Source of the DNA: Squalus acanthias
Taxonomy: Eukaryota
Direction: 5' to 3'
Assembly (NCBI GenBank): GCA_030390025.1
Contig: CM059432.1
Coordinates: 4,898,001 to 4,962,000, forward strand
Length of the DNA stretch: 64,000 nt
A program made the position numbers and the translations under genes. The notes under the pieces are model-generated. The model was not told the origin of the DNA, searched no databases, and was given only the letters and a program-made list of their open reading frames with translations. Shown here in pieces: positions 1 to 64,000 of the stretch (position 1 is the first letter of the stretch; every line of letters starts with the position of its first letter).

Positions 1-63
1 GCTTTTGGCCACTCAGCATCCATGACAAAAAAAAGGCAATTTAACGTTTCAAGTGTAAGCCAT

Positions 64-2257
64 TCATAGATACATAGATACATAGAAGATAGGAGCAGGA
101 GTAGGCCATCCGGCCCTTCGAGCCTGCTCCACCATTTAATGAGATCATGGCTGATCCTCCAATTCAGTATCCCGTCCCCGCCTTCTCTCCGTAACCCTTA
201 ACCCCTTTTGCCTGTAGAAATATATCTAATTCCCTCTTAAATATATTTAATGAGCTGGCGTACACTGCCCTCTGTGGCAATGAGTTCCACAGGTTCACCA
301 CCCTCTGAGTGAAGAAATTCCCCCTCATTTCTGTCCTAAATGGTTTAGCCCTTATCCTTAAATTATGTCCTCTAGTTCTGTTCTCACCCGCCAAGGGAAA
401 CATTCCTTCTGCATCTAGTCTGTCTAGACCTGTCAGAATTTTATACACTTCTATGAGGTCCCCTCTCAATCTTCTAAACTCCAGTGTGTACATCCCTAAA
501 CTACATAGTCTCTCCTCATAGGTCAATCCCGCCATTCCTGGTATCAGCCTGGTGAATCGCCGCTGCACCCCCTCCATGGCAAGAATATCTTTCCTCAGAT
601 GAGGCGACCAAAACTGTACACAGTACTCGAGGTGTGGTCTCACCAGTGCCCTGTACAGCTGCAGCAAGGTATCCCTGTTCCTGTATTCCAACCCTTTTGC
701 TATGAAGGCCAGCATACCGTTTGCCTTCTTGATCGCCTGTTGCACCTGCATGCTCGCCTTCAGTGACTGGTGTACAAGAACACCCAGGTCTCTCTGTACT
801 TCCCCCTCTCCCAATTTATTGCCATTTAAATAATAATTTGCCCTCCCGTTCCTGCACCCAAGGTGGATAACTTCGCACTTGTCCACATTATAGTGCATCT
901 GCCATTTATCCGCCCAATCACCCAGTCTGTCCAAATCGCTCTGGAGCTTCCTGGTCTCCTCCTCTGAGCCCACCCCCCCTCCTAGTTTAGTGTCGTCTGC
1001 AAATTTGGAAATGCTGCATCCGACTCCCTGATCCAGGTCATTAATGTAAATTGTGAACAGCTGGGGACCCAGGACAGATCCCTGTGGTACCCCACTTGTT
1101 ACTGCCTGCCATTCAGAAAATGAGCCGTTTATTCCAACTCTCTGTTTTCTATCTGACAGCCAGTTCTCTATCCACGTCAATACTTTCCCCTTTATCCCAT
1201 GAGCTTCAATTTTCCCTGCTAATCTTTTATGTGGGACCTTATCGAAGGCCTTTTGGAAGTCCAGGTACACCACATCTACTGGCTCTCCCCCATCTATTTT
1301 ACCAGTTACTCCCTCAAAAAATTCCAATAGATTAGTCAAGCACGATTTACCCTTTGTAAATCCATGTTGACTCTGTCCTATCCTGTCCCCATTTGCTAAG
1401 TGCTCCGCTATTTCATCCTTAATGATGGACTCCAGCATTTTGCCCACAACTGATGTAAGGCTTACAGGTCTGTAATTACCTGCTTTTTCCCTACCCCCCT
1501 TTTTGAATAGTGGGGTAACGTTAGCTACCCTCCAATCCATGGGCACTGTTCCCGAGTCTAATGAATTCTGAAAAATCATACTTAGTGCATCCGCTATCTC
1601 TCGGGCCACCTCCTTCAGCACCCTAGGATGCATGTTATCAGGCCCTGGGGATTTGTCCGCCTTCAATCCCTTTAGCTTCCTTAACACCATATCCTTAGAG
1701 ATATTGACTTGCGTCAGTTCCTCCTTTGCAAATGTCCCTATTTTTCCCGATATCCCAGGGAGGTTTTTTGTGTCTTCCTTCGTAAAGACTGACCCAAAGT
1801 ATGCATTTAGTTGGTCTGCCATTTCTTTATTTCCCGTTATATATTCCCCCGTATCTGACTGCAATGGGCCAACTTTGGTTTTCACCAGTCTTTTCCTCTT
1901 GATATACTTATAAAAGCTTTTGGAGTTAGTTTTTATATTTTCCGCCAGCTTGCTTTCGTAAGCTATTTTGCCCCTCTTGATTAAGCCCTTTGTCCTCCTT
2001 TGCTCTATCTTAAACTGTTCCCAATCTTCCGCTCTGGCGCTTTTTTTGGCTATTTTATACGCCCTATCTTTGGATTTTATGCTGTCTCTAATTTCCCCTG
2101 TTATCCACGGTTGAGTCACCTTTTTAGATTTCCTTTTATGCCAGATTGGTATAAACAATTTTTGCAATTTTGTCATTCTATCTTTAAATGCTTGCCATTG
2201 TTTATCTACCTCCAGTCCTCCCAGGAACGTTGTCCAATCAGACCTACTCAGTTCATC
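64..2257 (-). mobile_element. CR1-clade (HER1-like) LINE, 5'-truncated, with uninterrupted RT ORF 164-2176
   Basis: 670-aa ORF with KSPGPD, NYRPVSLTS, YLDFQKAFD, GVPQGSVLGP and FADDTK motifs plus a CR1 C-terminus. A 3' UTR and short-repeat tail lie at 64-163. Confidence 0.95.
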
Positions 2258-2259
2258 AG

Positions 2260-2667
2260 ATCATAGTTCATAGAATCATAGAAAAATTACGACACAGAAG
2301 GAGGCCATTTGGCCCATCGTGTCCATGCTGGTCGGAAAAGGGCTGTCCAGCCTAATCCCACTTTCCAGCTCTTGGCCCGTGGCCCTGTAGGTTCCGGCAC
2401 TTCAAGTGCATATCCAAGTACTTTTTAAATGTGATGAGGGTTTCTGCCTCTACCACCCTTTCAGGCAGTGAGTTCCAGACCCCCACCACCCTCTGGGTGA
2501 AAAAAGTTCTCCTCAACTCCCCTCTAATCCTTCTACCAATTACTTTAAATCTATGCCCCCTGGTTCTTGACCCCTTCTGCTAAGGGAAATAGGTCCTCCC
2601 TGTCCACTCTACCTAGGCCCCTCATAATTTTATACACCTCAATTAAATCTCCCCTCAGCCTCCTCTA
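2260..2667 (-). mobile_element. CR1 LINE 3' fragment (second subfamily)
   Basis: CR1 C-terminal coding remnant, 3' UTR and (ttctatga)n tail; similar to 22718-23020 and 36280-36700. Confidence 0.8.
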
Positions 2668-2967
2668 TTAGAGGGTTAGTTAGATGTTAGATCTCACCTA
2701 CTAGCCCGAATGTCATTTTTAATTGTTAAGTAAAGCTGCTGTGAGAATGGCAACCCGAGCTGCACAAGTGTGGATTATTGCAGCTACAGAGAAACCTGTA
2801 AATTACGGACACCTTGGGGACTGGCATCAGCTGTCTTAAACCCCCCCCTCCCCCCAAAAAAGTGTCCCTATATTCAAAACAGTCATTGTATGTACTATAC
2901 AAATTCTCAGTGGAATGGGGAATCCTTTACCCAGCATCCATAGCAGCAGAGAAACCGCTCTATCCTT

Positions 2968-3630
2968 GGGATAGAGCCTTGCGAGATTTCAATCCCAGGG
3001 ATAGAGCCTGGCGAGATTTCAATCCCAGGGATAGAGCCGTGCGAGATTTCAATCCCAGGGATAGAGCCGTGCGAGATTTCAATCCCAGGGATAGAGCCGT
3101 GCGAGATTTCAATCCCAGGGATAGAGCCGTGCGAGATTTCAAACCCAGGGATAGAGCCGGGCGAGATTTCAATCCCAGGGAAGAGCCGTGCGAGATTTCA
3201 ATCCCTGGGATAGAGCCGGGCGAGATTTCAATCCCAGGGAAGAGCCGTGCGAGATTTCTATCCCTGGGATAGAGCCGGGCGAGATTTCAATCCCTGGGAT
3301 AGAGCCGGGCGAGATTTCAATCCCAGGGATAGAGCCGTGCGAGATTTCAATCCCAGGGATAGAGCCGGGCGAGATTTCAATCCCAGGGATAGAGCCGTGC
3401 GAGATTTCAATCCCTGGGATAGAGCCGGGCGAGATTTCAATCCCAGGGATAGAGCCGGGCGAGATTTCAATCCCTGGGATAGAGCCGGGCGAGATTTCAA
3501 TCCCAGGGATAGAGCCGGGCGAGATTTCAATCCCAGGGATAGAGCCGTGCGAGATTTCAATCCCAGGGATAGAGCCGGGCGAGATTTCAATCCCAGGGAT
3601 AGAGCCGGGCGAGATTTCAATCCCAGGGAT
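2968..3630. repeat. 30-bp minisatellite, about 22 copies (GGGATAGAGCCG[G/T]GCGAGATTTCAATCCC[A/T])
   Basis: Directly visible tandem array. Two units lack one T (GGGAAGAG), which shifts the repetitive ORFs. Confidence 0.97.
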
Positions 3631-3859
3631 ACAGCAGTTTCTCTGCCGCTGGGTAAATAGCTCACCATTCCGCAAAAGCCGCTTCTTCCACCGAGCTGGC
3701 TGCCGCTGCATGCTGACCTGGCACGCACTGACCACGCGAGAATTTGGGAGGGGGGGGGGCGGGTGCAGAAAGGAAGCGAGCTGCAAGGGTAAGCCCCAGA
3801 GAAAGCTGCAGAGACAGCAGCTTTGCAACAGGCTGTGTCCCCGTGTTTTAAGTTGTAAA

Positions 3860-4503
3860 GAAAAAGAAAATCTTGCATTTCTACAGCGCCTTTCATGACC
3901 TCAGGACGTCCCAAATGCTTCACAGCCAATGAAGTACTTTTTCAGGTGTAGTCACTGCTGTAATGTGGGAAATGCGGCAGCCAATTTGAGCACAGCAAGC
4001 TCCCACAAACAGCAATGTGATAATGACCAGATCATCTGTTTTAGTGAGGTTGGTTGAGGGATAAATATTGGCCCCAGGACACCGGGGAGAACTCCCCTGC
4101 TCTTCTTCGAAATAGTGCCGTGGAATCTTTTACGTCCACCTGAGAGCGCAGACGGGGCCTCGGTTTAACGTCACTGAATATATTTAAGAAGGAGATAGAT
4201 AGATTTCTAGACAGAAAAGGAGTCAAGGGGTATGGGGAGAGAGTGGGAATATGGTATTGAGATAGAGGATCAGCCATGATCATATTGAATGGCGGAGCAG
4301 GCTCGAAGGGCCAAATGGCCGACTCCTGCTCCTATTTTTCTATGTTTCATCTGAAAGACGGCACCTCCGACAGCGCGGCGCTCCCTCAGTACTGCACTGG
4401 GAGCGTCAGCCTAGAGTTTTGTGCTCAAGTCCCTGGAGTGGGGACTCGAACCCACAACCCTCTGACTCAGAGGCAAGAGTGCGACCCACTGAGCCACGGC
4501 TGA
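3860..4503 (-). mobile_element. SacSINE1-like (Deu-domain) tRNA-derived SINE, interrupted by a LINE 3' tail (about 4172-4345)
   Basis: The tRNA-like head on the minus strand (gccgtggctcagtgggtcgcactc...ggttcgagtccc) has A/B boxes. The body is shared with copies at 7815, 30995 and 62930. Confidence 0.8.
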
Positions 4504-4817
4504 CACAAAAGGACTTGGCGCATTGAAGGCTGTCCGTAATTCGTAATTTGCGAGTCCCCATGGTTTCAGAGCGACTCTTGTATATTTTAGCATACAAGTT
4601 ATTTGGGTCCCTCAAGAAGTGTCTTGAGGTGTCAGTTTTCTGGGAGATTATACAGGTTTCACTGTACAAACCACAATCATAAATTTCCGGTTACGATTGA
4701 TATTATTTTGCCACTGGAAAACAATGATCGCTCTGGCAGGTATTTCGAAAGCTGCGTGGGAAACTTAATGCTCAAAAAAAAATTTTTTAATGGGTCACGA
4801 TGATAAAGATGACCCAC

Positions 4818-4937
4818 CTGTGCCATTAAGAGTGCTATTCCTTTTCGTGTAGCGGTCTCGAATCAGAATTCCTATTGTTCGCACATTGTCCCTCAACATT
4901 TTGCCTTGTGCTTGCATCATGAAGAGGTAGGTATTTG
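4818..4937 (-). CDS. B4GALT6: Internal coding exon (exon 2 equivalent) of beta-1,4-galactosyltransferase 6
   Basis: Minus strand reads ...gttttcctttcag|CAAATACC...GGCACAG|gtgggt. The exon is 120 nt, phase 1/1, and translates (A)NTYLFMMQAQGKMLRDNVRTIGILIRDRYTKRNSTLNGT(D). From memory, human B4GALT6 reads ANTYLFMVQARGIMLRENVKTIGHMIRLYTNKNSTLNGTD; the NSTLNGT end favours B4GALT6 over B4GALT5. Confidence 0.9.
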
Positions 4938-5282
4938 CTGAAAGGAAAACAGATAGCGTGATTAAATAAGTCACTTGATAATTGGCAAGTCAAACGAATC
5001 ACTGAAAACAATTTTGCAAACAGTTGCCCATAATCTATTGTTGAAAAAAAAATGGTTTCTGATGAGTTTCTGTAATCTGATCTATGCAAAACTGTTAAGA
5101 ACAGAATGTGCTTGCTTTCAAATGTTTTGGGTCGTATTCTGTGCTGTCAAAGCTATATATACTCCAGAGGATTAACAATTACGAACAGCAATGTAACAAC
5201 AGGTTTTTTTTTAAACCCCAGAGTTTGGAACTGTCCCAGAACCCTTGCTTTAGCTGGCCCACCCCAGCTAGGAACTGTCCCA

Positions 5283-5690
5283 GAGCCTGCTTCGCCATTC
5301 AATAAGATCATGGCTGATCTTCAACCTCAACTCCACTTTCCTGCCCGATCTCCATATCCCTCGATTCCCGTAGAGTCCAAAAATCTATTGATCTCAGCCT
5401 TGAATATACTCAAAGACTCAGCATTTACAGCAATTCACAACCCTCTGAAGAAATTTCTCCTCATCTCAGTCTTAAATGACCGGCCCCCTTATCCTGAGAC
5501 TATGCCCTCCCCCTAGTTCTAGACTCTCCAGCCAGGGGGAAACAGCCTCTCAGCATCTACCCGGTCAATCCCCCTTCAGAAACTTATATGTTTCAACGAG
5601 ATCACCTCTCAATTCTTCTAAACTCCAGAGATTATAGGCCCAATCTACTCAATCTCTCCTCATAAGACAACCCTCTCATCCCAGGAACCC
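5283..5690 (-). mobile_element. CR1 LINE 3' fragment
   Basis: Same 3' UTR and C-terminal sequence as the other HER1-like copies. Confidence 0.75.
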
Positions 5691-6080
5691 CAAAAAGCTG
5701 GACCACCCCAGCTGGCACCTATTTTTAAGTAAATTGGCAAAGATTTAAGTTACTGAACAGGCTCGGACAACACCGTCATCCAAAAAAAAAACTTCAAACA
5801 CAGGAAATGATAACCGAAGTGGAGGGAAAGTAACCACAACACCTTAGGGTTCTCTTTGGCCATGAGCAGCTCCAGACTCTGTGCCCTGGGCTCCTCCAGG
5901 TATTGCGTACGGCTGCTTTTTCCAAGTGCATCTCATTTCTACATAAATGTATTTCTAATTACCTTACAAGTGTTTACAGCTCACCATAATTCTGTTCATC
6001 AAATTGAAATAATTTTAGCACCACTTGTTTATTCACAGTCCATCATTATTTTCAGTGTCATGGGGACCTTGAACACACTG

Positions 6081-7024
6081 GGTCTGGCTTTTTGCAGCAG
6101 GCTCAGCGCTCACCGTTATTAAAATGTAAATTGGACAGCACTCGCGCAGTTAAACGCAGAAATCAGGAAGTTGCTGTCCGAGATGCCCTGCTCCTCCAGA
6201 AGCTGCGCTGTAACAGTATCTCGCCGAGAGACTCAGCATTGAAACACATGGAACGGAGTGAAGTTCCTGTACTTGCAGGATAGGTACACACTAAACTCGC
6301 CAGAAAAAGTGAAGGCTTGTCCATTCCAGTGAAAGTACCATTTTTAACGGTGTGATAAGTCTTAACTGCTACCAAACAACCTCTCTGGCACTGAAAATTA
6401 ACTTTTACAAGTGTCTCATTCCTTGAGGTGGCATAGTGGTTAGCACTGGTGCCTCACAGCGCCAGAGACCCGGGTTCGAATCTGACCTCGGGTGACTGTC
6501 TGTGTGGAGTTTGCACATTCTCCCCGTGTCTGCGTGGGTTTCCTCCGGGTGCTCCGGTTTCCTCCCACAGTCCAAAAATGTGTGGGTTAGGTTGATTTGG
6601 CTATGATAAATTGACCCTTAGTGTTAGGGGGGATTAAATATGGGGGGTTATGGGGATAGGATGGGATATGTTAGGGGGAATTAAATACGTGGGGTTACGG
6701 GGGTAGGGTGGGATATGTGTACTGTGGGGATTAAAGCAGGGACAGGGTACTGGATTTGGATGATCAGCCATGATCGTATTGAATGGCGGAGCAGGCTCGA
6801 CGGGCCGAATGGCCTACTCCTGCTCCTAGATCCTAGATTCTATGTTTCTATGAACTTTTAATTATTGTTGAAGATTTAAAAAAATTACGCAGTTGCTTGC
6901 CCTGTTCACACAAGTCCCAGATCCCCTGTAGAGGGCGCTGTGCCAAAGTGGCTCTCATTACAGCAAGTTCCACTGCAAAAGTCCACAGGCAAATGCAAGT
7001 GTAACCAACGGCAAAATCCGGTCC
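6081..7024. mobile_element. Possible Harbinger-like MITE hosting an HE1 SINE
   Basis: Imperfect TIRs ggtctggcttttgc / gcaaaatccggtcc, resembling the ends of 38776-41004. No TSD confirmed. Confidence 0.35.
6427..6853 (+). mobile_element. HE1-type V-SINE (tRNA head, V domain, HER1 LINE-derived tail)
   Basis: Head ggtggcatagtggttagcactgg...ggttcgaatc, V-domain gtgtggagtttgcacattctccccgtgtctgcgtgggtttcctccggg, and a tail of the same type as the LINE 3' UTR. Confidence 0.85.
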
Positions 7025-7814
7025 AATATCTCGTACAAAAGGACAACAACTCTAATAACAGTGTTCCCTGAGTATTGCAGGGGCGTATCAGCCAGGATCT
7101 TGTGCACAAGTCTTGAACCCAAAGCCTGGGCTGGTACAGTATGTTCAGTAAGTCATCGGTTACTAAAAATAAACTTATGAAAGTTACTGCATTTAGTATT
7201 CTTTATTGACTGATCAAAGACACACAAATGTATTTTATACGTTACGTCATGCCAGAATGTGTGTAACTACAACAAAAACTCTCAACTCCACAGGGCCATT
7301 TCCTACATCAATCAGCTTGTACATGGCAGGGTGACATGGATTTAAGGTAACATAGATTTTCTATTCCCATTAGGGAAAAGAAACTTTGAAAGTGTCTTGG
7401 TGGTGTGTATCAGACAGGGTGGCCGGCAAACCTCCTCCCACTGAGGCTATGCTCCTTTGTAACCAGTTACTAAAAAAGGGGTCTAAGAACAGCTAATTAT
7501 TTGCCTTATCCTTTCACTCCTTCATTGGAAGGGAAAGTACCAGACTACGAAACATGCCTGGCTTCTGCTCGACTTCCTAGCTAACATAACCAATACATGA
7601 ACACAAGAAATGTCACAGGTCAAAAAGGCGATTGGCAGAACAAAGCTCAAGTCTCCAGTAAACATTTTGCCTTGGTTACCAACTTCTTACTTTGTTACAA
7701 AACTCATGATCTTCCCTAAAGAGAGTCATAACAGGTGGGGAAAAAAATTAAAGATGGAAAAGGTTAATGAAGTATATGGAAGAAAAACTCAACAAGAATG
7801 TAAAAGAAAGAGAA

Positions 7815-8720
7815 AAAGAAAGACTTGCATTTATACAGCGCCTTTCACAACCACCTGATGTCCCAAAGCTCTTTACAGCCAATAAAGTACTTCTGTAGTG
7901 TAGTCACTGTTGTAATGTAGGAAATGCGACAGCCAAGTTGCACACAGCAAACTCCCACAAACAGCAATGTGATAATGACCAGATAATCTGTTTTTAGTGA
8001 TGTTGGTAGAGGGATAAATATTGGCCAGGACACCAGGGAGGCATTACAGAGAAGGTTCACTAGGTTGATTCCTGGGATGAAGGGGTTGACGTATGACAAA
8101 AGGTTGAGCAGGTTGGGCCTATACTCATTGGAGTTTAGAAGAATGAGAGGTGATCTTATTGAAACATATAAGATTCTGAGGGGAATTGACAGAGTGGATG
8201 CTGAGAGGATGTTTCCCCTAGTGGGGGAATCTAGAGCTAGGGGGCATAGTTTCAGAATAAGGGGTCGCCCACTTAAGACGGAGATGAGGAGGAATTTCTT
8301 CTCTCAGAGGGTCGTGAATCTTTGGAATTCTCTACCCCAGAGAGCTGTGGAGGCGGAGTCATTGAATATATTCAAGGCGGAGATTGACAGACATTTGAAC
8401 TACAAGGGAGTCAAGGGGTATGGGGAGAGAGCGGGAAAGTGGTGTTGAGGACAAGATTGGATCAGCCATGATCTTATTGAATGGAGGAGCAGGCTCGAGG
8501 GGCCGATTGGCCGACTCCTGCTTCTTATGTAACTCCCCTGCTCTTCTTCAAAATAGTGCCATTGGACCTTTTACATCCACCTGAGCGCGCAGACAGGGCC
8601 TTGGTTTAATGGCTCATCCAAAAGACAGCACCTCCGAGAGTGCAGCTCTCCCTCAGTACTGCACTGGGGTGTCAGCCTAGATTTTTGTGCTCAAGTGTCT
8701 GGAGTGGGACTTAAACCCAC

Positions 8721-8751
<31 letters not shown>

Positions 8752-8767
8752 AACTGAACCACAGCTG
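7815..8767 (-). mobile_element. SacSINE1-like SINE with a CR1 3' fragment inserted at about 8040-8530 (+)
   Basis: The SINE body resumes (aactcccctgctcttc) after the LINE tail. ORF 8065-8448 is a CR1 C-terminus. Confidence 0.8.
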
Positions 8768-9209
8768 ACGCATTGAAAAATTGAATCAGAAAACTAAAAA
8801 CAAATGAATAAGTCATTATGGTGCAGTCTTTCATTACAAAAAAAACAGCCCTAACAAGTGGTGACAAAAATGTGTTATTTTGGTGACAGCAGGTGGACCA
8901 AAATAATCACACAGCCTTTTTCTACCTCAATATGTAAGCAATAACAAAAGGTGCACATGTCCTGGGGTATTATCATGCCAGAAGCTGCCATCATAAAATG
9001 CAAATATACATGCAGTTGATTATTGCCATTAAATTTCACATTTTGAATATGTGAATAAAAGAAAATGAACACTGTTTCATAGCCCAGTGTTATCTAAACT
9101 TCACACGTATTGCATCTTGATATAAAATCCTCGTGTTCGTAATGTTATCATACTCAGTAAATTGACGTACTTATCTGTAAGTAACAGTTACTTAGCAGTT
9201 AAGCAACAC

Positions 9210-9625
9210 CTCGATTTTAAAATTCACATCCTTGTATTCAAATCCCTCCATGGCTTCGCCCCTCCCTATCTCTGTAACCTCCTCCAGCCCCACATCCACC
9301 CCGCCCCTCCCCCCGCCCGCAAGATGTCTGCGTTCCTTGAATTCTGGCCTCTTGAGCATTCCTGATTTTAATCGCTCCACCATTGGCGGCCGTGCCTTCA
9401 GCTGCCTAGGCCCTAAGCTCTGGAATTCCCTCCCTAAACCTCTCCGCCTCTCCTTCCTATTTTAAGATGCTCCTTAATACCTACCTCTTTGACCAAGCTT
9501 TTGGTCATCTACCCGAATATCACCTTATGTGGCTTGGTGTCAAATTTTGTTTTAGAACGCTCCTGTGAAGCACCTTGGAATGTTTTACTACGTTAAAGGC
9601 TTCATAAAAATACAAGTTGTTGTTG
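9210..9625 (+). mobile_element. L2-clade LINE 3' fragment
   Basis: FKIHILVFKSLHGFAPPYL and GGRAFSCLGPKLWNSLP motifs are typical of the L2 C-terminus. Confidence 0.75.
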
Positions 9626-9862
9626 CTCTTTGTATAAATAGAACACAATGTGGAGCTCACCATAATTCGCAACTTTGTTGTTTACAAATTATCAAGTTAA
9701 CACAATCTATCTATCCTCTATATGCTGCCTTCATTGGAAGTGGTTATGAGGTTCAACTGATTGCAAAATGTATGTGTGTTTTGCGTGCCCAGTGTTGCAT
9801 CTGTACCACACATTGAGCTTGCATTGCCCAGCAGTTTCAGAACACTAGCATTTCTGCATCTT

Positions 9863-11025
9863 ATAGAATCATTGAATGATACAGCACAGAAGAAAGCCAT
9901 TCGGCCAATCGTGTCTTTGCTGGCTCTTTGAAAGAGCTATCCAATTAGTCTCAATCCCCTGCTCTTCCCCGAGGGTGCTACCACCGGAGCCTCGGTAGCA
10001 CCCTCGCCTCCCGAGTCCGAAGGTTGTGGGTTCAACTCCCACTCCAGAGACTTTCGGATGAGACGTTAAACCGAGGTCCCGTCTGCTCTCTCAGGCGGAC
10101 GTAAAAGATCCCACGGCACTATTTCGAAGAAGCGCAGGGGAGTTATCCCCGGTGTCTTGGCCAATACTTATCCCTCAAATCAACAGTGACTACATTTCAA
10201 AAAGTACTTCATTGGCTGTAAAACGGTTTGGGACGTCCGGTGGTCATGAAAGGTGCAAGTCTTTCTTTCTTTTCATAGCCATGCAAATTTCTCCTTTTCA
10301 AGTATTTATCCAATTCCCTTCTGAAAGTTACTATTGAATCTGCTTCCACCGCCCTTTTCAAGCAGTTCGTTCCAGATCATAACCGACAGCGCAAAACAAT
10401 TCTCTTGATCTCCCCCCTGAATCTTCTGCCAATTATCTTAAACCTGTGTCCTCTGGTTACTGACCCTCCTGCCAGTGGAAACAGTTTCTCCCTATCTACT
10501 TTATCAAAACAACTCATCATTTCTAACAGCTCTATCAAATCTCCCCTTGACCTTCTCTTTTCAAAGAACAATCCCAGATTCTCCAGTCTCTCCACATACT
10601 GAGCTGAAGTCCCTCACCCCCGGTACCACTCTGGTAAACCTCCTCTGCACCCTCTCCAGGGCCTTGACATCGTTCCTGAAGCGCGGTGCCCAGAACTGGA
10701 CACAATACTCCAGCTAAAGCCTAACCAGTGCTTTATAAAGGTTTGCCTTAAATTCTTTGCTTTTGCACTCTATGCCTCTATTTACAAAGCCAAGGATCCC
10801 TTGTGTTTTATTTATAAACAGCCTTGTCAACTTGTCCTGCCACCTTCAAAGATGTGTGTATGTGAACCCCCAGGTTCTGTTCCTGCACCCCCTTTAAAAT
10901 TGTACCGTTTAATGTATATTGCCTCTCCTCATTTTTCCTTCCAAAATGAAACACTTCACTCTTCTCTGCATTAAATTTTATCTGCCATGTTTTTGCCCAT
11001 TTCACCAGTCTATGTCCTCCTGAAG
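9863..11025 (-). mobile_element. Degenerate CR1 fragment with a deleted SacSINE1-like copy (+, about 9970-10270) inserted
   Basis: ORFs 10377-10595 and 10808-11005 are CR1 RT C-terminal pieces. Confidence 0.75.
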
Positions 11026-12224
11026 TCAGAATATTTTCAACATTAAATTCTGGAGATTATTAATATTTATTGATATATTTTTTCAAACAAATATTCTCTG
11101 CCACACAGCAACTAGCAGTTTTTAAAACATGGCAGGAATGTTGCTAGGTTTAGTGTGAACTGTGACAGTATCGTCAAGAACGTGCTATAGAAGAAGCAGA
11201 ATCCCATGCCTGATTGTATTCCTCACTTATGCAAATTGCTGGTGAAAGGCTCCTTAAACCAGTTCTTTTAAGAGTAAAATAATGATGATAAAACCAGGCA
11301 AGTACAGGTCATAATGCTAACTATTCCAGAGGTTTTCTACCTTTTATGCAAGGAAAGCAGATTTTCTACTGTGTAAAGTGTTAATAGTGATTCAAAACAG
11401 CACAACATCCAGCTCATCAAAGGAAACTAGGCTCTACCTCTTGGAATGTGGGGCAGCACTTTAATAAGTCATTAGGAATAGTTCTGTCAAGTATTTGCCA
11501 TTCGAGTCACTGTTTAAGTAGTCCCATTCACCAATCTTTATTATTTTGTTGTCATCTTCCAGGTTAATGAGCGCTTCTGGATTCACAATGTGAGATTTTA
11601 AGGAGAGTGTTTTATTTCCTTATATTTTGAACATGTCCAGTTCTATCTATATTTGTATATTCTGTGATATATCATTACATGAATGTTTTACCAAAGAATA
11701 CATCAAAGTTACATCATATTTGTCTACTATTGACAATTGGGTTGGGGGGGGGGGGCGGGGGGAGGAAGTAATCAAGACCAAGGGGTAAGTAAACACTGGG
11801 ATGTGACAATTAATCAAATACATTTTGAGGAATAAGGATCACTAATTTGAGTAACGCGGTGCAGTACGCCGCTGCACTGTTGGTGAGGCCATATTTCAGA
11901 TGAAACATTAAACCAAGGCTCCATCTGGCCTCTCAGGTGAATGTAAAAGATCCCATGTCACAACCGGAAGAGATGGGGAATTCTTCCGATGGCCTGAAGC
12001 TGAATATTGGTCTGAAATCAAATGAGACCGAGCACAGAGAGCAGGCTGGGAGGATGACGCAAAATCTTAGCCACATCTGGAAAGGTGAAGGGAGCCGGGG
12101 AGAGGAGTCAGGTGTCAGACTGCAACATGGGGAGGAGGTCACATGCTGGGCAGGCAGGTTGGGAATTCGGGCGAAAGGCTGCAACAGGAAACAGGAGCAA
12201 GACCAGCGAGTGGAACTAGATCGA

Positions 12225-12862
12225 TAGCAAAATACTGCGGATGCTGGAAATCCGAAATAACAACAGAAAACGCTGGAAAAACTCAGCAGGCCAGGCAGCA
12301 TCCGTGGAGAGAGAGAACTGACGTTCTGACGAAAGGTCTTCGACCTGAAACGTTAACTCTGTTTATCTCTCCACGGACGCTGCCTGACCTGCTGAGTTTT
12401 TCCAGCATTTTCTGAGTGGAACTAGATGGCAGGCTACAATGCAATAAAGCTGCAAGAAGGGTAAGTAAGCCAGCTGAGAATACAATGGAGTTGAGGCAGG
12501 GACAGGAGAACAAGAGGAACTGGGAGCTGCAGAGGGCAGTGGGACAGCAGGGTAGGACCAAAGGGGAAAGACAAGGAAAAGCCTTTTGCTTTGTACAATC
12601 ATCCCTCTTGTCATTTAATCTCTCCTGCCTTCCACCCGATCACAGACCTTCCCTTTTGTTCTTTCCTCCCCTCCCCTCTTTCCCTGCCTCTACACTTGCT
12701 TAAAACCTGTTAAATCTCTAACTTTTTCCAGTGCGGACGAAAGGATATTGACCTGAAACGTTAACTCTGTTTCTCTCTCTACAGATGCTGCCTGACCTGC
12801 TGAGTGCTTCCAGCATTTTCGGTTTTTATTTCAGATTTCCAGCATCTGCAGTATTTTGCTTT
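12225..12862. mobile_element. Penelope-like element terminal-repeat fragments (inverted pair at 12225-12415; further copy at about 12580-12862)
   Basis: Same sequence as the terminal repeat next to the GIY-YIG remnant at 61860-62433; carries a hammerhead-like motif. Confidence 0.7.
12323..12357 (+). ncRNA. Minimal hammerhead ribozyme motif (Penelope-associated)
   Basis: GTT-CTGACGA-A-AGGTC-TTC-GACCT-GAA-ACGT-T-AAC: conserved core, stem II, palindromic ACGT in place of stem III, and a short stem I. Confidence 0.65.
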
Positions 12863-13604
12863 TGGAAAAGCCACAGAGCTTAGTGGGATGATAGAAGAGG
12901 GGTAACAGAGGGAAAATGGGTTTTGGAAGTAAACTATTTCTAAAGCCAAGGATCCCGTATGCCCTTTTAACAGCCTTCTCACCTTGTCCTGCCACCTTCA
13001 AAGATCTGTGTATGTACATAGGAACACAAGAACATAGCAACCCGAGTAGGTCATTTAGCCCCTCGAGTCTGTTCTGCCATTCAATGAGATCATGGTTGAT
13101 CTGTGACCCAACTCCATAGCCTTTGCCCCATATCCCTTAATACCTTTGGGTTAACAAAAATCTATCAATCTCAAATTTAAAATTAACAACTAATCAAAAC
13201 TGCCGTTTGCAGAAGAGAGCTCCAAACTTCTAACACCCTTTGCGTGTAGAAGTGTTTCCTAATTTCACTCCTGAAAGGTTTGGCTCTAATTTTTAGGCTA
13301 TGTCCCCGAGTCCTAGAATCCCCCAGGTCTCTGTGCTCCTGCACCTACAGGTACCAGTCATCCTCTGGTACCTCAACCAACATGCCAATTCTTTTTATAC
13401 AAGTCTGAACAGCAAACGTTGCCAGTCTATTTGACTGGAGCCTAATCCTGTTCTCATCAACTTCCACACCTACACATGAAACTTCTAGTAGGGGCCACTG
13501 GAGAGCGATCGGGAGCAGGAATCCTGGCGGATTTTGGTTCTCTCCCTAGCCCAGGAGTGATGAAGCCAAGTTTAGCACTCTTACGGAGATTACCCAACTT
13601 TTTT

Positions 13605-16070
13605 TTTAATATTATTCGTATATGGGATGTGGGCGTCATGGCAAGGCTGGCATTTATTGCCCATCCCTAATTGCCCTCGAGAAGGTGGTGGTGAGCCGCC
13701 TTCTGGAACCGCTGCAGTCCGTGTAGTGAAGGTGCTCCCACAGTGCTGTTAGGTAGGGAATTCCAGGATTTTGACCCAGCGACAATGAAGGATAGGCAAT
13801 ATACTTCCAAGTCAGGATGGTGTGTGACTTGGAGGTGGTGGTGTTCCCAAGCGCCTGATGCCCTTGTCCTTCTAGGTGGAAGAGGTCGCAGGTTTGGGAG
13901 GTGCTGCCGAAGGAGCCTTGGCAAGTTGCAGCAGTGCATCTTGTAGATGGTACACACTGCAGCCACGGTACGCCGGTGGTGGAGGGAGTGAATGTTTAAG
14001 GTGGTGGATGGGGTACAATCAAGCGGGCTGCTTTGTCCTGGATGGTGTCGAGCTTCTTGAGTGTTGTTGGAGCTGCACTCATCCAGGCAAGTGGACAGTA
14101 TTCCATCACACTCCTTACTTGTACCTTGTAGATGGTAATAAGGCTTTGGGGAGTCAGGAGGTGAGACACTCGCCGCAGAATACCTAGCCTCTGACCTGCT
14201 CTTGCTGCCACAGTATTTATGTGGCTGGTCCAGTTAAGTTTCTGGTCAATGGTGACCCCCAGGATATCGATGGTGGGGGATTTGGCGATGGTAATACCGT
14301 TGAATGTCAAGGGGAGGTGGTTAGAATCTCGTTTGTTGGAGATAGTCATTGCCTGGCAATTCTGTGGCGCAAATGTTACCTGCCACTTATCAGCCCAAGC
14401 CTGAACGTCATCCAGGTCTTGTTGCATGCAGGCATGGACTGCTTCATTATCTGAGGAGTTGTGAATGGCGCTGAACACTGTGCAGGCATCAGCGAACATC
14501 CCCATTTCTGACCTTTTCCTGGAGGGAAGGTCATTGATGAAGCAGCTGAAGATGGTTGGGCCTAGGACACTGCCCTGAGGAACTCCTGCAGCGATGTCCT
14601 GAGGCTGTGATGATTGACCTTCAACCACCACAACCATCTTCCTTTGTGCTAGGTATGACTCCAGCCAGTGGAGCATCTTCCCCCCGCCCCGATTCCCATT
14701 GACTTCAGTTTTACTAGGGCTCCTTGATGCCACACTCGGTCAAATGCTGCCTTGATGTCAAGGGCAGTCACTCTCACCTCACCTCTGGAATCCAGCTCTT
14801 TTGTCCATGTTTGGACCAAGGCTGTAATGAGGTCAGGAGCCGAGTGGTCTTGGCGGAACCCAAACTGGGCAGCTGTGATTGGTGAGTAAGTGTCGCTTGA
14901 TAGCACTGTCGATGACACCTTTCATCACTTTGCTGATGATTGAGAGTAGACTGATAGGGCGGCAATTGGCTGGATTTGTCCTGCTTTTTATGGACAGGAC
15001 ATACCTGGGCAGTTTTCCACATTGTCGGATAGATGCCAGTGTTGTAGCTGTACTGGAACAGCTTGGCTAGAGGCGCGGCTAGTTCTGGTGCACAAGTCTT
15101 CAGCACGATAGCTGGGATGTTGTCGGGGCCCATAGCCTTTGCTGTATCCAGTGTGCTCAGCCGTTTCTTGATATCACGTGGAGTGAATCGAATTGGCTGA
15201 AGACTGGCTTCTGTGATGGTGGGGACCTCAGGAGTAGGCCGATATGGATCATCCACTCAGCACTTCTGGCTGAAGATGGTTGCAAACGCTTCAGCCTTGT
15301 CTTTTGCACTCACGTGCTAGGCTCCACCATCATTGAGGCTGGGGATATTCATGGAGCCTCCTCCTCCCGTTAGTTGTTTAATGGTCCACCACCATTCACG
15401 ACTGGATGTGGCAGGACTACAGAGCTTTGATCTGATCAGTTGATTGTGGGATCACTTAGCCCTGTCTATAGCATGCTGCTTCTGCTTTTTAGCATACATG
15501 TAGTCCTGTGTTGCAGCTTCCCCAGGTTGGCACCTCATTTTTAGGTACGCCCGGTGCTGCTCCTGGCATGTTCTTCTGCACTCCTTATTGAACCAGGTTT
15601 GGTCCCCTGGCTTGATGGTAATGGTAGAGTGAGGGATATGCCGGGCCATGAGGTTACAGATTGTGGTGGAATACAATTCTGCTGCTGCTGATGGTCCACA
15701 GTGCCCATGGATGTCCAGTTTTGAGCTGCTAGATCTGTTCTGAATCTATCCCATTGAGCACGGTGGTAGTGCCACACAACATGATGGAGTGTGTCCTCAG
15801 TGTGAAGGTGGGACTGCGTCTCCACAATGACTGTGCTGTGGTCACTGCTACCAATACTGTCATGGACAGATGCATCTGCGACAGGTAGATTGGTGAGGAC
15901 GAGGTCAAGTAGGTTTTTCCCCTCGTGTTGGTTCTCTCACCACCTGTCGCAGGCCCAGACTGGCAGCTATGTCGTTGAGGACTCGGCCAGCTCGGTCAGT
16001 AGTGGTGCTACCGAGGCCACTCTTGGTGATGGACATTGAAGTCTCCCAGCCAGAGTACATTCTGTGCCCT
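13605..16070 (-). mobile_element. CR1-superfamily LINE, second family, frameshifted (endonuclease end plus RT)
   Basis: ORF pieces KAMGPDNIP, ALDIKAAFDRVWH, GVPQGSVLGP and FADAC. The 3' end gggcaattagggatgggcaataaatg recurs at 17395-17965, 26975-27308 and 42460-42755. Confidence 0.9.
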
Positions 16071-17149
16071 GTACAAGGGCACTCAGTACAAGCTTCGGAT
16101 CAAATCTGGAACATCCCTATTCTATGTAACGTAGTACCTCACTAGGCGATGCATTCACCCAACAGACCACCCCTTGTATTTTTTTCCCCCAATCATTCTG
16201 CTTAACCTTGATTTAGTTATCAGAATTTAAACAACAAGGAAAGTTTAAATTAGTTAGATTTGCTTTCCTGGAAAATGAGGCAACTTCAAAGTGATCCAGT
16301 TGAAGGGAAATGGGAAAAAATTAATCCAAGTATTCAAGTAACAGAGGACTCAAAATAAAATTAGAAAGTTAGGAGGAAACGAAGAGGCCAGGTGGAACTT
16401 TTTCATCTGAAGTGTAATAGAGCCGACAAATAGGTTCCCAGAGATAGTCGTTGAAGTCGATAGTAGAAATGAGTTTCAACAAACAATTAGATGGACAAAA
16501 AAAAAATTCAGGAATATGATGTGAAGGCAGATAGGCGGGGTTGATTGCTGAAGAAGGGACAGGCTTTTTGAGTCTAATGGCCTTTTTCAAGTCCTAAAAA
16601 TTCTCATTCAAATCACTGCGATATTGGTCTTCCTATTTTCTCACTTCTTTTCAATGTCCCTTAAAGTAATTAGAGGACAACACCAACATATGAAGAAAGG
16701 AAGGAAAAAGAAAAGAAAGACAGACTTGCATTTCTATAGCGCCTTTCATGACCTCAGGATGTCCCAAAGCGCTTTACAGCCAATGAAGTACTTCTGAAGT
16801 GTAGTCACTGGTGTAATGTAGGATATGTTATAAGCTGGTTCTTTGATTCATTCATTCATAAATCAAGGTTAGCTCCGTAATCTTATTTGTGCTCAGAAGT
16901 ATATTTGGAAAAAGTTCAGGACATTGAACGCATTTTCTCCTCAGTCAGGTTGCGAGAGTTAACCTCTCCCCTCGAGACATGGGGCCATGTTCCATCAGTC
17001 CATCCCAGTCATAACCTCCTGCTGACAATTGTACACAGCATGTACTTCACCCTGCTTAGATGCAATTCTGACTCCCTTCAACACAATCAGATGGTTCTCC
17101 AACTGGCTGAATGTTTTATGACTCTCAATAATGTTTTCCCCCTTTTAAT

Positions 17150-17298
17150 AATGATGTGGAGATGCCAGTGTTGGACTGGGGTAGACAAATGTGAGAAGTC
17201 GCACAACACCAAGTTATAGTCCAACAGCTTTATTTGAAATCAAATGTGATTTCAAATAAACCTGTTGGACTATAACTTGGTGTTGTGCGACTTCTCAC
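17150..17298. repeat. Penelope-type inverted terminal repeat forming a 52-bp hairpin
   Basis: 17191-17242 pairs with 17247-17298 with one mismatch and a 4-nt loop. The sequence is shared with 26757-26800. Confidence 0.8.
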
Positions 17299-17394
17299 CC
17301 TTTTAATAAAGTATGTCATTAAGTATTCATTAGCTTTGGGCAATACTGGTCACTAAATAGTGCATATTTGGTTTACTCTGAAATGTGAGAATAT

Positions 17395-17965
17395 ACCTCC
17401 CGACTCCCCAAAGCCTTTCCACCATCTACAAGGCACAAGTCAGGAGTGTGATGGAATACTCTCCACTTGCCTGGATGAGTGCAGCTCCAACAAGACTCAA
17501 GAAACTCGACACCATCCAGGACAAAGCAGCCCACTTGATTAGCACCCCATCCATCACCTTAAACATTCACTCCCTCCACCACCGGCGTACCGTGGCTGCA
17601 GTGTGTACCATCTACAAGATGCACTGCAGCAACTCGCCAAGGCTTCTTAACAGCACATCCCAAACCCGCGTCCTTCTTCACCTAGAAGGACAAGGGCAGC
17701 TGGCGCATGGGAACACCATCACCTCCAAGTTCCCATCCAAGTCACACACCATCCTGACCTAGAAATATATCGCTGTTCTTTCATCATCGCTGGGTCAAAA
17801 TCCTGGCACTCCCTCCCCAACAGCAATGTGGGAGTATCTTCACCACACGGACTGCAGCGGTTCAAGAAGGCGGCTCACCACAACCTTCTCAAGGGTAATT
17901 AGGGATGGGCAATAAATGCTGGCCTTGCCAGTGATGCCAACATCCCAGGAATGAGTCAAAAAATA
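17395..17965 (+). mobile_element. 3' fragment of the second CR1-superfamily LINE family
   Basis: ORF 17385-17762 (YKAQVRSVMEYSPLAW...) plus the shared 3' end. Confidence 0.85.
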
Positions 17966-18149
17966 CAATAAACTTGTTATAGTTGTGCATGAAAAAAAAC
18001 ATTTTGGTAAAAATCCCAGGGGGAAACAAAGAGTCCTGGTACACCATCAAATGGCATCTCAGTACAGAACAAAATAATTCTATATGCTGATTATAATAAT
18101 TCACATTAGTTACCCAGTGAGAGAACAGATGGTTACATGTCAGTAAACA

Positions 18150-21100
18150 TGTCACTTCCTGTGTCCCTGACAACCATGTGTGCGGGAGGTGTATCCAGCT
18201 GCAGCTACTGACAGACCGCATTGCGGCGCTGGAGCTGCGGATGGATGCATACTGGAGCATTCGCGATGCTGAGGAAATCGTGGATAGCACGTTTAGGGAG
18301 TTGGTCACACCGCAGGTAAAGGGTGTACAGGCAGGAAGGGAATGGGTGACCACCAGGCAGAGTAATAGGCGCAGGCAGGTAGTGCAGGGGTCCCCTGTGG
18401 CCATCCCCCTCACAAACAGATATACCGCTTTGGATATTGTTGAGGCAGATGGCTTATCAAGGGAAGACAGCAGCAGCCAACTTCCCAGCACCGTAGGTGG
18501 TTCTGCTGCACAGGATGGGAGGAAAAAGAGTGGGAGAGCTATAGTGATAGGGGATTCTATTGTAAGGGGAATAGATAGGCGTTTCTGCGGCCGCAAACGA
18601 GACTCCAGGATGGTATGTTGCCTCCCTGGTGCAAGGGTCAAGGATGTCACAGAGCGGCTACAGAGCATTTTGGAAGGGGAGGGTGAACAGCCAATTGTCG
18701 TGGTGCATATAGGTACCAATGATATAGGTAAAAAAACGGGATGAGGTCCTAAAAGCAGAATATAGGGAGTTAGGAGGTAAATTAAAAAATAGGACCTCTA
18801 AGGTAGTAATCTCAGGATTGCTACCAGTGCCATGTGCTAGTCAGAGTAGAAATAGAAGGATATTTCAAATGAATACATGGCTAGAGGAATGGTGCAAGGG
18901 GGAGGGATTCAAATTCCTGGGGCATTGGAACCGGTTCTGGGGGAGGTGGGACCAGTACAAACCGGACGGTCTACACCTGGGCAGGGCCGGGAACGATGTC
19001 CTAGGGGGAGTGTTTGCAAGTGCTCTGGGGGAGGGTTTAAACTAAAATGGCAGGGGGTTGGGAACCTGAGCAGGGAGACAGAGGAAAGGGAAACAAGGAC
19101 AAAAGCAAAAGACAGGAAGGAGGAAAACAAAAGTGGCAGTCAGAGAAAACAACGGTTTAAATCAAACATGGCCACAGTAAATACTAATTCTAATAGGTCT
19201 AAGAGCGTTAAAAAAACAAGCCTGAAGGCTTTATGTCTTAATGCAAGGAGCATTCGGAACAAGGTAAACGAATATGATTTGATTGGGATTACCGAAACAT
19301 GGCTCCAGGGTGGCCAAGGCTGGGAACTCAACATCCAGGGGTACTCAATATTCAGGAAAGATAGGCAAAAAGGAAAGGGAGGTGGGGTAGCATTGCTGGT
19401 TAAAGAGGGGATTAACACAATTGTAAGGAAGGATATTAGCTCTGATGATGTGGAATCTGTATGGGTTGAACTGAGAAATAACAAGGGGCAGAAAACGTTA
19501 GTGGGAGTGATATATAGACCTCCAAACAGTAATGCGGAGGTTGGGGATGGCAATAAAAGGGAAATTAGAGAAGCGTGCAATAAGGGCACAGCAGTCATCA
19601 TGGGTGACTTTAAGCTACATATAGATTGGGCTAACCAAATTAGTAACAATACTATGGAGGAGGAATTCCTGGAGTGTTTACGGGATGGTTTCCTGGACCA
19701 ATATGTCGAGGAACCAACCAGAGATCAAGCCATCTTAGACTGGGTATTATGCAATGAGAAAGGATTAATTAGCAATCTTGTTGTGCGAGGCCTCTTGGGT
19801 CGGAGCGATCATAATATGATCGAATTCTTCATTAGGATGGAGAGTGAAGTAGTTGACTCAGAGACTAGGGTCCTGAATTAGCTACATCATTACATAAATT
19901 TAAAACAGAAATACACAGTTTCCTAGAAGTAAAGGGAATTAAGGGTTACGGGGAGCGGGCAGGAATTTGGACATGGGTCTAGGTTCGGATCGGTCATGGC
20001 CCTGTGGGTAGCGTAGCGGGCCCAGGGGCCGTGTAGCCTGATCCTGCTCCTATTTCGTGTGTCCAATTCTGTTAGGTTCAGGAGATGGTTCTGTGATAGT
20101 AGATTGGCGGTTAGGATCAGATCAGCCATGATCTTATTGAATGGCGGAGCAGGCTCGAGGGGCCAATTGGCCTACTCCTGCTCCTATTTCTTATGTTCTT
20201 ATGTTCTTATTTAAAGAAAGGAAACTACGATGGTATGAGGCGCGAGTTGGGTAGGATTGATTGGGAAATGTCACTCAAAGGGTTGACGGTGGATAGGCAA
20301 TGGCAAACATTCAAAGAATTTGTTCATCCCAGTTTGGCATAAGAATAAAACAAAAAGGGTGACTCAACCGTGGGATAGCATAAGATCCAAGGAGAGGGCA
20401 TATAAATTGGCCAGAAAAAGCAGTAACCCTGAGGATTGGGAGCAGTTTAAGATTCAACAAAGGAGGACAAAGGGATTAATTAAGAAGGGGAAAATAGAAT
20501 ACGAGAGTAAGCTTGCAGGGAACATAAAAACTGACTGTAAAAGCTTTTATAGTTATGTGAAGAGAAAAAGATTAGTGAAATCAAGCATAGGTCCCTTGCA
20601 GTCAGAATCAGGGGAAGTTATAATGGGGAACAAAGAAATGTCAGGCCAATTAAATACATATTTTGGTTCTGTCTTCACAAAGGAGGACACAAATAACCTC
20701 CCAGAGATGTTGGGGAACATAGGGTCTGATGAAAGGGAGGAACTGAAAGAAATCAGTACTTGTCGGGAAATAGTGTTCGGGAAATTGAAGGGATTGAAGG
20801 CCGATAAATCCCCAGGGCCTGATAATCTACATCCTAGGGTACTTAAGGAAGTGGCCCTAGAAGTAGTAGATGCATTGCTGATCATCTTCCAACATTCGAT
20901 GGAATCTGGAACAGTACCCATGGATTGGAGGGTAGCTAATGTTACCCCACTATTCAAAGAGGGTGGTAGAGAGAAAGCGGGGAATTACAGACCGGTAAGC
21001 CTGACATCGGTAGTGGGGAAAATGCTGGAGTCCATTATAAAAGATGTAATAGCTGAGCACTTGGAAAATAGTGACAGGATCGGACAAAGTCAACATGGAT

Positions 21101-22385
21101 TTACAAAAGGTAACTCATGCTTGACTAATCTACTGGAATTTTTTGAGGATGTAACTGGTAAAATAGATAAGGGAGAACCAGTGGAAGTGGTGTATTTGGA
21201 CTTCCAAAAGGCTTTTGATAAGGTCCCGCATAAGAGATTAGCATGTAAAGTTAAGGCACATGGGATTGGGGGCAAGGTATTGACTTGGATAGAGAACTGG
21301 TTGGCAGATAGAAAGCAAAGAGTTGGAATAAACGGGTCTTTTTCCGAGTGGCAGGCAGTGACTAGTGGGGTACCGCAGGGATCGGTCCTTGGACCCCAGC
21401 TATTCACAATATATATTAATGATCTAGACAAGGGAACTAGATGTAATATCTCCAAGTTTGCAGATGACACAAAACTGGGTGGGAGTGTGTGCTGCGAGGA
21501 GGATGCCGAGAAACTCCAGGATGATTTGGACAGGTTGGGTGATTGGGCAGAAGCGTGGCAGATGCAATATAACGTGGATAAATGCGAGGTTATCCACTTT
21601 GGTGTCAAAAACAGAAAGGCAGATTATTATCTGAATGGCAATAGATTGGGAGAAGGGGAAGTGCAACGAGACCTGGGTGTCATTGTGCACCAGTCGCTGA
21701 AGGTAAGCATGCAGGTGCAGCAGGCGGTTAAGGCGGCAAATGGTATGTTGGCCTTCATAGCGAGAGGGTTTGAGTACAGGAACAAGGATGTCTTGCCGCA
21801 GTTGTACAGGGCCTTGGTGAGACCACACCTTGATTACTGTGTGCAGTTTTGGTCGCCTTATCTGAGGAAGGATGTTCTTGCCATGGAAGGAGTTCAGCGA
21901 AGATTCACAAGGCTGATACCTGGGATGGCAGGAATGACATATGAAGAGAGATTGGGTCGATTGGGCTTATACTCGCTGGAGTTTAGAAGAATGAGAGGGG
22001 ATCTCATTGAAACTTATAAAATTCTGACAGGACAGGACAAACTAGATGCAGGAAGGATGTTCCCGATGGTCGGGGAGTCCAGAACCAGGGGTCACAGTCT
22101 AAGGATAAGGGGTAAGCCATTTAGAAATGAGGAGGAATTTCTTCACCCAGAGAGTGGTGAACCTGTGGAATTCTCTACCACAGAAGGTAGTAGAGGCCAA
22201 TTCATTAAATATATTCAAGAAGGAGTTGGATATATTTCTTAAGGCTAAAGGGATCAAGGGATATGGGGAGAAAGCAGGGACAGGGTACTGAATTTGGATG
22301 ATCAGCCATGATCGCATTGAATGGTGGAGCAGGCTCGAGGGGCCGAATGGCCTACTCCTGCTCCTATCTTCTATAATTCTATGAT
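18150..22385 (+). mobile_element. Near-full-length HER1-like CR1 LINE: ORF1 (zinc-finger start plus SGNH esterase) and ORF2 (APE endonuclease plus RT); frameshifted and interrupted
   Basis: ORF1 motifs IVIGDSIVRG, CLPGARVKDV, VHIGTNDIG and DGLHL. APE motifs LNARSIRNK, IGITETW, GGGVAL, IMGDF and SDH. RT ORF at 20320-22242, 3' UTR to about 22385, and an insertion at 19881-20210. Confidence 0.93.
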
Positions 22386-22717
22386 ACCCAACTCACAGGG
22401 GCGCAGGCAGCCACTGCTATGAATCGGCAATGTTGCACTGTGTATTCAATGCTATGAATCCAGGTGGTGCTATGAAATTTCATCTCAGAATCGGGACAAT
22501 TGTATATCTTTAAGAAAACTTTATGTTTAATAAGTGGGCTGACGCGATCAGCTGAACGAGGCAAACAAACATCAAGAATTATTGCCCGCCCCAGGGGTTG
22601 GGGGAGGGGGGAGAGGGGAAATGCGGGAAAGAGAGGCAAATATCTTTAAGTGAAATATGCATGCAGATATATGTTGTTCTTATTGAAGAATACCACCTTG
22701 ACTCAGGATATTCTTTA

Positions 22718-25700
22718 TCATAGAAGTTTACAGCACAGAAGGAGGCCATTCGGCCCATCGTGTCTGTGCCAGCCAAAAAAAAGCCATCCAGCCTAATCCC
22801 ACTTTCCAGCTCTTGGTCTGTAGCCCTGTAGATTACGGCACTTCAAGTGCATATCCAAGTACATTTTTTAAATGCGGTGAGTCTTTCTGCCTCTACCACC
22901 CTTTCAGGCAGTGAGTTCCAGACCCGCACCACCCTCTAGGTAAAAAAAAGTTCTCCTCAACTCCCCTCTAATCCTTCTACCAATTACTTTAAATCTATTC
23001 CCCCTGGTTATTGACCTCTCTATACCCATTCATTCTAGGATTTTTTCTTTCAATAATTTAAAGTGCATCAGTGAGAGCTATTTTTAAAAATGCCAATTTC
23101 TTCCTGTATTGTAATATGAAGCACAATTCTTCCCCACCTCAAATTCAACCTTTGAATGGGAGCCAGAGGCACAGGGGAGCTGCTGTGTTTTGCAGACACT
23201 CTTAATTGGAATGCAGCAATAAAAACATCTTAAAGCAGCAACCTACATTAACTTTAAAACAAATAGAAAAGTATTCATCTGTAGGTATAATTATATTTTT
23301 CAGAATAAAAAGCATTTAGTAAAGTAGAAGTGGACTAATGCGCTACAACAACAGGCACAGTCACGACAGCAGTGCTTACTTACAGCAGTGATAAATTGTC
23401 ATTCAGTAATGGTACATAGTAGAAACGTCAAAGATTTCCGTGCTCGTGGTTTAATTGAGCGAGGCTAAAAAGCCATGTGTGTTCGCAAATTTCATAAGAC
23501 AAGACAATTAGGAGAGCGAGGAGCGTAGTTGACTGCACTGCAGGGCACAGCCATAGGTTTAGCTCAATCAAATCCAAGGGAATACAGTTACGTGGATAGA
23601 CTGGAGAAGCTGGGGTTGTTCATCTTGGAGCAGAGAAGGCTAAGAGGAGATTTGATAGAGGCGTTTAAAATCATGAAGGGCTTAGATAGAGTAAATAAAG
23701 AGAAACGGTTTCCAGTGGCTGAAGGGTCGATAACCAGAAGACACAGATTTAAGGTGATTGGCAAAAGATCCGGAGGCGACATGAGGAACAGCTTTTTTTT
23801 CACAACACATGGTTAGGATTTGGAATGCACTACCTGATAGAGTGGTGGATACAGATTCAATATTAGCCTTCCAAAGGGAATGTGATAAATACTGGAAGGA
23901 GAAAAATTGCAGGGATATGGGGAAAGAGCGGGGGAGTGGGACTAACTGGATTGCTCTTCGAAGGAGCCGGCGCAGACTCGATGGGCGAATGGCCTCCTTT
24001 TGTGGTGTACTCATAGAATTCTACGGCACAGAAGGAGGTCTTTCGGCCCATCTTGTCCAAGCCAGCTGACAAAGAGCTATCCAGCCTAATCCCACTTTCC
24101 AGCTCTTGGTCCATAGCCCTGCAGGTTACAGCACTTAAAGTGCATATCCAAGTACTTTTTAAATGTGATGAGGGTTTCTGCCTCTACCACCCTTTCAGGG
24201 AGTGCGTTCCAAACCCCCATCACCCTCTGGGTGAGAGAAGTTCTCCTCAACTCTCCTCTAAGCCTTCTACCAATTACTTTAAATCTATGCCCCCTGGTTA
24301 CTGATCTCTGCTGGGGGAAATAGGTCCTTCCTATCCATTCTATCTCAGCCCCTCATAATTTTATACACCTCAATCAAGTCTCCCCTCAGCCTTGTAAACT
24401 ACATGGGTACATCAAATGCACTACCCTCATCAACCCTCCTTGTTACCTCCTCAAAAAATTCAATCAAGTTAATCAGACACGACCTTCCCTTAACAAATCC
24501 ATGCTGACTGTCCTTGAAACATAGAAACATAGAAAAATAGGAGCAGGAGTAGGCCATTTGGCCCTTCGAGCCTGCTCCGCCATTCATTATGATCATGGCT
24601 GATCCTCTATCTCAATACCGTATTCCTGCTCTCTCCCCATACCTCTTGATGCCTTTTGTGTCCAGATTAATCCGTGCCTTTCTAAATACTGTCCCTCAGA
24701 ATTTTTTCCAACAATTTGCCCACCACCGAGGTTAGGCTGACTGGCCTGTAATTACTCGGTCTATCCCTTTCTCCCTTTTTAAACAACGGTACGATGTTAG
24801 CAGTCCTCCAGTAGCCAGGCCCAGGCACCACACCTGTAGCCAGAGAGGATTGAAAAATGATGGTCAGAGCCTCCGCTATTTCCTCCCTTACCAAACAGCC
24901 TGGGATACATTTCATCTGGGCCTGGCGACCTATCAACTTTCAAAGATGCTAAACCCCTTAATACATCCTCTCTCACTATGTTTATCTCATCAAATATTTC
25001 ACACTCCTCCTCCTTAACTACAACGTCTGTATCGTACTTCTCTTTTGTGAAGACAGGCGCAAAGTATTTATTAAGAACCATACCCACGTCTTCCGTCTCC
25101 ACACACAAGCTTTCTTTTTGGTCTCTAATAGGCCCTACTCTTTCTTCAGTTATCTTCTTGCTCTTTATGTATTTATAAAAACATCTTTGGGTTTTCCTTG
25201 ATTTTACTTGCCCTCTCTTCGCTTTGCTAATTTCACCCCTGCACTTTCTATACTCCTCTAGGCGTTCTGCGGTATTTAGCTCTCAGTATCAGTTATATTG
25301 CCACCTGGGATCTGAGGAGGAGATCCCTCCAGATGAGAGAAGTGCAGAGGCTGCAAAGGGTCCAATTAGCGAAGTAACAGGAAATAGAAAATAGTGGTGA
25401 ACGGTTGTTTATCGGACTGGAGGAAGATACACAGTGGTGTTCCCCAGGGGTCGGTTCTCGGACCACTGCTTTTCTTGATGTATATTAATGACTTGGACTT
25501 GGGTGTACAGGGCACAATTTCAAAATTTGCAGATGACACAAAACTTGGAAGTATAGTGAACAGTGAGGAGGATAGTGATAGACTTCAAGAGGACATAGAC
25601 AGGCTGGTGGAATGGGAAAACATGTGGCAGATTAAATTTAACGCAGAAAAGTTTGAAGTGATACATTTTGGTAGGAAGAATGAAGAGAGGCAATATAAAC

Positions 25701-26442
25701 TAAAGGGTACAATCCTAAAGGGGTGCATGAACCGAGAGACCTGGGGGTATATGTGCAGACATCATTGAAGGTGGCAGGGCAGGTTGAGAAAGCGGTTAAA
25801 AAAGCATACAGGATCCTGGGCTTCATAAATAGAGGTAGAGTACAAAAGCAAGGACGTTATGATGAACCTTTATAAAACACTGGTTCGGCCTCAACTGGTA
25901 TATTGTGTCCAATTCTGGGCAGCGCACTTTAGGAAGGATATGAAGGCCTTGGAGAGGGTGCAAAAAACATTTACAAGAATGGTTCCAGGGATGAGGGACT
26001 TCAGTTACGTGGATAGACTAGAGAAGCTGGGGTTGTTCTCCTTAGAGCAGAGAAGGTTGAGAGGAGATTTGATAGAGGTGTTCCAAATCATGAAGGGTCT
26101 AGACAGAGTAGAGAGAGAGAGAAACTGTTCCCATTGGTGGAAAAGGTCGAGAACCAGAGGACACAGATTTAAGGTGATTGGCAGAAGAAGCAAAGGCGAC
26201 ATGAGGAAAAAAAATTTTACGCAGCGAGTGGTTAGGATCGGGAATGCACTGCTTGAAAGGGTGGTGGAGGCAGATTCAATCGTGGCTTTCAAAAAAGAAT
26301 TGGATAAGTACCTGAAGGAAAAAAATTTGCAGGGCTACGGGGAAAGGGCGGGGGGAGTAGGACTAGCTGAAGTGCTCTTGCAGAGAGCCAGCACAGGCTC
26401 AATGGGCCGAATGGCCTCCTTCTGTGCTGTAACCATTCTATG
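22718..26442. mobile_element. Cluster of nested CR1 fragments: 22718-23020 (-), 23585-24008 (+), 24012-25290 (-), 25385-26442 (+)
   Basis: ORFs 23529, 24682, 24797, 25394 and 25859 encode RT or C-terminal pieces; several 3' tails are present. Confidence 0.8.
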
Positions 26443-26714
26443 ATAACCCAATCGCGATATCGGGTTCATGTCACGATACAGAACGTGACTTGACATCATG
26501 GCCGGTCTTTCCAGGTGTTTTTTTGGGTTTTTTTTTAAAAGGCTAACACAAGAACACAAATTGACAGGATATGCAGCCAGCAGGTGGTTTGACACGTTGG
26601 ACCCCCTGGGACACATCTCATTGTCTTGGCTGTGCTCTTTGTTGTAGCGAATAATGTGAATAGATTTTGTCTGGGTTTAAATTGTGAATTCTGGGAGATT
26701 CTCTCATTGCTAAC

Positions 26715-26752
26715 TTACCTGACGAAGGAGCGACAGCTCCGAAAGCTTGTAA
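26715..26752 (+). ncRNA. Minimal hammerhead ribozyme motif (second Penelope family)
   Basis: TTAC-CTGACGA-A-GGAGC-GACA-GCTCC-GAA-AGCT-T-GTAA: stem I TTAC/GTAA, stem II of 5 bp, palindromic AGCT. Followed by AATAAA and the Penelope-type tail. Confidence 0.7.
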
Positions 26753-27309
26753 AATTAAATAAATCTGTTGGACTATAACCTGGTGTTGTGCGACTTCTCA
26801 TGATATGAGTAGCCCTCCTCCCCCCTTGTAGTCATTCATTGTAGGCTCGCCACTAAACTTGTTAACCTAGGTTGTGTGGCATATCCATGACAAGTAACAT
26901 TAGGTGGCCCCTACCATGATGAGCTGGCAGCAGCCACAACAGAGGGACTCCCCCTTCCCTCAGTAAAGCCACTTTTTTTTTTTTATTCGTTTATGGGATC
27001 AGGGCATCGCTGGCAATGCCAGCATTTATTGCCCATCCCTAGTTGCCCTCGAGAAGGTGGTGGTGAGCCGCCTTCTTGAACCGCTGCAGTCCGTGTGGTG
27101 ATGGTACTCCCACAGTGCTGTTAGGGAGGGAGTCCCAGGATTTTGACCCAGCGACGATGAAGGATCAGCGATATACTTCTAAGTCAGGATGGTGAGAGAC
27201 TTGGAGGGGAACTTGGGAGGTGGTGGTGTTCCCATGCGCCTGCTGCCCTTGCCCTTCTAGGTGGAAGAGGTCACGGGTTTGGGAGGTGCTGCCGAAGAAG
27301 CCTTGGCCA

Positions 27310-29100
27310 ATCGAACTGGGTCTGCTCTCTTGCAGTCTTCAGTTGCTGAATTTCCAACAGTTACCAGTTGCTCTCTCCCCTGCAGTTCTGCTTCCCTGTT
27401 CGGGAGTCCCAATAATTGACACAGCTGCTGTTTCCGCATCATTATTTCCCCAACTTGGGAAAATTATCAAGACAGTGCGGACTTGGGGGTCATTGAGAGC
27501 TGGGGGAATGGCTATTTCCAGACTGAAGTTGTAGAAATGGTGGCCCCTCCCTCCTGGGAAAAATCTTCATCATCCCTACCTTTGACCTCCTCTGATTGGA
27601 GAGATGACTTGGAGAAGGGGAAGCCTGCCAGTGGGAATTTAACTCGCTTTTTCTGTGACTGCAATTGGGAAGCGGTCATTGTTTCCTCCTTTGATGTGAC
27701 TTTAGCCTCCTCCAGTTTCCTAATTGGGCCTTTTTGATTTGCCTTGTTTGCTATTCTGCAGGTTTCTACTTTGCCGCATTGCTGACCCTCTTCCACGCTT
27801 TAGAGCTTTATAACTCCTTAACCTTTGCTTGGACTCTCCTACTCCTTTCTTCTATATCACTCAAATTTTCCTCAAGGAAGTTTTTTTCCAAAACCCAAGC
27901 CCTCAGTTCCTCAACTATGCTCTCATACTGTTGACCAAACTCGCTTATCTCCTCTGTCTGAAGACACTTCTTTTCCAGTCCTTGATTTCAACTTGGTTTG
28001 TGTTCTATCGAGCTTCTCTTGTTTTTCCCTACTTCTCTGTGTGACATTGCACACCTTTTCTATCTCAAGACTATTCTTCCTTACAGCAGTCTAGCTCCAT
28101 TTGAGTTCTCATTAATGCCTTCTGACTCTCTACACTATTTTTTTTTCCTCAGCTAGTCTTGGCTTGACTTCTTCTAGAAATGTTCCCTGGAGTAGAACTT
28201 CCCATGTTTTTTTAGGGCTAACTATCATCTTACCTCCTGTGTGGCTAGCTCTTTCTGGCTCAACTGTTGTGTGAACATCAGTGCTTTCCGGCTTAACTGA
28301 TGCCAAGTTCTAGCTCCTGCTGGGCTAGCTACTGTTTAAGCTCCTGCTAAGCTCTTTCTTTAGCCTGAGCCAAGTCCCCTGGTTATTCATTCGTAGATAT
28401 TCAAACCGGTTTAATATGTCCTGTTGTGCCACTAAATTTGCTTCATCCACCCTGGCTGCCATTTTCTTTTCTATTACCCACTCTTCTAAAGTATTCCTTG
28501 GAGCGAGTTCATGCATCAGATGGAGCTTTTCATCCCATGGTATTGGCAGGAACGTGATTCTGTCATTACAGGATTCTATTCCCCCTCAAACTTCAGGCTA
28601 GGGCTTTTAATTTCTAAGCTGCTTGTTGTAACTACCTCCACATCCAGTTTCACAGACAACTCTGCGGAGTACTAGTAATAATTTTTTATAGGCAGCTTCT
28701 GGCTTACCTAGCGCATCAATATATCAGCAAACAACAAAATTGCCCTTGATTTCCAGCTAGAATTTAATTCATTCAGTTATACTTATTTAGTTTGTGAATG
28801 ACTTATGAGGCACAAAATTAAATCATAGCTTAAAGAAAAAGGTTAATCCGATCTTAATAGCGCCCCCAAGAATCTTGGGAGATTCAAATCCTTGCCACAA
28901 GCCCCAAATAAATACAGGAACATTGGGATATAAACGCTACAAGAATATTTAACAAGGGCAGCAGATGAATCCTTAATCCTCCACCTTAACTCCTCCTGTA
29001 GGAACTATCTGGGTTAACCACCCAGTTTATGCCTAGGAGTGAATGAGGCCCAAGTCTGGCTCACCAAACTCTTAGATCAACCAGCTCGGAATATATATTA
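27310..29100 (-). pseudogene. Degenerate gag-like region and leader of an LTR retroelement/ERV
   Basis: Purine-rich, broken coiled-coil-like frames (e.g. QYESIVEELRAWVLEKNFLEENLSDIEERSRRVQAKVKEL; ORFs 28325-28516 and 27512-27796). Upstream are an Arg-tRNA-like PBS TGGTGAGCCAG (29056-29066) and an AG|GTAAGC donor (28702-28709). Confidence 0.4.
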
Positions 29101-29102
29101 GC

Positions 29103-32100
29103 ATAGAATCATAGAATGGTTACAGCACAGGAGGCCGCCATTCAGCCTGTGCCGGCTCTCTGCAAGAGCACCTCAGCTAGTCCCACTCCCCCGCCCTTTC
29201 CTGGTAGCCCTGCAAAAAATTTCCTTCAGGTACTTATCCAACTCCCTTTTGAAAGCCACGATTGAGTCTGCCTCCACCACCCTTTCAGGCAGTGCATTCC
29301 AGATCCTAACCACTCGCTACGTAAAAACATTTTTACATAGAAACATAGAAGATAGGAGCAGGAGTAGGCCATTCGGCCCCTCGAGCCTGCTCCGCCATTC
29401 GATGAGATCATGGCTGATCATCCAAACTCAGTACCCTGTACCTGCCTTCTCCCCATATCCCTTGATCCCTTTAGCTTTAAGAAATATATCTAACTCATTC
29501 TTGAATATATTTAATGACTTGGCCTCAACTACCTTCTGTGGTAGAGAATTCCACAGGTTCACCACTCTCTGGGTGAAGAAATTCTTCCTCATTTCTGTCC
29601 TAAATGGCTTACCCCTTATCCTTAGATTATGACCCCTGGTTCTGGACTCTCCAACCATCGGGAACATTCTACCTGCATCTAGTTTGTCCAGACCGGTCAG
29701 AATTTTATATGTTTCGATGAGATCCCCTCTCATTCTTCTATACTCCAGCGAGTATAAGCCCAATCTCTCCTCATATGTCATTCCTGCCATCCCAGGTATC
29801 AGCCTTGTGAATCTTCGCTGAACTCCTTCCATGGCAAGAACATCCTTCCTCAGATAAGGCGACCAAAACTGCACACAGTACTCAAGGTGTGGTCTCACCA
29901 AGGCCCTGTACAACTGCAGCAGGACATCCCTGTTCCTATACTCAAACCCTTTCGCTATGAAGGCCAACATACCATTTGCGTTCTTCACTGCCTGCTGCAC
30001 CTGCATGCTTACCTTCAGCGACTGGTGAACAACGACACCCAGGTTTCGTTGCACTTCCCCTTCTCCCAATCTATTGCCATTCAGATAATAGTCTGCCTTT
30101 CTGTTTTTGACACCAAAGTGGATAACCTCGCATTTATCCACGTTATATTGCATCTGCCACGCTTCTGCCCACTCACCCAACCTGTCCAAATCATCCTGGA
30201 GTTTCTCAGTATCCTCCTCGGAGCACACACGCCCACCCAGCTTTGTGTCATCTGCAAACTTGGAGATATTACATTTAGTTCCCTTATCCAGATCATTAAT
30301 GTATATTGTGACTAGCTGGGGTCCAAGGACCGATCCCTGCGGTACCCCACTAGTCACTGCCTTACACTCGGAAAAAGACTCATTAATTCCTACTCTCTGC
30401 TTTCTGTCCGCCAACCAGTTCTCTATCCAAGTCAATACATTGCCCCCAATCCCATGTGCCTTAACTTTACACGCTAATCTCTTATGCGGGACCTTATCGA
30501 AAGCCTTTTGAAAGTCCAAATACACCACATCTACTGGTTCTCCCTTATCTATTTTCCCAGTTACATCCTCAAAAAATTCCAGGAGATTAGTCAAGCACGA
30601 TTTACCTTTTGTAAATCCATGTTGACTTTTCCATATGTCTCCTTTGGTTCTTCTGCCAATCACCTTAAATCTGTGTCCTCTGTTTCTTGAACCTTCCACC
30701 AATGGGAACAGTTTCTCTCTATCTACTCTGTCCAGACCCCTCATGATTTTGAACACCTCTATCGAATCTCCTCTCAACCTTTCTGCTTGAAGGAGAACAA
30801 CCCCAGCTTCTCTAGTCTATCCATGTAACTGAAGTCCCTCATCCCTGGAATCATTCTCGTAAATCTTTTCTGCACCCTCTCTAAGGCCTTCACATCCTTC
30901 CTAAAGTGCGATGCCCAGAATTGGACACAATTCTCCAGTTGAGGCCGAACCAGTGTTTTATAAAGGTTCGTCATAACTTCCTTGCTTTTAAAAGAAAGAA
31001 AAAAAGTCTTGCATTTCTATAGCGCCTTTTACAACCACCGGACGTCTCAAAAGGGCTTTACAGCCAATGAAGTACTTTTGGAGTGTAGTCACTGTTGTAA
31101 TGTGGGAAACGCGGCAGCCAAATTGCGCACAGCAAGCTCCCACAAACAGCAATGTGATAGTGACCAGATAATCTGTTTTGTTATGTTGATTGAGGGAAAA
31201 TATTGGCCCAGGACATCAGGGATAACTCCCCTGCTCTTCTTCGAAATAGTACCATGGGATCTTTTACATCCACCTGAAAGCAGACGGTGCCTTGGTTCAA
31301 CGTCTCATCCGAAAGACGGCACCTCCGACAGTGCAGCACTCCCTCGGTACTGCACTGGAGTGTCAGCCTAGATTTATGTACTCAAAGTCCCTGGAGTGGG
31401 ACTTGAACCCACAACCTTCTGACTCAGAGGCGAGTGTGCTACCCAACTGAGCCACAGCGGACACTCCATATACTCTATGCCTCTATTTATGCAGCCCAGG
31501 ATCCCATATGCTTTTTTAACCACTTTCTCAACCTGCCCTGCCACCTTCAATGATTTGTGCACATATACCCCCAGGTCTCTCTGTTCATGCACCCCCTTTA
31601 GGATTGTACCCTTTAGTTTATATTGCCTCTCATCATTCTTCCTACCAAAATGTATCACTTCGCACTTTTCTGCGTTAAATTTCATCTGCCACATGTCCGC
31701 CCATTTCACCAGCCTGTCTATGTCCTCTCGAGATATCTGCGCTCCTCTAATTCTGCCCTCTTGAGCATCCCTGATTATAAATCGCTCAACCTTTGGTGGC
31801 CGTGCCTTCTGTTGCCTAGGCCCTAAGCTCTGGAATTCCCTGCCTAAACCTCTCCGCCTCTCTTTCCTCCTTTAAGACGCTCCTTAAAACCTACCTCGTT
31901 GACCAAGCTTTTGGTCACCTGTCCTGATTTATCCTCCTGTGGCTCGGTGTCAATTTTCTTGTCTTACAATACTCCTGTGCAGCGCCTTGGGACTTTTTAC
32001 TACGTTAAAGGCGCAATATAAATACAAGTTGTTGAAGTCTGTCACTATCCACTATACTTCCAAGTTTTGTGTCATCTGCAAATTTTGAAATTGTGCCCTG

Positions 32101-32310
32101 TGCTCCCAAGTCCAAGTCATTAATAGACATCAAGAAAAGCAGTGGTCCTAGTATTGACTCCTTGGGGAACACCACTGTATACCTTACTCTAGTCCGAAAA
32201 CAACCGTTCACCACTACTCGCTGTTTCCTGTCACTTAGCCAATTTCGTATCCATGCTGCCACTGTCCCTTTTATTCCACGGTCTTCAACTTTGCTGGCAA
32301 GCCTATTTAC
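29103..32310 (-). mobile_element. Nested CR1 cluster: young HER1-like RT fragment (about 29336-30626) inside an older CR1, plus a SacSINE1-like SINE (30995-31460) and an L2 tail (31730-32035, +)
   Basis: ORF 29428-30777 is chimeric: an old C-terminal piece fused to the RT of the younger copy. The flanking pieces resume on either side. Confidence 0.85.
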
Positions 32311-34339
32311 TCTCCCAATCTCCCTTCTTGTGGAAAGGAAGTCTGATGAGCCATTTCTTTCAACAGGGATAGAGAAGAACATGCGGTAGCAATGTAAAGA
32401 ATTTCCCAAACACTTGAAGCAGAGGAAAGTACCTGGTGTTGGTAATTGGGTCTTTGTTAAATTTGAATGTATAGCATCACATTGAGGAGGTCTTCTTTGC
32501 CCAACTGACTTTGCTGCCGAGAGCCCTCAAAATGAATTCCAAAAGAATGGTCATCCTTGAGTTGGCCCATAACTTTGAGATTCTGCCATAACTTGTCAGA
32601 CCTCTAACTTCCTTGCCAAACAGACCTTTGTTATTAAAATGCAGTTCAAGTAGCTTCAATCATAGCTCCACTGGGAGGTCAGAAATTCATAACCAATCAT
32701 GTCAGCATTAAGCACGTATTAAACAGGAACTCATACACTTAGCGCAAAAGGCATCAGCCATAACTTGCTGCTGCATCAAGGGACATTGGAAGTGCATTTA
32801 GTACAAGGCTTGGGTCAGTGCTCATCATGCCAAGCCTTACGCTCATTTAATATTGAAGATGCAATTTGTAAACCTGAACGTTTCCACCAAGCTCAGGTTA
32901 CAGATAGTATCAACTTCACGGACTACCCTCCTCCAAAACAAATGTTCTCACAGTAATTACCCCAGACTGCTGATCGTTGACCATCTGTAAAATTGTTTTT
33001 TGATAGACTCAGATGGAAAGCATTAAACAGTAAGTATAATGGTAATCTGGTCTTGATCAAAGTTACAGACTTAAATAGACTGACTTTTTAATCCTTTTCC
33101 AGTTTCTCCCCACTGTTCCTGAAGGCATCAATTCCCACTGGAATATGGGTCCACGAGTGCTGCCTTTTAAGTCTAGCCAACAATTGTCAGTAGCTTATTC
33201 ATCCAGGGCCCCTACCAGCAACCCTCACCAACTCCAAATAAACCAACAATCGGATCTGGGAACAGCCTGGTTCATAAGGCCTAATTTCACACTCATTAGT
33301 GTCCGTACCACGGGACCCAGCAGAGGAACAATTTATACTTTACTGAAATATTAGATTGCCGTCTCCCTTCTCACTGCACGTACATCTCAACTCCAAGTAG
33401 CAGTCAGCAATAATGAAAAGAAGAATGAAGCAGCAGGTGGGTTTCCATGTTAATGTATACAAGGGAAAGAAAAAGCTCCCACAGGATATTACATTGCAAC
33501 GAATGTGTCTGCTATTGGTGAGGTTGACAGCTCTGTTACATCACATGTGACCTGGCTGGCTAAACAGAAACATAATTAGTTTGTGTCATGAGGCACAATT
33601 AGCCCAGTGATCATCAGTGCTAATCTCAAGAGAATGCTAATAAATTCTACAACTTTTCTTTCTCAAGTCCATAGGCCATTTTTCCAACACCCAGGTTCTC
33701 TGACCAAAAAAGCCATCATAAGAACCTAAGAATGTAAGAATTAGGAGCCATATGACCCCTCGTGCCTGCTCCGCCATTCAATAAGATCATGGCTGATCTT
33801 CGACCTCAACTCCACTTTCCTGCACTATCCCCATATCCAGCGATTCCCCTAGAATCCAAAAATCTCTCTCAGCCTTGAATATACTCAACGGCTGAGCATC
33901 CACAGCCCTCTGGGGTAGAGAATTCCAAAGATTCACAACCCTCTGAGTGAAGAAATTCCTCCTCCTCGTAGTCTTAAATGGCCGACCCTTTATCCTAAGA
34001 GTATGCCCCCTAGTTCTAGACTCTCTAGCCAGGGAAACAACCTCTCAGCAACTACCCTGTCAATCCCCCTCAAAATCTTATATTTCAATGAGATCACCTC
34101 TCATTCTTCTAAACTCCATGAGCGTATAGGCCCAATCTATTCAAACTCATACCTGGTTAATAATTATAATTGCATTTATACAAAATTTCTGATGAATGGT
34201 AGGATACTGAGAAGTGTAGAGGAACAAGAGGGACCTTGGAGTACATGTCCACAGATCCCTGAAGGTAGCAGGCTATATTCCCTCTATGCTGCGCGGTAAA
34301 AGAAACGGTCTGCGCACTTGGCTCAGGCTCACAGCGGGG

Positions 34340-34560
34340 GGCTTTAATAACACAGCAGCACAGCCCCGGCCGAGAAAAGGATCCAATCGGGGAGAAGGGG
34401 CGGGGCCTCACCCGCCCTGACCAGCAGCCCGCTCCACCAATCAACACCCAAACTTCTGTGACTGGCGCCGACTCTAACCAATAGCAAGGGGCGGGGGAGG
34501 GTGGGTCCTGAGGATTCGCCAATAGCAGGTGAGAGGGGGCGGGTGCTGGATGACTTCCCC
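34340..34560. promoter_or_regulatory. CpG-rich promoter with four CCAAT boxes and three GC boxes (copy 2 at about 45708-45928)
   Basis: CCAAT at 34383, 34437, 34478 and 34519. GGGGCGGG at about 34397, 34488 and 34536. TATTAAA on the minus strand at 34343-34349. Confidence 0.65.
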
Positions 34561-36279
34561 CCCCCCCCATGCCTGAACCGCTCTCGGTCTGCGGGCCGGT
34601 AGGAGCGGTGTGTGTCCCATTGTGTGATAGAAGATGTTTGACAGGCCGGCAGATCCCCAGGCCGGAGCAGCAGGATGGAGAGCAGGAGGGAGGTGTTCAC
34701 CAGGGCAAATGGGACAGTACGCCGGCAAGACGCGAGCAGCGAGTGTAGCGTGCACAGTTAGTGAGTGTGCCCTTGCAGCGCTGTGGGACGTTCGGTTTCT
34801 CTGTAATACTGCCGTGTTCTAGCATTTAAGACTTGCCTCCCTCCCACCTCTTACTTCGGCATTGACTGATTATTAAAGCATAGTTTTTTAAAATAATTCA
34901 TAAAGACTTTTTGCACCGAACAAACTTTTATCACCAAGTTTAATGTGCACAGAATCTGCATTATTATCACATTGCCATTTGTGGGAGCTTGCTGTGCGCC
35001 AATTGGCTGCCGTGTTTCCCACATTACAACAGTGACTACACTCCAAAAAAGTACTTCATTGGCTGTAAAGCGCTTTGAGACGTCCGGTGGTCGTGAAAGG
35101 CGCTATAGAAATGCAAGTCTTTCTTTCTTTCATTAAAACTGTAATGAATAAATCCTGGGCCAAACACAAAAGCATGGTGAATACCCTTTGGTTCAACGGC
35201 AGCGGCTGACCATTAAACTCTGCTTAAACTCAAAGGTTAGTTAAATTACACAACCCCCTCTCTCCAAAATTCATGAATATTGCTGCTCTCCCTTACACCT
35301 TTGTACCGCTAGCTAGCGGCAGCTTTCAAATAAAGCAGTACTTTGTTATGCTGCTCGAGTGTGTTGCATTTCACAGAAAAGAGAAGGAAAAAGCCAGTAC
35401 AATTAAGGGTTCACCTGTCACGAATTATTATCGCCTTTCTCCACCAGCCTGACAACCGTGATTAAAAAAAAATTAAAAATGCCGTATCTAATTGCTTTTA
35501 TTTCGTAAACCGCTGGAAAGAAGAGAAAAAAAATAAGTTTCTGAAAATTGAGAGAGCTTAATGGCGCATGGATAGTCATTGTCAACATGCTCTGGTTAAT
35601 CTGCCTTTTGATTCCCTTGAGTCTGATTGAACTATGTATTTACATCCAGTGCCAGAGTGGATGCAACAACCAAATTGGACTGTTATAACCAGGGCTAGAA
35701 TTGGGGATGTGTTTCAATGGGGCTTCAATGCAATCAACGTGGAAATGTGAGTTGCCTCATCTTCCCCCAACTCCCTCCAACACCCAACAAAAAAAGTTAT
35801 ACAAAATAAACCAATCAAAATTTAGAAAAGCAAAGTAAAATCAGTTGGAAACAAGATAAAATTCATCAAAAGACAAAATAAACCCATCGAAAAAAAAAAA
35901 TTTAAAAAGCAAAAACAAAATAAAAACGGCCAAAAACAAGATAAAAACATCAAAAAAGCAAACTAAATCAAAAACAAAGCAAGTGCTAAATCAAAATTTA
36001 TATGGTTAAAGAATATTGGATAAAATATTTTATGTCCATTCCATTTGTATGTTTGTATGATATAAGTCTGCTGTTACAACTTTACTTTTCACTTATTGTG
36101 CAAGTTTGAGTGGGATTTAGAGACAAAAATAATGAAAACATAAGAAAATAAAAAGGAATACAGTAATTTGCCATAATGCAATTCTTAAAAAGTTCCCCAA
36201 CTCCCCCTGCCCATCATCCTGGGCCTGGAACCCCCGCCATACCCGAACTTGCCTTTGGGCTTGATAAAAGATATCAGAT

Positions 36280-37915
36280 AGAATCATAGAAATTTACAGC
36301 ACAGAAGGAGGCCACTCGGCCCATCTTGTCCGTGCTGGCCGACAAAGAGCTATCCACCCTAATCCCACTTTCCAGCTCTTGGTCTGTAGCCCTGCAGGTT
36401 ATGGCACTTCAAGTGTATATCCAAGTACTTTTTAAATGTGATGAGGGTTTCTGCCTCTACCACCCTTTCAGTCAGTGAGTTCCAGACCCCCACCACCCTC
36501 TGGGTGAAAAGATTTCTCCTCAACTCCCCTCTAAACCTTCTACCAATTACTTTAAATCTCTGCCCCCTGGATATCAACCCCTCTGCTAAAGGAAATAGGT
36601 CCTTCCTATCCACGCTATCTAGGCCTCTCAATTTTACACACCTCAATTAGGTCTCCCCTCAGCCTCCTCTGTTCCAAAGAAAACAACCCCAGCTTATCCA
36701 ATCTTTCCTCATAGCTAAAATTCCCCAGCCCAGGCAACATCCTCGTAACTCTCCTCTGCACCCCCTCTAATGCAATCACATCCTTCCTGTACTCTAGCTG
36801 TGGCCTAACTAGTGTTTTATACAGTTCAAGCATAACCACCCGGCTCTTCTATTCTATGCCTCGGCTAATAAAGGCAAGTATCCCGTATGCCTTCTTAACC
36901 ACCTTATCTACCTGTCCTGCTACCTTCAGGGATCTGTGGACATGCATTCCAACGTCCCTCTGATCCTCTGCACTTCTCAGTGTCCTACCATTTATTGTGT
37001 ATTCCCTTGCCTTGTTAGCCCTCCCCAAATGCATTACCTCACACTTCTCCGGATTGAATTCCATTTGCCACTGTTCTTCCCACCAGACCAGTGCATTGAT
37101 ATCTTCCTGCAGTCTACAGCTTTCTTCTTCATTATCAACCACACGGAAAATTTTTGTATCATCTGCAAACTTCTTAATCATACTTCCTACATTCAAGTCC
37201 AAATCATTGATATATACCACAAAAAGCAAAGGACCCAGTACTGAGCCCTGCGGAACCTCACTGGAAATAGCCTTCCAGTCACAAAGTCACCCTTCGACCA
37301 TTACCCTTTGTTTCCTGCCTCTGAGCCAATTTTGGATCCAACTTGCTACTTTGCCGTGGATCCCATGGGCTTTTACTTTCATGACCAGTCTGCCATGCGG
37401 GACCTTATCAAAAGCCTTACTAAAATCCATATAGGCTACATCAAACGCACTACCCTCATCGACCCTCCTTGTTACCTCCTCAAAAAATTCAATCAAGATC
37501 AATCATACAGCATAGGTGGAGGCCATTTGCCCAGTCGTGCTTGCGCCGGCTCTCTGGTAGAGCTATCCAATTAGTCCCATTCCACTGCTCTTTCGCCACA
37601 ACCCTGCAAATTTTTCCTTTTCAAATATTTATCCAATTCCCTTTTGAAAGTTAATATTGAATCTGCTTCCGCAGCCCGTTCAGGCAGTGCATTCCAGATC
37701 ACAACAACTCGCTGTGTTAAAAAAAAATTCTCATCTCTGGTTACCGACCCTCCCGCCAGTGGAAACAGTTTCTCCTCATTTACAAAACCCCTCAAAATTT
37801 TGAACACCTCTATTAAATCTCCTCTTAACCTTCTCTGCTCTAAGGAGAACAATCCCAGCTTCTTTAATCTCACCAGCTAACTGAAGTCACTCATCCCTGG
37901 TAAAATTCTAGTAAA
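36280..37915 (-). mobile_element. Two CR1 fragments inserted in the hAT element (copy 2 at about 47646-49281)
   Basis: ORFs 36359, 36615, 36849, 37287 and 37571 are RT or C-terminal pieces. Confidence 0.85.
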
Positions 37916-38775
37916 TTAATTGGCACAATGAACGATCAGAATTTTCTGTTGTTGTTGTTAACTGCCCATGGACAAAAATGTCGCACTCAGAGGAGTTTGT
38001 CGCCCGACCAGTACTAATAAAAATTAGAGGGAACATTGGTAGCAGGACAGGTAGATTAGGTGGTTAAGAAAGCATACGGGATATTTTCCTTTATTAGTTA
38101 AGGCATAGAAGGGAGGTTATGCTTGAACTGTTAGGCCACAGCTAGAGTACTGCATACAGATCTGGTCACCGCATTACAGGAAAGATGTGACTGCACGAGA
38201 GAGGGTACAGAGGAGATTTACGAGGATGTTGCCAGGACTGGAGAATTTTAGCTATGAGGAAAGATTGGATAGGCTGGGGTTGTTTTCTTTGGAACAGAGG
38301 AGAGATTTAATTGAGGTGTATAAAATTATGAGGGGCCTAAATAAAGTGGACAGGAAGGACCTATTTCGCTTAGCAGAGGGGTCAATAAACAGGGGGCATA
38401 GATTTAAAGTAATTGGTAGAAGAATTAGAGGAGAGTCTAGAAGAACTTTTTTCACCCAGCGAGTGGTAGGGGTCTGGAACTCCTCAGCACCTTCTGAAGG
38501 GCAATTAGGGATGGGCAATAAATGCTGGCTTTGCCAGCGATGCCCACATCCCAGGAACGAATATTTAAAAAAACTCATTGCCTGAAAGGGTGGTAGAGGC
38601 AGAAACACTCATCGTATTTAAAAAGTATTTGGATATGCACTTGAAGTGCCGTAACCTACAGGGCTACGGACCAGGAGCTGGGAAGTGGGATTACGCTGGA
38701 TAGCTCTTTTTCGGCTGGCACAGACACGATGGGCTGAATGGCCTCCTTCTGTGCCATAAATTTCTATGATTCTAT

Positions 38776-41004
38776 GGCCCGGATTTTGTGTTCCCCATGA
38801 CGGCGTACACTGAGCGTACGCCATCGTAAGTCTTGTAAAAGGCCCAAGTTCCGGGTTTCCGCATGTGCTGCGCATGCGTGAAAACCCAGAACGTGCAATC
38901 TGTCAAGGTTCGCCTTGACAGATCTACCGCACCAACCCAACAATCACTTTCGCTGGTGCAGGGTTGGGCTAGTTGCCCAACTACTGCCCAAAAAATGCCC
39001 ACAAAAACTTTATGCCTGGTAAAAGCAGGCATAGGCTCTGCTTTCACCAGCATGAGGGTTAATATAAATCTTAAATTAAAAAATTAAAAATCATGCATAA
39101 ACATTTAAAATTAGTATATGTAAATTTTGGCCTGGATTAAAAAAAATTTTGAAAAATAATTTTAAACATATTATAAATGCTTTATTGGAGGGACTTTTAA
39201 TTAAATTGGAAAATGGGAACATTTATTTTTATTCCAGTTGTATAAATTATTTTATTTGGGGATTCCTCATATGCTTATAGGATTACATAGGATATACGGC
39301 ACAGAAACAGGCCATTCGGCCCAACCAGTCCGTGCCGGCGTTTATGTTCCACTCGAGCCTCCTCTCGTCTTTCCTCATCTAACTCCATTAGCATAACCCT
39401 CTATTCCCTTCTCCCTCATATGGTTATCTAGCCTCCCCTTAAATGCATCAACCACTCCCTGTGATAGCGAGTTCCACATTCTCACCACTCTTTGGGTAAA
39501 GAAGTTTCTTCTGAATTCCCTATTTGATTTCTTGGTGACTATCTTATATTGATGGCCTCTAGTTATGCTCTTCCCCACAAGTGGAAACATTCTCTCTGTG
39601 TCCACTCTATCAAAACCTTTCATAATTTTAAAGACCTCTATTAGGTCACCCCTCAGCCTGTTTCAAGAGAAAAGAGACTCAGCCTGTTCATCCTTTCATG
39701 ATAGGTATACCCTCGCATTTCTGGTATCATCCTTGTAAATCTTCTCTGCACCCTCTCCAGTGCCTCTATATCCTTTTTATAATATGGCGACCAGAACTGT
39801 ACCCAGGTCCGATGCAGGTTTAGCATAACTTCCCTACTTTTCAATTCTATCCCTCTAGAAATAAACCCTAGTGCTTGGTTTGCTTTTTTTATGGCCTTGC
39901 TAACCTGTGTCGCAACTTTTAGTGATTTGTGTATTTGTACTCCTAGATCCCTTTGTTCCTCTACCTCACCCACACTCGCACCCTCCAAGTAATAAGTGAC
40001 CTCCCTATTCTTTCCACCAAAATGTAATTCCTCACATTTATTTGTGTTGAACTTCATGTGTCAATTATATGCCCATTCTGCAAGTTTATTAATGTCCTGT
40101 AATTTGTCGCAGTCTTCCTCAGTATTAACTATCCCCCCCAATTTGGTGTCATCCGTAAATTTAGAAATTGTGTTTTTGATTCCAACGTCTAAATCGTTAA
40201 CATAAATTGTGAACAGTGGTCCCAGCACTGATCCTTGTGGAACACCACTACCCACCTTCTGCCACTGTGAATAGCTACCCTTTACTCCTACTCTCTGCTT
40301 TCTGTCTTGAAGCCAGTTCGTAAATGGAATCCCCTTAAGCATATTAGGAAGGCAGCAACTGCTGCCAGCGAAGTTGAAGTAGTTGCGCATGCGCAGTTTG
40401 TGTTTATTTGGTTGCTCGCTAACTGAAAAGAAAGAGAAAGGAGGGGAGGAGGTGGTGAAAAGCGATCGCTGCTGCCGAACACAGCCACGTCAGGAAAAGA
40501 AAATCTGTGCCAGAAAAACACAGCAAACGTCAATTTTTATTAATTTTCTTCTCCTTTCCCTTCAGATGGAGCTTGCGCTCCGTACAAATAAATCTCCGCA
40601 ATCCCCCCCAGCGAAATTACTATACAGTAATACTTAAATCAACCCGCGTTACTACGCATTATTAAACCAACCCATAGCTCCATAGATTTAGGCATGCGAT
40701 ATGACTATATTATTATGCATTCATACTTAAACCACCACAAATTTATGCGCAGAACGCTTCTGCGCAGCTTCCAGTCGTTGGCAGCAGTTACCGGGTTCGT
40801 TGGCAGCAGTCACTCTGCATTAGGAATCCTCCTTTCTGATTGGAGGACCTGGCCCACGCGATTCTGAATGGCCTGCGTCCTTGGGCCTTTACTGCAGGCC
40901 CAGGACCCGAAGTCTCCGAAAGGTAGGTGCGGCTTTTTAAAAAAATATAAAATCGGGTTGGAGGCGTACTCCGGAGGTACGCCACCGAATGCAAATTCCA
41001 GCCC
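38776..41004. mobile_element. Harbinger-like non-autonomous element with an internal CR1 insertion at about 39280-40320 (copy 2 at 50142-52370)
   Basis: Imperfect TIRs GGCCCGGATTTTG / CAAATTCCAGCCC. Both ends carry a subterminal hairpin GGCGTAC-N-GTACGCC. It sits within a LINE (ttctatga)n tail; the TSD is not clean. Confidence 0.5.
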
Positions 41005-41504
41005 AGTGATTCTATGAATGGCTTCCCTCATCCTTAGTTATCTTGTTGGTTTGGATATTCGGGACACTATTAAAATTTGCGCTGGACGAAAAGCAGGGAG
41101 TATGGCTAACTCTGAAGAGTGTTCAGGGAAATATGTACAGCTTAGAAGATTGGGCAGATAGATGTCAGATGAAATTTAATGCAGAGATGGCATATTTCCT
41201 CTCCTTATTCTCCCTCCCAAAATGTAACGAAATGGTTAAACTTAAGAGATTTAGGGATTCAGATATACAAGTCTTCAAAATTGGGAGGACAAGTTGATTA
41301 AGCAGTAAAACAAAATAGACAAGCCTGAGTTTTATAAATAGGGGTACTGAGTACGAAATTGAAAGGCTTAATGCTTAAACTACACAAATTACTGGTTAGA
41401 CCACTCCTGGAATATTGTGTCTAGTTTTAGATTCACTAAGATTATAGCAGAAATTAGAGGCTTTGGTTATTAGGAGAGATTAGAGACACAGGGGCTCTTT
41501 TCAT

Positions 41505-41935
41505 CAGGAACAGTAGCATAGTAGTTATGTTACTGGACTAGTAATCCAGAGGCCTAGACTACTTATCCGGAGACATGAGTTCAAATCCCACCACGGCAGC
41601 TGGGGAATTTAAATTCAGTTAATTAAATTTAAAAAAAAGCTAGCATCAGTAATGGTGAGCATGAAACTACCGGATTGCTGTAAAAACCCATCTTTAGGAA
41701 GGAAATCTGCCGTCCTTACCCAGTCTGGCCTACATGTAACTCCAGACCCACAGCAATGTGGTTGACTCTTAACTGAAATGGCCGAGCGAGACTCTCAGTT
41801 GTACCAAACTGCAGCAACACGGACTGCAGCGGTTCAAGAAGGCGGCTTTCCACCACCTTCTCAAGAGCAAGTAGGGATGGGCAATAAATGATGGCCTCGC
41901 CAGCAACGCCTACATCCCATGAATGAATAAAACAA
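41505..41935 (+). mobile_element. tRNA-derived SINE sharing its 3' tail with the 13605-16070 LINE family (copy 2 at about 52871-53286)
   Basis: Head tagcatagtagttatgttactggactagtaatcc...gagttcaaatccc; tail ctgcagcggttcaagaaggcggc...gggatgggcaataaatg. Confidence 0.75.
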
Positions 41936-42759
41936 ATTACACTAGTGAAGGCTGAGGGAGATCTTTTAGGTGGTGTTCAAAATTATGAACAGAAACTAGA
42001 GAGCATATATTTACGACCAAAAAAAGGTTAGAACTATTATTTTTTTTTTTTAAAGAGGGGTTTTAGGACGTGGAATATACAAGAAACAGCGGTGAAAGAA
42101 GGAGCCATATAAGCTTTTAAAGGGAAGTGGATAAATACTTTAAAAAAAATAAACAGGAATGCAGCCACAGGCACAATGGCTGGATTAGTGCTGTAACATT
42201 CTAAGGCACTAACTAATCTGTTGAAAACCCAAATGTCATTTTCATTTGTAAAAATCTATAATATAGATAAAGCATAAAAGTGCTTGAAATTAACCAGAAT
42301 ACATAATTTTTAATGTAAAAAAAATTACCAGGGAAGCATGTCCAAGGACACCCTAGAAATGCTCCACTAATTTTGTGTCTTCAACATTTGGATAACCCCT
42401 TCATTTTATTATAATTTGAATAGGGCCTTTTTGGTTTACTTCTATTGGAAGAAAAAAACCATGACCTCTACCACCTAGAAGGACAAGGGCAGCAGGCACA
42501 TGGGAACACCACCACCTCCTAGTTCCCCTCCAAGTCACACACCATCCTGACTTGGAAATATATTGCCGTTCCTTCATCGTCACTGGGTCAAAATCTTGGA
42601 ACTCCCTCCCTAACAGCACTGTGGGAGCACCTTCACCACACGGATTGCAGCGGTTCAAGGCGGCGGCTCACCACCAACTTCGAGGGCAATTAGGGATGGG
42701 CAATAAATGCTGGCCTTGCCAGTGACGCTCACATCCCAGGAACAAGTAAAAAAAAAGGC

Positions 42760-44300
42760 AAAATCATGAATGACATTCCCTATGACTGCAACCAGTGTAT
42801 TATTCCTCCTTGCCACCTCCACAGCATTCAAAACAGATGGCCACACCATCCACCTCCAGTGCCTCTCCTCAGTCACCAAGCTCCATGGGACTGCCCTTGC
42901 AGGTTTTCGTTTTACCTATCAGATGTAGCCAGTGCATTTCCAACAATAATTTCACTTTCATCGCCCATACATCACATCCTCTAGGGGCCCTCAAGGATCT
43001 ATTTTTGGCCCTCTCCCATTCCTTATCTACATGCCATCCCTTGGCAACAACTGGCGCAGGGTGCGCTTTCACATGTGTGCTGATGATACCCAGCTCTACC
43101 TCTGCCACCACTTGTCTCAATCCCTCCACTGCCTCTGTGCTGTCAAACTACTCATCTAACATTGTGTCTTGGACGAATCACATCTTCCTCCAGCTCAACA
43201 TCAGGAAAACTTACACCATCATCTTGGGCCCCGACCACAAAACTCTGGTCCCTTGTCACCGATTGCATATCTATGCCTGTTCATTCTCTCAAGCTGAAGA
43301 AAAACATTTTCAATCTCGACATCCTCATTGACCTGGAGCAGAGTTAATTAAACCACATATCCTATCCATCACAAGACCACTTACTGCCACCTCCACGGCA
43401 AGGCCTGGCTCCACCCCTTGATTCTGAATACCATATACAGACATCCAGGCCTTTGCCATTTTCAGACTCTACGATTTCAATGCTGTTCTGGCCAGCCTCC
43501 CATCCTCCATGCTCTGTAAACTTCAGCTTATCCTACCCTGCACCAAGTGGTGCTCACTGGCCTACATTGGTTCCCAGTCCCCAATGTCTCCAGTCTAACA
43601 TTACCCTTGTGTTTAAATCCCTTCATGGCCTTGCCTCTCCTTTATCTCTTCATCCTCCTCCAGCCCTACAGACACTTCCCACCCACCCCCAAAAGAACTC
43701 TCCACTCTTCCGACTGGCCCCTTGTACATCACCCTCCCTTCACCTCACCATTGATGACTGGACCGTCTGCCATCTAGGCCCCATGCTCTGAAATTGCCTC
43801 TCTAAACCCCGTCGCTTCTCTAGCCTTCCGCTCCTCTGTTAAACCTGCCTTAAAACCAACCACTTTGTCAAACTTTTGGTCACCTAATATCTCCTTCTTT
43901 GGCTCAGTGGCCATTTTTGTCCAATTATGCCTCTATGAAGCACCTTAGGATGTTTTTCTACATTAAGAAGGTACTTGTATATAAAACGCAAGTTGTTGTT
44001 GTTACTGCTGTGTTACCTTCAAACTCGACTACTCCAATGCTCAATTTGCTGTCTTTCCATCCTCCATAAACTGCAATGTATCCAAAACTCTGCTCGTCTC
44101 CTGTCCCACACCAAGTCTTGCTTGGCCATCACCCCTTCCTAGGTGACCTACAGAAACTCCCTGCCCTTCAATGCATTAATGTACAAGTCCTTGTCTATAA
44201 ATTCCTCAATATTCTTGCTGCATCCTATCTGTGGAATGCTTTAGCCCGATTTCCTGTTCGTAACACTCCATTCTTCGGTCTTTGGCCTTCTCTACGTCTA
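42760..44300 (+). mobile_element. Degenerate L2 LINE fragments (copy 2 at about 54112-55650)
   Basis: ADDTQLY-like gctgatgatacccagctctacct, plus LHWFPV and FKSLHGLA motifs. Confidence 0.7.
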
Positions 44301-45640
44301 CCCACCACTGATCACAGAATATACCTGCAGCCTGAAGTTACAAAGCCTGTACAACTGCTTGCTTTTTGCCTCAGGACCAGTCTTGAATTGGTTGGATTTT
44401 TTTTTAGGATTAATGTGGCAGCTTTGTTTTTTTAAGTTAAGTTAAGTTAAGTTTTTTAATCCTTTTCCAGTTTCTCCCCACTGTTCCTGAAGGCATCAAT
44501 TCCCACTGGAATATGGGTCCACGAGTGCTGCCTTTTAAGTCTAGCCAACAATTGTCAGTAGCTTATTCATCCAGGGCCCCTACCAGCAACCCTCACCAAC
44601 TCCAAATAAACCAACAATCGGATCTGGGAACAGCCTGGTTCATAAGGCCTAATTTCACACTCATTAGTGTCCGTACCACGGGACCCAGCAGAGGAACAAT
44701 TTATACTTTACTGAAATATTAGATTGCCGTCTCCCTTCTCACTGCACGTACATCTCAACTCCAAGTAGCAGTCAGCAATAATGAAAAGAAGAATGAAGCA
44801 GCAGGTGGGTTTCCATGTTAATGTATACAAGGGAAAGAAAAAGCTCCCACAGGATATTACATTGCAACGAATGTGTCTGCTATTGGTGAGGTTGACAGCT
44901 CTGTTACATCACATGTGACCTGGCTGGCTAAACAGAAACATAATTAGTTTGTGTCATGAGGCACAATTAGCCCAGTGATCATCAGTGCTAATCTCAAGAG
45001 AATGCTAATAAATTCTACAACTTTTCTTTCTCAAGTCCATAGGCCATTTTTCCAACACCCAGGTTCTCTGACCAAAAAAGCCATCATAAGAACCTAAGAA
45101 TGTAAGAATTAGGAGCCATATGACCCCTCGTGCCTGCTCCGCCATTCAATAAGATCATGGCTGATCTTCGACCTCAACTCCACTTTCCTGCACTATCCCC
45201 ATATCCAGCGATTCCCCTAGAATCCAAAAATCTCTCTCAGCCTTGAATATACTCAACGGCTGAGCATCCACAGCCCTCTGGGGTAGAGAATTCCAAAGAT
45301 TCACAACCCTCTGAGTGAAGAAATTCCTCCTCCTCGTAGTCTTAAATGGCCGACCCTTTATCCTAAGAGTATGCCCCCTAGTTCTAGACTCTCTAGCCAG
45401 GGAAACAACCTCTCAGCAACTACCCTGTCAATCCCCCTCAAAATCTTATATTTCAATGAGATCACCTCTCATTCTTCTAAACTCCATGAGCGTATAGGCC
45501 CAATCTATTCAAACTCATACCTGGTTAATAATTATAATTGCATTTATACAAAATTTCTGATGAATGGTAGGATACTGAGAAGTGTAGAGGAACAAGAGGG
45601 ACCTTGGAGTACATGTCCACAGATCCCTGAAGGTAGCAGG

Positions 45641-48600
45641 CTATATTCCCTCTATGCTGCGCGGTAAAAGAAACGGTCTGCGCACTTGGCTCAGGCTCAC
45701 AGCGGGGGGCTTTAATAACACAGCAGCACAGCCCCGGCCGAGAAAAGGATCCAATCGGGGAGAAGGGGCGGGGCCTCACCCGCCCTGACCAGCAGCCCGC
45801 TCCACCAATCAACACCCAAACTTCTGTGACTGGCGCCGACTCTAACCAATAGCAAGGGGCGGGGGAGGGTGGGTCCTGAGGATTCGCCAATAGCAGGTGA
45901 GAGGGGGCGGGTGCTGGATGACTTCCCCCCCCCCATGCCTGAACCGCTCTCGGTCTGCGGGCCGGTAGGAGCGGTGTGTGTCCCATTGTGTGATAGAAGA
46001 TGTTTGACAGGCCGGCAGATCCCCAGGCCGGAGCAGCAGGATGGAGAGCAGGAGGGAGGTGTTCACCAGGGCAAATGGGACAGTACGCCGGCAAGACGCG
46101 AGCAGCGAGTGTAGCGTGCACAGTTAGTGAGTGTGCCCTTGCAGCGCTGTGGGACGTTCGGTTTCTCTGTAATACTGCCGTGTTCTAGCATTTAAGACTT
46201 GCCTCCCTCCCACCTCTTACTTCGGCATTGACTGATTATTAAAGCATAGTTTTTTAAAATAATTCATAAAGACTTTTTGCACCGAACAAACTTTTATCAC
46301 CAAGTTTAATGTGCACAGAATCTGCATTATTATCACATTGCCATTTGTGGGAGCTTGCTGTGCGCCAATTGGCTGCCGTGTTTCCCACATTACAACAGTG
46401 ACTACACTCCAAAAAAGTACTTCATTGGCTGTAAAGCGCTTTGAGACGTCCGGTGGTCGTGAAAGGCGCTATAGAAATGCAAGTCTTTCTTTCTTTCATT
46501 AAAACTGTAATGAATAAATCCTGGGCCAAACACAAAAGCATGGTGAATACCCTTTGGTTCAACGGCAGCGGCTGACCATTAAACTCTGCTTAAACTCAAA
46601 GGTTAGTTAAATTACACAACCCCCTCTCTCCAAAATTCATGAATATTGCTGCTCTCCCTTACACCTTTGTACCGCTAGCTAGCGGCAGCTTTCAAATAAA
46701 GCAGTACTTTGTTATGCTGCTCGAGTGTGTTGCATTTCACAGAAAAGAGAAGGAAAAAGCCAGTACAATTAAGGGTTCACCTGTCACGAATTATTATCGC
46801 CTTTCTCCACCAGCCTGACAACCGTGATTAAAAAAAAATTAAAAATGCCGTATCTAATTGCTTTTATTTCGTAAACCGCTGGAAAGAAGAGAAAAAAAAT
46901 AAGTTTCTGAAAATTGAGAGAGCTTAATGGCGCATGGATAGTCATTGTCAACATGCTCTGGTTAATCTGCCTTTTGATTCCCTTGAGTCTGATTGAACTA
47001 TGTATTTACATCCAGTGCCAGAGTGGATGCAACAACCAAATTGGACTGTTATAACCAGGGCTAGAATTGGGGATGTGTTTCAATGGGGCTTCAATGCAAT
47101 CAACGTGGAAATGTGAGTTGCCTCATCTTCCCCCAACTCCCTCCAACACCCAACAAAAAAAGTTATACAAAATAAACCAATCAAAATTTAGAAAAGCAAA
47201 GTAAAATCAGTTGGAAACAAGATAAAATTCATCAAAAGACAAAATAAACCCATCGAAAAAAAAAAATTTAAAAAGCAAAAACAAAATAAAAACGGCCAAA
47301 AACAAGATAAAAACATCAAAAAAGCAAACTAAATCAAAAACAAAGCAAGTGCTAAATCAAAATTTATATGGTTAAAGAATATTGGATAAAATATTTTATG
47401 TCCATTCCATTTGTATGTTTGTATGATATAAGTCTGCTGTTACAACTTTACTTTTCACTTATTGTGCAAGTTTGAGTGGGATTTAGAGACAAAAATAATG
47501 AAAACATAAGAAAATAAAAAGGAATACAGTAATTTGCCATAATGCAATTCTTAAAAAGTTCCCCAACTCCCCCTGCCCATCATCCTGGGCCTGGAACCCC
47601 CGCCATACCCGAACTTGCCTTTGGGCTTGATAAAAGATATCAGATAGAATCATAGAAATTTACAGCACAGAAGGAGGCCACTCGGCCCATCTTGTCCGTG
47701 CTGGCCGACAAAGAGCTATCCACCCTAATCCCACTTTCCAGCTCTTGGTCTGTAGCCCTGCAGGTTATGGCACTTCAAGTGTATATCCAAGTACTTTTTA
47801 AATGTGATGAGGGTTTCTGCCTCTACCACCCTTTCAGTCAGTGAGTTCCAGACCCCCACCACCCTCTGGGTGAAAAGATTTCTCCTCAACTCCCCTCTAA
47901 ACCTTCTACCAATTACTTTAAATCTCTGCCCCCTGGATATCAACCCCTCTGCTAAAGGAAATAGGTCCTTCCTATCCACGCTATCTAGGCCTCTCAATTT
48001 TACACACCTCAATTAGGTCTCCCCTCAGCCTCCTCTGTTCCAAAGAAAACAACCCCAGCTTATCCAATCTTTCCTCATAGCTAAAATTCCCCAGCCCAGG
48101 CAACATCCTCGTAACTCTCCTCTGCACCCCCTCTAATGCAATCACATCCTTCCTGTACTCTAGCTGTGGCCTAACTAGTGTTTTATACAGTTCAAGCATA
48201 ACCACCCGGCTCTTCTATTCTATGCCTCGGCTAATAAAGGCAAGTATCCCGTATGCCTTCTTAACCACCTTATCTACCTGTCCTGCTACCTTCAGGGATC
48301 TGTGGACATGCATTCCAACGTCCCTCTGATCCTCTGCACTTCTCAGTGTCCTACCATTTATTGTGTATTCCCTTGCCTTGTTAGCCCTCCCCAAATGCAT
48401 TACCTCACACTTCTCCGGATTGAATTCCATTTGCCACTGTTCTTCCCACCAGACCAGTGCATTGATATCTTCCTGCAGTCTACAGCTTTCTTCTTCATTA
48501 TCAACCACACGGAAAATTTTTGTATCATCTGCAAACTTCTTAATCATACTTCCTACATTCAAGTCCAAATCATTGATATATACCACAAAAAGCAAAGGAC

Positions 48601-49404
48601 CCAGTACTGAGCCCTGCGGAACCTCACTGGAAATAGCCTTCCAGTCACAAAGTCACCCTTCGACCATTACCCTTTGTTTCCTGCCTCTGAGCCAATTTTG
48701 GATCCAACTTGCTACTTTGCCGTGGATCCCATGGGCTTTTACTTTCATGACCAGTCTGCCATGCGGGACCTTATCAAAAGCCTTACTAAAATCCATATAG
48801 GCTACATCAAACGCACTACCCTCATCGACCCTCCTTGTTACCTCCTCAAAAAATTCAATCAAGATCAATCATACAGCATAGGTGGAGGCCATTTGCCCAG
48901 TCGTGCTTGCGCCGGCTCTCTGGTAGAGCTATCCAATTAGTCCCATTCCACTGCTCTTTCGCCACAACCCTGCAAATTTTTCCTTTTCAAATATTTATCC
49001 AATTCCCTTTTGAAAGTTAATATTGAATCTGCTTCCGCAGCCCGTTCAGGCAGTGCATTCCAGATCACAACAACTCGCTGTGTTAAAAAAAAATTCTCAT
49101 CTCTGGTTACCGACCCTCCCGCCAGTGGAAACAGTTTCTCCTCATTTACAAAACCCCTCAAAATTTTGAACACCTCTATTAAATCTCCTCTTAACCTTCT
49201 CTGCTCTAAGGAGAACAATCCCAGCTTCTTTAATCTCACCAGCTAACTGAAGTCACTCATCCCTGGTAAAATTCTAGTAAATTAATTGGCACAATGAACG
49301 ATCAGAATTTTCTGTTGTTGTTGTTAACTGCCCATGGACAAAAATGTCGCACTCAGAGGAGTTTGTCGCCCGACCAGTACTAATAAAAATTAGAGGGAAC
49401 ATTG
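45641..49404. mobile_element. Non-autonomous hAT-type DNA transposon (copy 2)
   Basis: Same TIRs and TSD as copy 1, so it arose by the segmental duplication rather than by a second transposition. Confidence 0.85.
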
Positions 49405-52400
49405 GTAGCAGGACAGGTAGATTAGGTGGTTAAGAAAGCATACGGGATATTTTCCTTTATTAGTTAAGGCATAGAAGGGAGGTTATGCTTGAACTGTTAG
49501 GCCACAGCTAGAGTACTGCATACAGATCTGGTCACCGCATTACAGGAAAGATGTGACTGCACGAGAGAGGGTACAGAGGAGATTTACGAGGATGTTGCCA
49601 GGACTGGAGAATTTTAGCTATGAGGAAAGATTGGATAGGCTGGGGTTGTTTTCTTTGGAACAGAGGAGAGATTTAATTGAGGTGTATAAAATTATGAGGG
49701 GCCTAAATAAAGTGGACAGGAAGGACCTATTTCGCTTAGCAGAGGGGTCAATAAACAGGGGGCATAGATTTAAAGTAATTGGTAGAAGAATTAGAGGAGA
49801 GTCTAGAAGAACTTTTTTCACCCAGCGAGTGGTAGGGGTCTGGAACTCCTCAGCACCTTCTGAAGGGCAATTAGGGATGGGCAATAAATGCTGGCTTTGC
49901 CAGCGATGCCCACATCCCAGGAACGAATATTTAAAAAAACTCATTGCCTGAAAGGGTGGTAGAGGCAGAAACACTCATCGTATTTAAAAAGTATTTGGAT
50001 ATGCACTTGAAGTGCCGTAACCTACAGGGCTACGGACCAGGAGCTGGGAAGTGGGATTACGCTGGATAGCTCTTTTTCGGCTGGCACAGACACGATGGGC
50101 TGAATGGCCTCCTTCTGTGCCATAAATTTCTATGATTCTATGGCCCGGATTTTGTGTTCCCCATGACGGCGTACACTGAGCGTACGCCATCGTAAGTCTT
50201 GTAAAAGGCCCAAGTTCCGGGTTTCCGCATGTGCTGCGCATGCGTGAAAACCCAGAACGTGCAATCTGTCAAGGTTCGCCTTGACAGATCTACCGCACCA
50301 ACCCAACAATCACTTTCGCTGGTGCAGGGTTGGGCTAGTTGCCCAACTACTGCCCAAAAAATGCCCACAAAAACTTTATGCCTGGTAAAAGCAGGCATAG
50401 GCTCTGCTTTCACCAGCATGAGGGTTAATATAAATCTTAAATTAAAAAATTAAAAATCATGCATAAACATTTAAAATTAGTATATGTAAATTTTGGCCTG
50501 GATTAAAAAAAATTTTGAAAAATAATTTTAAACATATTATAAATGCTTTATTGGAGGGACTTTTAATTAAATTGGAAAATGGGAACATTTATTTTTATTC
50601 CAGTTGTATAAATTATTTTATTTGGGGATTCCTCATATGCTTATAGGATTACATAGGATATACGGCACAGAAACAGGCCATTCGGCCCAACCAGTCCGTG
50701 CCGGCGTTTATGTTCCACTCGAGCCTCCTCTCGTCTTTCCTCATCTAACTCCATTAGCATAACCCTCTATTCCCTTCTCCCTCATATGGTTATCTAGCCT
50801 CCCCTTAAATGCATCAACCACTCCCTGTGATAGCGAGTTCCACATTCTCACCACTCTTTGGGTAAAGAAGTTTCTTCTGAATTCCCTATTTGATTTCTTG
50901 GTGACTATCTTATATTGATGGCCTCTAGTTATGCTCTTCCCCACAAGTGGAAACATTCTCTCTGTGTCCACTCTATCAAAACCTTTCATAATTTTAAAGA
51001 CCTCTATTAGGTCACCCCTCAGCCTGTTTCAAGAGAAAAGAGACTCAGCCTGTTCATCCTTTCATGATAGGTATACCCTCGCATTTCTGGTATCATCCTT
51101 GTAAATCTTCTCTGCACCCTCTCCAGTGCCTCTATATCCTTTTTATAATATGGCGACCAGAACTGTACCCAGGTCCGATGCAGGTTTAGCATAACTTCCC
51201 TACTTTTCAATTCTATCCCTCTAGAAATAAACCCTAGTGCTTGGTTTGCTTTTTTTATGGCCTTGCTAACCTGTGTCGCAACTTTTAGTGATTTGTGTAT
51301 TTGTACTCCTAGATCCCTTTGTTCCTCTACCTCACCCACACTCGCACCCTCCAAGTAATAAGTGACCTCCCTATTCTTTCCACCAAAATGTAATTCCTCA
51401 CATTTATTTGTGTTGAACTTCATGTGTCAATTATATGCCCATTCTGCAAGTTTATTAATGTCCTGTAATTTGTCGCAGTCTTCCTCAGTATTAACTATCC
51501 CCCCCAATTTGGTGTCATCCGTAAATTTAGAAATTGTGTTTTTGATTCCAACGTCTAAATCGTTAACATAAATTGTGAACAGTGGTCCCAGCACTGATCC
51601 TTGTGGAACACCACTACCCACCTTCTGCCACTGTGAATAGCTACCCTTTACTCCTACTCTCTGCTTTCTGTCTTGAAGCCAGTTCGTAAATGGAATCCCC
51701 TTAAGCATATTAGGAAGGCAGCAACTGCTGCCAGCGAAGTTGAAGTAGTTGCGCATGCGCAGTTTGTGTTTATTTGGTTGCTCGCTAACTGAAAAGAAAG
51801 AGAAAGGAGGGGAGGAGGTGGTGAAAAGCGATCGCTGCTGCCGAACACAGCCACGTCAGGAAAAGAAAATCTGTGCCAGAAAAACACAGCAAACGTCAAT
51901 TTTTATTAATTTTCTTCTCCTTTCCCTTCAGATGGAGCTTGCGCTCCGTACAAATAAATCTCCGCAATCCCCCCCAGCGAAATTACTATACAGTAATACT
52001 TAAATCAACCCGCGTTACTACGCATTATTAAACCAACCCATAGCTCCATAGATTTAGGCATGCGATATGACTATATTATTATGCATTCATACTTAAACCA
52101 CCACAAATTTATGCGCAGAACGCTTCTGCGCAGCTTCCAGTCGTTGGCAGCAGTTACCGGGTTCGTTGGCAGCAGTCACTCTGCATTAGGAATCCTCCTT
52201 TCTGATTGGAGGACCTGGCCCACGCGATTCTGAATGGCCTGCGTCCTTGGGCCTTTACTGCAGGCCCAGGACCCGAAGTCTCCGAAAGGTAGGTGCGGCT
52301 TTTTAAAAAAATATAAAATCGGGTTGGAGGCGTACTCCGGAGGTACGCCACCGAATGCAAATTCCAGCCCAGTGATTCTATGAATGGCTTCCCTCATCCT

Positions 52401-55400
52401 TAGTTATCTTGTTGGTTTGGATATTCGGGACACTATTAAAATTTGCGCTGGACGAAAAGCAGGGAGTATGGCTAACTCTGAAGAGTGTTCAGGGAAATAT
52501 GTACAGCTTAGAAGATTGGGCAGATAGATGTCAGATGAAATTTAATGCAGAGATGGCATATTTCCTCTCCTTATTCTCCCTCCCAAAATGTAACGAAATG
52601 GTTAAACTTAAGAGATTTAGGGATTCAGATATACAAGTCTTCAAAATTGGGAGGACAAGTTGATTAAGCAGTAAAACAAAATAGACAAGCCTGAGTTTTA
52701 TAAATAGGGGTACTGAGTACGAAATTGAAAGGCTTAATGCTTAAACTACACAAATTACTGGTTAGACCACTCCTGGAATATTGTGTCTAGTTTTAGATTC
52801 ACTAAGATTATAGCAGAAATTAGAGGCTTTGGTTATTAGGAGAGATTAGAGACACAGGGGCTCTTTTCATCAGGAACAGTAGCATAGTAGTTATGTTACT
52901 GGACTAGTAATCCAGAGGCCTAGACTACTTATCCGGAGACATGAGTTCAAATCCCACCACGGCAGCTGGGGAATTTAAATTCAGTTAATTAAATTTAAAA
53001 AAAAGCTAGCATCAGTAATGGTGAGCATGAAACTACCGGATTGCTGTAAAAACCCATCTTTAGGAAGGAAATCTGCCGTCCTTACCCAGTCTGGCCTACA
53101 TGTAACTCCAGACCCACAGCAATGTGGTTGACTCTTAACTGAAATGGCCGAGCGAGACTCTCAGTTGTACCAAACTGCAGCGGTTCAAGAAGGCGGCTTT
53201 CCACCACCTTCTCAAGAGCAAGTAGGGATGGGCAATAAATGATGGCCTCGCCAGCAACGCCTACATCCCATGAATGAATAAAACAAATTACACTAGTGAA
53301 GGCTGAGGGAGATCTTTTAGGTGGTGTTCAAAATTATGAACAGAAACTAGAGAGCATATATTTACGACCAAAAAAAGAGGTTAGAACTATTATTATTTTT
53401 TTTAAAGAGGGGTTTTAGGACGTGGAATATACAAGAAACAGCGGTGAAAGAAGGAGCCATATAAGCTTTTAAAGGGAAGTGGATAAATACTTTAAAAAAA
53501 ATAAACAGGAATGCAGCCACAGGCACAATGGCTGGATTAGTGCTGTAACATTCTAAGGCACTAACTAATCTGTTGAAAACCCAAATGTCATTTTCATTTG
53601 TAAAAATCTATAATATAGATAAAGCATAAAAGTGCTTGAAATTAACCAGAATACATAATTTTTAATGTAAAAAAAATTACCAGGGAAGCATGTCCAAGGA
53701 CACCCTAGAAATGCTCCACTAATTTTGTGTCTTCAACATTTGGATAACCCCTTCATTTTATTATAATTTGAATAGGGCCTTTTTGGTTTACTTCTATTGG
53801 AAGAAAAAAACCATGACCTCTACCACCTAGAAGGACAAGGGCAGCAGGCACATGGGAACACCACCACCTCCTAGTTCCCCTCCAAGTCACACACCATCCT
53901 GACTTGGAAATATATTGCCGTTCCTTCATCGTCACTGGGTCAAAATCTTGGAACTCCCTCCCTAACAGCACTGTGGGAGCACCTTCACCACACGGATTGC
54001 AGCGGTTCAAGGCGGCGGCTCACCACCAACTTCGAGGGCAATTAGGGATGGGCAATAAATGCTGGCCTTGCCAGTGACGCTCACATCCCAGGAACAAGTA
54101 AAAAAAAAGGCAAAATCATGAATGACATTCCCTATGACTGCAACCAGTGTATTATTCCTCCTTGCCACCTCCACAGCATTCAAAACAGATGGCCACACCA
54201 TCCACCTCCAGTGCCTCTCCTCAGTCACCAAGCTCCATGGGACTGCCCTTGCAGGTTTTCGTTTTACCTATCAGATGTAGCCAGTGCATTTCCAACAATA
54301 ATTTCACTTTCATCGCCCATACATCACATCCTCTAGGGGCCCTCAAGGATCTATTTTTGGCCCTCTCCCATTCCTTATCTACATGCCATCCCTTGGCAAC
54401 AACTGGCGCAGGGTGCGCTTTCACATGTGTGCTGATGATACCCAGCTCTACCTCTGCCACCACTTGTCTCAATCCCTCCACTGCCTCTGTGCTGTCAAAC
54501 TACTCATCTAACATTGTGTCTTGGACGAATCACATCTTCCTCCAGCTCAACATCAGGAAAACTTACACCATCATCTTGGGCCCCGACCACAAAACTCTGG
54601 TCCCTTGTCACCGATTGCATATCTATGCCTGTTCATTCTCTCAAGCTGAAGAAAAACATTTTCAATCTCGACATCCTCATTGACCTGGAGCAGAGTTAAT
54701 TAAACCACATATCCTATCCATCACAAGACCACTTACTGCCACCTCCACGGCAAGGCCTGGCTCCACCCCTTGATTCTGAATACCATATACAGACATCCAG
54801 GCCTTTGCCATTTTCAGACTCTACGATTTCAATGCTGTTCTGGCCAGCCTCCCATCCTCCATGCTCTGTAAACTTCAGCTTATCCTACCCTGCACCAAGT
54901 GGTGCTCACTGGCCTACATTGGTTCCCAGTCCCCAATGTCTCCAGTCTAACATTACCCTTGTGTTTAAATCCCTTCATGGCCTTGCCTCTCCTTTATCTC
55001 TTCATCCTCCTCCAGCCCTACAGACACTTCCCACCCACCCCCAAAAGAACTCTCCACTCTTCCGACTGGCCCCTTGTACATCACCCTCCCTTCACCTCAC
55101 CATTGATGACTGGACCGTCTGCCATCTAGGCCCCATGCTCTGAAATTGCCTCTCTAAACCCCGTCGCTTCTCTAGCCTTCCGCTCCTCTGTTAAACCTGC
55201 CTTAAAACCAACCACTTTGTCAAACTTTTGGTCACCTAATATCTCCTTCTTTGGCTCAGTGGCCATTTTTGTCCAATTATGCCTCTATGAAGCACCTTAG
55301 GATGTTTTTCTACATTAAGAAGGTACTTGTATATAAAACGCAAGTTGTTGTTGTTACTGCTGTGTTACCTTCAAACTCGACTACTCCAATGCTCAATTTG

Positions 55401-56118
55401 CTGTCTTTCCATCCTCCATAAACTGCAATGTATCCAAAACTCTGCTCGTCTCCTGTCCCACACCAAGTCTTGCTTGGCCATCACCCCTTCCTAGGTGACC
55501 TACAGAAACTCCCTGCCCTTCAATGCATTAATGTACAAGTCCTTGTCTATAAATTCCTCAATATTCTTGCTGCATCCTATCTGTGGAATGCTTTAGCCCG
55601 ATTTCCTGTTCGTAACACTCCATTCTTCGGTCTTTGGCCTTCTCTACGTCTACCCACCACTGATCACAGAATATACCTGCAGCCTGAAGTTACAAAGCCT
55701 GTACAACTGCTTGCTTTTTGCCTCAGGACCAGTCTTGAATTGGTTGGATTTTTTTTTAGGATTAATGTGGCAGCTTTGTTTTTTTAAGTTATTGGTCAGC
55801 TTTTGCCACACACACACACAGTTGGTGCTATGCAACATCAGGATCCCTGATTTACAGTTAAATAAGATAAATCTCTGGTCATTATCACACTGCTGTTTGT
55901 GGGAGCTTGCTGTGCGCAGATTGGCTGCCGCGTTTCCTACATTACAACAGTGACTACACTCCAAATGTACTTCAATGGCTGTAAAGCGCTGTGGGACATC
56001 CTGAGGTCGTGAAAGGGACTATAGAAATCCAAGTCTCTCTTTATTAAAGAGCACAAAAGATGCTTGAGATATTTGCAGGACAATGTTTTATGATCATGAG
56101 TATTTACATTGAAACTAA

Positions 56119-57464
56119 GGGGGCAATTTTCCCAATGGAGGCGAGTTTCAGTTTGGGTGGGTTTGAAACTCGCCTCCACTGATGGGAAAATCGCAAATTT
56201 TTGAAACCTATGATTGGCCACTTGATTTCAGAGGTGCGGGATGCCCTTGCTCAATTAGTGTTTTGGGACTGAAACTCGCCTCTGTTGACAGCACTTTTCC
56301 AGTCTGATTTTATGACTTCTTGCTCCCTTGGCTCATTCCACAGCATTTCTGCGTCTCCTGCACCACCGCCAACATCTTTTCAGATACGAATATCCAATTC
56401 CAAGGCAAGGGCCTACCCGAGGCTCTCGGATGAGGCGCTGCAAATGTTGTTTGAGGGGGTGACAGCTAGCATGAAGGTGCTCTTCCACTCATCTCGGAGG
56501 AAGGGGCCTGCCAAAGAAACCAAGGCTGGCAAGGGATATAACCTCCAGATCTGTGTGCAGATTGGGAGACTGTTTCTGTGTATTGATGAAATGCCATCCC
56601 TGTTGGAAAGTATTAAAATGATTTGAAGCCAAAATGTTGGCGTTATGCCATCTGTTCTTTCGCCTTAGGCAGCTCCACATTGCAGGCACTGCCACACTTG
56701 CACTGTCAGGTTGGTGGCCTGAGTGAAAGGAGGCCAGAGAGTCATGTCCATTGTCAATGATGTCCTAGGATGGAGCCAAGGACATGTGCCAACTTGGGCA
56801 ACTTATGCAAATCTGGCCATGATAAGTTCATCCCTTGCATCCCAGGCAGCCATGTGCTCGCCTGCTGCCGCTGCACTGACGCTCTGACCTCCTCCTCCAG
56901 ATCCTCCTCCTCATCATCCTCATCTGAGGTCGATGCAGAAAGAAAACGAATGGTTCCCATTCTGCTTGTTGATGGCTCCTTTGGGGAAGCGCCCATTGCA
57001 AGCGGGGAGAGGATCTTCCAAGGAGGCCCCACAGTTGATGGAGTCAAGCTGCAGCACCTCCAACTTTGGAAGGCCTTCTAAAAGTGCTCAGAGACCTTTT
57101 AAAGCCAAGGTCTGGCACCTGCAAGTAATCCTTGCTGCAATAAACGATGTCTTGTTAGACCTGCAGCAGTGAGGAGGCCACCCACGAGTCAACCCGTCAG
57201 GTTTACCTGGCGTGGTTCAGGAGGTGCGTGGAGCACGCCAAAATGCTGGAAACATCACGAGGGCCTCTCAAAATAGGCTTAGAGAGGCCCTTAACAAGCA
57301 TTTAAGGAGGTTAAATAGCGCAATGGCCAGCTGGAGGCGGGAGCGTTTCCCGACCTCCAAAACAGACACCGGCAAAATCCCGCAGAGGCGGGTTCCAAAC
57401 CCGACCTCTTTGAATCTGATTTTCCCGCCTTCAAACCCGCCTCCGACGTCAGAAAATCGCCCCC
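56119..57464. mobile_element. PIF/Harbinger deletion derivative with a Myb/SANT-like remnant
   Basis: TIRs GGGGGCAATTTTC / GAAAATCGCCCCC, with TSD TAA on both sides (56116-56118, 57465-57467). ORF 56285-56626 contains RAYPRLSDEALQMLFEGVTASMKVLF, resembling the Myb-like protein of Harbingers. Confidence 0.85.
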
Positions 57465-57799
57465 TAAGTCATAGGTTACGAGAATCCTGCCTCAAAAGGC
57501 TTCCCTAGGCCACTGGGAACTTAATCATATTTTGAGAACATTCATTACCAATAGTACTTACCCAGCAGGAATGGTGAGGAGAGAAATGCTCATGGTCAGA
57601 AAGCACTGGAGCATGGGATCCCATGTTTTGGAACCACGGAGGGGAGGGGTGTGGGGAGAATAGGTTTCCGGAGCACTGCAGGGTGACAGGGGCAATTATC
57701 ACTGTAGAGGGGCGTTATTAATGTTCAAGGACAGTTTGTAACAGGTCACACACTGTCTCTCTTCACACTCGTCTTTCTCAAAGTCTCATTCTCTCTCAA

Positions 57800-60700
57800 A
57801 GAACATAAGAACATAAGAAATAGGAGCAGGAATAGGCCACTTAGCCCCTCGAGCCTGCTCTGCCATTCAATAAGATCATGGCTGATCTTGGGCTCAAAGC
57901 CACTTCCCTGCCCGCTCCCCATAACCCTTCATTCCCTTATCTTGCAAAAATCTGTCTATCTCCACCTTAAATGTATTTAATGACCCAGCCTCCACAGCTC
58001 TCTGGGGCAGAGAATTCCACAGATTTACGACCCTCTGAGAGAAGAAATTCCTCCTCATCTCCGTTCTAAAAGGGCGACCCTTTATTCTGAAACTATGCCC
58101 CCGAGTTCTAGATTTCCCCACGAGGGGAAACATCCTCTCTGCATCTACCTTGTCGAGCCCCTTCAGTATCTTATCACCTCTCATTCTTCTAAATTCCAAT
58201 GAGTATAGGCCCAACCTGCTCAACCTTTCTTCATAAGTCAACCCCCTCATCTCTGGAATTAACCTAGTGAATCGTCTCTGAACTGCCTCCAATGCAAGTA
58301 TATCCTTCCTTAAATAAGGAGACCAAAACTGTACGCAGTACTCAAGGTGTGGCCTCACCAATACCCTGTACAATTGTAGCAGGACTCAACTTGTTCCCGC
58401 CCCTCGCTCCATCTCCACTCTCTTGCACTCTCTTCCTCTCTCCGGCCTCACTCTCTTCCCCACCTTGCAACATGCTTCCTTGCTTCACCCACACTCACTT
58501 GCTTCTGCTTTTCCTCTCCCCTTCTTGCCCCATCTGTCTCTACTACATTCCTTCTCTCCTCTCCCCCTTAGCCTTCTCTGTCCTCCTTTGCGTTTCTCGC
58601 TCCCTCTCCTACATACCTCAACCTCCTTAGGTTTGTATCTCCCCCTTTCTCTATCTCCCCAGTAACAGTAGATGGAATTGAGGAAAATGTGGCTTGTGGA
58701 TAGAGTGGCAGTTGGAATGCAGAAAACAAAGAGAAGGGATAAACAATGATTTCATAGATTGAAAAATGTGGTGAGTGTTCCACCAGGGTCTTTGCTGGGG
58801 ACACTCTTATTTAATATAAATCATCTGGTCTTGGATATTAAGGGAACAATACTGAAATTTTCTGATGACAAAATTGAGAGGGATGGCAAATTGTGAGGAG
58901 GAATGTGGAAAACTGCAGAAGCTGGGCCTGCAGATAAGTGACAGATACAGTTCAACCTTAAAAAGTGAAAAATACATTTTGGAAGAATAAGGAACGGAAA
59001 TGCATTTTAATGGGTGAGATTTCAAAAGAAGTAGCGAGCAGATGAACCTTGATTATGTGGGTGCACAGGTCATTAAAAAAAGTACTGCACAAATCGACAA
59101 GGGCATAAAAAAAAGACAAGCAGAATTATTAGCATCAAGAGTCTTTGAATATAAATAGCAAAGGAGGTAATGGTGAACTTGTACAAGACCTTAAATTAAG
59201 CTGCATTTGAAGTGGTGTGCGCAGTTTTGGGTACTTTATTATAGAATAAATATTAAAGTAACAGAAAAGGTGCTGCATATATTCACCACCAGAGATGAGA
59301 CTTAAGAAATTAGAGCTTTTTTTAAAAAAATGAAGAGCTAAGAAAATTAAGTGTGACCTCCGAGGCTTTCAAGGTTATAATAAGGCAAATAGTGCTAGAT
59401 TGTTTCTGCTGGGCAATGAGAGGGCACAAATTAAAGGGGAATGTTAGGGGAAAGATGTCTATACTTAGAGGATGGTTACATTTTCAAATTCTCTGGCGCA
59501 GACTGTTGAAGTGCCCACAAATTCTCTTACAAAGGGAATTAGATAGTTGTTTGAAAAATAGGGAAATTAAAGGATATATGGGGAGCGAGCAAAAGAGTAG
59601 GATTAGACTAGATGGCTACATTAAAGAACCCCCCAGCCAGACTTGATGGACCAAATGGCATGTTTCAATGAGGTAGCATTAAACAAAATTGCTACCATTG
59701 ACTGACCATGTCCAAAGCTAGCAAGAGACCTATAGAGCACCATGGTCAAAATCACACAGTAGACCATTGGTGACTTTGCTTACAGCAGTCTTGGTGCTGT
59801 TGTGGAAGCACAGAAGCCAGATTGAAGGTATTCAAACAGCCATTGCCGGGGGAAAGTGGGCATGAAGTTGGGTGGCAATAACGCATTTTAGAAACTTGGG
59901 AGAGGAGCAGGAAGTTGGAGATGGAGTGGGAGTTAAAAGATGGTGGAAGGGTAAATGATGGACTTTTAAAAAAAGGGAAAGGTAAAAAGGAAAAGGTAGT
60001 CAGCACTTTTGGTACAATGCCAGAGGACAGTGAATTGTTAATAGAAACATAGAAAAATAAGAGCAGGAGTAGGCCATTCGGCCCTTCGAGCCTGCCCCGC
60101 CATTCAATGAGATTATGGTTGATCCTCTATCTCAATACCATATTCCCGCTCTCTCCCCATACCCCTTGATGCCTTTTGTGTCTAGAAATCTATCTATCTC
60201 CTTCTTAAATATATTCAGTGACTTGGCCTCCACAGCCTTCTGTGGTAGAGAATTCCACAGGTTCACCACCCTCTGAGTGAAGACATTTCTCCTCATCTCA
60301 GTCCTAAATGTCCTACCCCGTATCCTGAGACTGTGACCCCTCGTTCTAGACCCCCCCCCCAGCCCGGGGAAACATCCTCCCTGCATCCAGTCTGTCTAGC
60401 CCGGTCAGAATTTTATACGTTTCAATGAGATTCCCTCTCATTCTTCTAAACTCTAGTGAATACAGACCTAGTCGACCCAATCTCTCCTCATACAACAGTC
60501 CTGCCATCCCAGGATTCAGTCTGGTGAACCTTCGCTGCACTCCCTCTATGGCAAGTATATCCTTTCGAAGGAAAGTCACCTTTAACAGGTGATGGACCTC
60601 AAGAGAGGAGTTTAGTAAGGGCTGGAAGAGAGAGGGGTGGAAAAGCCAAAACAACATTTTGAGGTGGAAGCTGGGACAGCAGACAGTGGGGACAAGAGAA

Positions 60701-60900
60701 TCAAGTGGCAGCTGAGGAGTAATCCATGAACTTGACATCAAATGCAAAGATGGCAGATTTTTGGAAGAGGGAGATTGAAGGAAGCTGTTTAAGATAGAAA
60801 AAAGAGAACTTAGGGTTTTTTCTTGCCTTCCAATATGACACTGGAATAGGAGGGTTTTGGTAGATGAGAGGGAGAGGCATTACATCAGAAATGAAAAATC
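57800..60900. mobile_element. LINE fragments: CR1 57800-58385 (-), old CR1 58660-59680 (+), CR1 60042-60567 (-) within degenerate L2-like sequence
   Basis: ORFs 57894-58373, 60132-60386 and 60346-60747 encode the CR1 C-terminus. Confidence 0.75.
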
Positions 60901-61150
60901 AGCAGGTTGCATACATTGCAGAACGCAAGAGGTAAGGTAAAAATCACTTTTCTCCTTTACCCATAAAATACAGAGGCGAACTGGGCTTACAGGTGAGCTT
61001 GCAATTTTCATGATTAAAATACAGGTCAAACTCTGGAGTGAACATCCCACAAACTACATTTTCAAGATTGCATATGATTTTCACAGCTCTCACATTCTTT
61101 AGGCAGAATTCCATCTTGCACTATACATGAAATTAATAAGCTATTCAACA

Positions 61151-61386
61151 ATATAAGCGCAAAATACTGTGGGTGCTGGAAATCTGAAATAAAACAGAAA
61201 ATGCTGGAAATACTCAGCAGGTCAGGCAACAGCTGTGAAGAGAGAAACAGAGTTAACGTTTCAGGTCGATGACCTTTCGTCAGAACTCAAATTTAATCAA
61301 TCATCGACCTGAAACGTTAACGCTGTTTCTCTCTCCACAGACGCTGCCTGACCTGCTGAGTATTTCCAGCATTTTCTGTTTTTATT
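61151..61386. mobile_element. Penelope-like inverted terminal-repeat insertion flanked by a 14-bp direct repeat
   Basis: TAAGCTATTCAACA at 61137-61150 and 61387-61400. Internal arms of about 85 bp are inverted. Hammerhead motif on the minus strand at 61251-61287. Confidence 0.8.
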
Positions 61387-61859
61387 TAAGCTATTCAACA
61401 GTTTGAAATAAAGAAAACCTGCTACGAAACAGTGAAACAGGTATAAGTTAGAGGGGCTTCCACTGCCAACCGTGGAAAGGAAACAGCAGTGTGATTATTA
61501 GCAATTAAACAAATGTATCCAGTTAAAGTGATGCTATCAACAAAAGGAATCATGAAGGTTTTGGGATGTACTTCATTGGTATCCAATTATAAATTGAAAC
61601 AAATTACTTCCAACCACGGCTGTATGTCTCGTTGCTACAGCTATATTTGAAACATTGTGATCTTGGGTAATTTACCTTCACCAGTACATTGATATACAAT
61701 GTGGCGGTTCGGAGAAGAGCAATAAATAGAGCTCAGGAACTTGAATCTAAGTTATAAAGGCAGCCACACCAGAAATGAAGAAAACAAAATGAAGGCTAGT
61801 AATCCAAAATTTTAAAAAAATATGCTGGACCAACACAATGAGTCAGTCAACATATGAAT

Positions 61860-62433
61860 TAGAAAATAACAACAGAAAACGCTGGAAAAACTCAGCAGGC
61901 CAGGCAGCAACCGTGGAGAGAGAAACAGAGTTAACGTTTCAGGTCCAAGACCTTTCGTCAGAACTGGAAAAAAGCAGGAAATGAAATAGATTTAAAGCAA
62001 GGATAAAGCTGGGAAAAGGGGGAGGGGATGAAAGAACAAAAGAAGGAGAGATTAAGAGATATTGAGAGACATTAAGAGATGATCAAGGCAAGAGGAGGTG
62101 TTAATGTGACAGGTTGAGGCTAAATGAAGTGTGAAATGCACTGGCAGAATGAAGGACAGCTGCCAGCTTCAGGGAGGGAAAAAAAAGGGGGGGCCCAAAC
62201 AAAAGCGTGGATGAAAAAATAAAATATAAATGTGATAGGGGCCGAGGTTATGATCTAAAATTGTTGAACTCGATGTTGAGTCCAGAGGGCTTTAGGGTGC
62301 CTAAACGAAAGATGAGGTGCTGTTCCTCGAGCTTACGCTGAGCTTCCGTGGAACAGTGTAATAGGCTGAGGACGGTGAGGTCAGAGTGGGAGTGGAGCGG
62401 AGAATTAAAGTGACAGGCCACCGGGAGCTCGGG
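61860..62433 (-). mobile_element. Penelope-like element 3' end: GIY-YIG endonuclease C-terminus (62248-62433) and terminal repeat with hammerhead motif (61929-61965)
   Basis: Minus frame PELPVACHFNSPLHSHSDLTVLSLLHCSTEAQRKLEEQHLIFRLGTLKPSGLNIEFNNFRS* is typical of Penelope endonuclease ends. Confidence 0.85.
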
Positions 62434-62929
62434 AGTATTTTGCTATCATGTGAATTAGAAAGACAGGTTAAGGCTTCAAGCAAGACCCTTCATCAGCTCT
62501 GACGAAGAGTCATCTCAAAACATTAGCATTTCACAGAAGTGAAGTGAACTTATTTCAACTGAGGAACAAGTAAAATGGGCATGTCTTCGTTCTATAAAAT
62601 ACAGGGATAACATTAGAAACAAGTTATTTAACTTAAACTGTGAACACACACAGCTAGAAGGTACATGTACATAATTAACCAGTCCCAACTAAGATGTTCT
62701 GTTGCATGAGCTGTTTTAATTAATTTGATGGGTCATGGAGATATTTCTGAGAGCTTCCAACTTCTTGGAAATTTGGTTAATGGCCTCTTTCAAAGAAACT
62801 AAATTATTGATTATAATCTATAACATTGCAAACTTGACATGGTCTGTTGAAAATGGACATGATGGCTCATTTTTTTCCCCTCATTCCACACAGTTGTTTA
62901 TTGATTTGACCAGCAGCTAGTGACCAAAG

Positions 62930-63261
62930 AAAAGAAAGATCTTACATAGCGCCTTCCACAACCTCAGGACGTCCCAAAGCGCTTTACAGCCAATGACATA
63001 CTTTTGAAGTGTAGTCACTGTTGTAATGTAGGCAAACGTGGCAGCCAATTTACACAGAGCAAGGCCCCACGAGTGAGATAATGACCAGATAATCTGTTTC
63101 AGCGATGTCGGTTGAGGGATAAATGCTGGCCAGGACACCAGGGATAACTCCCCGCTATTCTTTGAAATAGTGCCACGAGATCTTTCTCATCAACCCAAGA
63201 GGGCAGACGGGGCCTCGGTTTAATGTCTCATCCAAAAGATGGCATCCCTGACAGTGCAGCA
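62930..63261 (-). mobile_element. SacSINE1-like SINE, cut off at 63261 by an LTR-like insertion
   Basis: The shared SINE body stops abruptly at cagtgcagca. Confidence 0.75.
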
Positions 63262-63833
63262 TGTTGGGCTGCTTTCTGGTGCTTTTTCGTTTTGTTTCGT
63301 TTCGTTGCTTTAAATGTCAGATTACACACACACTCAGTTGTAGTAATGCAGGATCAGGTCTTTATTGAAACCTCATTACAGGAAACTTTCGTTTATCCGG
63401 CACCGACGGGACCGGCGTGGTGCCGGTTGATCGAAAGTGCCGGATTACAGAGAGGTATACTTACCAAGGTACGAGAGCCCCGTACACGGCCACAGGCTGA
63501 ACAATTGGGACCCGGAGAGGGAAGGTAAACGAGACTCCGGCTTTTTCCTCCGTGGCGGCGACAGGTCAGAGTCGGAAGAACGTTGACCCCCCTTTCGTGG
63601 GGGCGAAAGGTCAGAATCGGGGTCTTGTCTGGATAATAAAACTTACCTGATTTTTGCCGGTTAAGCGAGAATTCCGGATATTAGGGTGCCGGATAAACGA
63701 AAGTTTCCTGTACTACACAAACCAGTATGAGCTGCTGAGACACACACTTTCCATGATTCCAGTGTGAGCTAGTTGTTTTTGAGACATACACGAGCCAATT
63801 CCAGTGTGTGCTACTAAACAGTGTTCCCTTACA
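63262..63833 (-). mobile_element. Probable 3' LTR of a Gypsy-type element
   Basis: The minus strand runs TGTAAGGG...CCCAACA with an internal AATAAA and is preceded by a purine-rich tract. Upstream, a frameshifted IK-RPESLVV* resembles an integrase C-terminus. Confidence 0.45.
63379..63710. mobile_element. Tc1/mariner-superfamily (pogo/Tigger-like) MITE, 332 bp
   Basis: Perfect 26-bp TIRs CAGGAAACTTTCGTTTATCCGGCACC with TA on both sides (63377-63378, 63711-63712). Confidence 0.92.
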
Positions 63834-64000
63834 TTTCTTATACTAATTTTCCCCTTTGATCACTACATTCCATGCATACTATTAATAAATCATGGTACAT
63901 CAAAGGTACATACAAATGTCACAGAATAATATAAACTAAACAACCAGGCTCTCCGGTCTTTTAATTGTTTTATTGCCACAATAAAACCTCACTCCCTAAA

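Follow-up and report, generated by a model that had tools for sequence, protein, structure and literature searches.

Structure and boundaries of the element

A transposon copy of 3766 bp (3.77 kb) occupies positions 34273..38038 of the window, that is, of the whole 64,000-nucleotide stretch of DNA that was analyzed. The copy is real but damaged and is of the cut-and-paste type. It is bounded by terminal inverted repeats (TIRs) and flanked by an 8-bp target-site duplication (TSD), GTAGCAGG, found on the forward strand at 34265..34272 and, as an exact repeat, at 38039..38046. Both features had been claimed for a 3.77-kb unit in the original prediction, and both are confirmed. The transposon splits a forward-strand host CR1 fragment (34192..38775, comprising 34192-34272 and 38039-38775). 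A paralogous CR1 of the same family, nested within the transposon itself, contains the octamer once, flanked by sequence 90% identical to both transposon flanks. Since the octamer is single in this matching uninterrupted CR1, it is a genuine target-site duplication, and since both flanks match the nested CR1, the insertion site is a CR1 LINE.

The right (3') TIR reads CAATGTTCCCTCTA on the reverse strand (38038-38025), and the terminal 20 nt at this end equal the family right-end consensus. The left (5') TIR, CTATATTCCCTCTA (34273..34286, forward strand), departs from the family consensus at positions 2 and 5 and again at position 15 just beyond the repeat, so that the two TIRs are identical at 12 of 14 positions. 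The left subterminal region (34287..34337, forward strand) contains GCTGCGCGG, and in positions 3-24, 20 of 22 letters agree with family left ends. The right subterminal region (37917..38024, forward strand) is, at 38007, about 10 times more common than the promoter region in the DNA sequencing runs described below. The right end and the family consensus (CAATG) fit the YARNG terminus, whereas decay has turned the corresponding letters at this copy's left end into CTATA. With the conserved A2 and G5 both changed in its left TIR, the present copy is probably no longer mobile.

Nested retroelements, a SINE and CR1 pieces, make up 1824 of the 3766 bp (48%), about 1.8 kb, next to about 1.9 kb of the transposon's own sequence. 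The first insertion, at 34963..35140 (forward strand, approximate boundaries), is a high-copy repeat which we take to be a SINE/LINE 3' tail; it has seven further matches in the window and is apparently missing from two relatives of the element. The second, at 36271..37509 (reverse strand), is presumably a CR1 LINE fragment; it is the one that belongs to the same family as the host CR1, to which it is 89% identical at the 3' end. A second CR1 3' fragment follows at 37501..37916 (reverse strand). The SINE and the first CR1 are apparently absent from some relatives. With A2 and G5 lost from the left TIR and a SINE and two CR1 pieces gained since, the description of this copy as a mobile promoter cassette was overstated.

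In the assembly, the locus lies within a tandem duplicate (33085-44439 and 44453-55791; 11.4 kb, 99.8% identical). The duplicate holds a second transposon copy at 45641..49404 (forward strand), which was rejected as evidence of transposition since its flanks and TSD are identical to those of the first. No Rfam families were found in 33085-44452.

Coding potential and host context

The transposon's own interior (35141..36270, forward strand) is multicopy and comprises a predicted exon (35448-35746) and an A-rich tract (35780-36000). Six frames of 34273-36281, with stops read through as X, contained no match to a hAT family, which agrees with the predicted absence of a recognizable transposase, and no transposase remnant was seen in the transposon's own 1.9 kb. 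No THAP or P transposase family was found in six frames either; a THAP-like reading of 34750-34800, made by eye, was rejected on this basis. In its most protein-like frame, the predicted exon contains three stops, two of which are gone in a minority of DNA contigs and in one RNA-guess contig that differ at 35463 and 35559. In the Atlas, leads for the exon peptide all scored below 0.9. The element had also been placed inside a host intron; this could not be substantiated, as none of nine candidate translations (four further candidate frames were left out) gave a Pfam match better than E 0.2 and no host exon was identified among them.

A CCAAT/GC-box cluster inside the 5' end

Four CCAAT boxes, all on the forward strand, start at 34383, 34437, 34478 and 34519 (34383..34523; spacing 54, 41 and 41 bp) and are interleaved with GC boxes (34398..34542), namely GGGCGG at 34398, 34489 and 34537 on the forward strand and CCGCCC at 34412 on the other. 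The predicted array of four CCAAT and three GC boxes is thus present, with the reverse-strand box at 34412 in addition. The cluster lies 111-270 bp inside the 5' end of the transposon and is the sole place in 52.7 kb (the window minus the duplicate) with four CCAAT or three GC boxes within 160 bp. When 34273-34600, a region picked post hoc, was put through 5000 dinucleotide shuffles, four CCAAT boxes arose in 0.28%, four GC boxes in 0.62% and both together in none. The counts of both motifs are above chance, though by less than the shuffles imply, since the motifs did not all arise independently: CCAAT boxes 3 and 4 lie within 41-bp units with 75% agreement over 20 nt. None of the four CCAAT boxes matches the strict NF-Y pattern.

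The observed/expected (o/e) ratio of CpG in the region is 0.62-0.66 vs. 0.42 for the window, and that of TpG/CpA is 1.05-1.15. The CpG retention reported earlier is therefore real relative to the window, but it is modest and not unique, since three other stretches reach 0.86-1.21. Of the 200-bp segments tested, 20 passed thresholds of o/e 0.6 and GC 0.5, but higher scores occur in other repeats. Next to the cluster, a CpG-enriched stretch (34543..34760, forward strand) is predicted to be a first exon, with a strong-context ATG at 34675 and predicted splice donors at 34529 and 34761. The promoter had been called complete, a term that goes too far given that no TATA-box match was found across 34273-38038. 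Two RNA-guess runs leave 34444-34575 uncovered, which counts neither for nor against expression.

An end family widespread in animals

The two ends are matched by a TIR family that is widespread in animals and has 8-bp target sites of the nTnnnnAn type; we found about 120 metagenome loci of this family in 4 of 64 parts scanned. TIR pairs were flanked by an 8-bp TSD in 20 of 30 cases when at most one mismatch was allowed and in 13 of 30 when an exact repeat was required. Across the flanks of 151 family ends, T is found at position 2 in 60% and A at position 7 in 64%, in keeping with nTnnnnAn, the target pattern of Hermes (PMC10368747); the TSD of the present copy has T2 and lacks A7. Short family elements measure 147-382 bp, mostly 200-230 bp. 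Together, the 8-bp TSD, the YARNG right end and the nTnnnnAn pattern of the end family support the predicted hAT assignment. YARNG termini have been ascribed both to hAT elements (PMC3014272) and to P elements (PMC2820524), so the motif alone cannot separate the two. Membership of the P-element superfamily was not supported, since six frames gave no THAP or P transposase family and the one peptide linked to the end family is hAT-like.

This peptide comes from locus L042, whose order is left subterminal region, hAT-dimerization-like peptide (Atlas score 0.93, PF05699) and TTTTT-type TIR; a Pfam search of the peptide called no family. As the peptide reads toward the right-type end, the motif cluster would lie inside the 5' end, the place expected for a transposase promoter; this polarity is taken from one distant element. 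The GCGC-rich subterminal motif of the family stops by about position 65, ahead of the cluster. Two GC boxes were found in none of 51 metagenome left ends of at least 330 bp, ends that come from distant animals and mostly from short elements. One further locus with five CCAAT/ATTGG motifs near its left end was dropped, being AT-rich and lacking both a GC-box cluster and a Pfam match, as was a weak hAT match (E 0.042) at another locus, which lies outside a closed 168-bp element. The TIR string gave no match in the main text of the papers searched; Repbase, Dfam or supplements may contain the family.

Relatives in two species

Relatives of the element were taken from contigs of 4 of 21 sequencing runs, of which X1 and X6 are DNA runs from two species; X1 contains 0.42 of the words and may not represent the exact locus. 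Promoter region and interior are both multicopy in the two species, with roughly 5-20 relatives that are 5-16% diverged (15 pieces). Among the 40 of 831 variant entries listed, the variant letter at promoter sites 34396 and 34372 occurs in 15 and 10 contigs of X1 and in 8 and 6 of X6, and that at interior sites in 4-12 contigs (X1) and 3-18 (X6). Summed depth relative to a typical single contig, a rough ratio to which alleles also contribute, is 11-19 for the promoter and 7-19 for the interior in X1, and 9-14 and 11-21 in X6. These similar depths indicate that promoter and interior move as one. At the right end, depth is much higher than at the promoter, with ratios of 139 and 151. One X1 contig (record 1) links the promoter with 34287, next to the left TIR. 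The divergence of the relatives resembles the 11-13% that separates the most similar CR1 copies of the window, which fits neutral ageing. Of the variants listed, four fall within 34312-34640, none in a CCAAT or GC core.

Two contigs, one per species, start to match at the same point, 34338, with 137 (X1 record 2) and 168 (X6 record 26) unmatched letters upstream. This point lies 66 bp inside the left end, within a G run, and may be a capture junction or a subfamily indel. In another X6 contig (record 25) the match begins at 34321 after 34 unmatched letters.

Origin of the cluster

We lean toward reading the locus as an ordinary old non-autonomous hAT derivative that retained its own promoter. 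The motif cluster is common to the family and is thus most likely the transposon's own, a likely leftover of the promoter of the family's former transposase gene. An internal deletion would have removed the coding region of an autonomous hAT, with both ends, the promoter and the 5' non-coding part staying in place. A transposase acting in trans would then have made a handful of copies of the deleted derivative, and shorter derivatives with the same right end would have become about 10 times more numerous. NF-Y on the CCAAT boxes and Sp-family factors on the GC boxes are predicted to fire inward; by arithmetic, the 41-bp spacing corresponds to some four turns of the helix. In a vertebrate, hAT families of 1.3-3.4 kb without a transposase of their own are described as ordinary, most being deleted autonomous elements (PMC3014272). 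We found no autonomous partner, and no full hAT transposase with these ends among the frames scanned. If this reading holds, little is at stake, the locus being a single ageing member of a small family of non-autonomous hATs; what it adds is an example of a TIR-transposon family with a textbook CCAAT/GC array inside the 5' end, for which our literature search found no precedent in a hAT.

Two origins had been proposed originally, a deletion derivative with a native promoter or the capture of a host promoter. The former is probably right, while the multicopy promoter and interior refute a single capture event confined to this copy. Many copies had been named as the sign of a native promoter, and the similar copy number of promoter and interior in two species leans that way; it does not refute capture followed by amplification. 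As contigs of both species cease to match 66 bp inside the left end, we give a smaller though real share of belief to a multicopy Pack-hAT. Here, a hAT of about 190 bp would have acquired the NF-Y/Sp-type promoter of a host gene together with its first exon and its first introns, the junction lying near 34338, at a time when the two species had not yet split, and then spread to some 5-20 sites. A boundary common to one contig per species is what a parent locus lacking TIRs would give, but it lies in a G run and could be a subfamily indel. The left end (65 bp) and right end (122 bp) together measure about 190 bp, as a short element does; the roughly tenfold more abundant right end fits cargo in a small element, and the absence of a transposase remnant also agrees. 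The predicted layout is gene-like (strong-context ATG, donors, internal exon), and some contigs are free of two of the three exon stops. Against this, the parent was not found: three candidate peptides had no match among 1.84 billion proteins at E 0.001, and other protein searches gave none at E 1. Moreover, the 41 gap letters in 534 bp of the relatives' interior mean that no coding constraint is shown. As for precedent, Pack-hAT-N8_XT delivered the CAPSL 5' UTR to three sites; multicopy Pack-TIRs, whose contents tend to be GC-rich, were rare in the animal survey (4 of 370) (PMC8277862). Uptake of genomic DNA is reported for hobo elements of the anole (PMC3014272). The fullest version, in which a shark hAT mini-element captured a whole NF-Y/Sp host promoter with first exons, reached 5-20 sites common to several species and still starts transcripts from some copies, we regard as doubtful. 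Were capture true, a strong host promoter would have been spread by a multicopy Pack-TIR, a rare kind of element, and the 5-20 genomic sites, their ages being known, would form a natural series in which to follow how one promoter behaves.

It is improbable that the cluster is a 5' subterminal array grown by short duplications of a 41-bp unit, serving transposase binding or nothing rather than as a working promoter: the related units of boxes 3 and 4, the lack of strict NF-Y matches, the CpG depletion and the short subterminal repeats noted at hAT ends (PMC10368747) would suit it, but two motif types are interleaved with all CCAAT boxes in one direction, a CpG-richer stretch with a predicted ATG and splice donors comes next, and the family's GCGC-rich motif is over before the cluster begins.

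Comparison with known elements

Closest in build are anole hobo-N1 to N15_AC, with an 8-bp TSD, YARNG at the intact end, about 2 kb of length, tens of copies, no transposase and pieces of other transposons inside; they differ in TIR sequence, and no promoter motif array is described in the sections seen (PMC3014272). Hermes shares the nTnnnnAn pattern, here seen in the end family, and asymmetric left and right ends, these two being the features compared; unlike it, this copy's TSD has T2 without A7 (PMC10368747). Pack-hAT-N8_XT (CAPSL 5' UTR) and Ssk-FB4 are likewise TIR-bounded and transposase-less, with a GC-rich, gene-5'-like interior and several copies, whereas their parent gene was identified and none was found here (PMC8277862). 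If capture holds, bat Helitrons with host promoters are a parallel for a DNA transposon that spreads a promoter, 5' UTR and first exon, although these are rolling-circle elements without TIRs and with identified parent genes (PMC4224331). Medaka Izanagi was assigned to the P elements by its THAP remnant and was shown to regulate dmrt1bY, while no THAP match and no target gene were found here; it resembles our element in being a non-autonomous DNA transposon with an 8-bp TSD, split by a nested LINE and carrying family-wide transcription-factor sites (PMC2820524). Elsewhere, the TIR pattern matched once in viral contigs and five times in prokaryote genome contigs.

Structure and insertion site of the element

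An exact GTAGCAGG is found on both sides of 34273-38038, upholding the boundaries given in the original prediction. A CR1 copy nested in the element on the opposite strand, of the same family as the CR1 at the host site, contains this octamer once; the sequences on either side of it are 90% identical to the element's left and right flanks. Since an uninterrupted CR1 thus carries a single octamer, the 8-bp duplication is, by this comparison, the product of the element's insertion into a CR1. The two ends of the element agree at 12 of 14 positions. The right end equals the second (3') end consensus of the TIR family across 20 nt, and the left end matches the first-type family end at 20 of 22 positions from position 3, with A2 and G5 gone; this damage to the left TIR would have cost the element its mobility.

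Nested retroelements account for 1824 of the 3766 bp, namely a high-copy SINE-type tail (~34963-35140) and two CR1 pieces (36271-37916), and the element's own sequence is ~1940 bp. A six-frame Pfam search of the element, read through with X, gave no transposase match, in agreement with the prediction of no recognisable transposase. Its placement inside a host intron was not borne out, because no host gene was identified among the candidate exons of the window; these have good splice scores (4853-4926 (+), 4818-4937 (-), 57562-57675 (-) and 60580-60784 (-)) and no Pfam match. The locus is present in tandem (33085-44439 and 44453-55791, 11.4 kb, 99.8% identity, 1 mismatch and 4 gaps, the gaps mostly in short repeats, with one 15-bp indel near 41808): either the segment was duplicated very recently, or the repeat is an assembly artefact. 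Separate transposition of the second copy was ruled out, its flanks being the same as those of the first.

CCAAT/GC-box cluster

The four CCAAT boxes (spacing 54, 41 and 41) and three GC boxes (GGGCGG) originally described were confirmed 111-270 bp from the left end, together with a further, reverse GC box. The cluster is unique within the non-duplicated 52.7 kb of the window, and its CCAAT and GC-box counts were both reached in 0 of 5000 dinucleotide shuffles, the test region having been picked post hoc and CCAAT boxes 3 and 4 belonging to related 41-bp units. Retention of CpG was also predicted: observed/expected CpG is indeed 0.62-0.66 in the putative promoter region versus 0.42 window-wide, but this is not unique, as three other stretches reach 0.86-1.21.

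Copy number and relatives

Contigs from 4 of 21 sequencing runs were aligned to 34180-38120 at 80% likeness. At promoter sites 34396 and 34372, 15 and 10 differing contigs were found in DNA run X1 and 8 and 6 in X6, from another species; the interior sites listed gave 4-12 and 3-18, respectively. Summed depth over that of a typical single contig, a rough ratio that includes alleles and does not equal copy number, was 11-19 (X1) and 9-14 (X6) in the promoter, 7-19 and 11-21 in the interior, and 139 and 151 at 38007, near the right end. By these figures the family is small and its promoter and interior travel together, while the right end is shared with many more elements.

Relatives are 5-16% diverged, similar to the divergence of the nearest CR1 copies from each other (11-13%). 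The element is inserted in one copy of the CR1 family and contains another, so it probably transposed while this CR1 family was active. Elsewhere, CR1-type LINEs hold long open reverse-transcriptase frames (164-2260 (-), 20287-22242 (+) and 29428-30816 (-); 698, 651 and 462 aa), and some CR1-type copies are thus young.

Two runs guessed to be RNA, which may hold DNA, contain contigs over 35146-36046 and beyond. In each, the match of one contig begins exactly at 35146 with further sequence upstream, and in X17, a guessed-RNA run, a contig of equal depth also covers 34862-34873, which suggests that some relatives are without the SINE. These contigs come from diverged relatives and are not transcripts of the window's own copy.

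The TIR family and its polarity

Scanning 4 of the 64 parts of a metagenome contig set for the TIR yielded ~120 loci, and adjoining cadherin and kinase fragments point to animal DNA. Family ends are asymmetric, 86 of 151 reading CAATGTTCCCTCTAAGCTG.. and 53 CAATGTTCCCTCTAATTTTT.. Among 30 TIR pairs, including a few non-cognate pairings, 20 are flanked by 8-bp TSDs that differ at no more than one position; in 13 the match is exact. Flanks carry T at position 2 (60%) and A at position 7 (64%), and in this resemble Hermes, for which PMC10368747 gives the target pattern nTnnnnAn.

In one metagenome locus bearing family ends (L042), the order is left subterminal region, hAT dimerisation-like peptide, poly(A) signal and TTTTT-type TIR. 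The peptide has an Atlas score of 0.93 with 197 shared features, and in its top three clusters 14-41% of members carry PF05699; Pfam called no hAT dimerisation domain in it. Judged from this one element, the GCTGCGC end would be the family 5' end, and the motif cluster of the window would then lie where the promoter of a transposase gene is expected.

Another locus (L006, 2466-4315) is an 1850-bp member flanked by an exact TSD; it contains an internal tandem repeat and has no transposase match. At L036 (~3700-5900), chromo-domain, phospholipase A2-like and A32 ATPase-like matches adjoin a TIR end, which suggests a Polinton-like element. The element's TIR string was absent from the main text of the papers searched, and the family may already be catalogued in Repbase, Dfam or supplements.

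Origin of the putative promoter region

The element works like a non-autonomous hAT and very probably is one. We favour, with moderate confidence, a derivative of an autonomous hAT that retains its own promoter. The autonomous element would have lost its coding region, leaving both ends, the promoter and 5' non-coding sequence to be copied in trans; NF-Y and Sp factors would bind the putative promoter, and transcription would run inward. The element is like the anole non-autonomous hATs in size and kind: such families are ordinary there and most are deleted autonomous elements, according to PMC3014272. Against this history, neither a transposase remnant in the element nor an autonomous partner was found.

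That result is consistent with capture of a host promoter followed by amplification as a multicopy Pack-hAT, which we consider possible but doubtful. In one contig per species the match starts at 34338, a possible capture junction, with 137 and 168 unaligned letters upstream; another X1 contig, however, continues past it to 34287. Together the two end pieces come to ~190 bp, about as long as a short member of the family. A gene-like layout is predicted for the interior, an exon predicted there carries three stops of which some relatives lack two, and two GC boxes occur in 0 of 51 distant left ends of the family. The element would then resemble Pack-hAT-N8_XT, a case of capture then amplification, but multicopy Pack-TIRs are rare in the animal survey of PMC8277862. 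Moreover, relatives are gap-rich. Three candidate peptides gave no parent protein, and for want of a parent we withhold the Pack-TIR class. It is improbable that the cluster arose just by duplication within a subterminal array and plays no part as a promoter, rather than being the retained promoter we prefer.

Other features of the window

A second TIR-bounded element, presumably Harbinger-like, lies at 38776-41006 and in the duplicate, with ends GGCCCGGATTTTG and GGGCTGGAATTTG. It interrupts the 3' tail repeat of the CR1 that also hosts the hAT element and contains a CR1 fragment; within it, CpG observed/expected at 40340-40830 is 0.95, above that of the hAT element's putative promoter. A CpG-rich tandem array with a ~24-bp unit (~2900-3660) was noticed in translations, and a ~330-bp CpG-rich element (~63385-63712, observed/expected 1.21), whose two ends both resemble CAGGAAACTTTCGTTTATCCGG, is probably another small TIR element.
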